A stretch of DNA of 64,000 nucleotides from a virus (taxonomy: Duplodnaviria > Caudoviricetes), in IMG/VR virus record IMGVR_UViG_3300023218_000062. The stretch is one strand, 5' to 3'. The translations under genes were made by a program, and so were the position numbers. The notes under the pieces are model-generated. The model did no database searches. It had not been told where the DNA came from and was given only the letters and a program-made list of their open reading frames with translations. The stretch's first letter is position 1; each line of letters opens with the position of its first letter. This document shows, one piece after another, positions 1 to 64,000 of this stretch.

Positions 1-8943: not shown

Positions 8944-10608
8944 ATGTCTTTACTAAATGAAACTGAACTCTTAAATAAAAAAGAGGAAGAGCTTATAAAC
9001 AATTTAAAAACAAGAACCATAGACAATAGTTGGAGTACTATATTACCCAAATATTCGCCTAGAGATTCACAAAAACATGTAATGCAATGGATTAATGAAT
9101 TACCTGCAAATGTTAAATACGTGATGTGTGAGATGCCTGTAGGTGGAGGAAAATCGCCCCTCGCCATGGCATTTAGTGGTTACATCAATAATGGAATGGG
9201 AAATGCCTTTATAATGACACCACAAAAGACATTGCAACGTCAATACGAAGAATCATTTGAAAAAGAAATATTAGCATCGGTATACGGGCGTAATAATTAT
9301 AAATGCGAATCAAAAAATACTACATGTGATGTTGGTTCTGATATAAAACCCAAATGTGAATCATGCCCTGCAAGTCAAGCCAGAGAAATAGCTTTAGCTT
9401 CACCTAATATGATTTTAAATTATAGTATTGCATTGACATATTTTAAGTACCTCAGACATAAAATACCTGCACGGGATGTCATGATATTTGATGAATGCCA
9501 TGTATTGGAATCACATTTGGTAGAATTCAGTTCATTGAATATTAGCAAGAATATGTGTAAGAAATATTTAGTAAAATTCAAAAAGCCGAAAGATTCTGAT
9601 GATGCTATTCATTTTTTGGAAAATGTATATCATCCTGCTGTATGTGAAAAAATTAGTGAATACAGAAAACACATAATGCAATTAGAGAATTCTTTTACCA
9701 ATAAGTTATCTAAGGCCGATATTAAAGTAATAAAAGCCTACAAGGCTGCTACAGAGCATAGAGACACAATTCAAGAGGTATTATCTACTGATAGAAAGTA
9801 TTTTGATAGAAAGTATGTTCTCATCGTAGATAATGATTACTTTAAATTTAAAGAATTATTTGGTAAAAACAATTTTAGAAATTTATGCTTGCCTAAAGCT
9901 AATAGGTTTTTATTCATGTCTTCTACAATATTGGATAAAGAAGGTTTCTGTAATGATTTAGGCATTGATCCTGAAGAAGCTGCAATGATTTCGGTAGATT
10001 CAGAATTTAATGTAGAAAACCGAGAAGTGGTATATAAACCCATTATAAAAATGAATTATGGATGGCATAGCCAAGAGCGATCCAATGATAGAAAGAAAAT
10101 GATTAAAACAATAAATCATATCTGTAATCATCATAAAGACGAATCAGGTATAATTCATACTGGAAGTTTTCAAGTATCAGATTGGATATTACATGCCATT
10201 GATGATACCCCACATGAAATAGTCCATCATAATCCTAGTGGTGAACGATCTAGAGATGATGCAATTGAATATTTTTTGGAGAATTCTCAATTGAGGCCAA
10301 TGATATTGGTTTCACCTTCTGTTACTGAGGGTATGGATTTGAAGGATGATCGTGCTAGATTTGGAATCATTACCAAGGTTCCATATCCATTCTTGGGTGA
10401 TGCATGGGTTAAAAGACGCATGCAACTGTCCAAAGATTGGTATAACCGTCAGGCTATTACAGGAATAATTCAGGGTTGTGGGCGTGTTGTACGATCCAAA
10501 GAAGATTGGGGACAGGTATATATCCTTGATGAGTCGTTTTCATATCTTTATAAACAGACGGTAAAGATGATCCCTCAATGGTGGAAAGACGGACTAATTG
10601 TACTCTAA
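8944..10608 (+). CDS. DinG/XPD-family SF2 helicase
   Basis: MPVGGGKS Walker A, DECH box, FMSSTI, QGCGRVVRSKEDWG motif VI. Confidence 0.85.
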   Translation: MSLLNETELLNKKEEELINNLKTRTIDNSWSTILPKYSPRDSQKHVMQWINELPANVKYVMCEMPVGGGKSPLAMAFSGYINNGMGNAFIMTPQKTLQRQYEESFEKEILASVYGRNNYKCESKNTTCDVGSDIKPKCESCPASQAREIALASPNMILNYSIALTYFKYLRHKIPARDVMIFDECHVLESHLVEFSSLNISKNMCKKYLVKFKKPKDSDDAIHFLENVYHPAVCEKISEYRKHIMQLENSFTNKLSKADIKVIKAYKAATEHRDTIQEVLSTDRKYFDRKYVLIVDNDYFKFKELFGKNNFRNLCLPKANRFLFMSSTILDKEGFCNDLGIDPEEAAMISVDSEFNVENREVVYKPIIKMNYGWHSQERSNDRKKMIKTINHICNHHKDESGIIHTGSFQVSDWILHAIDDTPHEIVHHNPSGERSRDDAIEYFLENSQLRPMILVSPSVTEGMDLKDDRARFGIITKVPYPFLGDAWVKRRMQLSKDWYNRQAITGIIQGCGRVVRSKEDWGQVYILDESFSYLYKQTVKMIPQWWKDGLIVL

Positions 10609-10682
10609 GAGACTGTCTAATTGTACCTTACATGTATCATGGAGCATTTTTCTTGCCACGGCGAACGTTTTCTCATTCTCTA

Positions 10683-10711
10683 TTGACAACGATAATTTTA
10701 TATGATATAGT
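10683..10711 (+). promoter_or_regulatory. Sigma70-type promoter
   Basis: TTGACA-N17-TATAGT. Confidence 0.55.
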
Positions 10712-10738
10712 AAATAAATTACAAAAATATAATATAAA

Positions 10739-10855
10739 ATGAAAATTCAAAAGATCTATATTATAGAGAATACAAGTGTTGCCCGAAATGATAAATTATG
10801 CCAAAGTTATGTTGGATTTATAGAACGTGATAGTGTAAAAAAGGTTAAATGCTAG
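10739..10855 (+). CDS. Small 38-aa ORF (MKIQKIYIIEN...)
   Basis: Manual translation; sits between a promoter and a terminator. Confidence 0.4.
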   Translation: MKIQKIYIIENTSVARNDKLCQSYVGFIERDSVKKVKC

Positions 10856-10861
10856 AAATAA

Positions 10862-10886
10862 AAAAACCCGCGTTTGGCGGGTTTTT
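10862..10886. terminator. Bidirectional intrinsic terminator
   Basis: AAAAACCCGC-gtttg-GCGGGTTTTT between convergent genes. Confidence 0.85.
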
Positions 10887-10911
10887 AATTGCTTCTCGTT
10901 CTTAAATAAAG

Positions 10912-11880
10912 TTAGTCTTTAATATATAGTCCATCGCCTACTAATGTGTTTGGTGTGAGATTTGAACCACCATCAGTACTCTTAGACTGCAGTATACTCG
11001 CCTCCGATATTTTTATATCATTAGAACTTTCACTAACTCCGTCTTTTCTCAATTCCGAGAATGATATCATTAGTTTACTACTTCCCCTGACCAATGCTGA
11101 ATTATTGATTGCACCCGATAAATCAGATTGTTGTATATATGCACTGGATCCGCCACTTATTTCAATATTATTGTTATTAGAGTTTTTAGATTCACAGCCT
11201 GAGAGCAATACAACGGATTGTAGTAACACGGTAATATTGTTTAACCAAGAAAGGGCACCACCACTAAATGTAAACTCTTCACCATGTTTATTACCACTAT
11301 TTCTAACATATGATTCAAAATCCATCGAAACAGACGAATTGTTGAATAGTAAAATCCCTCTACCCATGGCATTTTCTATCCCTGCTCGCTTACCACTCAA
11401 TAACGGATGGTTAGAAGACGCAAAACTAAGTTTTGACGAATTACTGATAGAAAACAAATCCCTTCTATTACCGATATTGTTATTACCTGACTCCGGTGTC
11501 CCGCTTTCATCCATTCGCAATCTAGCCGCGAATAATGGAAATATTGTTTCAGATCCGTCTATAAACGGAATGCCGTCTGGTAAACTTAGCAAAAATTCTC
11601 TGGAAACTACATTTTCATCTCCTTCAGAGGTCAGAATAACATTTCTAAAATTATTTCCTTTGAACTCTAGATTTTCTTCAATGTAATAACCATCCAACAT
11701 TCTTATTTCAACTTCTTTATTAATATTACCGAATTGGTTGAGATAATTGAATGCTGCATTGAGAGTAGAAAAGTCTCCATTATTTCCTACGGTAAACATA
11801 TTTTGTTCGGGTGTGCTGGCATTCGAAGTTATTTGCTTTTTGATGGGTCTTTTAGCATTTTCACCATCGTAAACATACAT
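10912..11880 (-). CDS. Beta-helix-like virion/tailspike-type protein
   Basis: FTVGNNGDFSTLNAAF motif followed by Ser/Asn/Ile-rich parallel beta-helix-like repeats; late promoter 11943-11950 (minus). Confidence 0.5.
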   Translation of the reverse strand: MYVYDGENAKRPIKKQITSNASTPEQNMFTVGNNGDFSTLNAAFNYLNQFGNINKEVEIRMLDGYYIEENLEFKGNNFRNVILTSEGDENVVSREFLLSLPDGIPFIDGSETIFPLFAARLRMDESGTPESGNNNIGNRRDLFSISNSSKLSFASSNHPLLSGKRAGIENAMGRGILLFNNSSVSMDFESYVRNSGNKHGEEFTFSGGALSWLNNITVLLQSVVLLSGCESKNSNNNNIEISGGSSAYIQQSDLSGAINNSALVRGSSKLMISFSELRKDGVSESSNDIKISEASILQSKSTDGGSNLTPNTLVGDGLYIKD

Positions 11881-11968
11881 GCTTTTTTGGATTAAGGTTT
11901 GTCATTAGTATCATTCCCTTTAAGTTTTTGTGCGGTTCTTAATATTTATAGAAACTGTTTTAAACAAA

Positions 11969-14134
11969 TTACTTTTCTACGATATTAGAGAATCCATTTT
12001 TGAGTTCGATTTCTACACGTTCATTGAAAGAACTTTTAATTTCATCTCGATGTGATATTACGAACATTGATAGTTTATTATTCTTAGCGACATCCTTGAT
12101 GACTTTGAGTGTCTTTTTGACGCCTACATTACTTAAACCAACATCCAAACATTCATCTAGAATGAAAAGATTTATAAAATTATGTTTTGATTGAAGAACG
12201 TCTCTAAATGCTAATGAAAGGGCAATATTGATCCTAGCCTTTTGACCGGATGATAGATTAGAATAGGAAATTTCTTTACCAAATTGACTAATTTCTGTAG
12301 ACAGATCAGAAGTAAATTTAGCTTTATGTGGAAGCCCCATTAAATTGAGATAACCTTTTAATCTTTCATTCAAGAAAGGAAGGTACTTATCCATTAATGC
12401 TTTACGAATAAACGAATCCTTTTTAGTCAATAATTTTAACAAGAATTCCTGATGATTTATTTCATCAATTAGATTATCTATATCTTTATCCTTATTGTCT
12501 CTAGGTTCATATTTAGAAAGAGATTTTAATGTTTTATCGTATGGATTTTTTTGATCTTTAAGATATTCAAGTTTATCTTCTAGACTACTCTTTTTATTTT
12601 TTATTTTAAATAATTCTTCTTCAGATGTAAACAAACATTCTTCTTCTTTTTTATTAAACTCTTCTTTCAATTTTTTTTGTTTGTCTTGCAAACCATCCAA
12701 TTTTAACCGTTTAGTATATATTTCATCACTTTTATTTTCATATGGATTACTAGATTCTTCCAAAGATTTAATATCTTTCTTTAGTTGATCCTTTTTTGTA
12801 GCATAACGGTCAATTTCTACTAATGACGAAAAATCCAATGAAGATTTCGATTCTTTGATATTTTTTTCTAAAGATTCGATATCTTTATCAAATGCGGTTA
12901 ACTTCTTTTGAATATCATTTCTAGAAGTAGCTAGAGTTTCAATATTTGATTCTACAGTTTTAAGTTTTTCCTTGGCATCTTCATAATCTTGTAAACAATA
13001 AGGACATTTAGATTTTTCTAATTCCTTCTTTTCTTTAGACAACTCATTCATTGATCGATCAATGTCTTCATATTCACTCTGTAGGGTTTTCTTTTTTAGT
13101 TTATGATCCTTTAATGTAGTTTCATTCTCTTCTACAGATGTTATTATTTTTTTCTGTTCATTTAATTTTTTTGCAGAAATAGAATAGTTGGATAACTCAT
13201 CTTTCTTCTTTGCAATATTTTTCTCTTTATCTGATTCAAATGAGTTGGCTTTGTTGGTTTCTTCTTGTATTCTGTCAAGTTCATCTGTTGTAGATTTCAC
13301 TTTCCTTTCGATATCATCTAATTCTTTTTGTGTGTTTTGGAGATTCTTTAAAGATTCTAATTCTGAATCAAAATTTATTTCACCAAGAGATTTAATATTA
13401 TTTTTAATATCATCAATTTGTTTTTGGGTAGATTCTACCCATGCCGCATGGTCTTGTTCAGCTTCTTCAAGCTGTTTTTTGTGTCGTGTATGTTCTTCTT
13501 TAATATCCTGATTACTTTCTTTGGCGTATTCGAGATCTTTTTTATTATTTTTTATTTTTTCTTTTAAGATATCCGCTTTATTGCTTAATTCTGTATATGA
13601 AAATAACTCTTCTATGATCCCTCGTTGTGTCGCTAATGGCATTTTCAAAAATGCATCCCCACCTGCGACATATGCAACTATTTTCCCAAATATTTCAAAA
13701 GGAATTTGTAATATATGTTCAGCAATGAATTTATTTGCATTTGAAACACTATCAGGTGTTATATCCGTTCCATTTTCTTCAATTTTGACCCCATCTCCAC
13801 CCATTGCTTTATTTTTTCTAAATCTGTATATTTTGTATCTTTTTTTTCCAGCTTTGAGTTCTACAGTAACCAACATATCTTTATTATTGATATTATTGAT
13901 CAATGCATTCTTTTTAGGGTTATCAATTCCTATAGCTTTGTCATATAAGGCCACAGATATTGCCATGAGAATGCTACTTTTTCCAGAACCATTAGAATCA
14001 AGTTCACCATTAGAAGAGGCATCATAATTAATACCAGAGATCAAGGTGGGATCATTTCTTTGTAAATCTATTTCAGTTTCATTATTTCCATATGATAGAA
14101 AATTTTGTATTTTGATTTTTTCAAAAACAATCAT
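11969..14134 (-). CDS. gp46: Recombination endonuclease ATPase subunit (SbcC/Rad50-like)
   Basis: NGSGKSS Walker A, CPYC zinc hook, LSSGQ signature, ILDE Walker B. Confidence 0.95.
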   Translation of the reverse strand: MIVFEKIKIQNFLSYGNNETEIDLQRNDPTLISGINYDASSNGELDSNGSGKSSILMAISVALYDKAIGIDNPKKNALINNINNKDMLVTVELKAGKKRYKIYRFRKNKAMGGDGVKIEENGTDITPDSVSNANKFIAEHILQIPFEIFGKIVAYVAGGDAFLKMPLATQRGIIEELFSYTELSNKADILKEKIKNNKKDLEYAKESNQDIKEEHTRHKKQLEEAEQDHAAWVESTQKQIDDIKNNIKSLGEINFDSELESLKNLQNTQKELDDIERKVKSTTDELDRIQEETNKANSFESDKEKNIAKKKDELSNYSISAKKLNEQKKIITSVEENETTLKDHKLKKKTLQSEYEDIDRSMNELSKEKKELEKSKCPYCLQDYEDAKEKLKTVESNIETLATSRNDIQKKLTAFDKDIESLEKNIKESKSSLDFSSLVEIDRYATKKDQLKKDIKSLEESSNPYENKSDEIYTKRLKLDGLQDKQKKLKEEFNKKEEECLFTSEEELFKIKNKKSSLEDKLEYLKDQKNPYDKTLKSLSKYEPRDNKDKDIDNLIDEINHQEFLLKLLTKKDSFIRKALMDKYLPFLNERLKGYLNLMGLPHKAKFTSDLSTEISQFGKEISYSNLSSGQKARINIALSLAFRDVLQSKHNFINLFILDECLDVGLSNVGVKKTLKVIKDVAKNNKLSMFVISHRDEIKSSFNERVEIELKNGFSNIVEK

Positions 14135-15189
14135 GATAATTCCTTATATATTTTTTTCAATTTTTCTGGTTTTATATTATCAGAGGTTATTTTATCCAGT
14201 AATGTTGTTACAATTTCTGTGGTAGACTCTGATTTTAAATCTTCTGGATCAATATTATCTCCTATAGTATAATCTTCTGTGGGTTCTTCTAGACGTAATT
14301 CACGTAGAGAATATTTTTGTATTAAATAATTTTTAATCTCTAGAATATCTTCATAGCCTAATTCTTTATCGTCTACTATACATTTGACTATAGCATTTTT
14401 TCTAAGTATTTTTTTAGGGGATGAAATTAGATCAGAAAAATCACAACTAATATAAGTCGGAGCGTCTTTCCAATTTATAAACGTTAAATCATCTGTCTCA
14501 TATTCATATATTGCCATACCTCTATTTGTATCATTGGCGTCACTATAATCCATAGGAAAGGTGTTACCCAAATAATATACATTACCTTTATTCTGTCTTT
14601 TATGGAAATGCCCGGTAAAAATTCTGTCAGGTTTTTTAAAATCTTCATGCTCTGGTCCATGCTCTAAAATTTTTGTTTCGCCTGTGACAACGAAACCTTT
14701 AAATTCAAAGTGCCCGTATACAATATCATGTGAGTTTATATTTTTAATTTGCTCGGGATATTCGTCAGAAAATAGATATGGACAAAATAAACATTTCTTG
14801 TTTCCTATAACAGTAGAAAAGTTATCATCAATAATAAACATATTATCAAAGGGCTCAAAAATTCTAGTGTTGAATGAGTTTCTTGTATTTCTGTATACCA
14901 GATCATGATTTCCAATGATAAAGAAAAACGGAACAGACAGATTTTCTTTAATATGTTTGATACATTTGTGAGACCAATCCAGAGTTTTTCCAGATATCGA
15001 ATCTCTATGTTCAAACCAATCCCCACAAAAAACAATATGATCCACTTTATGTTTTTTACATTGTTCCACGAACCATTTTATAAAATTAAAGCAGTCCCTA
15101 TTATGTATTTCACTACTATTTTTTCTACCTAAATGAATGTCAGTAAATATTCCTGCTTTAGTTAACGTTTCAAATTTGATTTTTTTCAT
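14131..15189 (-). CDS. gp47: Recombination endonuclease nuclease subunit (SbcD/Mre11-like)
   Basis: TDIHLG, GDWF, GNHD, GHFH phosphoesterase motifs; adjacent to gp46. Confidence 0.95.
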   Translation of the reverse strand: MKKIKFETLTKAGIFTDIHLGRKNSSEIHNRDCFNFIKWFVEQCKKHKVDHIVFCGDWFEHRDSISGKTLDWSHKCIKHIKENLSVPFFFIIGNHDLVYRNTRNSFNTRIFEPFDNMFIIDDNFSTVIGNKKCLFCPYLFSDEYPEQIKNINSHDIVYGHFEFKGFVVTGETKILEHGPEHEDFKKPDRIFTGHFHKRQNKGNVYYLGNTFPMDYSDANDTNRGMAIYEYETDDLTFINWKDAPTYISCDFSDLISSPKKILRKNAIVKCIVDDKELGYEDILEIKNYLIQKYSLRELRLEEPTEDYTIGDNIDPEDLKSESTTEIVTTLLDKITSDNIKPEKLKKIYKELS

Positions 15190-15194
15190 TTTGT

Positions 15195-15848
15195 TTATAT
15201 ACTTTCTGAGGTATGTAGTTTTTTAAAACTTGGATCATGTCGTTCAGATTTTTCAGATATTTTTCTATTGAAGAACTCGAACATATTAGTTTTTTTATCT
15301 ATGTCATAATCTATAAACTCACGTTCAATCTCTGTAAGTATGTTATTGCGGGCATCATTATTTTCGATTAGCATTTCAATATGTTTTTGTAATAGATTTC
15401 TAAATCCATCGCTCATCTTATTTTCTTTAACGCTTTCTTCATACGCATTAGTAATCATTTCTTGATAATGTTTTTCGTGAAATGAATGGGAAGGTAATTC
15501 GCCTTCTTTTACAAGCATTGCATCTCGGATGTCTCTGTGGGCTTTCTCTTGGTACAAATATTGCCAAAATGCACGTTTAATAGTCTGCGTAAAATATGCA
15601 AATGGGTTGTCATATTTTTCAGGATTAAATGAATTCCATACTTTGCATACGATATAAAGGGCGTAACCTTCCATATCATCTACATACGTATATCCACTAT
15701 ATTTCCCTTGAGATGAATATCGTTTTACTAACAACATTATCATGTTAGCAAATTTATCTGTCATAGCACCCTGTTTTTTACTTTTGATGATTTCTTCCAA
15801 CATATCTTTATTATTGATGTAATTTTTTTTCTTAGTCTTTTTAACCAT
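15195..15848 (-). CDS. gp55: Late-transcription sigma factor
   Basis: NYINNKDM, YSGYTYVDDM, FNPEKYDNPFAYFTQ motifs. Confidence 0.9.
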   Translation of the reverse strand: MVKKTKKKNYINNKDMLEEIIKSKKQGAMTDKFANMIMLLVKRYSSQGKYSGYTYVDDMEGYALYIVCKVWNSFNPEKYDNPFAYFTQTIKRAFWQYLYQEKAHRDIRDAMLVKEGELPSHSFHEKHYQEMITNAYEESVKENKMSDGFRNLLQKHIEMLIENNDARNNILTEIEREFIDYDIDKKTNMFEFFNRKISEKSERHDPSFKKLHTSESI

Positions 15849-15884
15849 ATCAGATTCTCCATTATATTTTAATTATGATTAGAT

Positions 15885-15913
15885 ATTATATATGCATGAT
15901 TTTTTGTAATCAA
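15885..15913 (-). promoter_or_regulatory. Sigma70-type promoter of the gp55-47-46 operon
   Basis: Minus strand TTGATT-N17-TATAAT with TCATGC spacer motif. Confidence 0.65.
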
Positions 15914-15979
15914 GCAATGTTTTATTATTGTTTGAACGATAAATATTTGTAACCCATGAATTTTTAATATATTACTAAC

Positions 15980-18900
15980 ATGTCGTCAGAAAGAGAATTA
16001 AGTGATTTGTTCCAAAAAATGATCAGAAAGCTTGATAAGATAGCTGATTCTGGTTCTTCTTCATTTGCATCGTATGGTGGCGACTCTCAGTTTGTGAGAG
16101 ATGGCAATACAAGCCATGATCCGATAACTGCTGTAAGAAGTACAACTAGAGAAATGGATAATTTCAGAGATTCCATACGGAATGTTATGGATATCAATAA
16201 GAAAATATTTAAGTCTATGTTGGATGGTATACCAGTATATGGAAAATATAATAAAGCCGTAAGAGATGCTACCGAAGAAATAAAAAAGCAGTCTAAGGGG
16301 CAATCAGATGCATTCAAGAAATCCGCACATGCGATGAATGAGTTTGTTTCAAATGTGGGAGCTAATTCTAAATCGTTCGAAAAAGTAACAAATACTATGG
16401 CTAAGGTATATGATTCTACTAATAAATTAAAAGATTTAACCAAGAAAAGAACAGCCTTAGAATCAGAAATAAATTCCTCCCTAAAAAGACTGGGAGTGCG
16501 ACAGGAAAAAATCGACTCTGAATATAGGGATATTCCAAAAGTTTTAAAAAATGTAAAAGAACGAATTAAAGCGGAAACTGATAAGGGCACTAAACGAGAA
16601 TTAGAACAAACTAAGAAAAAATTAGAAAAACTAAATGAAATACCTGAAGCTGTTGCACAACTCAGCGCGGTAATGAATGATAATCAGCTGAAGAAGTTGG
16701 CCGAAAAGCATCCAGAATTAAAATCTATATTAGATCCCTTGTTTAAAAGACTAGACACTCTTTTGCGCGTAGAAGAACTAGGCTATAAACGTAGTACTAG
16801 CATAGATGAATTAGAATCTAAATTAGAAGACTCCACAGAATCTAATGATGGACTGAAAGGGGCATTATCATCATCAACTACTTGGATGCAAAAATTAGGT
16901 AAAATGTTTGATGAACGCTCTAGGGATCTAGAACGGGCATTAAATAACTTACGTAAATCGCTGGGAGCAGCTTTAGGCGAGAGCATTTCTAAGGAAGCTA
17001 ATCTGCTAATGATTAGACAGAGGTTTACTGGCAATACAAATGAATATTCGGCCCGCATACCTGCGCTCACTATGGGAATGAGTGAAGCCGACCTTCTTGG
17101 ATCAGTAGCAGAAAATCGAAACGTCATTCGGAGAATTGCACAGGATAGTGGCATGGCCGGTGGGGCTGGAGAATTATTACACTCTAATCAGTTGAGGGAG
17201 TTACAAAGACTTTCTAGAGAAATGGGCTATATGGGCAAAGATGGCTTAGATAACATAATAAAAATCTCTGATAATTTGCGCGTATTAGGCGTAAATTTAG
17301 ATCCCAAAAACATAAAAGATTCTGTAGAATTTTATAGAGATACCTTTAAAGACCTTGGAATTACTCAAGAACAGATGAGGAGATTTTTTGCTGATATGAG
17401 CAGCGAAGGAATGTTAAGAGTATTAAGTGCAGGGGAGGATGCCAGATTAGCTTCTATTGAATCAATGCAGGATGAAGTTGAATTTAGGGGAAAATTGGCA
17501 AGAGTGCTTAACCAAGAACTAGAGATACAACAAAAGAGAGTTAGAGAACTTGCAGGTCTAGCATATGGTGGGCCGGGTGAGGCTATAAAGCGATCTATAG
17601 GTGTCCAAATTTTAGCTGAGCAGGCTGGCATGGATCAATCAACAGTAAGATTGTTGGGGGAACAAACGAGAACAGGGGGTGTGAGCTTATCAGGTGAAGA
17701 AAGGCAGGCAGCAGCCACAAACTACAATAGATTGGTCGGAGATATTGGGGGATTATTACATGATGCCGTTCGTGCTGATGACACTGGTATGAGAGCAATG
17801 CTGACTCAAGTTATGGGCATGGCAGGTGTTGAAGGTAGAGACGCAGTAGAAGCATATATCAGAAGAGGTGGAGATTTAGGTGAGTTAAGTGTTGAGGATG
17901 TTTTAAGCTCAGCACGGGCTGAAACAGAAAGAACTGCATCAGAAGTCGGAAAATGGGGCCATGCCACAGTAACTACTCTAGAACATATGCAGGGAGCTTT
18001 ACAGAGTTCAATAGGAAAAGCGGCCGGTGGCATAATTTCCGCAATTTGGGAGGCGGTAGGTGTAGGGATAAGCGCCGGTCTCGCCTCTAGAATTGCTCGC
18101 CATGGTTCTATCATTGGTGGCCGTGGCACTCGATCATTTGGCCGCCGCGCGATGGGTATTGGAGGTAAAATTTTACGCGGAGGAGGCCCCGTAGCACTAG
18201 CCGGTATAGCGGCATCATCTTTAGCCCCAGAAGGCCCCCAAGGTGATCTTCTTCGGACAGGAGGAAATACTGTCTCTGGTGCCGGGACGGGAGCACTTCT
18301 GGGGTCTGCTATCGCACCCGGATTAGGTACTGTAATAGGTGCGGCTCTAGGAGGTCTTGTTAGTGGCGGTTTAACAATTAATGCAAATAGGAAAAGAGGT
18401 GAAGAAAGACGACGGCAGCAACTGATGACCAGAGCGGTCTCTCATATGGCCATGGGAAATTTCGGTGCAGAGCAAACACCCGAACTCACCGAAAGAGAAA
18501 AACAGCTACGAAGTGATTACGAAGAAGCATTTCGTAATAACGACCAGAGTAGGATGAGAGCTATAATGAATCAACTTGAGCATGGTTCTCATGGTTTAAG
18601 GACTAGAAGTTTAATGGAAAACATAGATAGGTTTTCAAATATGCGGAGGGGAAGACTTGTTCCATCAGGAACAACCATTACAAATGAAATGACTGGTGAA
18701 GAAATCCCTATGTATAAAGCAGTAGAAACGGAAAGGTCTAAAAGATATGCTAGAGCAATAGAAGAGGATATTACTAGCTATTTAGATACCGAAGAATTCG
18801 CGAATTTAGCAGTTCGTGAGCCAATAGAAGTATTATTACGCATGATAAAATCAAATAGTATAACATTGGAAAATGAAGAAGACACCATTAAAATGCTTAA

Positions 18901-19102
18901 CGCAAGATTAGAAACTATAGCGTTAAATACAGAATTAGGTTACAAAAAAGTTGATGAGGGCAATCAGGATATGAGAAATCATTTTAGTAAAATGTCAGAA
19001 GATGAAATAAGAAATGCTATTGAATCATCTCTAACGGCACAACGAAACCAAGCACAAAATAGAATAATAGGACAAACCAGAAATTTCTCAGAACGAGAAT
19101 AA
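15980..19102 (+). CDS. Tape measure-like tail protein
   Basis: 1040 aa, helical/coiled-coil, Gly/Ala-rich hydrophobic segment near residues 690-800. Confidence 0.65.
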   Translation: MSSERELSDLFQKMIRKLDKIADSGSSSFASYGGDSQFVRDGNTSHDPITAVRSTTREMDNFRDSIRNVMDINKKIFKSMLDGIPVYGKYNKAVRDATEEIKKQSKGQSDAFKKSAHAMNEFVSNVGANSKSFEKVTNTMAKVYDSTNKLKDLTKKRTALESEINSSLKRLGVRQEKIDSEYRDIPKVLKNVKERIKAETDKGTKRELEQTKKKLEKLNEIPEAVAQLSAVMNDNQLKKLAEKHPELKSILDPLFKRLDTLLRVEELGYKRSTSIDELESKLEDSTESNDGLKGALSSSTTWMQKLGKMFDERSRDLERALNNLRKSLGAALGESISKEANLLMIRQRFTGNTNEYSARIPALTMGMSEADLLGSVAENRNVIRRIAQDSGMAGGAGELLHSNQLRELQRLSREMGYMGKDGLDNIIKISDNLRVLGVNLDPKNIKDSVEFYRDTFKDLGITQEQMRRFFADMSSEGMLRVLSAGEDARLASIESMQDEVEFRGKLARVLNQELEIQQKRVRELAGLAYGGPGEAIKRSIGVQILAEQAGMDQSTVRLLGEQTRTGGVSLSGEERQAAATNYNRLVGDIGGLLHDAVRADDTGMRAMLTQVMGMAGVEGRDAVEAYIRRGGDLGELSVEDVLSSARAETERTASEVGKWGHATVTTLEHMQGALQSSIGKAAGGIISAIWEAVGVGISAGLASRIARHGSIIGGRGTRSFGRRAMGIGGKILRGGGPVALAGIAASSLAPEGPQGDLLRTGGNTVSGAGTGALLGSAIAPGLGTVIGAALGGLVSGGLTINANRKRGEERRRQQLMTRAVSHMAMGNFGAEQTPELTEREKQLRSDYEEAFRNNDQSRMRAIMNQLEHGSHGLRTRSLMENIDRFSNMRRGRLVPSGTTITNEMTGEEIPMYKAVETERSKRYARAIEEDITSYLDTEEFANLAVREPIEVLLRMIKSNSITLENEEDTIKMLNARLETIALNTELGYKKVDEGNQDMRNHFSKMSEDEIRNAIESSLTAQRNQAQNRIIGQTRNFSERE

Positions 19103-19163
19103 TTTTTAATATATCAACCACACATTAAATACATAAATATCATCATATTGAATAATATATAAA

Positions 19164-20906
19164 ATGGCAATTACCAAATTTTATAAAGTAGTAAGACCCC
19201 AAGGAAAAGACTCTGAAGTTTATACAAACCAAGATTTATATGGATCTGGTGGCGTGTATGGAAGAAGCTCTTGGTACAATAGGATGGTCAATGGATCCGC
19301 TTCTCGTCGTAATCAATATAGAGAATATGATTCTATGGACAATGACTCTGATATCTCTTTAGCGTTAGATTATATTGCAGAAGAGATGACAGGGAATAAT
19401 CCTAAAGAAAAAGATGCTCTTGAGGTGAAAATAACACCACAGCCAAACCAAGAGATAACGACTACTACATCAATGACTCTCAGAGCAGCATTGCAGACAT
19501 TCATAAAGGTCCAATGTTTGGAAAATAATAGATTATTTAATATATGTCGCTCCACTATAAAATACGGAGATTTATTTTTTATACGTTCTAGAAAAAATAA
19601 CGGAAAATGGATATATGCACACCCCAAAAATGTTGAGAGCGCCATTGTTTCTAAAGAAGATGTTACAAACGTTAAAGCATGGAATATAAAAACTGAGGTA
19701 GAAAGTACACCATATAGAAATTTTACTGGAGCATCTTACTCTAATCCGTATTCTAGCGAAGAATCACAAATGGCACAACCATTTTTAGCAAAAGATGTTG
19801 TTAGATTTAGTTTATTTGACGAAACTTCTGAAGAAGCACCATTCGGATTATCTATTTTGAGGCCAATATACAAACCATTTAAACAGAAAGAACTTTTAGA
19901 AGATTCAATTGTTATATACAGAATTCAGAGAGCACCTGAACGAAGAGTGTTTTATATTGATGTAGGTAGATCTCATCCACATAATGTATCTCAAATTTTA
20001 GAAAAGGTAAAAAATGATTTTAGACAGAAAAGAATTCCTACGACTCACGGGCATGGACATGGCCACCACGGGGGACATTTCAAGAATCAGGGCCAGTCGC
20101 AGGTAGATGCGGTTTATAATCCACAATCCATGCAGGAAGACTTTTTTCTGGCGGTGCGGCCTAATGCTACTGGAAGTCGCATTGAGACTCTACCGGGCGG
20201 TCAGAATTTAGGAAATTTAGATGATTTACATATATTTTTTAGAAAGATATGGAGAGGCTTGAAAATACCCGAGAGCTATATTAATACTCTTGAAGGTGAT
20301 GGTGGTTCAGGGACTTTTAATGATGGTAGAGTGGGTATTGCCCTTATGCAAGAAGTTAAGTTCAGCTTATATATTGAGAGGCTACAGTCGTTCATAGAAA
20401 AAACTTTAGATGAAGAGTTCAAACGTTTTATATATGAAAATGGAATAAATATAGATCCTACAATATATAAAATCACATTACCGTCGCCGTCTAACTTTAA
20501 GAAGAGTAGAGATCAAGAAATTGATACTGCACTTATTAATACCTATATAAATGTTAAAGACGATAATAATTTATCTAAGAGATTTGCCCTCAAGAAATAT
20601 TTGCAACTTACTGAAGAAGAAATGAATCTCAATGAAAGAATGCTTAGAGAAGAAAAGGGTCTCCCTATCAACGGTGGAAGAGAAGACATGCCTAAACTAT
20701 ATAACCCTGAAGAAGCAGAAGCTGGGGGGTTCGAAGGCGGGTTAGGTGGCGCTCCTTCAATGGGAGGAGCAGAAGGCGGCCTTGGTGGATTAGACGATGA
20801 AAACGAAGAGGGAGAAGACCTTGGTGGATTAGAGGACGAAGCCAGCCCCGAAAGGATGAAAGGCGACGAGGGCGAAGAAACTGAAACACCAGAGAACACA
20901 TCATAA
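19164..20906 (+). CDS. gp20: Portal protein
   Basis: EDSIVIYRIQRAPERRVFYIDVG, QEDFFL, IETLPGGQNLG motifs. Confidence 0.95.
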   Translation: MAITKFYKVVRPQGKDSEVYTNQDLYGSGGVYGRSSWYNRMVNGSASRRNQYREYDSMDNDSDISLALDYIAEEMTGNNPKEKDALEVKITPQPNQEITTTTSMTLRAALQTFIKVQCLENNRLFNICRSTIKYGDLFFIRSRKNNGKWIYAHPKNVESAIVSKEDVTNVKAWNIKTEVESTPYRNFTGASYSNPYSSEESQMAQPFLAKDVVRFSLFDETSEEAPFGLSILRPIYKPFKQKELLEDSIVIYRIQRAPERRVFYIDVGRSHPHNVSQILEKVKNDFRQKRIPTTHGHGHGHHGGHFKNQGQSQVDAVYNPQSMQEDFFLAVRPNATGSRIETLPGGQNLGNLDDLHIFFRKIWRGLKIPESYINTLEGDGGSGTFNDGRVGIALMQEVKFSLYIERLQSFIEKTLDEEFKRFIYENGINIDPTIYKITLPSPSNFKKSRDQEIDTALINTYINVKDDNNLSKRFALKKYLQLTEEEMNLNERMLREEKGLPINGGREDMPKLYNPEEAEAGGFEGGLGGAPSMGGAEGGLGGLDDENEEGEDLGGLEDEASPERMKGDEGEETETPENTS

Positions 20907-20985
20907 CTCAGTACTAGGATCCCCATAAGAACTTAGATGAAAACAGTTTTTTATCTTTTTTGAAAAAAATCTAAATAAATATATG

Positions 20986-20993
20986 TATAAATA
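20986..20993 (+). promoter_or_regulatory. gp55-type late promoter (representative)
   Basis: TATAAATA; same octamer upstream of genes at 22092, 25033, 30749, 47330, 59269, 59286, 61169 (+) and 6732, 11943 (-). Confidence 0.7.
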
Positions 20994-21017
20994 TTAAATT
21001 ATTACAAGGAGTTATTA

Positions 21018-21686
21018 ATGAATACAAAATCTAGAAAGTTTTTAGAACAGTTTATTAAAGAGCATGGTGCAGCACAGGGTTATAGTGAAAAGTTGGATGA
21101 ACTGTTTAGTGATTATTTAACGGAAAATTTTTCAGGTATTATTGTTGAAGATCACGAAAATAGAATGACCGCATCTGAAATGGCTAAGCATATAAAGAAG
21201 CTTTACAAAATGTGTGAAGATGAAAGCATTGAAAAGAAATTTCTTAAGCACCTAGGTAAGGCAGTAGATGTTGATAATTGCTCTGAAAAAGATATCAAAA
21301 AATGTGCCGAAAGGTTATGTAAGGAAAATGATGCAAAATGTGATGACGTTATCCACGAATTAGAAGATATGGTAGATTACGCATATGATGAACCGGATGA
21401 CGAAGACGAGGACAATAAAAAGTCAGAAAAGAAGTTAGATGAGGCTACTAAGGGTTCCATTATACGTAAGGGCAATGAAAAAATGGTGGTATTAGACAAT
21501 TTGGGTGGCGGAGATGTGAGAGCCGCCCGCATACATCATGGGAAACCATTATATCGGACTTCAACTTTAGTTAGGAGTGGATATTATGTTGATACTGGTG
21601 AAAAAATTAAAATAAATGAGCCTGTGTCTTCTAGGGAGAGAGATCCCTCTAGTGGGGGGTTTGAAGACCATTCAGTCAGCCTATGA
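21018..21686 (+). CDS. Hypothetical head-region protein
   Basis: Between portal and protease, late promoter, RBS AGGAG, LxE motifs. Confidence 0.6.
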   Translation: MNTKSRKFLEQFIKEHGAAQGYSEKLDELFSDYLTENFSGIIVEDHENRMTASEMAKHIKKLYKMCEDESIEKKFLKHLGKAVDVDNCSEKDIKKCAERLCKENDAKCDDVIHELEDMVDYAYDEPDDEDEDNKKSEKKLDEATKGSIIRKGNEKMVVLDNLGGGDVRAARIHHGKPLYRTSTLVRSGYYVDTGEKIKINEPVSSRERDPSSGGFEDHSVSL

Positions 21687-21692
21687 TTATTT

Positions 21693-21863
21693 ATGAAAAT
21701 ACAAAACGTCTTAGATACCGGCCCTAAGAAGTCTGCCATGGATTTGTGGATGGATAATTTGTATACTACAAGCGGCAAAAAGAAAAAGAAAATTCTTCCT
21801 AAACAGAAAAAAATATTTTTTGGAACTGATTATGGACCAGATGATAAGAGGTATAGGAAATAA
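21693..21863 (+). CDS. Small basic protein, 56 aa (MKIQNVLD...)
   Basis: Manual translation; its TAA overlaps the ATG of the next ORF. Confidence 0.55.
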   Translation: MKIQNVLDTGPKKSAMDLWMDNLYTTSGKKKKKILPKQKKIFFGTDYGPDDKRYRK

Positions 21864-22090
21864 TGAACAGATTATTCAGACGAAAAATATTAGAACGAAT
21901 AGATTATTTTAATTATATCAATCCAGATATATTCTATGATGATAAAAAAGATAATGATAAGAATAAAAATAAAACGTCAAAAAAAGTATCTAAGGAAAAG
22001 ACATATAGGAAGGGCAATAAGCATTTGTCAAAGAAACAGGCAAAAGATATTAGAAAGTATATGCAATATTCTAATGCTATAAGTGAATAA
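21863..22090 (+). CDS. Small Lys-rich hypothetical protein
   Basis: 75-aa ORF, translationally coupled. Confidence 0.5.
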   Translation: MNRLFRRKILERIDYFNYINPDIFYDDKKDNDKNKNKTSKKVSKEKTYRKGNKHLSKKQAKDIRKYMQYSNAISE

Positions 22091-22099
22091 TTATAAATA

Positions 22100-22849
22100 A
22101 TGTTAAATAATAAAAAAGGTAACTTGATTATGCAAAAAGAGAAATTAACAAAAGTAATTGATGGTTTAGCTGAAGGTAATGATGTTAAAAGTCTTTTGTC
22201 TTCGATAATTACTGAAAAAACTAGGAAAATTTTAGGAATTGTCACAGAAACGGATGAATCAATTCACATTAAAAACAATGATGTTTTTGTTGGTAAACAG
22301 AAAGTTGGAAGTTTTACCGTAGAAGGCGATGACATTGAATTTGTTGATAGTGAAGGGAATTCTAAGACTTTTTCTACGGATAATGAAATGATGGAATATG
22401 TAGCTGCGTTGAACGAAGGTGAAACTGCAAAAATTGCTGTACAGCGTAGAGAAGATCGTTTGAAAAAAGTACATAACCGTCCACACGATAAAGATTCTCC
22501 AATGGGAGAGTATAAGAGAACCAAATTGGCGTCATATCATAAAGATCCTAGAATGGAAAATCCTAGTAACCATGAACATGGAAAGGATGACCCGTCAAGC
22601 AAGGATCTGAATGATACTTCAAGTGGTGGATCACAGAAATCTACAGATGGTCCTACAGGAGACTATGATAAACATGAACTATCTTCTAAGCATAAGGATA
22701 GTAGAATGGAAAATCCTAAAAAAAATGAACATGGTTTGGATGACCCATCTTTTGGTGATGAGATTACTTCAGGTGGTAAAGAGGGGTCCTCACCAGATAA
22801 AGAATATGATATAAGAAAAAAACATAAAAAAAATGACCACACGGTGTAA
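22100..22849 (+). CDS. Putative prohead core/internal protein with internal duplication
   Basis: Directly upstream of gp21; two HKDxRMENP..EHG.DDPS repeats. Confidence 0.55.
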   Translation: MLNNKKGNLIMQKEKLTKVIDGLAEGNDVKSLLSSIITEKTRKILGIVTETDESIHIKNNDVFVGKQKVGSFTVEGDDIEFVDSEGNSKTFSTDNEMMEYVAALNEGETAKIAVQRREDRLKKVHNRPHDKDSPMGEYKRTKLASYHKDPRMENPSNHEHGKDDPSSKDLNDTSSGGSQKSTDGPTGDYDKHELSSKHKDSRMENPKKNEHGLDDPSFGDEITSGGKEGSSPDKEYDIRKKHKKNDHTV

Positions 22850-22857
22850 GTGATAAT

Positions 22858-23487
22858 ATGCAAACTCTTATTGAACATATCTCGCCATCCGATGCTCACA
22901 TAGTATGCGAAAATGCAAATGATTCTAAGTCCATGTGGCTTAACGGAATCTTTATGCAAGCAGATGTACAGAATAGAAATAAACGAGTATATCCAGTCTC
23001 AGAAATGACAAATGCTGTGGCCAAAGCTTCAGAAACCATTAAAGAAAATGGTGGAATTTTTGGAGAACTCGACCATCCAGCGGAGCTAACCATAAACATG
23101 GATCGAATATCACATGCCATCAAAGAAATGTATGTTGATGGAAACAATGTGTACGGTAAAGCACAATTACTAAAAACCCCCATGGGATTAATTGCAGAAG
23201 AGCTTGCACGTTCTGGAGTTCGTTATGGAATATCAAGTCGCGGTGCCGGTCAAGTGAATGAAAGTGATGGCCAAGTAAGCGGGTATATATTTGTTACTGC
23301 TGATCTTGTAGCAACCCCCTCTGCCCCCGGCGCATTTCCAAAACCCGTTTATGAAGGACTACAAAACAGCAAAGAGGGAAATAGAGTTCTGTCTCTATCA
23401 GAAAGCATGCAACACGACGAATCTGCACAAAAATATTTTCAAAAATCTATTATACAATTTGTTGAAAATGTTTTTAATAAAATGTAA
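22858..23487 (+). CDS. gp21: Prohead protease
   Basis: GIFMQADVQNRNKRVYP, GELDHP, GISSRGAG, DLVATPSAPGA. Confidence 0.95.
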   Translation: MQTLIEHISPSDAHIVCENANDSKSMWLNGIFMQADVQNRNKRVYPVSEMTNAVAKASETIKENGGIFGELDHPAELTINMDRISHAIKEMYVDGNNVYGKAQLLKTPMGLIAEELARSGVRYGISSRGAGQVNESDGQVSGYIFVTADLVATPSAPGAFPKPVYEGLQNSKEGNRVLSLSESMQHDESAQKYFQKSIIQFVENVFNKM

Positions 23488-23529
23488 ATGTTGAAAAAAC
23501 ACACCTTTCATGATATGATATCATGAAAG

Positions 23530-25041
23530 GTGTGTTCAATTATTATAATGTCTGCAGAAGAGTTATATTTTCTAACCGAAAAATACCCCCCAAGACGCAG
23601 CACATCTAATGTGCGTATAAAATATCCTAAAGAATACGAAAAACTAATAGAATTAACAAGTTTCTTACCTGATACTGCAACAACATCCCAACGCTTATGG
23701 CATGTTCGCCATGATAAATTTGAATTCCCTATATGTGAACATGAAGATTGTATTAAACCCACAAAATGGACTCCATCATATTCAGATTATGCACGCTTTT
23801 GCTCTACAAGATGCTTCAATAAAAATAAAACAAAGAATGCAGAAATTAACAAACATCGTAAAAACATAGAAAAGTACGGTGAAAACTATGAAGATTTGAC
23901 GACATTAGATAAAATGAAACTAACTAATGTTAAACGATATGGTGTGGATAACCCATTTAAAAATGTCAATAGGATACGAAAAAGAAATAATGAAAAATAT
24001 GGATGTGATTTTCATTTTCAGCAACATTTATCCGAAGACTCTTTGAGTAAATTGAATGATAAAGAATGGTTAGTTGAAATGAATCATAATCAGAAACGTA
24101 GTTGTGTAGAAATTTCAGAAAAATTAGAGGTTAATAATTCTACAGTAAATAAAGCAATGTATAGACTAGGGCTTATACCTAGTTATCTCTATTCATCAAG
24201 TTACTCTGAGAAACAATTAGCAACATATTTAAAAGATCAGCATATTACAGTAGTCGAAAATGATAGGTCTGTCATAGCCCCGTTAGAACTGGATATTATG
24301 CTACCAGATTACAATCTAGCGATAGAATATTGTGGATTGTACTGGCATAATGAACTGCACAAAGATAATAATTATCATGAAAATAAGTACAAAAAATGTA
24401 AAGAGATAGGAATTGATTTATTAACCATATATGAAGATGAATGGCATGATAAATCTGAATTAATAAAAAAGATGATAATGCATCGAATAGGAATGAATAC
24501 AGCTACTAAAATATACGCTAGAAGTTGTAAAATAGCTGAGGCGTGTTCAATGGATAAAAAAGAATTCTTTGATAATACGCACATTCAAGGAAATGGCCCA
24601 AGTTCTATTAATGCAGGATTATATCATAATGGTAGTTTAGTGGCTTGTGTGGGGCTGATAAGAACTAAAAATGAAAAAATGGTATTGAATAGATTTTCTA
24701 CAAAATATATTGTCCCCGGAGCATTTTCGAGATTGTTAAAATATATATTAAATAAGTATAAACCAAGCGAAATAATAACATTTGCGGATCTTAGATGGGG
24801 AGATGGGAAATTATATCAAGCTAATGGTTTTACATTAGATAAAAAACTAAAACCTGATTATTATTATGTTTATCAAAATAAACGATTTCATAAATTTAAT
24901 TTTAGGCATAACAAACTCAAAAAACTATTATCTTATTATGATAATGATAAAACTGAACATGAAAATTGCGTAAACAACAATATTTTCCGAATATATGATT
25001 GTGGAAAATATAGATACGTTTTAGGAAATGACTATAAATAG
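23530..25041 (+). CDS. Free-standing Hef-like homing endonuclease (Vsr-like nuclease + Mom/GNAT-like C-terminal domain); likely start ATG 23548
   Basis: ELDIMLPDYNLAIEYCGLYWH, IYEDEW, THIQG, ITFADLRWGDGKLY, IYDCG. Confidence 0.75.
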   Translation: MCSIIIMSAEELYFLTEKYPPRRSTSNVRIKYPKEYEKLIELTSFLPDTATTSQRLWHVRHDKFEFPICEHEDCIKPTKWTPSYSDYARFCSTRCFNKNKTKNAEINKHRKNIEKYGENYEDLTTLDKMKLTNVKRYGVDNPFKNVNRIRKRNNEKYGCDFHFQQHLSEDSLSKLNDKEWLVEMNHNQKRSCVEISEKLEVNNSTVNKAMYRLGLIPSYLYSSSYSEKQLATYLKDQHITVVENDRSVIAPLELDIMLPDYNLAIEYCGLYWHNELHKDNNYHENKYKKCKEIGIDLLTIYEDEWHDKSELIKKMIMHRIGMNTATKIYARSCKIAEACSMDKKEFFDNTHIQGNGPSSINAGLYHNGSLVACVGLIRTKNEKMVLNRFSTKYIVPGAFSRLLKYILNKYKPSEIITFADLRWGDGKLYQANGFTLDKKLKPDYYYVYQNKRFHKFNFRHNKLKKLLSYYDNDKTEHENCVNNNIFRIYDCGKYRYVLGNDYK

Positions 25042-25072
25042 ATCATAATAATAATAAACAGTAGTAATATTT

Positions 25073-25097
25073 GGCCCCGTTAATTGGGGCCTTTTTT
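25073..25097 (+). terminator. Intrinsic terminator
   Basis: GGCCCC-N7-GGGGCC followed by T6. Confidence 0.8.
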
Positions 25098-25152
25098 CGT
25101 CCCTAAAAATAACTTCTAAATATAAGTGCTTATACAGACGAGGTAGCATAAC

Positions 25153-25509
25153 ATGGAATATAAAGAAGAGTTTTTTGGAACGTTAATTTTGAAAGTAGTA
25201 AGGGATGATAAAAACCCAAATAAAGAGTATGTAAATTGGGTTATCGTCGATACTGAAAAGACGGTGGATAGAGAAAGAGAAATAGAAGATGGGGATTTCT
25301 TACAAGTTTTTGATGGCTCTGGCAGATTGATGTTGAATAAAATAATATATAGAGATTATGATAGTTTATATGATCATAGACATGGTATCCAATTATACAA
25401 TGGAATGCGCGTGGCTTGGTTACCCACGGGAATAGAGACTGGATTTTGGAGAAGTCTTTTTTTAGATCAAGCTAGAGCAAGATTGCTCAAAAGAGATAAC
25501 GAGGATTGA
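25153..25509 (+). CDS. Hypothetical protein
   Basis: 118-aa ORF with GAGG RBS. Confidence 0.65.
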   Translation: MEYKEEFFGTLILKVVRDDKNPNKEYVNWVIVDTEKTVDREREIEDGDFLQVFDGSGRLMLNKIIYRDYDSLYDHRHGIQLYNGMRVAWLPTGIETGFWRSLFLDQARARLLKRDNED

Positions 25510-25511
25510 TA

Positions 25512-25697
25512 GTGCCATTATTTGAATTTAAATGTAATAAGTGTAACAAGAGCATTGACAAAATAATGTCATTTGCAGAATCAGAAAAATATGTTGTTCC
25601 ATGTGAATGTGGAACAGGAGAAATGAAGAAAACGTTAGTTAACCAGTTCAATGTGAAATATAAAGGAAATTGGTTTTCAAAAAATAAGACATATTAA
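25512..25697 (+). CDS. FmdB-family zinc-ribbon protein
   Basis: MPLFEFKCNKC...CECG...FKGNW-like end; GAGGA RBS before GTG 25512. Confidence 0.75.
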   Translation: MPLFEFKCNKCNKSIDKIMSFAESEKYVVPCECGTGEMKKTLVNQFNVKYKGNWFSKNKTY

Positions 25698-25698
25698 T

Positions 25699-25725
25699 AA
25701 AAAGGGGAGAATTTCTCCCCTTTTT
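25699..25725 (+). terminator. Intrinsic terminator
   Basis: AAAGGGGAGA-att-TCTCCCCTTTTT. Confidence 0.8.
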
Positions 25726-25936
25726 ATTGCACAACTTACTGATAATATAGATTTTTTATTAGTATAGATAAACGTTATAGAAAAAAAATGAAAATATTAT
25801 ATAAAAATATAATTAAAAAAAATCCAATAAAAACAAGTACTTATAAATTAATTAAATTATTGTAAATTATTTCTTTTGATTGTAATAAATAATTTACGTA
25901 AATTTTATACTCAAAAATTAAGAGGAGAATTCAGAC

Positions 25937-26881
25937 ATGGATGAGTTGCTGCAAAAACTAGTCGAAAGTGAGCTTCTGACCGAAGATACCAAAAAACAAC
26001 TGGAAGAAACTCTATCGCGGAAGATGGAAGAAAAAGCTCAGCAAATAAGAGAAGAGGTCGAGGCTGAAGTTAAGACCGACCTCGCTGAAAAATATGCACA
26101 GGATAAAGAAGAGTTGGTTGAAGCAATGGACACCGCTCTGGAAAAAGCTCTAAATGAAGAAATAGCAGAACTTAAAGAAGATATAGAACGGTTCAGAGAT
26201 CTGGAAGCTGAGTATGCTGAGAAGTTAGTGGAAACTCGTCAGCAGATGGCCGAAAATGTAAAAAATGATATGACCAAGCTCTTAGAAGGATTGGACGCTT
26301 ATGTTGATCAAAGATTGCATGCAGAGCTTGACGAACTCAGGGAATCAATTGAAGATGTTCGTAAAGAAAATCATGGGCGTAAGATTCTAGAAACAATCGG
26401 TGAAGAATACCGAAGAATGTTTACTGAAGAAGATGACTATGAACAGAAAGTGCTGGAAAAAGAAGAGGCCTTAAACAAAGTTAACGAACAGCTTAAAGAA
26501 GCAAAAGATAGATTAAGATCAGTTGAACGTGAGCAGAAGATGGAAGATGTACTTGAAAGTTTATCTGGTCAGAAAAGAGAAGTTATGGCTGCAATTCTGC
26601 AAGGTATTCCAACAGAACGCCTTGATGAAGCGTACCGCCGTTACATTGGTAAAGTTTTAAGAGAATCTAATGAAGATAGTTCGGAGAAGGATAATTCAGT
26701 ACTTGCCGAAGGAAAAAACGAGGAAAACACGGATAGTGATGATTTTGTAGTAGCAACCGGTGATTCTAAAGTTGTTGTTGAAGATGTTGACACAATAACA
26801 GAATCGGTTGATGGCTTCCCAAATTATAAACTTGATGAGGTAACTCGTAACCGTTTGAAAATACTGAGTGGTATCAGTTAA
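25937..26881 (+). CDS. gp22: Prohead scaffolding/core protein
   Basis: Acidic coiled-coil protein immediately upstream of gp23. Confidence 0.8.
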   Translation: MDELLQKLVESELLTEDTKKQLEETLSRKMEEKAQQIREEVEAEVKTDLAEKYAQDKEELVEAMDTALEKALNEEIAELKEDIERFRDLEAEYAEKLVETRQQMAENVKNDMTKLLEGLDAYVDQRLHAELDELRESIEDVRKENHGRKILETIGEEYRRMFTEEDDYEQKVLEKEEALNKVNEQLKEAKDRLRSVEREQKMEDVLESLSGQKREVMAAILQGIPTERLDEAYRRYIGKVLRESNEDSSEKDNSVLAEGKNEENTDSDDFVVATGDSKVVVEDVDTITESVDGFPNYKLDEVTRNRLKILSGIS

Positions 26882-26939
26882 CCAATAATAGTGTGTAAAA
26901 ACATAATAGTTAATAACAATAATAAAGGAGACTATAAAA

Positions 26940-28379
26940 ATGGACGATAAACAAACACTAGTAGAAAATTGGAATGAGACCAAGGATGTCCTTCTTAGCG
27001 GGCTTAAGCCTTCACAGAAAGAAATCGTTGGGCCTCTTCTAGAAAACCAGCGCAAGCATATGTTGAATGAATCTGCTGCACAGGGTGCGGTACAATCTCA
27101 TGATGTAGCAAACTTTCGTAAAACATTGCTTCCGATGATTCGCCGTATTATTCCCGGAACAATCGGGAGTGAAATCGTAGGTCTTCAGCCTATGTCAGGA
27201 CCTGTATCACTTGTTTATACGCTGAGATACAAGTACGAAGAAGATATGACTCATAATCCTGATCGTTCACCATTTGGTGGATTTGATATCGAACCGGGGG
27301 ATGAAGCTTTTGGAAATGACAAGTTGATTCGTCAGTTCTATGCTGGACAGGTTGCAGAATCAGGTACACCATTTGAAGGTATTGATCAAACTGCAGGGGC
27401 TTCTGGTATTGCAGGGCCAAATGCTGCTGAAGCTGATATTGACGCTGATACAGCCGATGGTCAGGGTTGGCACTCTGAAGAAGACGTAACCACATATGAA
27501 ACTGGAACTACACTATTCGGTGAGCCAGTTGGTGGATCGTTGAAGGGTGGTTCTGGTAGCTTGATAGAAGGTTCAGGCGGACGTAAGATGACCCTAGAGA
27601 TCATCAACCAAGCCGTTGAAGCTCATACCCGTAAGCTACAAGCAGGTTGGACAATGGAAGCAATGCAGGACATGGATAGCCAGCATGGTATCGATGTTGA
27701 GTCAGAGCTTACCAAGGCACTATCTGCTGAAATCGTGCAGGAAATTGATGCTGAAATCATCACTGACCTTCTTTCACTAGCAGGAACAGTCAGAACATAT
27801 GATTTTAACGCAACAGGTGGTTCTAATGGTTATGCACCAGCCTTCGTTGGTGACCGTTTCGCTAACCTAGGCGTTCGTATCAACGAAGTTGCAAATGAGA
27901 TTGGCCGTAAGACACGTCGTGGAGCGGGTAACTATATCGTTGTATCACCAATGATTGTTTCTGTTCTACAGTCTGCAGCTAAAGCAGTATTCGCTCCAGC
28001 AGTTGAAGGTAGCTTCAAAGGACCCAACAACACATATCTAGCCGGTATTCTAAACGGTCAGATTAAGGTCTACAGCTACTTGTGGAACGCTGCACAGCCA
28101 ACTGATGGTGAAGTATTTAGTGCAGGTCAGGGTCTTGGAAATGATCAGGTCCTAGTTGGATACAAGGGTGGTAACGGTGAAGTAGATGCCGGTTACTGGT
28201 ATGCACCTTACATCCCACTGATGAGTACAGGCGTTGTTGTTAACCCAGTTACCTTCCAGCCTGTAATGAGTCTAATGACCCGTTACGGTAAGGTTGCTCT
28301 AACTGACACGACAACATCTCTCGGGAATTCTGCGGACTACTATGGTAAAATTAATATTACTAACCTAGCATTCATTTAA
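26940..28379 (+). CDS. gp23: Major capsid protein
   Basis: LQPMSGPVSL, RKLQAGWTMEAMQD, WYAPYIPL, MTRYG motifs. Confidence 0.97.
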   Translation: MDDKQTLVENWNETKDVLLSGLKPSQKEIVGPLLENQRKHMLNESAAQGAVQSHDVANFRKTLLPMIRRIIPGTIGSEIVGLQPMSGPVSLVYTLRYKYEEDMTHNPDRSPFGGFDIEPGDEAFGNDKLIRQFYAGQVAESGTPFEGIDQTAGASGIAGPNAAEADIDADTADGQGWHSEEDVTTYETGTTLFGEPVGGSLKGGSGSLIEGSGGRKMTLEIINQAVEAHTRKLQAGWTMEAMQDMDSQHGIDVESELTKALSAEIVQEIDAEIITDLLSLAGTVRTYDFNATGGSNGYAPAFVGDRFANLGVRINEVANEIGRKTRRGAGNYIVVSPMIVSVLQSAAKAVFAPAVEGSFKGPNNTYLAGILNGQIKVYSYLWNAAQPTDGEVFSAGQGLGNDQVLVGYKGGNGEVDAGYWYAPYIPLMSTGVVVNPVTFQPVMSLMTRYGKVALTDTTTSLGNSADYYGKINITNLAFI

Positions 28380-28404
28380 TCCGCAAAAGAGTTAAAACCC
28401 CCTG

Positions 28405-28431
28405 AAAGCCCTGCAGTTGCAGGGCTTTTTT
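28405..28431 (+). terminator. Intrinsic terminator after gp23
   Basis: AAAGCCCTGCA-gt-TGCAGGGCTTTTTT. Confidence 0.85.
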
Positions 28432-28513
28432 ATTTCTATAAAAGGAACACTGCAAACTACTTTCGTTTTCAAGTTCAAGCTATTATAATAAATATATCAA
28501 AAGGTAGTTTGTT

Positions 28514-30121
28514 ATGAAAAAAGAATATTATGATTATATTGTTAACGAAATAAAACTAAGGCCCAAGAATATAGATTTGGGCACAAATAATGTACAGGAT
28601 ATAGAATGTCTTTTATGTGGTAACACATTTAAGGCAGGCGTGAAAGGTAAGGTAAATAATTATAGAAAACATGGGATGAAAGGGTGTAAAGAATGTACTT
28701 CAATCCAAAGATATGAAAATATAAGAAATGATAGAATAAAAGAATTAGAGGAAAAATTTGAGCTATATAATATTGACCCTAAGACTGTAAATAATATGTC
28801 TATGGTTAAAGTTCGCAATAAAAAATGTGGTCACTTTTTTAAAGTAAAATACGGAAATCTATTAAATCGTGACGTAAATTGCCCCATATGCAACACAGAA
28901 CGAAAAAGAGAGCAATTTAGACAATTTAATGACGAGCGCCATGAAGAGTCATACTTATTGAAAGAAGGTTTCGACGCATATAAACAGAAAGTGTATAAGT
29001 TCACTAGAGAAACATATAGAAAACATAAAGACAAGATCAATCCTGAGAACCATACAAGAGTATTAAGTGGTGAGAAAGGCTACCATTTAGATCATATCAT
29101 ATCTGTAAGAAATTCCTTTGATTTAGGAGTCCCACCAGAAGTATGTGCAGATTATAGAAATATGCGCATGGTGAAATGGAAGGATAATAATAAAAAGTGG
29201 AAGCGCTCTTCTCTTAGAATACCAGAACCCTATTATCCATATGTTAATAATACATCAGATGAATTTATAAAAATAATGAACAATTCTGTAAAAACAGATT
29301 TTAATGCATATGTAGATTTCTCTAAATTCATGCTGACCCTATATAATGAAAAGGAAAAATTTGGTATATATTACGCTCCACTTTCTACTAATACACAGCA
29401 GATATTAGGCTCTAAGAATTATTTTAAGCAGATGAAGGAATACTTTGCTGAAAAAAGTATCACATTATTAATAATATTTGAAGATGAATGGATCAAGAAT
29501 AGATTATTAGTTATCGACAAAATACAACATTATATGAACCAGAGTGAAAAGACTACCATATATGCTAGAAAATGTGAAATACAGGAAATAGGAGTAACTG
29601 ATAAGAATAGTTTTTTGAATGCAAATCACATACAGGGTACTTGTGTAAGTCAAATAAATTTGGGGGCCTTTCATGATGGAAAATTGGTAGCAGTTATGAC
29701 ATTTTCTAAGCCTAGAATATTGATGAATAAAAAAGAGCAAGCTGGAGGCGTGTATGAACTTGCGAGATTTGCGACAGATGTACAATATCGTATACCGGGA
29801 ATTGCCTCTAAATTGTTGAAACATTTTCAAAGAAACTATAATTATAGTGAGATATATTCATATGCAGATAGGCGCTGGTCCGATGGTAACCTTTATGAAG
29901 TATTGGGATTTGAGAAAACAATTGTCAACCCACCAAATTATCATTATATTATAAACAACCAACGAAAACACAGATGGGGTTATCGAAAGGATGCTTTGAA
30001 GGAGAAATTCCCGGAGAGATATAATAAAGAGTTGACAGAATATCAAAATATGCTTGAAATGGGATATGATAGAATATGGGATTCTGGTTCGATAAAATAT
30101 GCAATATATAATAGTTATTAA
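28514..30121 (+). CDS. Free-standing homing endonuclease (zinc ribbons + HNH + degenerate Vsr-like + Mom/GNAT-like domain)
   Basis: CLLCG/GCKEC/CPIC, YHLDHIIS...NMRMVKWKDN, IFEDEW, NHIQG, ELARFA, YSYADRRWSDG. Confidence 0.75.
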   Translation: MKKEYYDYIVNEIKLRPKNIDLGTNNVQDIECLLCGNTFKAGVKGKVNNYRKHGMKGCKECTSIQRYENIRNDRIKELEEKFELYNIDPKTVNNMSMVKVRNKKCGHFFKVKYGNLLNRDVNCPICNTERKREQFRQFNDERHEESYLLKEGFDAYKQKVYKFTRETYRKHKDKINPENHTRVLSGEKGYHLDHIISVRNSFDLGVPPEVCADYRNMRMVKWKDNNKKWKRSSLRIPEPYYPYVNNTSDEFIKIMNNSVKTDFNAYVDFSKFMLTLYNEKEKFGIYYAPLSTNTQQILGSKNYFKQMKEYFAEKSITLLIIFEDEWIKNRLLVIDKIQHYMNQSEKTTIYARKCEIQEIGVTDKNSFLNANHIQGTCVSQINLGAFHDGKLVAVMTFSKPRILMNKKEQAGGVYELARFATDVQYRIPGIASKLLKHFQRNYNYSEIYSYADRRWSDGNLYEVLGFEKTIVNPPNYHYIINNQRKHRWGYRKDALKEKFPERYNKELTEYQNMLEMGYDRIWDSGSIKYAIYNSY

Positions 30122-30149
30122 TTATATCAACAAATGTCTCATTTGTCAA
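30121..30149 (-). promoter_or_regulatory. Perfect sigma70 consensus promoter, antisense to the endonuclease gene
   Basis: Minus strand TTGACA-AATGAGACATTTGTTGA-TATAAT, containing inverted repeat ACAAATG-N3-CATTTGT. Confidence 0.65.
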
Positions 30150-30152
30150 CAA

Positions 30153-30302
30153 TTAGTTTTTTGGACGAGAGGAACTACAGATGCCTCTCATTAAGGATTC
30201 CTCCTTCCTAGAAATGTTAATTGCTGCATTTAAATCTGCATTTTGAAAGCAATGTTTTGGTTTGAGAAGTGATTTCTCTAGGAAGTAATTTTGGAATGTC
30301 AT
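30153..30302 (-). mobile_element. TnpB (IS200/IS605) 3'-end remnant
   Basis: 49-codon minus-strand frame containing CFQNADLNAAINISRK (TnpB C-terminal RuvC motif) then hairpin GAGAGG-N11-CCTCTC. Confidence 0.5.
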
Positions 30303-30719
30303 CTCCAGATCAAATCAATTATTTGTTTAACAACATTTCGGTATTCATCAATGATCGATTATGATGAAGAAGGATCGAAACCAAGTTGGATACATGTTAT
30401 GTATGCTCCTAAATTAAAGAGTGGAAAACATTTTGAAAGATTAACAGGATTTAAATTAGATGATCTGATTATGTATGCGGCAAAAATATCCAGTAATAGA
30501 TCACTTCCACAAGCTGCCCGTAGAAAGTTCTCTAAAGAATTCTCTGCGAGAGTATGGGAAGAAGACACGTTTGCGCATGATTTTGTATCATTCGTAGGTA
30601 ACACTGAAACATATTTACCAGACCTTCTCAGATATAGTAATTGGGGTGTATATAACAACATTCCAGTAATAATAGATTTAGGATTAAGCAAAGATGTCTA
30701 CATACAACACTACTCCTGA
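30291..30719 (+). pseudogene. Probably 5'-truncated protein-kinase-like gene
   Basis: C-lobe-like DLLRYSNWGVY..PVIIDLG motif; no N-lobe and no good ATG/RBS. Confidence 0.4.
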
Positions 30720-30786
30720 TGGTGTTTCTAACTTAACACAAACATGTCTATAAATATCAGAAGGAAATAAAAAGGGTTATATAGTT

Positions 30787-31131
30787 TTGAAAAATATCAA
30801 AGAATTATCTTTTTCGGAATATTACCGTTCGAAACAAAAGTTGTTAGAAAGGGCGGAAGATACACCTAGGATGTACTCGGTATATGAACTTACAACATAT
30901 AAGAAAGTTCCGTTAAAAGATTCTTATGACGAAGATGATAAAACCTATATTAGCTTTAAACCCAAGGACCGGATAAAAATATTATGGGAATATGAAGATA
31001 TTTATTATCCTACTGCTAGAAATTTTGTGGTATTATCTGAAAATAATTCTAAAACGTATTATCCCTGTTGGGGAAGCAAGAAGCTCTTAAAATGGGTTTT
31101 GGTTAATACTAGAGAGGTTACTGATGAATGA
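30787..31131 (+). CDS. Hypothetical late protein
   Basis: 114-aa ORF, TATAAATA at 30749. Confidence 0.6.
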   Translation: MKNIKELSFSEYYRSKQKLLERAEDTPRMYSVYELTTYKKVPLKDSYDEDDKTYISFKPKDRIKILWEYEDIYYPTARNFVVLSENNSKTYYPCWGSKKLLKWVLVNTREVTDE

Positions 31132-31483
31132 AATACAGTTAAATCCAACGGTGTATAAAAATCCATATAATGAAAAAGATTTTTTAAAAATGGGTGACAA
31201 GATAAACAAATTATGTCATAAAAAATTTGATGTTCATTATCTATATATTTTACAAAATGAATTAGAATCTATAGATAATGAAAATAATAAACTATTCAAT
31301 AAAAAAATAAGAAATGAATTAAAATCCCGAATGTTAGAATATACAAAATATTCTCCTTGTGCAGAAATTTTTTATTCATCTATATTTTGTGAACTATTTA
31401 ACACTTATAAAAATGAACCGTTATCCGATCTTATTTTTTTTATTGAAAGATTAACATTAATGTCTAAAAATGCTGAAGAATAG
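31124..31483 (+). CDS. Hypothetical protein
   Basis: 119-aa ORF overlapping previous gene. Confidence 0.55.
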   Translation: MNEIQLNPTVYKNPYNEKDFLKMGDKINKLCHKKFDVHYLYILQNELESIDNENNKLFNKKIRNELKSRMLEYTKYSPCAEIFYSSIFCELFNTYKNEPLSDLIFFIERLTLMSKNAEE

Positions 31484-31529
31484 AATAAATATTAGTTAGT
31501 GTTCTAAGGGGTTTAAAAAGATTTTAATC

Positions 31530-32225
31530 ATGATGGATATTCTAGAGTTTTTAAAAGAGTATGGTGTAGGGGGTATAATAGGTCTAGCTATTGGTGGGGG
31601 GCTTTATGTTTTATGGCAATCATATGTGAAATATATTTTCAAAAAATTGTATGATAGATACGACACTAAGCATGATATTAAAAAAGAAAAGAATTATCTC
31701 GACAACAGAAAAAAGGCACTCCAATCTCAAGAATTTTTCCCCAATATTAAGTTTAAAATGAATGTAGATATCCCATCAGAAGATTTTTCCATCGATGAAG
31801 GCCGAAGATGTTTATACAAAAACATTATGTTGGCATTATTTGAATCATATTATAATAATATGATTGAATTTTCTAGGGGGTTAGACACTTCATGGGATAA
31901 CAATGAATGGGCAAATTCCCTGAATAGTGTAAATTATAAAATAATCGAAGATTTCAAGGCTAATTGTGCTCAGAGAGAAATACCTAAAGATATAGTAAAA
32001 TATTTTATTATTTGGTTCACCCCAATTATGAAACAGATATATTTTTATGTTAAAAAAATAGCTGCAATGAATAATAAAAATTCAATAGAGAATACTAATA
32101 CTTATTTATTATTGTTAGAGCTCATATTAATGAATACTTTATCAGATATAAAGAATTTTGATATGGCCGACAACCATTTAGAGGGTTTGGAATATAAGGG
32201 GAAAATAATAGATAAGTTTGAATAA
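31530..32225 (+). CDS. Membrane protein, possibly holin-like
   Basis: Single N-terminal TM (GVGGIIGLAIGGGLYVLW) plus soluble domain, topology like T4 holin T. Confidence 0.4.
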   Translation: MMDILEFLKEYGVGGIIGLAIGGGLYVLWQSYVKYIFKKLYDRYDTKHDIKKEKNYLDNRKKALQSQEFFPNIKFKMNVDIPSEDFSIDEGRRCLYKNIMLALFESYYNNMIEFSRGLDTSWDNNEWANSLNSVNYKIIEDFKANCAQREIPKDIVKYFIIWFTPIMKQIYFYVKKIAAMNNKNSIENTNTYLLLLELILMNTLSDIKNFDMADNHLEGLEYKGKIIDKFE

Positions 32226-32254
32226 ATACTAGACATGAAATAGTTAATTAGAAT

Positions 32255-35203
32255 ATGTCTATATATGATTCATTTGCAGATAAACCTAATAGAATTAGGG
32301 AAGAAGGGCAAGAAATAACATTAAGATTTTCTCGCATAGATGATAATACAGGAAAAATTACGTGGAATATACCACCCAATTTTAAAGGATGCAAAGGAGA
32401 TGGTGTTTACGACGGTATTGTAATTACAGTAAGCCGAAAACCGGCCGACTATATTGAATCTTCTCCTAAAGATGGAACTTACTACATAGGAGACAATAGC
32501 GTAGACCCTGACTTACATGCCGGTAGCAAGATTATCAATAGCGAAGAAGTAAAAGTTTTAGTAGTTGGGGCATTTTATAATGATAGAACAACTACAGAAC
32601 TTGAGGTTATGAATCTTGAGCCTAGGACGGCATATTACTTTTCGGGATATGCAGTAGATAATGTTGCTAGATATCATAGAGAGGGAGTTCATTCGTATTC
32701 CCTACCTACAGGAATTGAAGAAAGCAATGAAGAGATGCTTACACCTGCGGAGCATGTCATTGATTTAGATGATGATATAAAATTATCATCAGCAACAGGG
32801 GTGGAAGAAGGGAAGGAGTATAATATCATTGCAGACATCAATGAAGAGGAAGATGTAGAAATAAAAATAAATGGCAATGAAGCAAAAACATATGCTTCTA
32901 TGATAGAAAGTATTAACAAAAGATATATGGAACTTGACGATCCGTATTATTCACCCACCTTTCCGTTTAAAGGAGTTGTTTTTGAAATAGATAATCAGTT
33001 TTATTTATGGGATGGTGAAAAGAGAATTGAAATATTTCCATTAGAAAGCGCCACATTGCCTAACATAGCACATGAGGGTGATCTATGGTATGATACCTCA
33101 TCAGAGGTCCTTAATGAGTATGATTCTGGACAGTGGGTGCCCCAAACTGTTATAAAATATGGCTTTGATATAACGAACCCATCTGACGGCACTATATGGT
33201 TTGACGGCACAGTAGCTAGAGAATGGAAAGGTGATTTGTGGTGTGACTTGAATACTATAATAAGTACTAGAAATCCCCTCCTTCCGCCAAAATTACGGAA
33301 AAACGTTTATTGGTTCAACACTGGTACTGGAGAATTTTTTGAGAGGAACACTGAATTAAAGAGATGGGAAGATGCTTTAGTTATTCACTATTCTAAAGAT
33401 CCTGAAGATATAGATATAGGTGATTTTTGGTTTGATGAGACTAATGAAAAGGTGTTTCAATTGGTTAGTGGGTTTTTATGGGAAGAAGTTGAGAATATAG
33501 TATTTGAGGAAACCAATTCTACACCATCTTTCAATGAGGTAAATGGTGAAGAGTTTGAATATAGATATGTGATAGATGAACAGACGTTATATGAATGGAA
33601 AGCTACTGATCTTGAGTGGGTTCAAGTCCCTATCGCAATATTCCCTACTGATCCTAGAGATAGAGAGTCATGCGGCTTATGGTGGGACTCCTCACCAAGT
33701 GTGGATACCGTATTCTTATGGGATGCCATAAATAATATATGGACCCCTTCTGATGATTTTTTCCAACAGTCGAGAGACCCAGCACTCCCAGCGCTGCTGG
33801 AAGAAGGTAGCGTTTGGTATAACCCTGACAATGAAGAACTTCTAAAGATACTTAGTGAGAATTGTGAAAAAGTAGAATTTATAAATGAATCTTTTAATCC
33901 TGTTGGCGGTACTCCTATTAGTATTTTTTGGAAAGATGACGAAACATTCAAAGAATGGAATGGGACAACTTGGGTAGAATTGGACCCACAACCCCTACAG
34001 TGGGATACAGATCCTACAATTATAGATGTGGGGACATATTGGTTAGATTCTATACAGAACGTGCTGTTTGTATGGAGTGGCACTGATTGGGTAGAAGTAG
34101 AAGTTTCTGATACCGACCCCAAACCGGAGGAAGAATTTTTATGGTATAATACTGTAGAAAACCAATTATATGAATGGACACAAAAGGAACAGTGGGAGAA
34201 AACTACAGGTAAAGTATTTGTTGAATTTGTGCCTAAGAAAACTGTAGAAGGCAGGGCGCTGCTAGAATTTAAGACTCGCAAGAAGGGTTGTGATGCTATG
34301 TTAACCCTTAAGGCTCGTAAGGATAATATTCTATCAGCGTTGAAAACCAATATCCGCTATAGACATCCTAAAGAAGGGAGGGATCTAGAAGAAGGTAATC
34401 CAATGTACAAACGTCTTGGTGTTGGTGATGATGGGAGCCCAGACGAAAGAAGAGAACTTCATGACACCATAAGACAAATTTTAGGTGAACCTAGTACTAA
34501 AGTTGAACTATCAAAGTCTAATATTGATGTGTGCATAGATAATGCCCTCACACAACTTAGAAAATATGGCGGGATATCATATAAAAGAGGATTTTTTTTC
34601 TTGGATCTTAAACCCAACCAACAACATTATGTATTAAATGACCGCTGTACCGGGTTCAATGAAATTGTAGAAGTTAAAGGAGTATTCAGATTACGTAGTG
34701 GCTTTTTTCAAGGAGCATATTCAGGACATGATATTTATGGATATGCAGCATTGAAACAGTTATATACATTAGGTTCATTTGATTTATTGACCTTCCATAA
34801 TGTTTCACATTTCATTGAAGAGCTAGAAACTCTTTTTGCGACCAGAATAACGTATCAATGGGTGGAACGAAAGAGAGAACTTAGGTTACTTAATGCCATT
34901 TATCATCCAGAAAGAGTACTGGTGGATGCCAGTATTGAAAGAAGCGAACAAGATTTGATTGTAGATCGCGGAACCAAATTATGGCTACAACGCTGGGCAG
35001 TTGCTGAAGCCAAAATGATGTTATCTCAGAGCAGAGGTAAGTTTCAAACTTTGCCGGGCCCTAATGGAGGTACTGTTCTTAATGCACAAGAATTGATCAC
35101 CCAATCTGAAGCTGAAAAGGCTGTATTGATGGAAGAATTAGAAGATATGGCAATGCAGGGAGTAGAAGAAGTAGGACTGAGTGCGTATTTTGTACTGGGA
35201 TAA
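32255..35203 (+). CDS. gp13: Neck protein gp13 with long N-terminal Trp-rich repeat extension
   Basis: C-terminal WLQRWAVAEAKMMLSQSRGKFQTLPGPNGGTVLNAQEL gp13 motif. Confidence 0.8.
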   Translation: MSIYDSFADKPNRIREEGQEITLRFSRIDDNTGKITWNIPPNFKGCKGDGVYDGIVITVSRKPADYIESSPKDGTYYIGDNSVDPDLHAGSKIINSEEVKVLVVGAFYNDRTTTELEVMNLEPRTAYYFSGYAVDNVARYHREGVHSYSLPTGIEESNEEMLTPAEHVIDLDDDIKLSSATGVEEGKEYNIIADINEEEDVEIKINGNEAKTYASMIESINKRYMELDDPYYSPTFPFKGVVFEIDNQFYLWDGEKRIEIFPLESATLPNIAHEGDLWYDTSSEVLNEYDSGQWVPQTVIKYGFDITNPSDGTIWFDGTVAREWKGDLWCDLNTIISTRNPLLPPKLRKNVYWFNTGTGEFFERNTELKRWEDALVIHYSKDPEDIDIGDFWFDETNEKVFQLVSGFLWEEVENIVFEETNSTPSFNEVNGEEFEYRYVIDEQTLYEWKATDLEWVQVPIAIFPTDPRDRESCGLWWDSSPSVDTVFLWDAINNIWTPSDDFFQQSRDPALPALLEEGSVWYNPDNEELLKILSENCEKVEFINESFNPVGGTPISIFWKDDETFKEWNGTTWVELDPQPLQWDTDPTIIDVGTYWLDSIQNVLFVWSGTDWVEVEVSDTDPKPEEEFLWYNTVENQLYEWTQKEQWEKTTGKVFVEFVPKKTVEGRALLEFKTRKKGCDAMLTLKARKDNILSALKTNIRYRHPKEGRDLEEGNPMYKRLGVGDDGSPDERRELHDTIRQILGEPSTKVELSKSNIDVCIDNALTQLRKYGGISYKRGFFFLDLKPNQQHYVLNDRCTGFNEIVEVKGVFRLRSGFFQGAYSGHDIYGYAALKQLYTLGSFDLLTFHNVSHFIEELETLFATRITYQWVERKRELRLLNAIYHPERVLVDASIERSEQDLIVDRGTKLWLQRWAVAEAKMMLSQSRGKFQTLPGPNGGTVLNAQELITQSEAEKAVLMEELEDMAMQGVEEVGLSAYFVLG

Positions 35204-35206
35204 TAT

Positions 35207-36922
35207 ATGACTGATGATAATAAAGTAGACTGCTATCCAGAAGAGGAAGATACTGTTAAGGATTGTCCCGAGGGTGGTGTTATAGGTCCAAATGACCCCA
35301 CCTTCGACAATCCTACTACAAATGATCCCTGTGCAGACAACCCACAGAATCTACCATGCGCTACTGAAGAGCCGTGCTATCCATGGCAGTTTACAAATTT
35401 TTCGGAAGAAGTTTGTTCTATAGAAGGTTATATAGAAGCATCTATTAATATAGGTGGTGCGGTAGTAAATGTACATAAATTGTTGGGGGTTCATGAACAG
35501 AATAAACTAGTAGACGCTACTGGAGTGGGTAAGGCTATATCGAACGGCGACCATCCTAATTTTCCAGCAAAAAATGCGTTTGACAAATATGACACAGAAT
35601 GGAGATCTGAACAGCTAGGTAAAGATGTTGTCCGTAAATCTTATATAGGGTACGACTTTGGCCCCATAAGGTTAGACAATGGGCGAGTTAGATATTCGAT
35701 AGAGACCTTCGTAAAAAAGAATGTTGCTACAATACGATTACAACAAGGTTGTGATTCTAAAAATAGAGTTACCAAGGTTCGTTTGGAACGTTCATACGAC
35801 GGTGAAAAATGGTATGGTGTGTCAGCAATTAAAATACCAGATTGTGAAGGTCTAGTAACTATACATTTTAAATCGACGGCACCCGCCAGATATTGGAGAG
35901 TTCGTCCGTTAGAATTTAACGGTGGAAAAACAGACTATTGGGCAGTCAAGGCATTACAATTATCTGAACATGAAAAAACAGACATGAGAAATATACAAGA
36001 CAAAGTATTTTTGGAAAATAGAGATCGAAAATATTCAAAAGAATCTGTGAGGATTAAAGGTTCATATGCACCAGTAGAATATTCTGCATTTCTTTCTAAA
36101 ATAGGTATGAACAGCCCGTATAATGCTGAACAATTTGTTTTTGAATTTTCGTTCAGGCAGATAGTTAGAGAAATTGGACGACCGTTAGTTATTGGTGATA
36201 TAATACAGATACCAAGTGAGACGTATTTCAATACCTCATTGGACTCAAAGCTTAAATATCTTGAAATAACAAACGTAGCGTGGGCCACAACAGGTTTTAG
36301 CCCCCAATGGGTCCCTACCATGCTTAGAGTTATTGCAGAGCCAGCAATGGCCTCTAGAGAGACGCAAGATATATTTGGGAAGCTTACCGAAGACTTTGAT
36401 GAAGTTGGAACATCAGATATTAATGATGGAAATAGAAGAAAGAAAAATTATCAAGACATACATGATGTTTCTGATGCCGTGGCGTCCGAAGCTAATACAC
36501 AAGTCCCCCACCGAGGACAGGATTATGCTAATAAACAGAAACTAAGTAATGAGTTGCGGCAGTGGATAGAAGAAGATTTAAATGGAAAGAAAAACCCCGA
36601 CAGGCTTGAACGCAACAGACCGGTTTGGGCAATCGATGGATTACCCCCTAATGGAGAAGATTTCACGGAAGGTGAAAAATTTCCTGATAATCCAAAAGAT
36701 AGGGACTATCACAGGCTAACATATGATAGTATAGATAAAAACCTATCCCCTGCTTTATATAGATTTTCTAAAGCAAAAAATAAATGGATTTATATGGAAA
36801 CGGATCTGCGGCATGAATGGAAAGAAACTAAAGCTACTCTGACGAGCTTTCTTAATCCTGCTGGCGAGAACAAGGACTTCCGTAGTGATGTGGATGAAAT
36901 TGAGGATAATTTGGATGACTAA
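35207..36922 (+). CDS. gp14: Neck/head-closure protein gp14 with inserted discoidin (F5/8 type C)-like domain
   Basis: NIQDKVFLENRDRKY gp14 motif; AKNAFD...WRS...YIGYDFG...RYWRV discoidin pattern. Confidence 0.7.
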   Translation: MTDDNKVDCYPEEEDTVKDCPEGGVIGPNDPTFDNPTTNDPCADNPQNLPCATEEPCYPWQFTNFSEEVCSIEGYIEASINIGGAVVNVHKLLGVHEQNKLVDATGVGKAISNGDHPNFPAKNAFDKYDTEWRSEQLGKDVVRKSYIGYDFGPIRLDNGRVRYSIETFVKKNVATIRLQQGCDSKNRVTKVRLERSYDGEKWYGVSAIKIPDCEGLVTIHFKSTAPARYWRVRPLEFNGGKTDYWAVKALQLSEHEKTDMRNIQDKVFLENRDRKYSKESVRIKGSYAPVEYSAFLSKIGMNSPYNAEQFVFEFSFRQIVREIGRPLVIGDIIQIPSETYFNTSLDSKLKYLEITNVAWATTGFSPQWVPTMLRVIAEPAMASRETQDIFGKLTEDFDEVGTSDINDGNRRKKNYQDIHDVSDAVASEANTQVPHRGQDYANKQKLSNELRQWIEEDLNGKKNPDRLERNRPVWAIDGLPPNGEDFTEGEKFPDNPKDRDYHRLTYDSIDKNLSPALYRFSKAKNKWIYMETDLRHEWKETKATLTSFLNPAGENKDFRSDVDEIEDNLDD

Positions 36923-36996
36923 ATAGTTGCCCCTCTTGCTATATACTAAACAACCCTTTATAATCTCCGAAATATTGGAATTAATAATAGGATTTA

Positions 36997-38499
36997 ATGA
37001 ATAATAAAAAACAAAAACACATAATCAATAATATGCTAAATTCACCGGACCTTTTGGGGCGATGTATTGATATTATACAACCGTCATATTTCGATCCAGA
37101 ATATATCCCACACATAAAATTTTTGGTGGATTATCATATTAAATATAATACTAATCCATCTCTTGAGCTAATGAATTCTGAAATAGATTCAGATATTATA
37201 TATGAAGCCTATCCAATTCCGACTGATGAATTAGAATATACTTCTGAGGAAGTAGAGGCATTTTGTAAACAATCTGCCATGCGCGATGCTATAACAGACA
37301 GTTTTTCATTAATTCAAGATAATGAATTCGGCGAAGTGTATAAAAAAGTATCTGATGCGTTAAATGTTAGTTTGAAAAAAGATTTGGGATTGGATGTATA
37401 TGAAAATCCGGAAGAAAGACTACAAAAAATGTTAGAAGATTTGGATTATATTCCTTCTGGAATCAATACTTTAGACGAATTGATGGGGGGTGGGGCATTA
37501 AGGAAACAATTTCAAATTGTATCAGCAAACTCTGGTGGCGGCAAGTCAGTATTTTTGTCCAATATAGCGAATAATTATTCTTTACAGGGGCTAGATGTTG
37601 TGTACATTTCACTAGAATTGCCGCCTGAAATGATATTTTTGCGTCAGGCATATATCATGACTTCTTTCTCTCATCGTATATGGAAAAGTAAAATACCTGA
37701 AATTGCGGCTAAAATGTCTGAGTTTAAGAAATTTGGAGTGGGAAATTTTAGGATTGTAAGACTTCCAATTGGAAGTAATGCTAATTCCATTCGAGCGTAT
37801 CTTAAACAATATGAGATAGAATTTGGTAAGAGCCCAGATGCGTTGATAGTAGATTATTTAGATTTGATGTCTCCGATTTCAGGAACTAAAAATAAAGGCG
37901 TGTCCGAGCAAGATAAAGAAATATCTGAAGAAATATATGAATTACTTCATACATATGATATGATAGGTTGGTCCGCTTCTCAGCAGAATAGAGAAGCGTT
38001 AAAAATGAATTCTCCCGACCAATCAGTCGTTGCTGGGGGGCTTTCCAAGGTCAATATATGTGATAATTGGATATCTGTTTTCATGAGTGGAGACATGAGA
38101 CTTGCCGGGGAATTGATGATTTATATGCTGAAAACTCGCTACGCGGATGGACAACATAAAAGTTCTATGCTGGCGTTTGATGATGGAAGTTTAAAGATAT
38201 CAGATCATGAATCTCCTGACAAATCAGAAGATTTAATAAGAAAAATCGAAAAGAGAAAACAAAATAACAAAAAATCAAAAGAAAAAAATGTGTTAGACGC
38301 TGCGGTTGACTCTGGTGACATAGATCTACCCGAGGTGCAGAATGAAGCGAAAACTAGGACTATAAATAGCAGATTAGATTCATTACGAAATGAATTGGTG
38401 GATTTTTCAGATGAAGATGAAAATCCTCCAATACACAAAAACCAAGATTTACTAGATTTAATAAATTTTACAGATCATTTACAAGTAAAGGAGAATTAA
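36997..38499 (+). CDS. gp41: Replicative DnaB-like helicase
   Basis: ANSGGGKS Walker A, ISLEL, LIVDYLDLM, WSASQQNR; promoter TTGCTA-N17-TATAAT at 36936-36964. Confidence 0.92.
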   Translation: MNNKKQKHIINNMLNSPDLLGRCIDIIQPSYFDPEYIPHIKFLVDYHIKYNTNPSLELMNSEIDSDIIYEAYPIPTDELEYTSEEVEAFCKQSAMRDAITDSFSLIQDNEFGEVYKKVSDALNVSLKKDLGLDVYENPEERLQKMLEDLDYIPSGINTLDELMGGGALRKQFQIVSANSGGGKSVFLSNIANNYSLQGLDVVYISLELPPEMIFLRQAYIMTSFSHRIWKSKIPEIAAKMSEFKKFGVGNFRIVRLPIGSNANSIRAYLKQYEIEFGKSPDALIVDYLDLMSPISGTKNKGVSEQDKEISEEIYELLHTYDMIGWSASQQNREALKMNSPDQSVVAGGLSKVNICDNWISVFMSGDMRLAGELMIYMLKTRYADGQHKSSMLAFDDGSLKISDHESPDKSEDLIRKIEKRKQNNKKSKEKNVLDAAVDSGDIDLPEVQNEAKTRTINSRLDSLRNELVDFSDEDENPPIHKNQDLLDLINFTDHLQVKEN

Positions 38500-38500
38500 C

Positions 38501-38800
38501 GTGGCATTTGATGTAGAAAAAACACATTATTTTACATTAGCAGACGGTAGCAATATCTTAGTCTCTAAACTCCCAGATGCGATAAAGGATCAGGTGAAGA
38601 TATTTGATGAGATAAGAGAACATATAGTCGCAAAATCCTTTGAAGCTCAAGTATACCAATTAGCAGGTGAGCAGAAGAAGATACAACTCCAAAAAATGTT
38701 GGAAAACTATATAGAGGCACAAAAAACGGAGGAAGAAGACACCGCTAACGCCAATACAGAAGAGAGTTCTAAATCTGAATCCACGAATTTTAAATTTTAA
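38501..38800 (+). CDS. Hypothetical protein
   Basis: 99-aa ORF, AGGAG RBS, GTG start. Confidence 0.6.
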   Translation: MAFDVEKTHYFTLADGSNILVSKLPDAIKDQVKIFDEIREHIVAKSFEAQVYQLAGEQKKIQLQKMLENYIEAQKTEEEDTANANTEESSKSESTNFKF

Positions 38801-38842
38801 AAACCACGTCTGAAAAGAAAAAAGTTAAATAATTGTGAGGCA

Positions 38843-39373
38843 ATGTTAAATATCATGAATGATGATGAAGATTATAAAAAAGTTGAAACTGAAAAGAAAG
38901 CACATGCTTTAGAAAAATGGTTAAACTTGGAAGAAGGATCAACAGAAGTTGATAAGGTAAGGTACGAGTTTCCCAGAAAGGAATCTGAGAGGTATGATCC
39001 CAAAGATCGGGAAATAGAGGAGCAAGCTCATAAAATATTTGAAGAGGCCATGGCAGGCTATCATACATTAGAGTCGCTACTTGAAAAAATCGAACCCAAA
39101 TACAGGGCTAGGATGGCAGAAGTAGCATTAGCTTATTTAAATACAGCACTTAGTGCCACTGATAGCAAGAGTAAACAAAAAGAATCATTAGAAAAGCTCA
39201 GATTGCAAGAGGAAAAAATAACCAGAAACAGCCAGAAAAAACCGGGTAGTACAATATTTGTTACAGCAGACAGAAATAAATTACTAAAAGAATTGAGGAA
39301 TCAAGAAGATGAGGAAAACGGCGTCATTGATGTAAGTCCAGATGATATGAAGGAGGAAGAAAACGATGATTGA
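38843..39373 (+). CDS. Probable terminase small subunit (gp16-like)
   Basis: Helical core with ARMAEVALAYL and C-terminal TIFVTADRNKLLK resembling T4-like gp16. Confidence 0.55.
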   Translation: MLNIMNDDEDYKKVETEKKAHALEKWLNLEEGSTEVDKVRYEFPRKESERYDPKDREIEEQAHKIFEEAMAGYHTLESLLEKIEPKYRARMAEVALAYLNTALSATDSKSKQKESLEKLRLQEEKITRNSQKKPGSTIFVTADRNKLLKELRNQEDEENGVIDVSPDDMKEEENDD

Positions 39374-40181
39374 TGCTAATCATAGGAAAGATCAAATAAT
39401 AAAATTGATTCGAGAATGTATTGTATCATTGCGACAAAATGGAACAATTTTTATAAATGAGGAAAGGTACGAAGACATATTAAATTTCATTCCAACTATA
39501 AAATTATTATGCAACTTTTTGACAAAAGATTCAAATAACTGTGAAATATATTGCGAAAGAATAAAAGACACAAATAATATTGTTGTTTACAAGGGAGACT
39601 TTGATCATCTTGGGGAATTATATAATATAATTTGCTCAGATACTGTAACATTTTCCGGAACAATAGGCGTCCAACAGGTTGAAAAGGATGGGGGAGTTTC
39701 AGCGCATATGGATTACCTTAGATTATTTCTTGAGCCAAGAGGATTGGATTTTATAGCTAAGAATTTGGATCTTCAAAATAAAGATGTAAAAGATGAATCA
39801 AATGTTATAAAATTATATATGAATTTATATGCGAGATTAAAAAGATATTTTGAAGATTTTCCTATGGCGATGTATTCCTTAATGACAGGAATTAAAAAGG
39901 TATATGAGCTTCCTAACCGTGGGATAATAATAACACCAGATAAATTTGAAATGGTAGATTTTAGAAATTTTAAGAATGTAAACCTTATTAATAAATCACA
40001 GGATTCCTTCACGTATAAATTATCTGATAATACACCAAATTTGAAAATTTACCATGAAGGTATTAAACTAATGCATCTTAGAACCAAAATAGATTATAAA
40101 AGCAAAAAGTTCAGACTTCGTTTTATGATGGAAACGGGCAAGAATTTTTTTAAAGTATTTGAAAAATTATCGGAGAACTAA
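39366..40181 (+). CDS. Hypothetical protein
   Basis: 271-aa ORF. Confidence 0.6.
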   Translation: MIDANHRKDQIIKLIRECIVSLRQNGTIFINEERYEDILNFIPTIKLLCNFLTKDSNNCEIYCERIKDTNNIVVYKGDFDHLGELYNIICSDTVTFSGTIGVQQVEKDGGVSAHMDYLRLFLEPRGLDFIAKNLDLQNKDVKDESNVIKLYMNLYARLKRYFEDFPMAMYSLMTGIKKVYELPNRGIIITPDKFEMVDFRNFKNVNLINKSQDSFTYKLSDNTPNLKIYHEGIKLMHLRTKIDYKSKKFRLRFMMETGKNFFKVFEKLSEN

Positions 40182-40184
40182 AAA

Positions 40185-41891
40185 ATGGTATTTACAAGAT
40201 TTGAAAATATGGAAGATTTTTTAGCTAAGTATAAAGCTGCGCATAAGTCAAAACTTAAAATTGAAGAATTGGCTTATATAATGAATGTAAAGCCTGATAC
40301 TATAGCCAGAAGAAAAATAACAGTCAAACATCATATGGGAGTTGAACTTCCGCAATTAAAAAGGTATGGGGGAGATTTAAAGAAAGTAAATTCTGTTATA
40401 CCGTCAGAAGAGAGTAATGAAAAATTTTGTAGAGAATTAGCCAAACTGGAAGAAGCAAACAAAAGGTTTGTAGTTGAAGAAAAGAGAGAAAAACGTAAAA
40501 TTTATGTTATAACGTCAGCCCAAAATGCCACTCCGATATTTACAAGCTTTCTAGATTGTATAAAGGTTTATCTCAGGGAACGGAACGCCGAACTTATGGT
40601 TATTCCTAATAGATATCGAAACCCGACATCAATATGGTCTGATATGAATAAAGACAATGAATGGTGGGATCACCGAATTCAAAAATATTTGGTCGAAAAA
40701 AGAGTTAAACTCAACAACAATATTGATATAATGGGGAATATAAAAATACAACCCACTGCAGTTAACCCATTAAGTGGTTTTGAAACTTATACCGGAGAGT
40801 CTTCTGCCATATTTGGACATCCGTCAATTCAATTGAAGAGTGTTCCAACTCCAGCCAAATCCATGCCTAAAATATTATCTACTACAGGTTCAATAACACA
40901 ACCTAACTATACAGATAGTAAAGCGGGACACAAAGGAGAATTTAACCACTGTTATGCAGGGACTATTGTGGAAATAGATGGTGACGCTTTTTATACTAGA
41001 CATATTCATGCAAATGATGATGGTGAATTTTATGATTTAGATCGTTATTATACTGCGGATGGATCTCGTAAAACAGATTCGATTCCTGCACTTATAACGG
41101 GAGATATACATGCAGTATTTCATGATGAAAATGTAGAAAAGGCAACATATACCAACGACGATTCTATAGTTAACACACTAAAACCAGAAAATTGGGTTAT
41201 TCATGATTTAGAGGATTTTTATTCTAGAAATCATCACCATAGAGACAATGATATATTAGCATTTGGAAAGCATCATTTTAAAAAACGGGATAATGTTGAA
41301 GAAAGCCTACAAATTTCAGCAGATTTCGTTGATAAACATTCCAGACCTTTTATGCAAAATATAATTGTTAGGTCTAATCATGATGAGGCTTTTGATCGGT
41401 GGTTAAAAGAGGCTGATCCTAAAAAAGATCCAGAAAATGCACTTTTTTATCATTATATGAAATATTATCAATATAAAAATGTGGTAGAAACACCCACTAG
41501 CTATAAAACCATAGATGCATTTGAATTTTGGTGTAAAAATCCAGAGTCGTGTAGAGGATTAGCAAATATAGAAAATACTACATTTCTTAGTAGAGATGAG
41601 AGAGATCCTAAAAGAGTTATAAAAGGAATAGAAATAGGTTACCATGGTGATAAGGGGCCTAATGGAACACGGGGGAATTTAAGTAATCTATCTAAAATGG
41701 GACCCAAAATTATTATAGGTCACAGTCATACCCCCGGAATATTACATGGAACATATCAAGTGGGGGTCAGTGCCAGAATAGATTTGGAATATGCTTCTGG
41801 TCCTTCAAGCTGGCTTCATACACATTGCTTGATATACCCCGATGGTCATAGGACGCTAATACATATAGTAAAGGGAAAATGGAGATTATAA
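40185..41891 (+). CDS. Calcineurin-like metallophosphoesterase with N-terminal HTH-like region
   Basis: GDIH, HDLED, SNHD, YHGD, GHSH motifs. Confidence 0.75.
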   Translation: MVFTRFENMEDFLAKYKAAHKSKLKIEELAYIMNVKPDTIARRKITVKHHMGVELPQLKRYGGDLKKVNSVIPSEESNEKFCRELAKLEEANKRFVVEEKREKRKIYVITSAQNATPIFTSFLDCIKVYLRERNAELMVIPNRYRNPTSIWSDMNKDNEWWDHRIQKYLVEKRVKLNNNIDIMGNIKIQPTAVNPLSGFETYTGESSAIFGHPSIQLKSVPTPAKSMPKILSTTGSITQPNYTDSKAGHKGEFNHCYAGTIVEIDGDAFYTRHIHANDDGEFYDLDRYYTADGSRKTDSIPALITGDIHAVFHDENVEKATYTNDDSIVNTLKPENWVIHDLEDFYSRNHHHRDNDILAFGKHHFKKRDNVEESLQISADFVDKHSRPFMQNIIVRSNHDEAFDRWLKEADPKKDPENALFYHYMKYYQYKNVVETPTSYKTIDAFEFWCKNPESCRGLANIENTTFLSRDERDPKRVIKGIEIGYHGDKGPNGTRGNLSNLSKMGPKIIIGHSHTPGILHGTYQVGVSARIDLEYASGPSSWLHTHCLIYPDGHRTLIHIVKGKWRL

Positions 41892-41906
41892 AATGGAGAT
41901 TATAAA

Positions 41907-42835
41907 ATGAATAAAGTAGGAAAAAATTTATATCATGTAAAAGTAGACTTCTCTGCTAGTTGGGAAAAAACGCCAATTACTAAAAAGGAAAAATATTTAG
42001 ATAGTTTACGACGGAGTTTAAAACACAATTTTCCAGAGTACTCGTGGATAGTGACGGATGATAGGATAAGCATAGAAAGTATTTCTCCAACCGACGCACC
42101 AGAACTTTATGAAGTGGATGAATTATACAACCATCAACAGCTTATGTTAGATAACATGAAATCTGATGGTAATACTATTATTGAAACGTCTAGACGATCT
42201 ATACCCTGCTGAAATATATTAAATATATATTAGAACATAACGAAGGCTATCTTATTCGGTACAACGGACCAAATTCATATTTTACTAGTGGTACATTTCA
42301 AAAACTAGAGAACCTGTTAAGGTCTGATACGACTATCTTTTCCCCGCCTGATTCGGAATATAAAATAATAAAAAATGAACTGAGTTATAGGGGTAACACC
42401 GTAAGAACACAATCTGGTAATGATAATGGTGACATTAGGGGAATGCGATATAATGGAGTAATAGACATTTATGATAATGTACGTATAGATAATAAATTTT
42501 TTACTAAGTTAAGCGACAAACCAATTGTAGAATCTTCATGTGATGGAAATCATAAAATTATATGTATGCGTACTGGAACCCCTGATAGTTTATATAGAAA
42601 AGCACTATTAACTGGAGAATTAGGTAATATAAAATTCAAGAACAAATTGAAATTAGATTATACTGAGTTAGATTTATTAAATGATAGAGAAAGTGACATA
42701 CTAAAACTTTCAGATAATAGAAAATATGAACACCTTAAATCTACATTGGGAGAAGAAAATTTTGAGCAAGAATATGGTTTAAAATTGGAGTTTTCTAATA
42801 TCTCGCCATATTATTATGCTAAAACAAAATTTTAA
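41907..42835 (+). pseudogene. Frameshifted terminase-ATPase paralogue
   Basis: ORF 41907..42212 ends LYNHQQLMLDNMKSDGNTIIETSRRS; -1 frame open 42194..42835 ends TLGEENFEQEY; both align by eye to TerL, Walker A GKT missing at the junction. Confidence 0.55.
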
Positions 42836-42916
42836 AGTCTTCTCTTTAAGGTCTTCTCTTTAAAGTCGTTTATTTAAAACAATAATAAATATCTGTGACC
42901 CTTCATAGATATTTGC

Positions 42917-43537
42917 ATGAGTAGACGTAGAGACCCTAGATTAAAAAAAGCACATGAAGAAATAGAATTTGATCAGAGTATGGTCAGAGAACTCATGCGC
43001 TGTTCTACTGATCCAAAGTATTTTATAAAAAATTATATCAAGGTTAAACACCCCAAAAGGGGTAAAATTCCTTTTGCATTGTATGACTATCAGGAAGAAA
43101 TGGTAGATCTTTATAATAGTGATGATGATGTAATTATTATGAGTGCCAGACAAACAGGTAAAACCGAATCAATTTGTGCCTATCTTCTTTGGTATGCAAT
43201 ATTTAATGAAGATGTAACAGTTTTGGTAGTATCTAATAACTCTACTAATGCGATGGAAATTATTTCAAAAGTTCAATATGCATATAAAGAATTGGATAAT
43301 TGGATTAAACCCGGAATTGATGATGATTCATGGAACAAGCACGAATGTAAATTTGATAATGGCTCAAGGATAGTTTCTACTACTACCACTGAAGATTCTG
43401 GCCGAGGTATGGCGATATCGTTATTGTATTGTCATCATAAAGATTCTACTGTTACTGTACGAGATAAATTGACTGGCGAGGTTAAAGAGATTACACTAGA
43501 AAAGCTTTATGATGATTTGTCTAATGGAAAAGAGTGA
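42917..43537 (+). CDS. gp17: Terminase large subunit fragment A (171-aa extein + 35-aa IntN1)
   Basis: LYDYQ adenine motif, SARQTGKT Walker A, SGRGMAISLLY then CHHKDSTV intein block A. Confidence 0.92.
   Translation: MSRRRDPRLKKAHEEIEFDQSMVRELMRCSTDPKYFIKNYIKVKHPKRGKIPFALYDYQEEMVDLYNSDDDVIIMSARQTGKTESICAYLLWYAIFNEDVTVLVVSNNSTNAMEIISKVQYAYKELDNWIKPGIDDDSWNKHECKFDNGSRIVSTTTTEDSGRGMAISLLYCHHKDSTVTVRDKLTGEVKEITLEKLYDDLSNGKE
43430..43534 (+). mobile_element. Split intein 1, N-fragment (35 aa)
   Basis: CHHKDSTVTVRDKLTGEVKEITLEKLYDDL then stop. Confidence 0.85.
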
Positions 43538-45164
43538 AATAATAGAATATATTGAAAAAAAGAGGAAAATATCAAACAAATTTACCAAACCTCCTAAAGA
43601 ATTTGTTGATAGTTTAAAAAGACATACGTCGCATTTAAAAATTTGTGATAGAACGCCAGTAACTGCACAACTCATATGGCATTTTGAATATAATAAAGAC
43701 ACGCCATCCTGTCAAGAATGTGGTGTTAAAAATGTTAAATGGAATGAAGCAAAAAGAAATTATAGATCTTTTTGCTCGCCAAAATGCGCAAATAACAACA
43801 AGCATAAAAAAGAAAAAATAAAAAAAACCCAAGAAGAAAATGGGGGACATCCCTCTATCAGACCTGAAGTACAGAAACGATCAAAAGAAACTAATATGGT
43901 TAGATATGGAACACCATATATCTTAAAAAATAAAAGCATACGAGCTAAAGCAATTAAAACTAATTTAGAAAGATATGGTTTCCCATCTTATACCCAAACA
44001 CCTAAAGCACGAAAGGAAAAAAGTGAATGGCTGAAAGACAACCCAGATCACATGAAATTAATGCACCAAAAATCTAAAGAATATAAACAAACAGAAGAAT
44101 ATAAAAATAATTATAGGGATACATGTATAAAAAGGTTAAATATAAATGTAAAGAATGAAAGCGAGTTTAAAAATTATTTAAAAAAACAACATATAGAGAA
44201 TAAAAAAACCGCTACAGAGATATCTCAAGAAATAGGGATGCATATTAGTAGTGTTTGCAAATGGTTAGGAAAGATGGATGTTGATCGTAAATATTATTAC
44301 ACATCAACAGAACAAAATGAAGTATATGATTTTTTAAAAGAATATGATGTAGATCTACGATCTAATGTCAGAGATGTCATCAGTGGGATAGAATTGGATA
44401 TATATGCACCAGATAAAAAAATCGCAATAGAATATTGTGGGCTATATTGGCATTCTGAGATACATAAACATACAACATATCATAGAGAAAAATATTTGAA
44501 ATGTAAAGAACAAGGAATAAAATTAATAACCATATTTCAGGATGAGTGGTTACATAAAAAAAATATAGTAAAAAAAATGTTATTGGCAAAACTTGGTCTT
44601 TTATCTGATACTAAATTGTATGCTAGAAATACTTATTGCAAAGGCGTCTTGGATTATAAAAATGTTGAGAATTTTTTAGAGCGAAACCACATTCAGGGGA
44701 GGTCTAGTGGATCATTTTACATAGGGCTGTTTGATGATTCAAATGAATTAGTTGCTATTGGGGTTTTTAGGAAAAAGTCTGAATGTGAATATGAATTGAC
44801 ACGATATGCTACTAGTACTTTAGTTATAGGTGGATTTTCAAAAATATTGAAAGGGCTTGAACGGAAAATCGAAAAGGGTAAATCGGTTATAATTTCGACC
44901 TTTGCAGACCTCAGATATTCAGAAGGAAATCTATACCAAAAGACCGGTTTTAATTTGGTAAAAGAATTAAAACCTGATTACAGTTTTGCTAAAAGAGATA
45001 TCAGAATGCATAAATTTAATATGCGAGAACTAGTACGAGAAAACTCGAAAGAGTTAGAGAATGATAACTATTCTATAAATAAAATAGCCAGCATATTAGG
45101 GTATTATAAAATATATGATTGCGGGAAACAAAAATACACAAAAACAATCACTGGTAGAAAATAA
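43509..45164 (+). CDS. Free-standing Hef-like homing endonuclease between IntN1 and IntC1; likely start ATG 43523
   Basis: ELDIYAPDKKIAIEYCGLYWH, IFQDEW, NHIQG, ELTRYA, STFADLRYSEGNLY, IYDCG. Confidence 0.8.
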   Translation: MMICLMEKSEIIEYIEKKRKISNKFTKPPKEFVDSLKRHTSHLKICDRTPVTAQLIWHFEYNKDTPSCQECGVKNVKWNEAKRNYRSFCSPKCANNNKHKKEKIKKTQEENGGHPSIRPEVQKRSKETNMVRYGTPYILKNKSIRAKAIKTNLERYGFPSYTQTPKARKEKSEWLKDNPDHMKLMHQKSKEYKQTEEYKNNYRDTCIKRLNINVKNESEFKNYLKKQHIENKKTATEISQEIGMHISSVCKWLGKMDVDRKYYYTSTEQNEVYDFLKEYDVDLRSNVRDVISGIELDIYAPDKKIAIEYCGLYWHSEIHKHTTYHREKYLKCKEQGIKLITIFQDEWLHKKNIVKKMLLAKLGLLSDTKLYARNTYCKGVLDYKNVENFLERNHIQGRSSGSFYIGLFDDSNELVAIGVFRKKSECEYELTRYATSTLVIGGFSKILKGLERKIEKGKSVIISTFADLRYSEGNLYQKTGFNLVKELKPDYSFAKRDIRMHKFNMRELVRENSKELENDNYSINKIASILGYYKIYDCGKQKYTKTITGRK

Positions 45165-45474
45165 TAGATATGAAATATTAACACCAAATGGATGGGAAGA
45201 TTTTTTAGGAGTAACAAAAAATCAAAAAGATTTTGAATCTATAGAAATAGAGACTAAATCCGGAAAAACAATTCACTCAACTAAAAATCATAGACATTGT
45301 TCAAAATCTGGTGAATATATTCCGGTTAATGAATTTAAAGAGAATGACGAAATTCATACTACCGAGGGATTAGAAAAAATAATACATATTACAGAAAAAA
45401 ATCTCAGTGAGACTTATGATATATTTAAAACTGATTCTAATACTGTAATTGTGAATAAAGTATACACCCATAAT
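45115..45474 (+). mobile_element. Split intein 1, C-fragment (120 aa)
   Basis: ILTPNGW, block B STKNH, TYDI, terminal THN followed by Cys+1. Confidence 0.85.
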
Positions 45475-46119
45475 TGTGACGAACTCGCATTCGTTAAGTC
45501 CAGTATACAGGAAAAGTTCTGGACATCTATATCTCCAACTTTGGCTACGGGAGGAAAGTGTATAATATCTTCTACTCCAAATGGAAACTCAAATTTATTT
45601 GCAGAATTATGGCGGGGAGCAAATAATGAGATAAATTCGTTCAAATATAAGCATGTTCCATGGGATGCCCCACCGGGTAGGGATGAAGAATTTAAACGTC
45701 AGCAAATAGGGAAGATCGGTAAAAGAAAATGGTATCAAGAGTATGAGTGTTGCCATCCGACCTCGTTAATAGAGTTGAGCGACAATGATGAACGCATGTT
45801 TGTTAAAGTACCAATTTCTTTAGCATATGAGTGTCTACGCAACAATAAAGATATATTTAATTTATCACCACCGTGCCTGACTGGAAAATATGTCATTTCT
45901 CCATTAGATGGAAATAAGTATTGTAGAAAAAACGGTAGATTTTTGATGCACCTTAAGGAAAATGGATATATATCATATGAAGATTTTTTTGAAAGTTTAT
46001 TCCCCCAGCACAAAAAAGTCTGTTCCTATTGTAGAAAAACAGCTTCTTTCAACAATTCTACCATGAGTTATTTACGAACATGTGGGGATCGTGTATGTGT
46101 TGGAAAAGAAACATCTTAG
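45115..46119 (+). CDS. gp17: Terminase large subunit fragment B (IntC1 + 91-aa extein + IntN2 with endonuclease remnant)
   Basis: YTHN|CDELAFV (Walker B), ISSTPNG, WYQEYE|CCHPTSLI. Confidence 0.9.
   Translation: MIAGNKNTQKQSLVENNRYEILTPNGWEDFLGVTKNQKDFESIEIETKSGKTIHSTKNHRHCSKSGEYIPVNEFKENDEIHTTEGLEKIIHITEKNLSETYDIFKTDSNTVIVNKVYTHNCDELAFVKSSIQEKFWTSISPTLATGGKCIISSTPNGNSNLFAELWRGANNEINSFKYKHVPWDAPPGRDEEFKRQQIGKIGKRKWYQEYECCHPTSLIELSDNDERMFVKVPISLAYECLRNNKDIFNLSPPCLTGKYVISPLDGNKYCRKNGRFLMHLKENGYISYEDFFESLFPQHKKVCSYCRKTASFNNSTMSYLRTCGDRVCVGKETS
45748..46116 (+). mobile_element. Split intein 2, N-fragment fused to an endonuclease N-terminal remnant
   Basis: CCHPTSLI...ISLAYECL (~30 aa), then Cys-rich CSYC...CGDRVC tail. 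Confidence 0.75.
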
Positions 46120-46176
46120 GACACCATAATTTGCAAATGTTGGATAGTAGAGAAAATAGAAGGAAGAGTTTCAAAT

Positions 46177-46518
46177 ATGAATAACTTGGCGTTCAATGAT
46201 AATAACTGGAAAATAAAATCAATCAATGGCTATGAATCTTTTACAGGAATAGCTAATATGGGAAGTAAGAAAATTTATGAAGTAAACTTTTCTGATAATA
46301 CTAAAATTAAGGTTACTAAACACCACAAATTCATTAATACGAACCTAGATGTGATTGAAGTTATTAATTTAAAATCAGGAGACCAACTATTATCAACAAA
46401 TAGCAATGTTGTTAAAATAGTCAACGGCATACATAAAACAGATGAAAAAACAGACGTATACGATGTAATTGAGTCTTCCAGTAATATGTTTTTTTTGAAT
46501 GGTGTATTAAGTCACAAT
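46177..46518 (+). mobile_element. Split intein 2, C-fragment (114 aa)
   Basis: IKSINGY, block B VTKHHKF, VYDV, NGVLSHN followed by Cys+1. Confidence 0.85.
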
Positions 46519-47322
46519 TGTCGCTTTTTATCAGAAGATCATACTCTTATTGATACCATGATCATCAACAACATTGAAAATGAAATGGATGAGAAATATA
46601 AGGATAACGGCGGAGACCCACCAGTAGCATTCAAGATTGGAGATCTTGAATTCTTTAAGAAGATAAATAAATCCATGGCATATTTAGTGTCTGTTGACGT
46701 TGCATCAGGATCAGGAAGTGACTTTTCTGTTATTGAAGTAACGGAATTTCCGAGTATGGAACAGGTGTTGGAATTTAGATCTAATAACACAAATGAAAAA
46801 TTTTTATATTCCAGACTTAAGAATATTCTCCTATTTTTGCAACAAAATAGTAAAGAAGTCTATTTCTCTGTAGAGAATAATGGATTGGGTGCAAGTATAT
46901 TGGCATTGTATGAATATGATGAATCACCACCGCAAAGCGCATACCTCATTTCTGATAGTAACAACAAGAGGCTAGGTCTTTCAATGTCTGAAACAACTAA
47001 ACGTACAGCTAGTATGAAACTTAAAAATATGATTGAAACAAGATCATATAAATTTTATTCTAAACAAATAATTAAAGAACTAAAGAGCTATACGCGTCAA
47101 GGCGCCAACTTTAAGGCAGAGGTGGGATCTACTGATGACACTATATCAGCATTATTAATCCTAATGAGAATGTTAGAAGAAATGGCTGACTATAATCCAT
47201 ATGCGTTCGATAAGATTTATAATATAAAAGGACAGGATGATAAACAGGAAGAATTTGATGAAGAATTTGTAGACGATCCTAAGACACTAGATGATATGCC
47301 GATGCCTATTAGTATAGCCTGA
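46177..47322 (+). CDS. gp17: Terminase large subunit fragment C (IntC2 + nuclease domain)
   Basis: LSHN|CRFLS, VDVASGSGSDFS, VENNGLG, DDTISAL. Confidence 0.92.
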   Translation: MNNLAFNDNNWKIKSINGYESFTGIANMGSKKIYEVNFSDNTKIKVTKHHKFINTNLDVIEVINLKSGDQLLSTNSNVVKIVNGIHKTDEKTDVYDVIESSSNMFFLNGVLSHNCRFLSEDHTLIDTMIINNIENEMDEKYKDNGGDPPVAFKIGDLEFFKKINKSMAYLVSVDVASGSGSDFSVIEVTEFPSMEQVLEFRSNNTNEKFLYSRLKNILLFLQQNSKEVYFSVENNGLGASILALYEYDESPPQSAYLISDSNNKRLGLSMSETTKRTASMKLKNMIETRSYKFYSKQIIKELKSYTRQGANFKAEVGSTDDTISALLILMRMLEEMADYNPYAFDKIYNIKGQDDKQEEFDEEFVDDPKTLDDMPMPISIA

Positions 47323-47360
47323 AGATTTATATAAATAGAACATAATATATAATGTTATGA

Positions 47361-47918
47361 ATGAAACTAGAATCTCTATTTTTATTTGAAAGGACAATGG
47401 GTTCTTTAGTATCGGTGACTAGAAACTCATTTGGTCCCGATAGAGACACTAATTCTAATGCGGTACAAGTTAAGGATGTACAATATATACCATTGGTTGA
47501 GCAAGGAATGATGCAAGTTAAAGCTAGGACCTTTAGTGGCCCTGATGCTAATGAATATCAATCTATCATATCGATAGATGATGTTGAATATATAAATGAA
47601 GAAGAATTTAATAATATGCAAGGAACGAGCGAGGTAGTATTTGAACTTATATCTTCTGGTGGAACGCCATTTTATGTTAAAGATAATAGAACAAATAATG
47701 ATGTAAAGGTTAGATGTACTTGTGAGGATTTTAGATGGAGATTTGCCAAATATAATTATAATGATCAGAGTCTACAAGGTGACCCACCAGAAGCGTATGC
47801 GAAGAAAACGGATAGACCCTCTGTGAATCCACATAATACACCGGGAGTTTGTAAACATCTAATTAAACTTAAGAAAGAATTAGAAAGAGACGATTTTTTT
47901 AGAACAGTGTTGCAGTAA
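47361..47918 (+). CDS. SWIM zinc-finger protein
   Basis: VRCTCEDF...GVCKHL; late promoter at 47330. Confidence 0.7.
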   Translation: MKLESLFLFERTMGSLVSVTRNSFGPDRDTNSNAVQVKDVQYIPLVEQGMMQVKARTFSGPDANEYQSIISIDDVEYINEEEFNNMQGTSEVVFELISSGGTPFYVKDNRTNNDVKVRCTCEDFRWRFAKYNYNDQSLQGDPPEAYAKKTDRPSVNPHNTPGVCKHLIKLKKELERDDFFRTVLQ

Positions 47919-48066
47919 TACATTCAAGACTATATAATGTTCTAAGAACATTGGATACATCCTGTATCCATAGAAAAAGGCACATGGGGTGCCATAGAGA
48001 TAGTACGATTAGAAACGATACTAGACAGCCTAAGAAACTTAAGAAATTTAAGAAAGGAGATTAAAT
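47910..48066 (+). promoter_or_regulatory. gp32 promoter and structured leader with tandem repeats
   Basis: TTGCAG-N17-TATAAT (47910-47938), two hairpins, TAAGAAA x3 at 48031/48040/48049 abutting the GGAG RBS. Confidence 0.65.
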
Positions 48067-49056
48067 ATGGCTAAAAAATTAACGATGAAAGAAATTCAAG
48101 AGTTAGCAAAAAAGAAAACTTCTGGTGGGGATAAACAAAAGTTTAAGAACAGTGATATATATCCATTTTGGCTAATGGCGGAAGATGAAATCGCTAAGGT
48201 AAGATTTCTTCCAGATAAAAATAAAGAAAATGTTCTTCCATTTATAGAAAAATTGGAGCATAAATTAACGATAGGCGGTAATATTAGAAAAATTCCATGT
48301 CCTAAAATGTATGGACATAAATGCCCTATTTGTGACTTATCTCAGGAATACTATAAATCAGAAGGGGATGATTCTAGTAACGGAAAATACTACTACCGTG
48401 ATCGGATGCATTTAATTAGAGCAATTATAATAGAGGATCCTCTTCCACCTGATTCTGAAACGGGAGAAACGTATGTAGGAAAGACTGCAACACTGCAATT
48501 AGGCTTTCAAATATATGAAAAGATTATGGAGCAATTAGGAACATTTTTCGACGATGACGACATGCCACCATGGGATTTTGATGAGGGGTATAATTTCAAT
48601 ATTAAAAAAGTGAAGCAAGGTAAATATTTTAAATATGATATAGGATCATCATTTGACCGTAAACCTAGTTCTATACCTGATGAATATTTGGAAAATGTCG
48701 AGCTTATAGATTATAGAACTCTTCTACCAGAAGAGATTACTTATGATAAAGCTAATGAATTTCTTGAGAAGCACATGTCTGGTGGTGTGGACGATGAAGA
48801 TAGCTTAGAGAATAAAAAGGTAAAGTCACTAGATGGCGCTGAAAAACGCGCAGCAATGCTGGCACGTTTAGAAGGTAACTTTGAAGAAGATGAAGAAGAT
48901 GAAGAAGATGAAGGTGAGGAAGGTGAGGATGATGAACAGGATGATGAACAGGATGAAGCAAAAAAAGCAATAGAAGAAATTGCTAAAGAGGCTGAAGACG
49001 ACGACGAAGATGCTGAATTACAAGCAATAATAAACCGCCGAAGAAAGAAATCTTGA
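48067..49056 (+). CDS. gp32: Single-stranded DNA-binding protein
   Basis: KVRFLP, CPKMYGHKCPIC zinc site, GYNFNIK, acidic tail. Confidence 0.88.
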   Translation: MAKKLTMKEIQELAKKKTSGGDKQKFKNSDIYPFWLMAEDEIAKVRFLPDKNKENVLPFIEKLEHKLTIGGNIRKIPCPKMYGHKCPICDLSQEYYKSEGDDSSNGKYYYRDRMHLIRAIIIEDPLPPDSETGETYVGKTATLQLGFQIYEKIMEQLGTFFDDDDMPPWDFDEGYNFNIKKVKQGKYFKYDIGSSFDRKPSSIPDEYLENVELIDYRTLLPEEITYDKANEFLEKHMSGGVDDEDSLENKKVKSLDGAEKRAAMLARLEGNFEEDEEDEEDEGEEGEDDEQDDEQDEAKKAIEEIAKEAEDDDEDAELQAIINRRRKKS

Positions 49057-49127
49057 GTTGCTCATTGACGTAAAACAATAAAGACTATATCATATTGATA
49101 TAGTCTTTTCTTTAAAAGGAGAAATTA

Positions 49128-50153
49128 ATGGCGAACCCATTGAATAAATTTAAAAAAGATATAGAAAAAATGAAAGATGTTACGACTAATTCTGCGCCAC
49201 CTAAATATTGGCTCAGTACCGGTTTCTATATTATTAATAAAACGATTACGGGATCATATGACAAAGGATATGCATCGAGTAGAGTATCTATGTTGACAGG
49301 CCCTTCTAGTGCTGGAAAGAGTTTTATGGCCATTCAATCTGCAGTAGAAGCTCAAAATATGGGATATATTGTGTTTATAGTTGATTCAGAACATGCTTTA
49401 GATGATAATTATATGAAAGCTGTAGGATTAGATGTAAACTCAGAAACATTTTTTTATAATGATGTTAAATCATTAGAAGCTGCTAAAAAAGTGACCGCTG
49501 CATTCATCAATATGTACAGAGATAATAAAGACGAGTTGCCACCTGCGTTAATCTTGATTGATAGTATGGATCAGCTTAAAACAAAAACACATGTAGAAAA
49601 ATCTGAAAAAGGTGAAGTGCATAATGATCAGGGACAGCATGCTAAACAGCTTAAACAATTTGCGGCGGATATAGCGCATGAGATAAAAAGCTTAGATATA
49701 TTTTGTATTATGACAAAACAGCCGTATAAAAATCAAGATCCCATTATGGCAAAAGTGCAACCATATATAATTACAGATGCCATGCGATTTCCATTTAGCC
49801 AAATTATACTTTTGACTAATAGGAGACTTAAAGATAAAACAACTAAAAAGGTTGAAGGTATAGCCCTAAAAGTATTCGCAGAAAAAACTAGATTTACTAA
49901 ACCATTTCAATCCTGTGTGGTAGACATACCATATGATAGTCCAATCGATCCATATAGTGGAGTGTTAGAAGCAGCAGAAAATATAGGAATAATAAAAAAA
50001 ACTGGTGCATGGTATGATTTTGAAGGGAATAAGTTTCAAGAACGCAATTCAAACCATGTTATAGAAGAAATATATAATAAACTTAGAGAAATGGATGAGG
50101 ACGAAAATGTTGTATTAGAGTTTGGGAATGATGAGGAAAAGGATGAGAAGTAG
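49128..50153 (+). CDS. uvsX: RecA-like recombinase
   Basis: GPSSAGKS Walker A, DSEHALD, LIDSM, KTRFTKPF. Confidence 0.9.
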   Translation: MANPLNKFKKDIEKMKDVTTNSAPPKYWLSTGFYIINKTITGSYDKGYASSRVSMLTGPSSAGKSFMAIQSAVEAQNMGYIVFIVDSEHALDDNYMKAVGLDVNSETFFYNDVKSLEAAKKVTAAFINMYRDNKDELPPALILIDSMDQLKTKTHVEKSEKGEVHNDQGQHAKQLKQFAADIAHEIKSLDIFCIMTKQPYKNQDPIMAKVQPYIITDAMRFPFSQIILLTNRRLKDKTTKKVEGIALKVFAEKTRFTKPFQSCVVDIPYDSPIDPYSGVLEAAENIGIIKKTGAWYDFEGNKFQERNSNHVIEEIYNKLREMDEDENVVLEFGNDEEKDEK

Positions 50154-50727
50154 TAAGGTAAATTTAAAAAAATTATTTAAAAAAAGAGAGCAGCATTATT
50201 TAGCGACTACTCAAGAAATACTGGAAGTTTTTTTACCACCATTGAGTGATGCTATTAAAGATGTAATATATGATGGTAAACCCATAAACATATTAGTAAA
50301 AGGTGTTTATCCAGTAATTGATAATTTAAACTATATTTCCATCATTGCTAAAGTTTCAGATTTTTCTATAGGAGATATAATTTCTGTTATAGATGACAGT
50401 AATACAGAAAATGTTGCAGAAAATGTTGCAGAAAATGTTGCAGAAGATGTTACAGAAGATATAGAAATAACTAAAAATAATTACTGGAAATGGGCCAGTA
50501 CTATAACGTTAAATATGCCTATATCAGTGTTGGAAACTCAAGATGAAAATGCTATGATGGAGTTTCTTAATGAAGTATATGATGAAGATAGCATAGAAAC
50601 AACCTTTATAAATGAAGATGGAAAAATATTAGATGACGAGACGTTTGATGAAAGTAAACTAGATAAAACACAACAAGAATTATTAGGGCTACAAGTGTAT
50701 GGCAAAAATAATGGAATAAAACATTAA
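50122..50727 (+). CDS. Hypothetical acidic protein
   Basis: 201-aa ORF containing an ENVA repeat. Confidence 0.6.
   Translation: MGMMRKRMRSSKVNLKKLFKKREQHYLATTQEILEVFLPPLSDAIKDVIYDGKPINILVKGVYPVIDNLNYISIIAKVSDFSIGDIISVIDDSNTENVAENVAENVAEDVTEDIEITKNNYWKWASTITLNMPISVLETQDENAMMEFLNEVYDEDSIETTFINEDGKILDDETFDESKLDKTQQELLGLQVYGKNNGIKH
50405..50460 (+). repeat. 12-bp coding tandem repeat
   Basis: CAGAAAATGTTG x3 plus degenerate copies. Confidence 0.85.
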
Positions 50728-50729
50728 AT

Positions 50730-51203
50730 ATGAGTTCAAAAAATTTAAAAAGAATAAGAAAAGATTTTGCACATGCCTTGACAATAATAAATGAGTATGA
50801 GAAAAAACTATATGGGTGGAAAAATAATCTAAGTTTAGACAATAAAAACATAGAACGCGTTAATATAGAACAATCATCATGGCTTGCTTATTATGATGAA
50901 ATAAAGGTTAATTTGAAAACTATGGTGGAGTATTTAGAATACCTGTTAAAAAATCAAAAAGCACAGGATATACGAGTGTTAATGCGAACTTCAGAAAAGT
51001 CTCTAACCGACCGCATGTTAGATAAATTGGCGGAAGATAGTCAAGACTATAAAGATATATTTATGGTATATTTGGAAGTAAAGGAGTTATATCTTATAGC
51101 GGACTCTATTGTTAATCAATTGTACCAACGAGGATATAGTATTAATAATATAGTAAAAATACGAGAAAAGGAAATGCAGGGAATAACCCTACATTTAAAG
51201 TAA
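50730..51203 (+). CDS. uvsY: Recombination mediator
   Basis: Helical 157 aa between uvsX and uvsW; QRGYSINNIVKIR C-terminus. Confidence 0.7.
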   Translation: MSSKNLKRIRKDFAHALTIINEYEKKLYGWKNNLSLDNKNIERVNIEQSSWLAYYDEIKVNLKTMVEYLEYLLKNQKAQDIRVLMRTSEKSLTDRMLDKLAEDSQDYKDIFMVYLEVKELYLIADSIVNQLYQRGYSINNIVKIREKEMQGITLHLK

Positions 51204-51204
51204 T

Positions 51205-52782
51205 ATGGTCAATTTACCAAACAAGGTGGCTACTATAGTTATAGAAGATTATGTCCATGCAACTATTGCGGGTTTACAAATAGAAGATACTAATGACTTG
51301 GTTGCCAAATATTCTGTATATACTAAGAATTACTTTTTTAATCCTGATTATCAAATGAACAGATGGGATGGTAAATTTAAATTTTTCACAAATGGAAACC
51401 GAACATATCTTAGCATTTTATTAGATATAGTAGATGATTTAAAATCCAATGGCTATACGATAAAGATAAAAAACAATAGACATGATTTTAAGTTAGATAT
51501 TATGCCGGTAAATAAAGATTACTTTTCTGAATATGGATGGGAGCTAGGTGATCATCAAGTTAAAGCCATAAACAATATTTTAGAGGCACATGATGGAATA
51601 ATACGAGTAGGTACCGGTGGTGGAAAAACATTAATCACTGCGGTTCTTGCTGACATATATAGTAAAAAACAATTAAAAGTTATAGTAGTAGTACCAAATA
51701 AAGACCTTATACATCAGACCAAAGATGAAATTGCTTCATTTAAGTTGGATGTTGGCGCATATTATGCAGATGAAAAAACAATTGATAAACCAATTGTTGT
51801 ATCTACATGGCAATCATTGGTTAAAAACCCTAAACTATTATCAACTTTTCATGCGGTCATGGTAGATGAATGTCATGGATCACAAGCACAGAGTTTATTT
51901 AAGCTTCTTTCTAATCAAGGAAAGAACATTCCGGTTAGAATAGGGCTGACTGGCACTATTCCAGAGCATATGTGTGATAAGTTGAAAGTTTTTTCAGTGT
52001 TGGGGCCAGTAAGGGCAAAAGTTCCTGCGAATTATTTAATGAAGATAGGTTGGTTAGCTCAACTTAAACTTCTTATGGTAGAATATAAGGAAGATTTTAC
52101 CGAAGAATGGAATAGATTCAAAGGGATTGCTGGGACGGAAGAAGATAAAAAAATGTCATATACTGAATTTAAAAACCATAAATTATTTCCTGCATATGAA
52201 AATGAAAAATCGTATTTAATACGAAATCCCGAAAGATTTGACAGTATTGCAAGTCTTGTTCAGTGTTTGACAAAAGAATATGGAAACTCTTTTATCTTAG
52301 TGAATACTATAGATTTTGGAAATAAATTACAAAAAATACTAGGAGAAAATGCAATATTCATCAGTTCTAAAATAAAAGATAGAAAACCCATTTATGAAGC
52401 ATTTAAGACGGAAAATGAAATTATTGGTATAGCTACATATAATCTTGCTAGTACTGGCCTCAATATACCTAGAATATTTAATATGTTTCTAATTGATGGT
52501 GGCAAATCTTCTATTAAAATTGTGCAGTCTATTGGGAGAGGGCTTAGAAAAGCTAAAGACAAGGAAAGCGTAAACCTTATAGATATATACTCAAATGTTA
52601 AATTTTCTATGCGACATGCTAGAAAAAGAAAAAAAATATACAAAGAAGAAAAATATTTTTTTGACCATATAAAAGTAGATCATGAAAATAAAGAAATGAC
52701 TGTACAAAAATGTTTAAAGAAAGTAAAATTGCTTAATCGCGACCCTAAAAAAGAAGAACTGGAAAAGGAAGTATTAGAATAA
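51205..52782 (+). CDS. uvsW: UvsW-like SF2 helicase
   Basis: TGGGKT, VDECH, GLTGT, QSIGRGLR. Confidence 0.9.
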   Translation: MVNLPNKVATIVIEDYVHATIAGLQIEDTNDLVAKYSVYTKNYFFNPDYQMNRWDGKFKFFTNGNRTYLSILLDIVDDLKSNGYTIKIKNNRHDFKLDIMPVNKDYFSEYGWELGDHQVKAINNILEAHDGIIRVGTGGGKTLITAVLADIYSKKQLKVIVVVPNKDLIHQTKDEIASFKLDVGAYYADEKTIDKPIVVSTWQSLVKNPKLLSTFHAVMVDECHGSQAQSLFKLLSNQGKNIPVRIGLTGTIPEHMCDKLKVFSVLGPVRAKVPANYLMKIGWLAQLKLLMVEYKEDFTEEWNRFKGIAGTEEDKKMSYTEFKNHKLFPAYENEKSYLIRNPERFDSIASLVQCLTKEYGNSFILVNTIDFGNKLQKILGENAIFISSKIKDRKPIYEAFKTENEIIGIATYNLASTGLNIPRIFNMFLIDGGKSSIKIVQSIGRGLRKAKDKESVNLIDIYSNVKFSMRHARKRKKIYKEEKYFFDHIKVDHENKEMTVQKCLKKVKLLNRDPKKEELEKEVLE

Positions 52783-52783
52783 T

Positions 52784-53278
52784 ATGATGTTTTTAGATGA
52801 AAATAATTATCCTATAGTATTAGAGAGCATCGATATTCCTACTGAGTCGGAATATTTTTGGTCTTTTTCTTTAAAAGAAAAGGATTTTATGCTAAATGAA
52901 ATAATAACGTTTGAGGAAATGGAAATATCTTCACTACTTGTATCTATAATGGGGTATGTAATAGAATTACCAACAAATTGGAATATATTAATATATTCAC
53001 AAGAAACCTCACAACTGGATATATTAGAAGTGCATGAATTGACTAAAGGTAATTATGATGCGGTAGTGTATAACCATAAACTAGATTACGTAGAATCTGG
53101 AATGGGGTTAGTTAGAGTATTGGACTACTGTCCTTCTACTAAAATACGAACACCCTCATTACATAAGAGTACAATGCTATGTCATCCCATTGGTCCAACA
53201 CATTGGATATGCGTGTCACCAACAGATAACTACAATAAATATTTAAAGAATAGTGTAATAGGAGATCTCTATTTATGA
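52784..53278 (+). CDS. Hypothetical protein
   Basis: 164-aa ORF in uvsW operon. Confidence 0.6.
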   Translation: MMFLDENNYPIVLESIDIPTESEYFWSFSLKEKDFMLNEIITFEEMEISSLLVSIMGYVIELPTNWNILIYSQETSQLDILEVHELTKGNYDAVVYNHKLDYVESGMGLVRVLDYCPSTKIRTPSLHKSTMLCHPIGPTHWICVSPTDNYNKYLKNSVIGDLYL

Positions 53279-53766
53279 ATAAGAAAACAAAGAAAAAGTT
53301 TACAGTTCCTGAGTTTAAAACTTGGTTAACCGGAATTATGCAATTTCAGAATAAAGACTGGTCGCCTAATCGTGAGCAATGGGAAGAAATATATTCTAAG
53401 ATAATGTACCTGAAAGAGCCAGTTACCATGGAAAAACTATCATTAACTGATGATGCTCTGGATGAAATTAATAATATAGTGTATTATCATATTACAGACG
53501 CTTTAAAGGAAAAAATTTCTCAGCAGCTTCAACAAGCACAACCACAACCACATACGCAACCTATAATGGGCCAACAAACTCCTATACCAAATCCAAACCC
53601 AAATCCAAATCCAAATTTACAACCTGATTCTAATTTAGCCAATGTCTCTCTAAGCGAATTAAAGAAACAGGCCGAAGAAAAGGCGAGTGCTATTGGAAGT
53701 CAACAATCCTCCCATAAACTGCCAGATCAAATCGAAAGTAATAGCATCCCAGAAGATTATGTATAA
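53275..53766 (+). CDS. Hypothetical protein with Pro-Asn repeat
   Basis: 163-aa ORF, PNPNPNPN at ~53587-53616. Confidence 0.6.
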   Translation: MNKKTKKKFTVPEFKTWLTGIMQFQNKDWSPNREQWEEIYSKIMYLKEPVTMEKLSLTDDALDEINNIVYYHITDALKEKISQQLQQAQPQPHTQPIMGQQTPIPNPNPNPNPNLQPDSNLANVSLSELKKQAEEKASAIGSQQSSHKLPDQIESNSIPEDYV

Positions 53767-53780
53767 TAAATAATATCCAC

Positions 53781-54353
53781 ATGGGAAGAAGCATATACTA
53801 TGAAAAATTAAATTTTAGGGATTTATGGATTGACGGGAAAAGCTCCATAAATATAAATGGGCTGTATGATAAAATTTTGACAGGAGATTTAAATTTTTTT
53901 GGCTCTGATGTTGTGTCAGAAAACGCCAAACAAGAAATTATTAGGTTTGCTTCGTTGTCAAATATAGAAATGCCTAAAGTTACTGTAAAATCTAGTCCCA
54001 CCAATAATTCTCTTAACACTAGTTTTGCCATTCCGAAAAGTTATATGGATGCAGATATTCAAAAAATAATCATGCAAAGTTTTAAAAAACGGCATAATAT
54101 TTCTAATATGAGTAATAAAGAAAAAGAAAAAAGATTATATAGAATTGCAGATGAAATCGAAAAATATAACGAGTTAGGTATGTATGATGTACTTCGATGT
54201 ATGATATATATAATTGATACTTTTAAAGAGAATAATGTAATATGGGGCCCCGGAAGAGGGAGTGCATGTTGTTCGTATATATTATATTTGTTAGAAGTAC
54301 ATGATATAGATAGTTTTTATTTTGAATTAGATATTAAGGAATTCTTGAGGTAA
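53781..54353 (+). CDS. Stand-alone DnaE (Pol III alpha)-like fragment
   Basis: VIWGPGRGSACCSYILYLLEVHDID...ELDIKEFLR resembles the DnaE GRGSA motif region. Confidence 0.75.
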   Translation: MGRSIYYEKLNFRDLWIDGKSSININGLYDKILTGDLNFFGSDVVSENAKQEIIRFASLSNIEMPKVTVKSSPTNNSLNTSFAIPKSYMDADIQKIIMQSFKKRHNISNMSNKEKEKRLYRIADEIEKYNELGMYDVLRCMIYIIDTFKENNVIWGPGRGSACCSYILYLLEVHDIDSFYFELDIKEFLR

Positions 54354-54493
54354 CATCTCTAATCTAACATCTTATCTTACATATTCACTAAATGTCAAGT
54401 AAAAAATGTATTACTAAATACTATAGAATATAGACAAATAAACAAAGAGAGAGAGATCTTTTTGGGTTTGGAAAGAAAAGGAGAATATTATAT

Positions 54494-54791
54494 ATGGCTA
54501 CTAGAAAAACAACCAGTGTTAAAGGCGAAATAGTAGATTTTGATCTGCTGGAAACTAAGCAAAAAATAGAACAATAAACCTAGAATTATGGACGTGCAGA
54601 AAAGAGAAGATTTTGTTCATAGACGGAGGAGAAAAAGTAGACGTTCTTCCATGGATAACATTAAAGATAATAAAAATCCGAGTCCAGAAATAAAAAAAGA
54701 AGAAACAAAAACTAAAACCACGCCAAAAAATACTAATAAAAAGAGAACTATTGTTAAAAAAGATACATCAAAAAATGAGGAAAATAAATGA
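54494..54791 (+). pseudogene. Apparently frameshifted small basic protein
   Basis: 27-aa ORF 54494..54577 with AGGAG RBS; +1 frame continues KPRIMDVQKREDF... (track ORF 54588..54791). Confidence 0.4.
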
Positions 54792-55108
54792 AATCGATTA
54801 ATTTAATTGAAGATAAAATAGCATTTACGTTTTTAGAAAATACGAGTAATAGGGGATTTTCCAAAAAAACAGATGCAGGACTTATTGTGCAAGAGAATGA
54901 AGAGCATCAAATAAATCAAGCAAGATGGGGAAAAATACTTAAGTGCTCGCCAAATGTTACAGAAGTAAAAAAATCTCAGTTCATATTAATAGAGCCAATG
55001 GAATGGACGCGAGCTATAAAATTGGATGAAGTTTCCGATGAAGAATTCTGGATAACTAGTGAAAGCAAAGTGTTAGCTGTAAGTGATACAGAACCAGAAC
55101 TAATTTGA
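54788..55108 (+). CDS. groES: GroES-like co-chaperonin (gp31 analogue)
   Basis: KTDAGLIV mobile loop, WGKILKCSPNVTEVK, SESKVLAV. Confidence 0.7.
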   Translation: MKSINLIEDKIAFTFLENTSNRGFSKKTDAGLIVQENEEHQINQARWGKILKCSPNVTEVKKSQFILIEPMEWTRAIKLDEVSDEEFWITSESKVLAVSDTEPELI

Positions 55109-56088
55109 TAAATATTATTATAAAAAAAACAAATATGACATTTTTAATTTTAATGATATGTGGCACGTTACTTATAGCTAGTGCAGCTGTATTTTTTAGT
55201 GTGCTTGGATTAGTGCAAACCTTTTCAGAAACCGCCGTTTATTGGGGTACTGCAATTGAGGTTGCGAAACTAATATTAGCGTCCTTTTTATATAGATTTT
55301 GGGATAAAACTACTAAAATATCTAAAGTAATTATAATTATTTTAATAATGTTTTTGATGACTATAACTTCATTAGGGATATATGGTCATATAATAACATC
55401 TTACCAAGAAGGCAATTTACAAGTAACAAATCAGAATATAAAATTAGAAACTGCCCAAAACAGAGTTGATAGGACATTAGAAAAAATAGAAATAATAAAT
55501 GAAAGAATAGACGACAATAAATCTCGTATACAAGATATAGATGATGAAATATCTAGGGTCCCTGATAATTTTGTTACCGTTAGGAGGGAATTAATACAAG
55601 AAAGAGAACCTGAAAAAACCGAACTTAGAAATAGAATAGATGAATTGTTTAGTGAACGAGAAAAATTATTTAATGAATTAGAAAAGCAGCAGGAAAATAT
55701 TTCTGTATTACGAATAGAAACGGGAGAAGTGGAACAGAAAGTGGGTCCTATAATATTTGTTGTAGAAACTCTAGGAGCTACAGGAGAAAAAGCCGTATTT
55801 TGGTTTGTTCTTATCATTGTACTTTCATTTGACCCTGCCGCAGTGGCATTAACTGTATATACTAATAAAGTAGCTATGTCGTTAAAAGAGAATAAGCAGC
55901 CCCCCTACGCAATAACATCTACGGTTAATGAAGAAAACAAATCTGATAATGAAGGGCTGAAACAGTTTTTTACTGGAGTGAATGATTCTATAAAGGAAAA
56001 CAATAAACGGCTAAAACAAATGCAAGAAACATTCGATAAAGATAAAAAACGAAAAAAACTAATTGACGAGGTAAAAAACAGAAGTTGA
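55105..56088 (+). CDS. Membrane protein with coiled coil
   Basis: Three N-terminal hydrophobic helices, coiled coil, C-terminal TM ending FDPAAVAL. Confidence 0.65.
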   Translation: MINIIIKKTNMTFLILMICGTLLIASAAVFFSVLGLVQTFSETAVYWGTAIEVAKLILASFLYRFWDKTTKISKVIIIILIMFLMTITSLGIYGHIITSYQEGNLQVTNQNIKLETAQNRVDRTLEKIEIINERIDDNKSRIQDIDDEISRVPDNFVTVRRELIQEREPEKTELRNRIDELFSEREKLFNELEKQQENISVLRIETGEVEQKVGPIIFVVETLGATGEKAVFWFVLIIVLSFDPAAVALTVYTNKVAMSLKENKQPPYAITSTVNEENKSDNEGLKQFFTGVNDSIKENNKRLKQMQETFDKDKKRKKLIDEVKNRS

Positions 56089-56113
56089 AATTTTCCCCTC
56101 AAGCATGTATTAT
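56085..56113 (+). promoter_or_regulatory. Sigma70-type promoter of clamp-loader operon
   Basis: TTGAAA-N17-TATTAT with TCAAGC spacer motif. Confidence 0.6.
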
Positions 56114-56142
56114 TCCACCATAATTTAAATATGGAATAATAC

Positions 56143-57084
56143 ATGCCTACAAAACTTTGGTGGACCAAACATAGACCGGACACATTAAAAAATTTTATAT
56201 TTCAAAACACTGATCAGGAAAGACAAATTAATAAATTTATATCAGATGGGGATATACCCCATCTTCTTTTTTATGGTGTCAGAGGCTCAGGAAAAACCAC
56301 TTTGGCTTATATATTAATAAATCATTTGGTTGAGAAGGAGAATATGTCAGATGTATTAGTGATCAATGGCTCATTAGATGGTAAAATAGATGGCATACGC
56401 ACTAAACTCATAAACCATGTAACTTCTGTTCCTATGGGTGACAAAAAGATTGTATTTATTGATGAAGCAGATGGGCTATCATTGAGCGCCCAAAATTCAC
56501 TTAGAGGTATATTAGAAAAATATGAATCTAATTCAAGAGTAATATTTACTGCAAATTACATTAATAAATTGACGCCCGAATTAAGATCAAGATTCTCAGA
56601 ATTTAGATTTTCTAAACTTAGCGCGTCTAAAATATTAGAATACTGTATCGATATATTGGATTCTGAAGGTGTAGATATTGAAAATAAGAGTAATATCGAA
56701 GTACTTAAAACTCTTTCTAAAGCATATTCCCATGATTTTCGGCAACTAATAACTGCACTACAAAATGCCACTGATGATAATAAATTATGTGCCAGTGCGG
56801 TTGATGATGGCACATTGAGCGACAAATTAGATCTAATAGATTTAATGAATAAAGATAATTGGATACAGGCTAGAGAACTTGTGGCGGAGAATTTTTCGGA
56901 TGAAGAACTTGTAGAGGTTTATCGATTCTTATATGATTACTTATACGAAATAGAAAAGTTTGCAGATAACAATAAATGGAAGCGGGGGATTATTATAATA
57001 TCAGATTATATGTATCGCCATGCAATACACCCTGACCAAGAAGTAAACTTTGCAAGCTGTCTAATAAAACTATCGGAGATATAA
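56143..57084 (+). CDS. gp44: Clamp loader AAA+ subunit
   Basis: WWTKHRP, GVRGSGKTT, FIDEADGL, LRSRF. Confidence 0.92.
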   Translation: MPTKLWWTKHRPDTLKNFIFQNTDQERQINKFISDGDIPHLLFYGVRGSGKTTLAYILINHLVEKENMSDVLVINGSLDGKIDGIRTKLINHVTSVPMGDKKIVFIDEADGLSLSAQNSLRGILEKYESNSRVIFTANYINKLTPELRSRFSEFRFSKLSASKILEYCIDILDSEGVDIENKSNIEVLKTLSKAYSHDFRQLITALQNATDDNKLCASAVDDGTLSDKLDLIDLMNKDNWIQARELVAENFSDEELVEVYRFLYDYLYEIEKFADNNKWKRGIIIISDYMYRHAIHPDQEVNFASCLIKLSEI

Positions 57085-57089
57085 TAGCC

Positions 57090-57392
57090 ATGAGATTGAC
57101 AGAAGAACAGGTAAAAAACGAATTAAAGGAAGTAAGTAAATTTGCAGATAATGCAGAAAAATTATCGTGGCAACGCAAATATAAAAAATTACAAAAATTA
57201 ATAGATGAACTAAAACCATATGAAGAAAAAATGCTTCAATTATATCAAGAGAGAATGCCTATTATGGATAAAATACATATGTTGCGTCAAATGATGGTAA
57301 ATGAATGTATTCATCCTAAAAACTATCTAACACATAAAGGAACCTATATACACTGTAAATTTTGTGATAAAATAATAGCGCCCAAGAGATAA
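57090..57392 (+). CDS. Hypothetical protein
   Basis: 100-aa ORF with C-terminal CIH...CKFC. Confidence 0.6.
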   Translation: MRLTEEQVKNELKEVSKFADNAEKLSWQRKYKKLQKLIDELKPYEEKMLQLYQERMPIMDKIHMLRQMMVNECIHPKNYLTHKGTYIHCKFCDKIIAPKR

Positions 57393-57821
57393 ATGGATAT
57401 ATTTGAACAAATTTCTAAAATAGATTCACAGGATTTTAAAGCTATCAAGGATGAGAAATTTTTTAAAGATTTTTTTCCGCTGCTGGTGCTTCGTTGGTAT
57501 TCAGGTACTAAAGATCCTGTCCAAATTCAACTCTTAAATTCATTAGTGAATCCTATGATATTTTCTCTTCATAAGGAAAAGACACTTTTATATTATCTTT
57601 TCTGCTGTTGCTCTTCAGGAAAGGGCAAACGTTATTCATGGATAAAACGACCGAAAAAGGTTAATGTAGATGTTGTAAGAATGATATGTTCGTATTACGG
57701 GATTAGTACCAATGAAGCTAAATATGCTATCAAAAATTTAAACAAAGAAGATTTACTTGAAATATTAGATTATATGGATTATGATAATAAAAAGTATAAC
57801 AAAATAAAAAAAGCAATATGA
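57393..57821 (+). CDS. gp62: Clamp loader small subunit
   Basis: PLLVLRW, LNSLVN, KRYSWIK, YYGISTNEA; follows gp44. Confidence 0.7.
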   Translation: MDIFEQISKIDSQDFKAIKDEKFFKDFFPLLVLRWYSGTKDPVQIQLLNSLVNPMIFSLHKEKTLLYYLFCCCSSGKGKRYSWIKRPKKVNVDVVRMICSYYGISTNEAKYAIKNLNKEDLLEILDYMDYDNKKYNKIKKAI

Positions 57822-58507
57822 TACCAATCTATTATCAATGTGACTTCTGTGATAAGACATTTGTAAATGAAAAGAACTTAAAAAAACATAATTGTGATTT
57901 TAAAGATCGTTATGAATTTATCGTAAATACCCCAGTTGGCCAATCTATGTATAGTTTATATATTTTTTGGTTGAGATCTAATGCAAAAAATACGAAATAT
58001 GTTGACAAGCATACTTTTATACATTCTATACATTATAAGCCGTTTAAAAGATTTATGGATTTTTGCAAGAAAAAATCTATACCAAACAAAAAAACATATA
58101 TAAAAATATGTAATAGTTATAATTTATCTCCTAAAGATTGGTCTAATGAAAGTACGTATGAAACTTTTTTAGAAATATATGATGAATTGATACCTGTAAA
58201 CAAACAAATAGATATATCACTTGAAACATTATATCAGCTTTCGGATGCTTTAGAGATAGAAATAAATAACGTGTTTACGGAATTGGATCCTCGGGATGTT
58301 GCAAAACTGATTAAGAGTAGAAAAATATCTCCATGGTTATTTTTAAACAGCAAAAAGTTTAAAGAGTTCTTAATTAATTATGCTAGTGCTGATATAAGAA
58401 ACCATATACAAAAATCAACAAATACAGAACGATGGAAGGAAATATTTAATAAAAACTCTAAAAAACGTAATACAGTTCGCAAAATAATTAAACAGTTAGG
58501 GTTGTAA
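57818..58507 (+). CDS. Hypothetical protein with N-terminal C2H2-like zinc finger
   Basis: YQCDFCDKTFVNEKNLKKHNC. Confidence 0.6.
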   Translation: MIPIYYQCDFCDKTFVNEKNLKKHNCDFKDRYEFIVNTPVGQSMYSLYIFWLRSNAKNTKYVDKHTFIHSIHYKPFKRFMDFCKKKSIPNKKTYIKICNSYNLSPKDWSNESTYETFLEIYDELIPVNKQIDISLETLYQLSDALEIEINNVFTELDPRDVAKLIKSRKISPWLFLNSKKFKEFLINYASADIRNHIQKSTNTERWKEIFNKNSKKRNTVRKIIKQLGL

Positions 58508-58613
58508 TATATTCTTATATTATACTATATGGATGGGTGGTTTTCTTCTTGACAATTTATTTTTATCGTTAACGATAAATAAGTAATGAATAAATATTTT
58601 TAATTTATACTAA

Positions 58614-59249
58614 ATGGTTAACTGTCAATCATCCTCATATGAAATAAATAAAACTGATTCTGGAACTGATCCTATATTACTATTAAAGGGTAAGATAGAC
58701 CAAGATTCACTTGATATAACCTTACTCGGGAAGAGACGTAGAGAATATGGTGAAATTTTTAATGAAAATTTACTTCATCTTCTAGAAAATTTTGCTTCAC
58801 CTGAAGATTCTTCAAATCCGGGAAATCCAGATACATCGGTAACATCAGGAAATTTATTAGAAAATCCTACGGTTGGCCAGTTTTGGTATAATTCGACAGT
58901 TCATCATTTATATTATTATACCGGCACTAAATGGAAATCATTATCCCAATCAGGTGATGTGGCAGGAAATTATGGGACTATCCTTGATGGTGAACAAATA
59001 CCACAACCAGTTAGTCCTGTTACAGGATATATTTTTCCATACTCGGAATGTACGTGGGTAGTGTCTCCAACAGGATATGATTCTAATATAGATTTTATGA
59101 AATGTTTTACTGATTTAGCAGCAAACGTTGTGTTTAAATTTAGAAAAAATGGGTCTTCTACCCTGTTTAGTGGGATTGCGAACTATTTGATAATAGGAAT
59201 TCGGAACGATAGCAATGCTGGCGAGCAAATAATGCCACAAGATCCATAA
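58614..59249 (+). CDS. Virion fibre/baseplate-anchor paralogue 1
   Basis: [35 protein letters not shown]; shared with 59489 and 61710. Confidence 0.6.
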   Translation: MVNCQSSSYEINKTDSGTDPILLLKGKIDQDSLDITLLGKRRREYGEIFNENLLHLLENFASPEDSSNPGNPDTSVTSGNLLENPTVGQFWYNSTVHHLYYYTGTKWKSLSQSGDVAGNYGTILDGEQIPQPVSPVTGYIFPYSECTWVVSPTGYDSNIDFMKCFTDLAANVVFKFRKNGSSTLFSGIANYLIIGIRNDSNAGEQIMPQDP

Positions 59250-59306
59250 TATTCAGATGCGTAAAAGTTATAAATATAACTTGATTATAAATAATTTTTT
59301 AAAATA

Positions 59307-59480
59307 ATGTACATATTAGTTAACACAAAAAATGTTATAGTAGCAAGCTCAAATAGAAAACCCAGCGAAGAAATGGCGTCTGCCAACAATCAGCGGGTAT
59401 ATGAATTGGATGACTCCGAGTTTAATACGGAAATGATAGGATCAGTGTTAGAAGATTTTATATTGGTAGAGGAAAACTAA
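59307..59480 (+). CDS. Small 57-aa late protein
   Basis: Manual translation MYILVNTKN...; TATAAATA at 59269 and 59286. Confidence 0.55.
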   Translation: MYILVNTKNVIVASSNRKPSEEMASANNQRVYELDDSEFNTEMIGSVLEDFILVEEN

Positions 59481-59488
59481 AAATTTCA

Positions 59489-61135
59489 ATGTCTGAATAT
59501 AAACTAGATTTTACTGACATACAAACAGATTCTATATTTGTAGATTCTCGTGATATTGATACAGAGAGTGTTGATATAACTCTCTTTGGGTTTAAACGAT
59601 TAAATTATGGAGAAGAATTAAATGAGAATTTTGTACATCTCTTAGAAAATTTTGCATCAGAAGAAGACCCCTCTAATCCCGGTAACCCAGATACGTCTAA
59701 AACTAATTCTATTATTTCTCCCAATGGCGATCCTTTATTAAAAAATGGAAAGCAAATAGAGGGTCAAATTTGGTTTAATAAATCTAATTTTTTACCATAC
59801 ATATATCATGATAATGAATGGAGACCTTTAGATGCTGTTGGTGAAGAAATAACGGCAAATTGGGGCCAAATATTAAATGGAGAACAGATACCAAGACCTG
59901 CAACAAATGACGGATATGTTTTTCCTTACTCAGAATGTAGTTGGATTGTATCTCCTTTTAATCAGTTGGATACTTTAGAAACTATGGTATGTAGAACCGA
60001 TGAAAATGCTAATGTTACCATGGAATATGTATTTTCGGGGTCGGGCTCTCCAGAATCTGCTGTAGCAAATTATATGATTGTAGGGATTACAGGTAATAAT
60101 AATTTAGGTGATATTCAAGATCCTAATCCACCCCCTACGCCTACTCCTTCAGGAAGCATGGGGGCGACGCCTACACCTTCGGCAAGTGTAGGGGCCTCAC
60201 CTACGCCTACACCTACGCCTACACCCGATTCATTAACTCTGACTATTAATGATCCGTTCTCTGCATCATGTGCTGCTAGCTCTGGCAGTCAATGTATTGC
60301 TACAGATCAAATAGTCTTAGGAACGGATTATAATATCGCTGGTGGTAGTGGTAACTTTTCTTATAATTGGAGTTATTTTGGCGGGGATGTGTTTAGTATA
60401 TCTAATCCGTCAAGCCCTAATCCTAGTCTTAGTAGAAAATTGTTCACCGGATTAACCGGATCAGGCATCGGAACTATTCAAGTTTCTGACCTAGAAACAG
60501 GAGAAACCACATTTGGATCTTTTACATTTAATACTATACATAACGAATCATTGGCACCAACTCCAAGCCAGACTCCTACTTCTACACCTGCACCATCAAA
60601 TAGTGCAGATGTGACACCAACACCCACGCCTACACCATCAAATAGTGCGGGTGTAACTCCAACTCCTACACCATCAATTAGTGCAACTCCTACGCCCACT
60701 CCTACGCCCACTCCTACACCATCAGAAATATTGAGTGGGACCATTTCGGATGGTGCAATAACTACAGTGGCGGTGGTCACAGATAATCCAGCAACATTAT
60801 CAATATCATTATTAACTGATGGTTCAATCGACGGAAACCCATCAAATAGTACTACGGGAGCAAACACATGGGCAATATTTAATTCCGGCTTTGATGCGTC
60901 GGACTTTAATTATCAAATAATTGATATACAACAAGCAAATGTATTATCATTTACAGGGCCGTCAGAAGGTTCTGTTGGAAGTTTATCGAGTGACTTAATA
61001 TACAGTGCAGAAATGGGCGGTAGCTCAGTAGACCGAAACTTAACTATAATCTTAGATATCGTAGATGTTAATAATTCCACTAATGTTGGACGGATAAATT
61101 TAACCTTAACGACTGAACCCTCTACTGCTCCATAA
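59489..61135 (+). CDS. Virion fibre paralogue 2 with Pro/Thr linkers
   Basis: YGEELNENFVHLLENFAS anchor, two PT-rich linkers, two beta-rich distal domains. Confidence 0.65.
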   Translation: MSEYKLDFTDIQTDSIFVDSRDIDTESVDITLFGFKRLNYGEELNENFVHLLENFASEEDPSNPGNPDTSKTNSIISPNGDPLLKNGKQIEGQIWFNKSNFLPYIYHDNEWRPLDAVGEEITANWGQILNGEQIPRPATNDGYVFPYSECSWIVSPFNQLDTLETMVCRTDENANVTMEYVFSGSGSPESAVANYMIVGITGNNNLGDIQDPNPPPTPTPSGSMGATPTPSASVGASPTPTPTPTPDSLTLTINDPFSASCAASSGSQCIATDQIVLGTDYNIAGGSGNFSYNWSYFGGDVFSISNPSSPNPSLSRKLFTGLTGSGIGTIQVSDLETGETTFGSFTFNTIHNESLAPTPSQTPTSTPAPSNSADVTPTPTPTPSNSAGVTPTPTPSISATPTPTPTPTPTPSEILSGTISDGAITTVAVVTDNPATLSISLLTDGSIDGNPSNSTTGANTWAIFNSGFDASDFNYQIIDIQQANVLSFTGPSEGSVGSLSSDLIYSAEMGGSSVDRNLTIILDIVDVNNSTNVGRINLTLTTEPSTAP

Positions 61136-61206
61136 TGATAATCTTAAATTTTAATCAAATATAATAAATATAAATATAAATGTAGTGACAAAAAAGGAGA
61201 ACTAAA

Positions 61207-61662
61207 ATGGAATTAATAATTTTAGGAGTAGGAGCAGTAATTATGGGCCTTGTGGTATTTGCCTTTGTACGTAGTGGAAATGATAATAATTCGGAAAATA
61301 TTACAGAAGTTGATGATACTTTTGTTTCATTTTCTTCGTTTGAACAACTTCCAAATGAAAATGTTCAAACTAGTATAAAATTTGTAAAAGATGGTAGGGT
61401 TTTGAAATCTTCTATAGTGTTGGGAAATATTTTAACCGATGAAGATATTGGTTCTTGGGGAATTGATTCTTTTAATAATACACCAAGTTTTGCTCTAGTT
61501 GACATCGAAGGAAATTTATCTGGGCCTAGAAATGGAATATTAGATTCTACTATTGAATGGTTTATAACACCAGCACAAAGAAGTAGCGCTATAATTGAAT
61601 TAACCGATGGAGTTACGACTAAGCGATTTAGGATTATATTAACATCGCGGGTTATCGGATAA
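61207..61662 (+). CDS. Hypothetical protein with N-terminal membrane anchor
   Basis: MELIILGVGAVIMGLVVFAFV; AGGAG RBS; late promoter 61169. Confidence 0.6.
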   Translation: MELIILGVGAVIMGLVVFAFVRSGNDNNSENITEVDDTFVSFSSFEQLPNENVQTSIKFVKDGRVLKSSIVLGNILTDEDIGSWGIDSFNNTPSFALVDIEGNLSGPRNGILDSTIEWFITPAQRSSAIIELTDGVTTKRFRIILTSRVIG

Positions 61663-61709
61663 TTATTAAAGGATTTACAATTATATAATTGTAGATTATA
61701 ATATATAAA

Positions 61710-63086
61710 GTGATTACATATAATATAAATTTTACAGATTCGACCAAAGAGCCTATACAAGTCGAAGAAAAAGGTCTAAATGACTCTTTTAGCGTAAAAT
61801 TTCCCGGACGTATAAAACTTGAATGGGGAGAAGATGTAAATGAAAATTTATTACATCTTTTAGAAAAATTTGCGGTATCAGCCGAATCTACTGAAAATAT
61901 AAATGTACCAGATGATGCCGCTTCTAATCAAATATTAGCTAACCCTGTAGAAGGACAATTATGGTTTAACAAAACAAATACTAGATTATATTCCTATAAT
62001 GGTACTGAATGGATACCATATACAATAAATGGCCAAGAATATGGTGCGAACTGGGGGCAAATAAATCACGGTGAACAAATACCATTACCCGTTTCCCCTG
62101 CAGGGTACAATTTCACATATGAAGAATGTATATGGACAATATCACCATTTACATATTTTGATGGCTTTGATTATGTTCAGTGCTTTTCTGACATAATAGA
62201 TTCTACGGTTACGATGATATATAAAAATAATTCCGGTGAAGTAATAGAGGGCGTTGCTAATTATTTAATCGTGGGAATTAGAGGAAATGGAAATTTGGGA
62301 GAATTTATTACACCTTTACCAATTCCTTCACCTACACCTACACCTACATCATCAATAACACCATCAGTAACACCTACTTCTACACCAACACCAACATCAA
62401 CACCAACACCAACACCATCAAATAGTGCTGGAGTTACTTCTACACCAACACCAACATCTACACCATCAAATAGTGCTGGAGCTACTTCTACACCAACACC
62501 AACATCTACACCATCAAATAGTGCTGGAGCTACTTCTACACCAACACCAACACTAACACCAACACCAACACCATCAAATAGTGCTGGAGTCACTTCTACA
62601 CCAACACCGACACCTACACCATCAAATAGTGCTACACCAACTCCAACACCTACTTCTACACCTACACCAACACCATCTACTTCTATCACTGATGATGGAA
62701 ACGTAGTAGAAGGCCCTACTGATATAACTAATATAGAAGATGCGGGCGTTACGATATCAACAATAGAGTTTTCATCAACCGGCGGAATTTTCACAAGCAA
62801 TTCAGCAAACTCTAATTGGTTAAATGGTCCTTTCCGTGCTGGCGAAGATGGGTCAGATTTTACATATACAATATCCCCAGACGTGGATGGAACAGATAAT
62901 GGTGCTTCATACCCACCACTTTCGGGTGATTTATCATCTACAATTTCGTTTATTTCTCAAACTAACACGAATGGAAACGGATCATTGACTGCAACTATGA
63001 CAATAACTGGCCCTAGAAATAGTGGGGTATTTAATATATCCGTATTTGCCGGAAGTAGCGGTGGCGGCGGCGGTAACCCAGTATGA
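61710..63086 (+). CDS. Virion fibre paralogue 3 with long Pro/Thr linker
   Basis: [17 protein letters not shown] anchor, ~120-aa PT linker, beta-rich C-domain. Confidence 0.65.
62413..62680 (+). repeat. 48/60-bp coding tandem repeats (TPTPSNSAG[VA]TS)
   Basis: CACCATCAAATAG at 62413, 62461, 62509, 62569, 62617. Confidence 0.85.
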
Positions 63087-63841
63087 AGAAAATACAAAAT
63101 GTGAAAACACGTCAATCTAGTAAACAAGAAAATGATAAAATACTGGCTCTTAAATCTAAAAAAAAATATTATCTTAAGAATACTGACTGGACCCAAATAA
63201 ATGATGTAAGAATTAAAAACAATGATGAAATAAAGAAATGGCGTAAACGTTTAAGAGATTTTGACATAGATGACCTCTCATATGAACAGTCTGAAAAAGA
63301 ATTAGAAAAAATTATATCTGAGATGCCAATGCCAATTATAGGAAAAAAGGTTGACACTGTTGACAAAGAAAAAGAGTACAATAGTGACGATATATCTACT
63401 GTATATAAAGAATTAAAAACGATAAAGGAGAATATATCTACCATATATAAAGAACTGGATAACGATAATGAAATAATAGAATTAGAAGAACAGGAATTTA
63501 GAAATGTAATCTTAAAATTGTTTACTGAAGATGCCAATAAATTATTAATGGAAAATGGAATATTGGAATATAACCTGATGACTATTTTATTGGAAGAAGC
63601 GATAGATAGACAATTTTCAGATGATAGCTATGGACCATTATTAGATCAATATTTGGAATCTTTAAATTCGTTATCGTTGGAAGAAATTATTAGCAATTGC
63701 AGGAGTTTCTTCAAAAATATTAATGGTTTGTATACTAACATAGCTAAACAACGAGCAAGGATGTATAATATGTCTATAGACTCTTTAAATAATTGGTGTG
63801 TAGAAAATGGACATAGATATAGATGTTACAACAACGACTAA
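63083..63841 (+). CDS. Tail-fibre assembly chaperone-like protein
   Basis: [11 protein letters not shown]...WRKRLRD motif; follows fibre genes. Confidence 0.6.
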
Positions 63842-64000
63842 CCCGCCTGATATATTCAATAATATAACATCTGCTTCTATAGTAGAAAATGGAGAACTAA
63901 AGCGACATAATGTTGGATATTATTTTCAGAATATACCAATAGATCCTCACACGGGATTATCAGCAATACCATATAAAAAGGCATTAGATTTTGATTATTT
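63807..64000 (+). CDS. Hypothetical protein, partial (runs off right edge)
   Basis: Open frame from ATG 63807 ([14 protein letters not shown]...). Confidence 0.5.
   Translation, partial: MDIDIDVTTTTNPPDIFNNITSASIVENGELKRHNVGYYFQNIPIDPHTGLSAIPYKKALDFDY

Follow-up and report, generated by a model that had tools for sequence, protein, structure and literature searches.

We describe here a phage large terminase (TerL) that is encoded in three separate open reading frames (ORFs) and is most probably assembled by two split inteins into a single protein of 529 aa. The window (the whole 64,000-nt stretch of DNA analysed) comes from a contig of ~246 kb that is AT-rich and belongs to an uncultured jumbo phage, and it covers about a quarter of the phage genome. 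The portal and capsid genes of this phage are of T4 type, its closest TerLs are those of Xanthomonas phages Xoo-sp13 and XacN1, and the gene order TerL, small ORF, SSB, RecA/UvsX is kept in synteny with Xoo-sp13. The sole recognisable large-terminase gene of the window is broken up into three ORFs, all of them on the plus strand (to which all coordinates below refer): ORF A (42917..43537, 206 aa, stop TGA), ORF B (45115..46119, 334 aa, stop TAG) and ORF C (46177..47322, 381 aa, stop TGA).

The host protein can be read from the three exteins without any gap. The N-extein in ORF A (42917..43429, 171 aa) carries Walker A (RQTGKT), reaches as far as the strand ahead of Walker B and ends in ...ISLLY; the central extein in ORF B (45475..45747, 91 aa) begins at Walker B (CDELAF), includes the SSTPNG motif and ends in ...QEYE, and it supplies the remainder of the ATPase core, starting with the Asp-Glu of Walker B and running to the domain's end; the C-extein in ORF C (46519..47319, 267 aa) starts with CRFLS and contains the nuclease (RNase H-like) domain. 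ORF A matches Pfam Terminase_6N above the cut-off (E 1.2e-6), while the ORF C matches to Intein_splicing (E 1e-5) and Terminase_6C (E 0.022) are both below their cut-offs. Comparison with an intein-less relative of 529 aa, P0008, yielded 97.7% identity for the N-extein (P0008 residues 1-171), 95.6% for the central extein (172-262) and 91.4% for the C-extein (263-529); the joined exteins (529 aa) align to it end to end with 94.1% identity and 0 gaps, and the junction strings ISLLYCDEL and WYQEYECRFLS are the same in both. Against the TerL of Xoo-sp13 the joined exteins show 50% identity, again with both junctions gap-free, and the C-extein alone is 42.7% identical to its counterpart in Stenotrophomonas phage CM1 and 41.5% to that of Xoo-sp13. 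The preliminary description of this DNA had divided A into 171 aa of extein and 35 aa of IntN1, B into 120 aa of IntC1 and 91 aa of extein, and C into 114 aa of IntC2 and 267 aa of extein; these lengths are reproduced, and the gapless alignments to P0008 and Xoo-sp13 bear out its proposal that joining restores SLLY-CDELAF (Walker B) and QEYE-CRFLS in a protein of ~529 aa. The Walker A, Walker B and C-motif ATPase with its RNase H-like nuclease (Terminase_6) is complete only once the three exteins are joined.

The class-1 intein residues (Cys1, TxxH, His-Asn and +1 Cys) are all present in both inteins, and the two candidate Cys1 residues, Cys172 of A and Cys212 of B, stand immediately after the point where the gapless alignment places the end of the preceding extein. 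Judged by their sequences, the inteins are both of the atypically split kind, in which IntN is short and a long IntC carries block B: 35 + 120 aa at site 1, and a core of ~43 aa (plus an 80-aa remnant discussed below) + 114 aa at site 2.

At site 1, IntN1 (43430..43534, 35 aa) starts with Cys1 (Cys172 of A) and fits the consensus of the IntN1 tails of 23 relatives (C-x4-5-S/T-x-VTVR-D/N-K-x-TG...ELY). Its partner IntC1 (45115..45474, 120 aa) ends in H119-N120; the N-terminus of ORF B, MIAGNKNTQKQS, is conserved in the relative P0003 as MTAGKRNTEKSS. Neither IntC1 nor ORF B alone gave any Pfam intein match; a family profile of IntC1 (32 homologues) matched the gp41-1 intein (E 1.2e-12) and CatC, 6DSL_B (E 1.6e-12). 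The profile matches full inteins from about residue 29 onward, so that IntC1 lacks only the first ~28 residues of a full intein, as expected for this split site. Block B reads T56-K-N-H59, with the His invariant and the Thr present in 89% of 91 homologues, and the +1 Cys is invariant among homologues; the junction is THN/C here and SHQ/C in 74 of 91 relatives. Between the two halves lies a free-standing homing endonuclease gene (HEG; 43509..45164, 551 aa), in another frame and overlapping A at its 3' end and B at its 5' end. It corresponds over its full length to PHROG 3339, 'homing endonuclease' (E 7.9e-100), matches Pfam DUF7487 above the cut-off and REase_MTES_1575 below it (E 8e-7), and appears to encode an intact, Vsr-like nuclease. 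The halves of intein 1 are on separate polypeptides (A stops at TGA, the 551-aa ORF is in another frame and B is in the third), and the order on one strand, N-part with IntN, HEG, IntC with C-part, is the fractured-gene layout.

At site 2, ORF B continues after IntC1 (...THN) and its extein (CDELAF...) with a 123-aa segment from Cys212, the tail previously taken as IntN2. The first ~43 aa are intein, and the last 80 aa proved to be the N-domain of a HEG. The IntN2 core (45748..45876, about 43 aa) begins at Cys1 with CCHPTSLIELSDND... and shows the pattern of the IntN2 tails of 37 middle pieces. The HEG remnant (45877..46116, 80 aa), a four-Cys Zn ribbon fused in frame to IntN2, matches, at 44% identity (E 9e-23), residues 15-94 of a 510-aa nuclease encoded by a free-standing gene that occupies site 2, in another frame, in the relative L010; the intact site-1 HEG is 37% identical to the same L010 protein over 333 aa. 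The extra domain makes IntN2 longer than any characterised atypical IntN known to us, and a foreign domain of 80 aa at the C-terminus of IntN2 might slow or hinder assembly. IntC2 (46177..46518, 114 aa) has block B at T47-K-H-H50 and ends in H113-N114 (junction SHN/C); it matches CatC 6DSL_B (E 1.6e-7) and is 28% identical to IntC1 (E 1e-9). A docking prediction for IntN2 (B 201-260) with IntC2 (C 1-125) gave a score of 0.71 (best control 0.01) and places the IntC2 contacts at B residues 213-221 and 234-242; the pair modelled is that of site 2, and the docking mark is one that 51 of 78 solved complexes attained, against 2 of 108 mismatched pairs. An AlphaFold single-sequence model of the read-through form of intein 2 was uninformative (pLDDT 35).

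The whole intein-2 element (45748..46518, 771 nt or 257 codons) is missing from a co-occurring allele, in which 45747 is joined to 46519 by an exact skip of the element (contigs of run X2 at depth 2.5 and of run X3 at depth 25). The earlier proposal of two atypically split inteins is upheld by the intact catalytic blocks, the similarity to solved inteins, the predicted IntN2-IntC2 docking and this intein-2-less junction. The interrupted sequence itself was assembled in three samples, at depths of 7-31. Across the TAG between B and C, identical letters are found in contigs of runs X1-X3, which come from one study, perhaps the contig's own source; the suspicion that the stops might be errors is therefore settled for a one-off assembly error, which is ruled out, and not for an error shared by the three runs.

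In the mechanism that we favour, A, B and C would be made as separate proteins, each short IntN would dock on its long, partly folded IntC to complete the HINT fold, and two class-1 trans-splicing reactions would link A with B and B with C to form the TerL of 529 aa. We infer that both splicing reactions occur, and in trans. The two inteins presumably do not cross-react; cross-reaction is nevertheless conceivable, since, throughout the family, peptides of the IntN1 and IntN2 types resemble each other in their general consensus.

Among the alternatives, an unlikely one is that site 2 is unsplit in practice, the TAG at 46117-46119 being read through or suppressed, so that a contiguous intein of 257 aa splices in cis and TerL is made from two polypeptides. 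This TAG is the sole stop between B and C, which share one frame, and the spacer that follows (46120..46176, 57 nt) is open in that frame with 19 sense codons, an arrangement with a chance of roughly 0.07 by our own estimate; moreover, the relative L003 has one in-frame TAG within the same intein-2 element, in L009 the nuclease N-domain continues in frame after the TAA of B without an ATG, and TAG seldom serves as a stop in the window (3 of 51 called genes). On the other hand, no tRNA, and so no suppressor tRNA, was found in the 64-kb window, the UvsX-like gene ends in TAG with a second stop immediately after, and the genes of the window, all conserved late genes included, are full length and densely tiled under table 11. 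Under that table the site-2 halves are separate ORFs, and C has its own start signals, a Shine-Dalgarno sequence AAGGAAGAG at 46160-46168, 8 nt upstream of the ATG, at the point where the separately encoded IntC2 ORFs of L004, L006 and L010 begin. The intein-2 family is unambiguously split in L004 (where B stops at TAA and C begins 4 nt further on in a different frame), in L006-L009 (where a nuclease gene is present at both sites) and in L010, and the common frame of B and C is explained by deletion of the nuclease body. The three polypeptides first proposed are supported by the relatives, where a change of frame or nuclease genes separate the pieces; in the window the split at site 2 hinges on a single in-frame TAG.

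Somewhat less probable still is decay of the gene, in which one or both inteins splice no longer and the genome is defective or uses another terminase. The site-2 nuclease has collapsed to a remnant fused to IntN2, the intein-2-less allele is at least as abundant as the interrupted one in run X3, and a second terminase is conceivable in the part of the genome beyond the window. Decay is, however, hard to reconcile with two inteins that keep every catalytic residue, with exteins that are free of frameshifts and 91-98% identical to the intact P0008, and with the recovery of the same sequence in three samples; an intein that outlasts its nuclease is what the homing cycle leads one to expect, as at the gp41-7 locus, where a split intein is retained and the nuclease gene lost (Dassa et al., PMC2677866).

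Very improbable, too, is a non-covalent complex of the three fragments without splicing. Split proteins can keep their function (2007 work, as cited in PMC10448857), and the intein halves would hold the pieces together; but the site-1 break interrupts the strand of Walker B just ahead of its catalytic Asp-Glu, both inteins and the rest of the family conserve the nucleophiles and His-Asn, as is expected only if splicing is selected, and a review (PMC11766414) reports in vitro splicing for homologous split inteins of TerL. Introns removed from RNA, which the preliminary description had named as a possible refutation, or assembly artefacts have a negligible probability and no evidence was found for them: a search of Rfam intron families over 42000-48200 gave no match at E up to 1, the interruptions read as HINT halves in frame rather than as intron structures, the contigs of three runs are identical, and the architecture recurs in many independent metagenomes.

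This recurrence qualifies the earlier statement that the arrangement is unusual. It holds for the literature searched, where we found no description of two inteins in one terminase or of a three-piece TerL, and it does not hold in nature: middle pieces of the B type number 37 among the best 120 clusters matched by B (clusters at 90% identity) and at least 23 among the best 150 representatives at 50% identity, and there is a four-piece version too. The layout of two split inteins in one gene seems undescribed, although its parts are of known kind.

The closest published precedent for site 1 is the gp17-like terminase of Dassa, London, Stoddard, Schueler-Furman & Pietrokovski 2009 (PMC2677866), in which the halves of a split intein flank a free-standing nuclease gene on one strand and the intein has an unusual break point, its 122-residue C-part lacking only motif N1; that work also defined the family of Vsr-like nucleases. 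The layout of site 1 is alike, and site 2, likewise without a nuclease body, resembles the gp41-7 locus. Differently from the single split intein and two pieces of the Dassa terminase, the present gene has two inteins 91 codons apart and three pieces, its nuclease ORF overlaps both neighbours (in place of a 27-51-nt gap) and a nuclease remnant is fused to IntN2. The AceL-TerL, GOS-TerL and consensus Cat-TerL inteins (Thiel 2014; Bachmann & Mootz 2015; Stevens 2018; structure 6DSL), as described in PMC11766414 and PMC13014065, have an IntN of 25-37 aa and an IntC of 104-115 aa and share with both inteins of the window the TerL host, the split after the first helix, Cys1 and the +1 Cys. The window inteins are distant from them (about 25-30% identity), and IntN2 of the window bears an extra domain of 80 aa; the CatC chain end, SHA-CE, agrees with the extein at site 2 (C-E/R-F-L) rather than with that at site 1 (C-D-E). 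Each of the AceL, GOS and Cat inteins was studied singly as a tool, in contrast to the two in one terminase here, and no statement of two inteins in one terminase was found in the AceL/GOS/Cat-TerL literature searched.

Two-piece TerLs split at site 2 are present in Yersinia phage MHG19 (OQ331036) and Vibrio phage Va1 (MK387337), which have in common with the window the insertion point, where the ATPase and nuclease domains meet, and a first ORF that ends in a short IntN. Each has a single intein, as opposed to two here; in MHG19 a 236-aa ORF, judged by eye to be GIY-YIG-like, lies between the halves, and in Va1 the nuclease is fused to IntC, whereas the remnant here is fused to IntN. Multi-intein cis-splicing proteins likewise have more than one intein in an essential conserved enzyme, at active-site motifs, yet they are single polypeptides; the middle fragment here needs two intermolecular reactions, so that cross-reaction would yield dead-end products.

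If the pieces splice as proposed, an essential viral motor needs two trans-splicing reactions that meet on a 91-residue segment, and no natural case of obligatory double trans-splicing was found in the published literature searched. The two inteins form a candidate tool, a natural atypically split pair (IntN of 35 to about 43 aa) for three-segment protein ligation and labelling, a use that requires no cross-reaction between them in one cytoplasm. The two elements represent different stages of the homing cycle, and the locus affords a view of it, with the site-1 nuclease intact, the site-2 nuclease deleted to its Zn-ribbon N-domain on IntN, and the empty allele present alongside in these samples. 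The layout is frequent among metagenomic phages, and annotation pipelines built around one terL gene will under-call their terminases, which serve as marker genes, or call them wrongly.

The inteins could be more than passengers, with the two trans-splicing steps acting as a post-translational timer or condition sensor, and the HEG-less intein 2 could be kept by hitch-hiking when the site-1 nuclease, which would cut the empty allele only 273 nt from site 2, drives gene conversion. We regard the combined scenario, a co-evolved orthogonal intein pair gating motor assembly together with a hitch-hiking intein 2, as speculative and improbable. One hint in its favour comes from the sampled relatives, where the 'VTVR-N/D-K' IntN subtype is found in 22 of 23 site-1 IntN1 tails and in 16 of the 45 site-2 inteins where site 1 is empty, and at site 2 in 0 of 37 middle pieces (Fisher p 2.6e-5, for counts that are not phylogenetically independent); an exception to this pattern, P0286, occurs among the more distant representatives.

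The terminase locus consists of four ORFs lying head to tail on one strand (plus; translation table 11): fragment A (42917-43537), the nuclease gene H (43509-45164), fragment B (45115-46119) and fragment C (46177-47322). The preliminary description had interpreted A, B and C as a terminase assembled from three polypeptides by two split inteins. The observation is confirmed and its interpretation supported, as there are three such ORFs, two split inteins and a gapless join of the exteins. The proposed segment lengths are exact: 171 extein residues plus 35 in A, 120 + 91 + 123 in B, and 114 + 267 in C. Joining the flanks at Cys172 of A, at THN/C and Cys212 of B and at SHN/C of C (the slash marking the cut) gives 529 residues, in agreement with the anticipated product of ~529 aa. 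An uninterrupted metagenomic large terminase (TerL), P0008, is also exactly 529 aa long and shares 94.1% identity with the joined protein with 0 gaps and identical junctions; several other intein-less relatives have the same length. The TerL of Xanthomonas phage Xoo-sp13 (550 aa) is 50% identical to the joined protein along the whole length of the latter, with GMAISLLYCDELAFVK and WYQEYECRFLSEDHTL matched gap-free.

The gene order 3' of TerL (a small ORF, a gp32-like SSB, UvsX/RecA) is the same in Xoo-sp13. The window also carries a T4-type portal and a gp23 capsid gene, and an identical copy of the B protein is on record in a 246,638-base contig; we therefore regard the source as a jumbo phage, whose only terL recognisable in the 64 kb is divided into three pieces. 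Megablast found no near-identical DNA of the locus among deposited phages, and an exact-pattern scan and a protein scan of IMG/VR gave no match to it. A promoter/terminator scan remained at chance level, with no plus-strand terminator between A and C.

Both inteins could be assigned to a known type. IntC2 matches CatC, the solved consensus TerL intein (6DSL_B), with an E value of 1.6e-7; its matches to the DnaE and gp41-1 inteins are weaker. IntC1 on its own gives a weak match to solved inteins (E 0.01), while a profile of 32 homologues matches the gp41-1 intein (1.2e-12) and CatC (1.6e-12). In the gp41-1 intein the match extends from residue 29 through the final residue, so that IntC1 is a HINT domain complete except for its first ~28 residues, which are predicted to be supplied by the 35-aa tail of A. 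The two IntCs share 28% identity (E 1e-9), and Cys1, the block B TxxH, the penultimate His, the terminal Asn and the +1 Cys are present in both inteins. The solved-intein matches, the complete catalytic residues and the short-IntN split therefore bear out the proposed "atypically split" (AceL-TerL) type for both. Known examples of this type are a GOS terminase locus described by Dassa et al. 2009 (PMC2677866) and the AceL-, GOS- and Cat-TerL inteins (PMC11766414, PMC13014065). As the CatC chain ends in SHA-CE, closer to the site-2 extein (C-E/R-F-L) than to that of site 1 (C-D-E), the published TerL tool inteins probably derive from site 2. A PDB search with the short IntN peptides returned nothing meaningful, and no Rfam intron matched in the terminase region. 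Among homologues of IntC1 (relatives of window 45115-45474; P0003-P0120), Ser-His-Gln rather than His-Asn precedes the +1 Cys in 74 of 91, and Gln is apparently the usual last intein residue in the T4-like branch of the family.

At site 1 the protein is broken right after the Walker B strand (ISLLY), ahead of the catalytic Asp-Glu. H overlaps both A and B in a frame differing from either. Over its full length it belongs to PHROG 3339 ("homing endonuclease", E 7.9e-100), and it has a DUF7487 domain and a Vsr/MTES_1575-like nuclease region; with the order A, H, B, the site has the fractured-gene arrangement described by Dassa et al. A second full-length, free-standing copy of this nuclease family (28514-30121; PHROG 559/3339, E 1e-73 and 1e-67) lies just 3' of the gp23 major capsid gene (26940-28379). 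Six representatives (P0079, P0228, P0268, P0281, P0298 and P0304) carry a second site-1 allele, with the intein four residues earlier (HN/C-L/V-x-L-D-E-F, vs. HN/C-D-E in the window).

Site 2, at the ATPase/nuclease boundary (QEYE-CRFLS), has lost most of its nuclease gene. Only ~43 residues after Cys212 of B are IntN-like, following the pattern of the IntN2 tails of 37 relatives. The last 80 residues of B align at 44% identity (E 9e-23) with the Zn-ribbon domain at the N-terminus of a 510-aa nuclease; in a 244-kb phage contig (L010), this nuclease has a free-standing gene that separates IntN2 from IntC2 and uses a different frame. The same IntN2-Zn-ribbon fusion in locus L003 is followed by its own in-frame TAG and further nuclease-like sequence, and in locus L009 the Zn-ribbon N-domain comes after the TAA of B. 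With its N-domain fused to IntN2 and its body gone, the site-2 nuclease gene has thus collapsed in the window. The T4-like three-piece loci L009:5739-6782 and L006:5928-6782 have no ATG for the N-domain of their site-2 nuclease, which stays in frame with the middle piece and begins immediately after the latter's TAA. A mirror image of the IntN-nuclease fusion is found in Vibrio phage Va1 (L025:2852-5137), where a 761-aa ORF fuses a Zn-ribbon/Vsr-like nuclease to IntC and the C-terminal part of TerL.

Since B and C share one frame and are separated by a single TAG (46117-46119) and 19 sense codons, the TAG might instead be read through, with intein 2 splicing in cis. We consider this improbable: a tRNA search of the 64-kb window found none, AAGGAAGAG, a Shine-Dalgarno sequence, stands 8 nt ahead of the ATG of C, and C starts where the separately encoded IntC2 ORFs of three relatives' loci (L004, L006, L010) start. 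The high coding density of the window, its conserved late genes, which cover the full length of their Pfam profiles, and a UvsX-like gene that ends in TAG with a second stop immediately after likewise speak against read-through, and general recoding of TAG was rejected. An AlphaFold prediction for intein 2 with the TAG read as sense, built without an alignment, was of very low confidence and unusable. The 57-nt spacer was also considered as an "HNH tail" of ORF 28514 and rejected, as the nuclease C-termini (RIWD-C/S-G) match none of its frames.

Separate translation of B and C would leave IntN2 and IntC2 to associate in trans. Docking of IntN2 (B 201-260) with IntC2 (C 1-125) scored fairly high, against practically nil for the best of three controls, and placed B 213-221 and 234-242 against IntC2; because a like complex (6DSL) has been solved, this result speaks for likeness of the interface and not for binding. 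Among solved complexes 51 of 78 attain the docking mark, as do 2 of 108 mismatched pairs. By manual count, IntN1 and IntN2 of the window have 6 of their first 30 residues in common. The pattern VTVR-N/D-K-x-TG occurs in 22/23 site-1 IntN1 tails, in 0/37 site-2 tails of middle pieces and in 16/45 site-2 tails where site 1 is empty (Fisher p 2.6e-5, in phylogenetically clustered sets); P0286, a middle piece among the more distant representatives, is an exception. These counts could reflect selection against cross-reaction, a lead rather than a result.

Contigs from three metagenome runs of one study, perhaps the source of the window, show no difference across the TAG. Short contigs of two of the runs contain a joint 45747 -> 46519, and the skipped 771 nt (257 codons) are exactly intein 2, from the Cys1 codon to the terminal Asn codon; in run X3 the depth is 25 for the intein-less joint vs. 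18.7 for the intein-bearing form. Empty and occupied site-2 alleles therefore coexist, which confirms the borders of intein 2 at the DNA level and is consistent with a mobile element. A further joint in contigs of runs X2 and X3 skips 126 nt within H (43829-43956); its anchor is short (23 nt), so a repeat or a different organism may be the origin.

The components, namely atypically split TerL inteins, fractured genes and Vsr-like nucleases, are already known. What appears to be undescribed is the occurrence of two atypically split inteins within one terminase, a middle fragment that would need two reactions, and a nuclease remnant fused to an IntN. The arrangement had been called unusual, which holds insofar as it is apparently undescribed: full-text literature, in a coverage that excludes the original AceL-TerL, GOS-TerL and Cat-TerL papers, yielded no description of terminases in three pieces. 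It is nevertheless widespread by predicted architecture. Among the best 120 clusters (90% identity) matched by B, 37 are middle pieces (IntC1, central extein and an IntN2 of mostly 28-36 aa), 53-54 combine IntC1 with the whole remainder of TerL, 16 are intein-less and 6 comprise the N-part through IntN2. Against a library clustered at 50% identity, B gave 886 matches (E up to 1e-10), with at least 23 middle pieces among the best 150.

In loci L006-L009 the order is TerL-N, nuclease, middle piece, nuclease, TerL-C, with the same middle piece on 14 contigs. Locus L004 (2679-6837) encodes a terminase in four pieces, with a third atypically split intein in Walker A (PRQSGK/C, the next piece bearing VSHN/SWIAG), followed by a Vsr-like nuclease gene. 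Further on, sites 1 and 2 have no nuclease genes, and neighbouring ORFs, B/C included, are in differing frames with either a 1-nt overlap or a 4-nt gap. Searches of 50,697 deposited phage records with B and the relative P0037 found no three-piece terminase, the matches being intein-less genes and cis-inteins near Walker B (Salicola phage SCTP-2, Campylobacter phages and Desulfovibrio phage 7757; in 7757 the insertion point is shifted by three residues downstream). Terminases of two pieces, split at site 2, are present in two cultured phages, Yersinia MHG19 and Vibrio Va1.

Two minor features of the neighbourhood deserve mention. Single TAA codons separate same-frame gene pairs of 982 + 571 aa and 271 + 568 aa (32255-36922 and 39366-41891). 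The annotated "terminase small subunit" of Xoo-sp13 is similar to the N-terminus of TerL, matching fragment A with 27% identity (E 5e-15); at its position the window has two short ORFs (41907-42835), the first matching it faintly (E 0.04), which may represent a broken TerL-N-like paralogue.

Follow-up and report, generated by a model that had tools for sequence, protein, structure and literature searches.

A T4-type large terminase gene in three pieces in a giant phage, with a probable atypically split intein in the Walker B motif

The closest described systems are the naturally occurring, atypically split TerL inteins AceL-TerL, GOS-TerL and consensus Cat (PDB 6DSL; Thiel 2014, Bachmann and Mootz 2015 and Stevens 2018, as cited in PMC11766414 and PMC13014065). 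Atypically split inteins have, according to PMC13014065, an IntN of 15-37 aa with motif N1 and the first helix only and an IntC with all other motifs. Fractured genes have also been described (Dassa et al. 2009, PMC2677866), among them a gp17-like terminase locus from Lake Gatun; in that paper the terminase intein is interrupted at an unusual position, leaving a 122-residue C-part that lacks motif N1 only, and the endonuclease is of a Vsr-like family (later EDxHD; I-Bth0305I). An intein located in the Walker B motif of a large terminase, with splicing demonstrated, is the mycobacteriophage TerL1-e intein (Kelley et al. 2016, PMC5050341).

Here we describe a T4-type TerL gene of a giant phage (42917-47322), found in a 64-kb window (the whole stretch of 64,000 nucleotides that was analyzed), which is contained in four DNA metagenome runs of one study, with no RNA run listed as containing it. 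The gene is spread over three ORFs, A (42917-43537, 206 aa), C (45115-46119) and D, with the following features:

42917-43429, plus strand: TerL N-extein, residues 1-171, with Walker A ARQTGKT and ending ...GRGMAISLLY at the start of the Walker B strand (Terminase_6N, phrog_5989, gp17 structures, colinearity with XacN1)
43430-43534, plus strand: IntN1, 35 aa, with Cys1, block A, beta strands and one helix (..TLEKLYDDL..), stop codon at 43535-43537 (alignment with six relatives, predicted docking on IntC1)
43509-45164, plus strand: putative homing endonuclease gene, free-standing, 551 aa, ORF B (phrog_3339, 3r3p, DUF7487, MTES_1575, homologue at locus L009)
45115-45474, plus strand: IntC1, 120 aa, with block B T56-x-x-H59, block F Y-D-I and block G ending H119-N120 (profile matches to solved inteins, TIGR01445)
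45475-45747, plus strand: middle extein, 91 aa, with Cys+1 (45475-45477), D-E (Walker B Asp and catalytic Glu) and the coupling motif region (..SSTPNG..), ending ..WYQEYE (phrog_36964/phrog_2 terminase matches, global alignment to XacN1 TerL)
45748-46119, plus strand: IntN2, about 30 aa, starting C-C-H-P-T-S-L-I, followed by a Cys-rich tail of ~90 aa, TAG stop at 46117-46119 (junction from the XacN1 alignment, QEFE/CMF, and relatives)
46177-46518, plus strand: IntC2, 114 aa, AceL-TerL/Cat-type atypical IntC, ending ..LSHN (PDB CatC 6dsl_B, 1.3e-7)
46519-47322, plus strand: TerL C-extein, 267 aa, starting C-R-F-L-S-E-D, nuclease domain (phrog_36964 4.7e-20, Terminase_6C weak, colinear with XacN1 TerL)

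The products read from the sequence are TerL residues 1-171 plus the 35-aa IntN1 (ORF A), the 120-aa IntC1 plus 91 aa of TerL starting C-D-E plus IntN2 (ORF C), and IntC2 plus the nuclease domain (ORF D). Very probably, this is a fractured T4-type TerL gene in which a class-1 atypically split intein lies between the Y253-equivalent and a Cys at the I254 position (T4 gp17 numbering), split after its first helix by a free-standing EDxHD/Vsr-like endonuclease gene, with trans-splicing and homing as proposed below.

The assignment of the host protein is supported along its whole length. The N-extein on ORF A matches Pfam Terminase_6N (1.2e-6) and phrog_5989 (4.7e-54), and this part of TerL matches the T4 gp17 structures 2o0h/3cpe at E 1e-22. 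Splicing in silico yields a 529-aa TerL that is colinear end to end with the intein-free TerL of Xanthomonas phage XacN1 (50% identity in a global alignment), whose sequence around the junctions, ..SLIY/CDELAFV and ..QEFE/CMF, matches both splice points exactly. The spliced protein has Walker A, Walker B with the catalytic Glu and a C-terminal RNase H-like nuclease in colinear order, as expected of a T4-type Terminase_6 protein. It is very unlikely that the fractured gene is a decaying copy and that packaging relies on an intact terminase elsewhere in the roughly 247-kb phage genome. The search was limited to the 64-kb window of that genome and the endonuclease gene at the second site does show decay, but the three TerL pieces are all open, with no frameshift or missing motif relative to XacN1 TerL, no second TerL-like match was found within the window, and many metagenome contigs, independent of one another, have the gene in the same three pieces.

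In ORF A, ...GRGMAISLLY is followed by the 35-aa segment whose first residue is the Cys at 43430, and in ORF C an N-terminal HINT C-part ends ...VYTHN and is followed by CDELAFV. An earlier note on this DNA had claimed an atypical split intein inserted at the Walker B motif, and this is confirmed by motifs, alignments and profile matches: the element interrupts that strand of TerL, a single residue ahead of the D-E pair. Block A is indeed in IntN1 (35 aa) and block B (S-T-K-N-H) in IntC1, at residues 55-59, and the Cys+1, said to stand directly before the catalytic DE, aligns with T4 gp17 I254, which precedes D255-E256. The span of 43430-45477 given there has the correct start; its end moves to 45474, where the 120-aa IntC1 stops, since 45477 belongs to the Cys+1 codon.

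The N-terminal nucleophile (Cys, 43430-43432) is invariant in seven aligned IntN sequences, namely IntN1 and six relatives, two of them contiguous mini-inteins from the same site; V, K, T and L-Y do not vary either. These relatives were drawn from contigs encoding IntC relatives, as a word-based search with the IntN1 region retrieved 3 proteins only, and PDB searches with the IntN1 and IntN2 peptides gave only chance matches. The His of block B (T56-K-N-H59) is invariant among 32 relatives. Block G reads T-H119-N120/C121-D-E, that is, penultimate His, terminal Asn and +1 Cys, and the Cys+1-D-E sequence is invariant across relatives. All catalytic residues (Cys1, T-x-x-H, H-N and Cys+1) are kept in this copy.

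The extent of IntC1 agrees with a split after the first helix. Positions 30-80 of 83 in TIGR01445 ("intein N-terminal splicing region") map to IntC1 15-60 and residues 29-128 of the gp41-1 intein to IntC1 21-120, so IntC1 lacks only the first ~28-35 intein residues, those that IntN1 provides. As a single query IntC1 matches solved inteins weakly (E about 0.01), and the HINT fold is assigned by a sequence profile of the Walker-B IntC family, to which the strong E values belong rather than to IntC1 alone (1e-15 to 1e-7, far beyond chance). The best solved match of this profile is CatC (6dsl_B), over its full length (1.3e-15), followed by gp41-1 (3.6e-13), VidaL (2e-7) and the DnaB, DnaE and DnaX inteins (1e-7 to 1e-5). 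Profile positions 7-113 align with CatC 13-114, which indicates that both IntC fragments begin at one structural point. The gp41-1 (29-128) and VidaL (43-141) chains align from an internal position onward only, and the CatC chain, which is an IntC fragment to begin with, aligns over 13-114; IntC1 thus starts past the N-terminal segment of the intein.

The predicted complex of IntC1 with IntN1 had a docking score of 0.75 (0.73, 0.76 and 0.75 in three runs) against 0.00 for the best control, a pass that may mirror likeness rather than give independent support because a similar complex (6DSL) is already solved. The mark used is reached by 58 of 80 solved complexes and by 2 of 110 mismatched pairs. 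The runs share at least 80% of contacts, with a partner pLDDT of 73-74, and the model places the Y-1/Cys1 region in contact with IntC1 53-60 and 119-120. One might suppose that the halves no longer splice and act as a non-covalent clamp holding the TerL fragments together; a fragmented phage ribonucleotide reductase is assembled via interaction domains of mobile-element origin (PMC3045599). Split-intein halves do bind tightly unaided, the docking score is high, and the non-canonical C-terminal residues of many relatives could point to a relaxed or slow reaction in part of the family. We nevertheless regard a clamp as improbable, given that every catalytic residue is kept here, that C1, the block B His and Cys+1-D-E do not vary across relatives, and that the gene is broken within a beta strand of the ATPase core, beside the catalytic Glu; a HINT domain left unspliced at this point is bulky and should obstruct the active site. 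On these sequence grounds, the Walker-B split intein is real and most likely functional.

In the proposed mechanism, IntN1 would thread onto the nearly complete IntC1 and finish the HINT fold, after which protein trans-splicing would proceed in the standard way through Cys1, T56/H59, H119-N120 and Cys+1. Joining of the third piece, to give the 529-aa TerL, would fall to the second split intein, which is of AceL-TerL type. The ATPase would form only after splicing, because Walker A is on ORF A and the Walker B Asp-Glu on ORF C. The cassette would spread by homing, with the endonuclease cutting TerL alleles that lack the intein close to their Walker B codons.

ORF B consists of a DUF7487 region, a helix-turn-helix-like region, a putative EDxHD/Vsr-like nuclease core (about residues 266-355) and a C-terminal part of ~190 aa. 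It matches phrog_3339 ("homing endonuclease") at 7.9e-100, Pfam DUF7487 at 4e-7 and Pfam MTES_1575 at 8e-7 (29.5 bits, under the cut-off of 38.2), and residues 266-355 match PDB 3r3p, the I-Bth0305I nuclease domain, weakly (E 0.004). A homologue with 32% identity occupies the same TerL site in a metagenome locus (L009). By these matches, ORF B is an EDxHD/Vsr-like putative homing endonuclease encoded by a free-standing gene.

ORF B overlaps ORF A by 29 nt (43509-43537) and ORF C by 50 nt (45115-45164), and the overlaps listed in the earlier note are exact if each ORF starts at its first ATG. The translational coupling that it took them to imply is weakly supported, because ORF B has no obvious ribosome-binding site (no Shine-Dalgarno sequence is evident upstream) and the overlaps exceed classic stop-start overlaps. 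AGGG is found 13 nt upstream of ORF C, and a strong Shine-Dalgarno sequence, GAAGGAAGAG, lies ahead of IntC2. It is possible that, through the overlapping ORF ends, the endonuclease is kept at a low level or its expression is coupled to translation of TerL. Scans detected no plus-strand terminator within the TerL gene and promoter-like sites at chance level only.

The ORF overlaps, together with the TAG of ORF C being in frame with the ATG of ORF D 60 nt away, could also suggest that the three ORFs are made as one polypeptide by programmed frameshifting or read-through, with a contiguous intein and a nested endonuclease. The chance of this is extremely small: ORFs A, B and C are in three different frames with long overlaps and no slippery-site evidence, the endonuclease lies away from the canonical nested position, relatives have a different endonuclease family or none between the same intein halves, and TAG is a normal stop in the window. 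Recoding of TAG to fuse ORFs C and D was rejected, because 3 of the 41 long ORFs on the plus strand terminate at TAG and nothing points to recoding. An RNA element such as a group I intron, as a carrier for the endonuclease, was likewise rejected: an Rfam scan of 42500-47600 gave no match to a group I intron or any other family at E up to 1.

The second break of the same gene lies at QEYE/CRF, the AceL-TerL/Cat-type site, 91 residues downstream of the Y/CDE site of the first intein. As single queries against CatC (6dsl_B), IntC2 gives E 1.3e-7 and IntC1 E 0.08, and the two IntCs are 28% identical. Break 1 is thus a different allele from AceL-TerL, as the earlier note had suggested; in this gene it is the second split intein that holds the AceL-type site. 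At the end of ORF C, the last 49 aa match the N-terminus of a site-2 endonuclease in another metagenome locus (L007) at E 5.6e-5; the Cys-rich tail of ~90 aa behind IntN2 is, by this match, a remnant of an endonuclease N-terminus, the site-2 endonuclease gene having decayed. Two short-IntN pairs in one protein imply an absence of cross-reaction in vivo, and the two pairs are presumably orthogonal.

Set against catalogued TerL intein alleles, a comparison the earlier note had proposed, the Walker-B allele does differ from the Cat-type allele but is not unusual in nature, being widespread in metagenomes and also found in a GenBank phage. Salicola phage SCTP-2 carries it, as do at least 74 metagenome protein clusters, and far from being rare it is common in uncultured phages. 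Among the best 150 distant representatives, this allele accounts for 61 split and 10 contiguous or fused forms; contiguous mini-inteins occur at the same TerL site (P0096, P0135). The same cassette is found in four metagenome contexts (L004, L006/L007, L009) and SCTP-2, where the endonuclease genes are of the HNH or EDxHD type and the ORF ends overlap. Among the junctions read in the phage collection, only that of SCTP-2 showed the exact Y/CDE site. Several weaker matches were obtained besides, one of them to Vibrio phage VP-1, running into the extein. Insertion-site labels cluster on the IntC tree, with 29 changes against 71 in shuffles. The inteins of relatives end in HQ, HN, KN or SN, and many have a terminal Gln, or a penultimate Lys, Ser or Phe, in place of the canonical His-Asn.

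Tentatively, the Y/CDE lineage could be an uncharacterised short-IntN branch that evolved beside an AceL-type intein in the same protein. If this reading is true, the two pairs would be a natural, mutually orthogonal set of atypical split inteins, which could serve to build proteins from three pieces by one-pot semisynthesis. The Gln or Lys-Asn in which inteins of this lineage often end might be a sign of slower or conditional splicing, by which assembly of the packaging ATPase would be timed. Short-IntN split inteins are wanted for chemical protein labelling, because the N-fragment is accessible by peptide synthesis, and to our knowledge the characterised ones are few (AceL-TerL, GOS-TerL, Cat, VidaL and PolB16). 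One TerL gene here would supply a second, sequence-distinct pair beside the AceL-type pair. The locus also suggests that an essential motor gene can be retained even when selfish elements have cut into its Walker B strand. The value is practical and incremental: neither the mechanism nor the layout is new, and uncultured phages commonly carry the allele.

With the fractured genes of Dassa et al. (2009), the locus shares a conserved phage enzyme gene, split-intein halves and a free-standing endonuclease gene between them, here putatively of the Vsr-like family. Unlike the terminase locus in that study, for which the text of the paper (PMC2677866) states no insertion site, there are two such inteins here and the gene is in three pieces. 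Mycobacteriophage TerL1-e (PMC5050341) is contiguous, groups with class 3 inteins in the analysis of Kelley et al., belongs to a Terminase_1 family protein and has no free-standing endonuclease gene, whereas the present intein is split and lies in a Terminase_6 protein. In the T4-type TerL of Campylobacter CP30A-type phages and Providencia phage PSTRCR_127 the IntN/IntC layout is lopsided in the same way, and their IntCs share 30-32% identity with IntC1, but the Campylobacter site (..SHN/CAFI) is two residues downstream of Y/CDE, past the catalytic Glu, and that of PSTRCR_127 (QEH/CAEF) is AceL-type. No paper was found on the exact Y/CDE split site in a literature search that stopped short of the native exteins of AceL-TerL and GOS-TerL; the kind of element and the gene layout are published, and only the insertion site appears undescribed. 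Like AceL-TerL, GOS-TerL and Cat, the intein has a phage TerL host, a split after the first helix ("S2") and, by prediction, Cys-dependent class-1 chemistry, with an IntN of 35 aa and an IntC of 120 aa compared to 25-37 aa and about 104-122 aa in those systems. It differs from the Cat lineage, in which the CatC chain continues C-E past the junction, in that intein 1 sits at Y/C-D-E, and the Cat-type intein of this gene is intein 2.

The large terminase (TerL) gene is fractured into three ORFs (A, C and D), with ORF B between A and C, on the plus strand within 42917-47322 of the window. With the first ATG taken as start, the ORF overlaps fall at 43509-43537 and 45115-45164, exactly as the earlier note had placed them.

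ORFs of the TerL locus and halves of intein 1
42917-43537, plus strand: ORF A, 206 aa, N-terminal ATPase part of a T4-type TerL
from 43430, plus strand: IntN1, 35 residues with Cys first, at the end of ORF A and preceded by ...GRGMAISLLY
43509-45164, plus strand: ORF B, 551 aa, in a frame different from that of ORF A
45115-46119, plus strand: ORF C, 334 aa, in the third frame
45115-45474, plus strand: IntC1, first 120 residues of ORF C, ending ...VYTHN, followed by CDELAFV
46177-47322, plus strand: ORF D, 381 aa, downstream of ORF C

ORF A matches Pfam Terminase_6N, phrog_5989 (4.7e-54) and T4 gp17 structures (E 1e-22), with XacN1 and Xanthomonas phage Xoo-sp13 as its nearest cultured relatives (~65% identity each). 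The TAG stop of ORF C (46117-46119) and the ATG of ORF D share a frame, 60 nt apart. The region 3' of TerL (47361-49056) holds a 185-aa ORF and then a gene for a gp32-like zinc-finger ssDNA-binding protein (48067-49056); the XacN1 order is TerL, two small ORFs and an annotated ssDNA-binding protein, and this synteny fits a putative XacN1-like jumbo phage.

The atypical split intein that the earlier note had seen in the Walker B motif of TerL (intein 1) is confirmed by motifs, XacN1 junctions and profile matches, except that it ends at 45474, position 45477 belonging to the Cys+1 codon. Alignment of ...SLLY-C with ...MIY-I of T4 gp17 puts the Cys at I254, directly before D255 (Walker B Asp) and E256 (catalytic Glu), as had been proposed. 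Joined in silico, the exteins (171 + 91 + 267 = 529 aa) are colinear throughout with the intein-free XacN1 TerL (548 aa; global alignment, 50% identity), and the intein 1 junction is seamless. Since XacN1 has Cys at both counterpart junctions (..RGLAISLIY/CDELAFVKP and ..WQQEFE/CMFISSDHT), both +1 cysteines are native to the intein-free allele; a further intein-free allele, P0229, carries Leu in place of Cys (..SLLFLDEFAFV).

Junction 2 is of the QEFE/CEF type ascribed in the earlier note to AceL-TerL, and that note's view that intein 1 occupies another site holds. The AceL-type site is taken by a second split intein (intein 2, QEYE/CRF), whose IntC2 matches CatC (6dsl_B), the IntC fragment of the AceL-TerL/GOS-TerL consensus Cat, at 1.3e-7, with C-E after the junction in the CatC chain. 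IntC1 as a single query reaches only 0.08 against CatC, and is 28% identical to IntC2. The CatC matches, this identity and the XacN1 junction alignment together indicate that intein 1 is paralogous to the AceL/Cat lineage and occupies another position in TerL, 91 residues upstream of intein 2. At 45748-46176, IntN2 extends into a Cys-rich tail of ~90 aa. The last 49 aa of this tail match the N-terminus of the endonuclease encoded between the site-2 halves of L007, a metagenome locus (31% identity, E 5.6e-5), so that the gene at site 2 was apparently lost by deletion and a stub of it stayed joined to IntN2.

With IntC1 as single query, residues 21-120 align with gp41-1 residues 29-128, and positions 30-80 of 83 of TIGR01445 ('intein N-terminal splicing region') are also aligned. 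A Walker-B IntC profile built from 32 relatives matched, among solved inteins, CatC (1.3e-15), gp41-1 (3.6e-13), VidaL (2e-7) and several DnaB, DnaE and DnaX inteins; the match begins inside the intein in the gp41-1 and VidaL chains and covers nearly the full length of CatC. The catalytic residues are intact: the block B His (H59 in S-T-K-N-H) and Cys+1-D-E are unvarying across the 32-relative alignment, as is Cys1 among IntN1 and six relatives. In two of these six (P0096 and P0135) the same site holds a contiguous mini-intein, with a short linker between IntN-like and IntC-like parts. The profile, block B and mini-intein alignments therefore assign block A and the first helix to IntN1 and all other motifs, block B included, to IntC1, the lopsided split originally described.

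Docking of IntC1 plus 14 extein residues with 10 extein residues plus IntN1, both supplied as alignments, scored 0.75 (runs 0.73, 0.76, 0.75; best control 0.00); 58 of 80 solved complexes attain this mark, as do 2 of 110 mismatched pairs. At least 80% of contacts are common to the runs (partner pLDDT 73-74), and the Y-1/Cys1 stretch is predicted to contact IntC1 residues 53-60 (block B) and 119-120 (H-N). As a similar complex (6DSL) is already solved, the model supports likeness to known split inteins and is not independent proof of binding.

ORF B, between the halves, matches phrog_3339 'homing endonuclease' at 7.9e-100. Over residues 266-355 it also matches PDB 3r3p (E 0.004), the nuclease domain of I-Bth0305I, which is the type member of the Vsr-like/EDxHD family first reported from fractured genes (PMC2677866, PMC3239194). 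Two free-standing paralogues adjoin head genes.

Paralogues of ORF B
23530-25041: 32% identity
28514-30121: 30% identity

The latter has an HNH-like segment matching the HNH endonuclease of the L004 TerL gap (E 5e-8), which suggests possible domain swapping within the endonuclease family. Metagenome locus L009 carries an ORF B homologue (32% identity) between the same TerL halves. Residues ~365-551 of ORF B, its C-terminal ~190 aa (window 44600-45161), have no counterpart in Pfam or NCBIfam; they are conserved across the three window paralogues and L009 and may be a DNA-binding module. An Rfam search of the locus gave no match, group I introns included.

Inteins of this type are common in uncultured phages. 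A word-based search with IntC1 gave at least 74 protein clusters (90% identity) in which a related IntC comes first and C-D-E next; in 70 of the 74 the IntC ends in H-Q, not H-N, and 21 consist of a short middle piece with a terminal second IntN. A K-N end occurs in 19 of 61 distant Walker-B split representatives. A terminal Gln and an absent penultimate His are unusual among inteins, and such ends may mean slower or altered chemistry in the Walker-B lineage. Among 1.84 billion representatives, searched exhaustively, 349 clusters matched at E <=0.001, and the best 150 of these were sorted by insertion site.

Insertion sites, best 150 of 349 clusters (internal: contiguous or fused)
Walker-B x/CDE site: 61 split, 10 internal
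AceL-type site: 18 split, 9 internal
Upstream in Walker B (x/C-hhh-DE): 4 split, 12 internal
P-loop site: 8 split, 1 internal

On the IntC-domain tree, built from few columns and with many forks unresolved, site labels are strongly clustered (29 changes vs 71 in shuffles). Of the 32 rows in the group that contains IntC1, 31 are Walker-B (support 85/98); another Walker-B group, its members ending in K-N, stands apart. The cassette of TerL halves flanking an endonuclease gene is conserved in metagenome loci.

Endonuclease genes in related metagenome loci
L004/L005: HNH endonuclease gene between TerL halves, overlaps 38 and 20 nt
L006-L008: HNH endonuclease gene between halves, plus a second split with a DUF7487 endonuclease gene
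L009: ORF B-type endonuclease between halves, plus IntC at the P-loop site

The IntC-like piece of L009 (2-864; end ..SHN/TETS, at G-K/T) precedes the Walker-B IntN, and the L009 TerL thus has at least two inteins, probably three. P0087 (672 aa) begins with ~200 aa resembling an HNH-type endonuclease, which continue in frame into a Walker-B IntC and the remaining TerL; it is possibly a transitional form between free-standing and fused endonucleases. The exact site (..VSQ/CDEFAFV) recurs in Salicola phage SCTP-2, the sole such record among the GenBank phage junctions read; several weaker matches include Vibrio phage VP-1. In this cultured 440-kb phage (L001, 2886-6079) an HNH endonuclease gene is directly 5' of the IntC-TerL gene; genes further upstream are on the opposite strand, and therefore the TerL N-half with IntN must be elsewhere in the genome. 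Its TerL also has a contiguous intein farther downstream (..ISC/LAPG.. to ..GSN/TGG).

With Walker A on one polypeptide and the Asp-Glu pair on another, TerL would depend on trans-splicing, which presumably occurs. The two intein pairs may be mutually orthogonal, and the ORF B endonuclease may home into intein-free TerL alleles. Translational coupling across the overlapping ORFs, which the earlier note had also proposed, is the least secure of these steps. ORF overlaps of 4 to 38 nt recur among relatives; no clear ribosome-binding site was found in the sequence upstream of ORF B, ORF C has AGGG 13 nt upstream, and ORF D has a strong site.

Dassa 2009 (PMC2677866) describes fractured genes of this layout and also a terminase intein in which the C-part, of 122 residues, is missing motif N1 alone. 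AceL-TerL, GOS-TerL and Cat are characterised tools (PMC11766414, PMC13014065); GOS-TerL reportedly swaps IntN fragments with AceL-TerL (PMC11766414), which would argue for its placement at the AceL site. Terminase_1-type mycobacteriophage TerL has a Walker B intein that is contiguous (PMC5050341). No atypically split intein at Y/CDE of a T4-type TerL was found in the literature, the native AceL-TerL, GOS-TerL and Cat exteins and the Dassa supplement being outside the comparison. The interest of intein 1 is practical, not conceptual, as a possible orthogonal short-IntN pair. The split in Campylobacter CP30A-type phages lies two residues later (..SHN/CAFI), and that of Providencia phage PSTRCR_127 is at the AceL-type site. 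Judged from its sequence, intein 1 is one of the atypically split TerL inteins, a known type, and the fractured-gene layout around it is also known; it shares the structural split point 'S2' of AceL-TerL and GOS-TerL (PMC13014065) and differs in its insertion allele.
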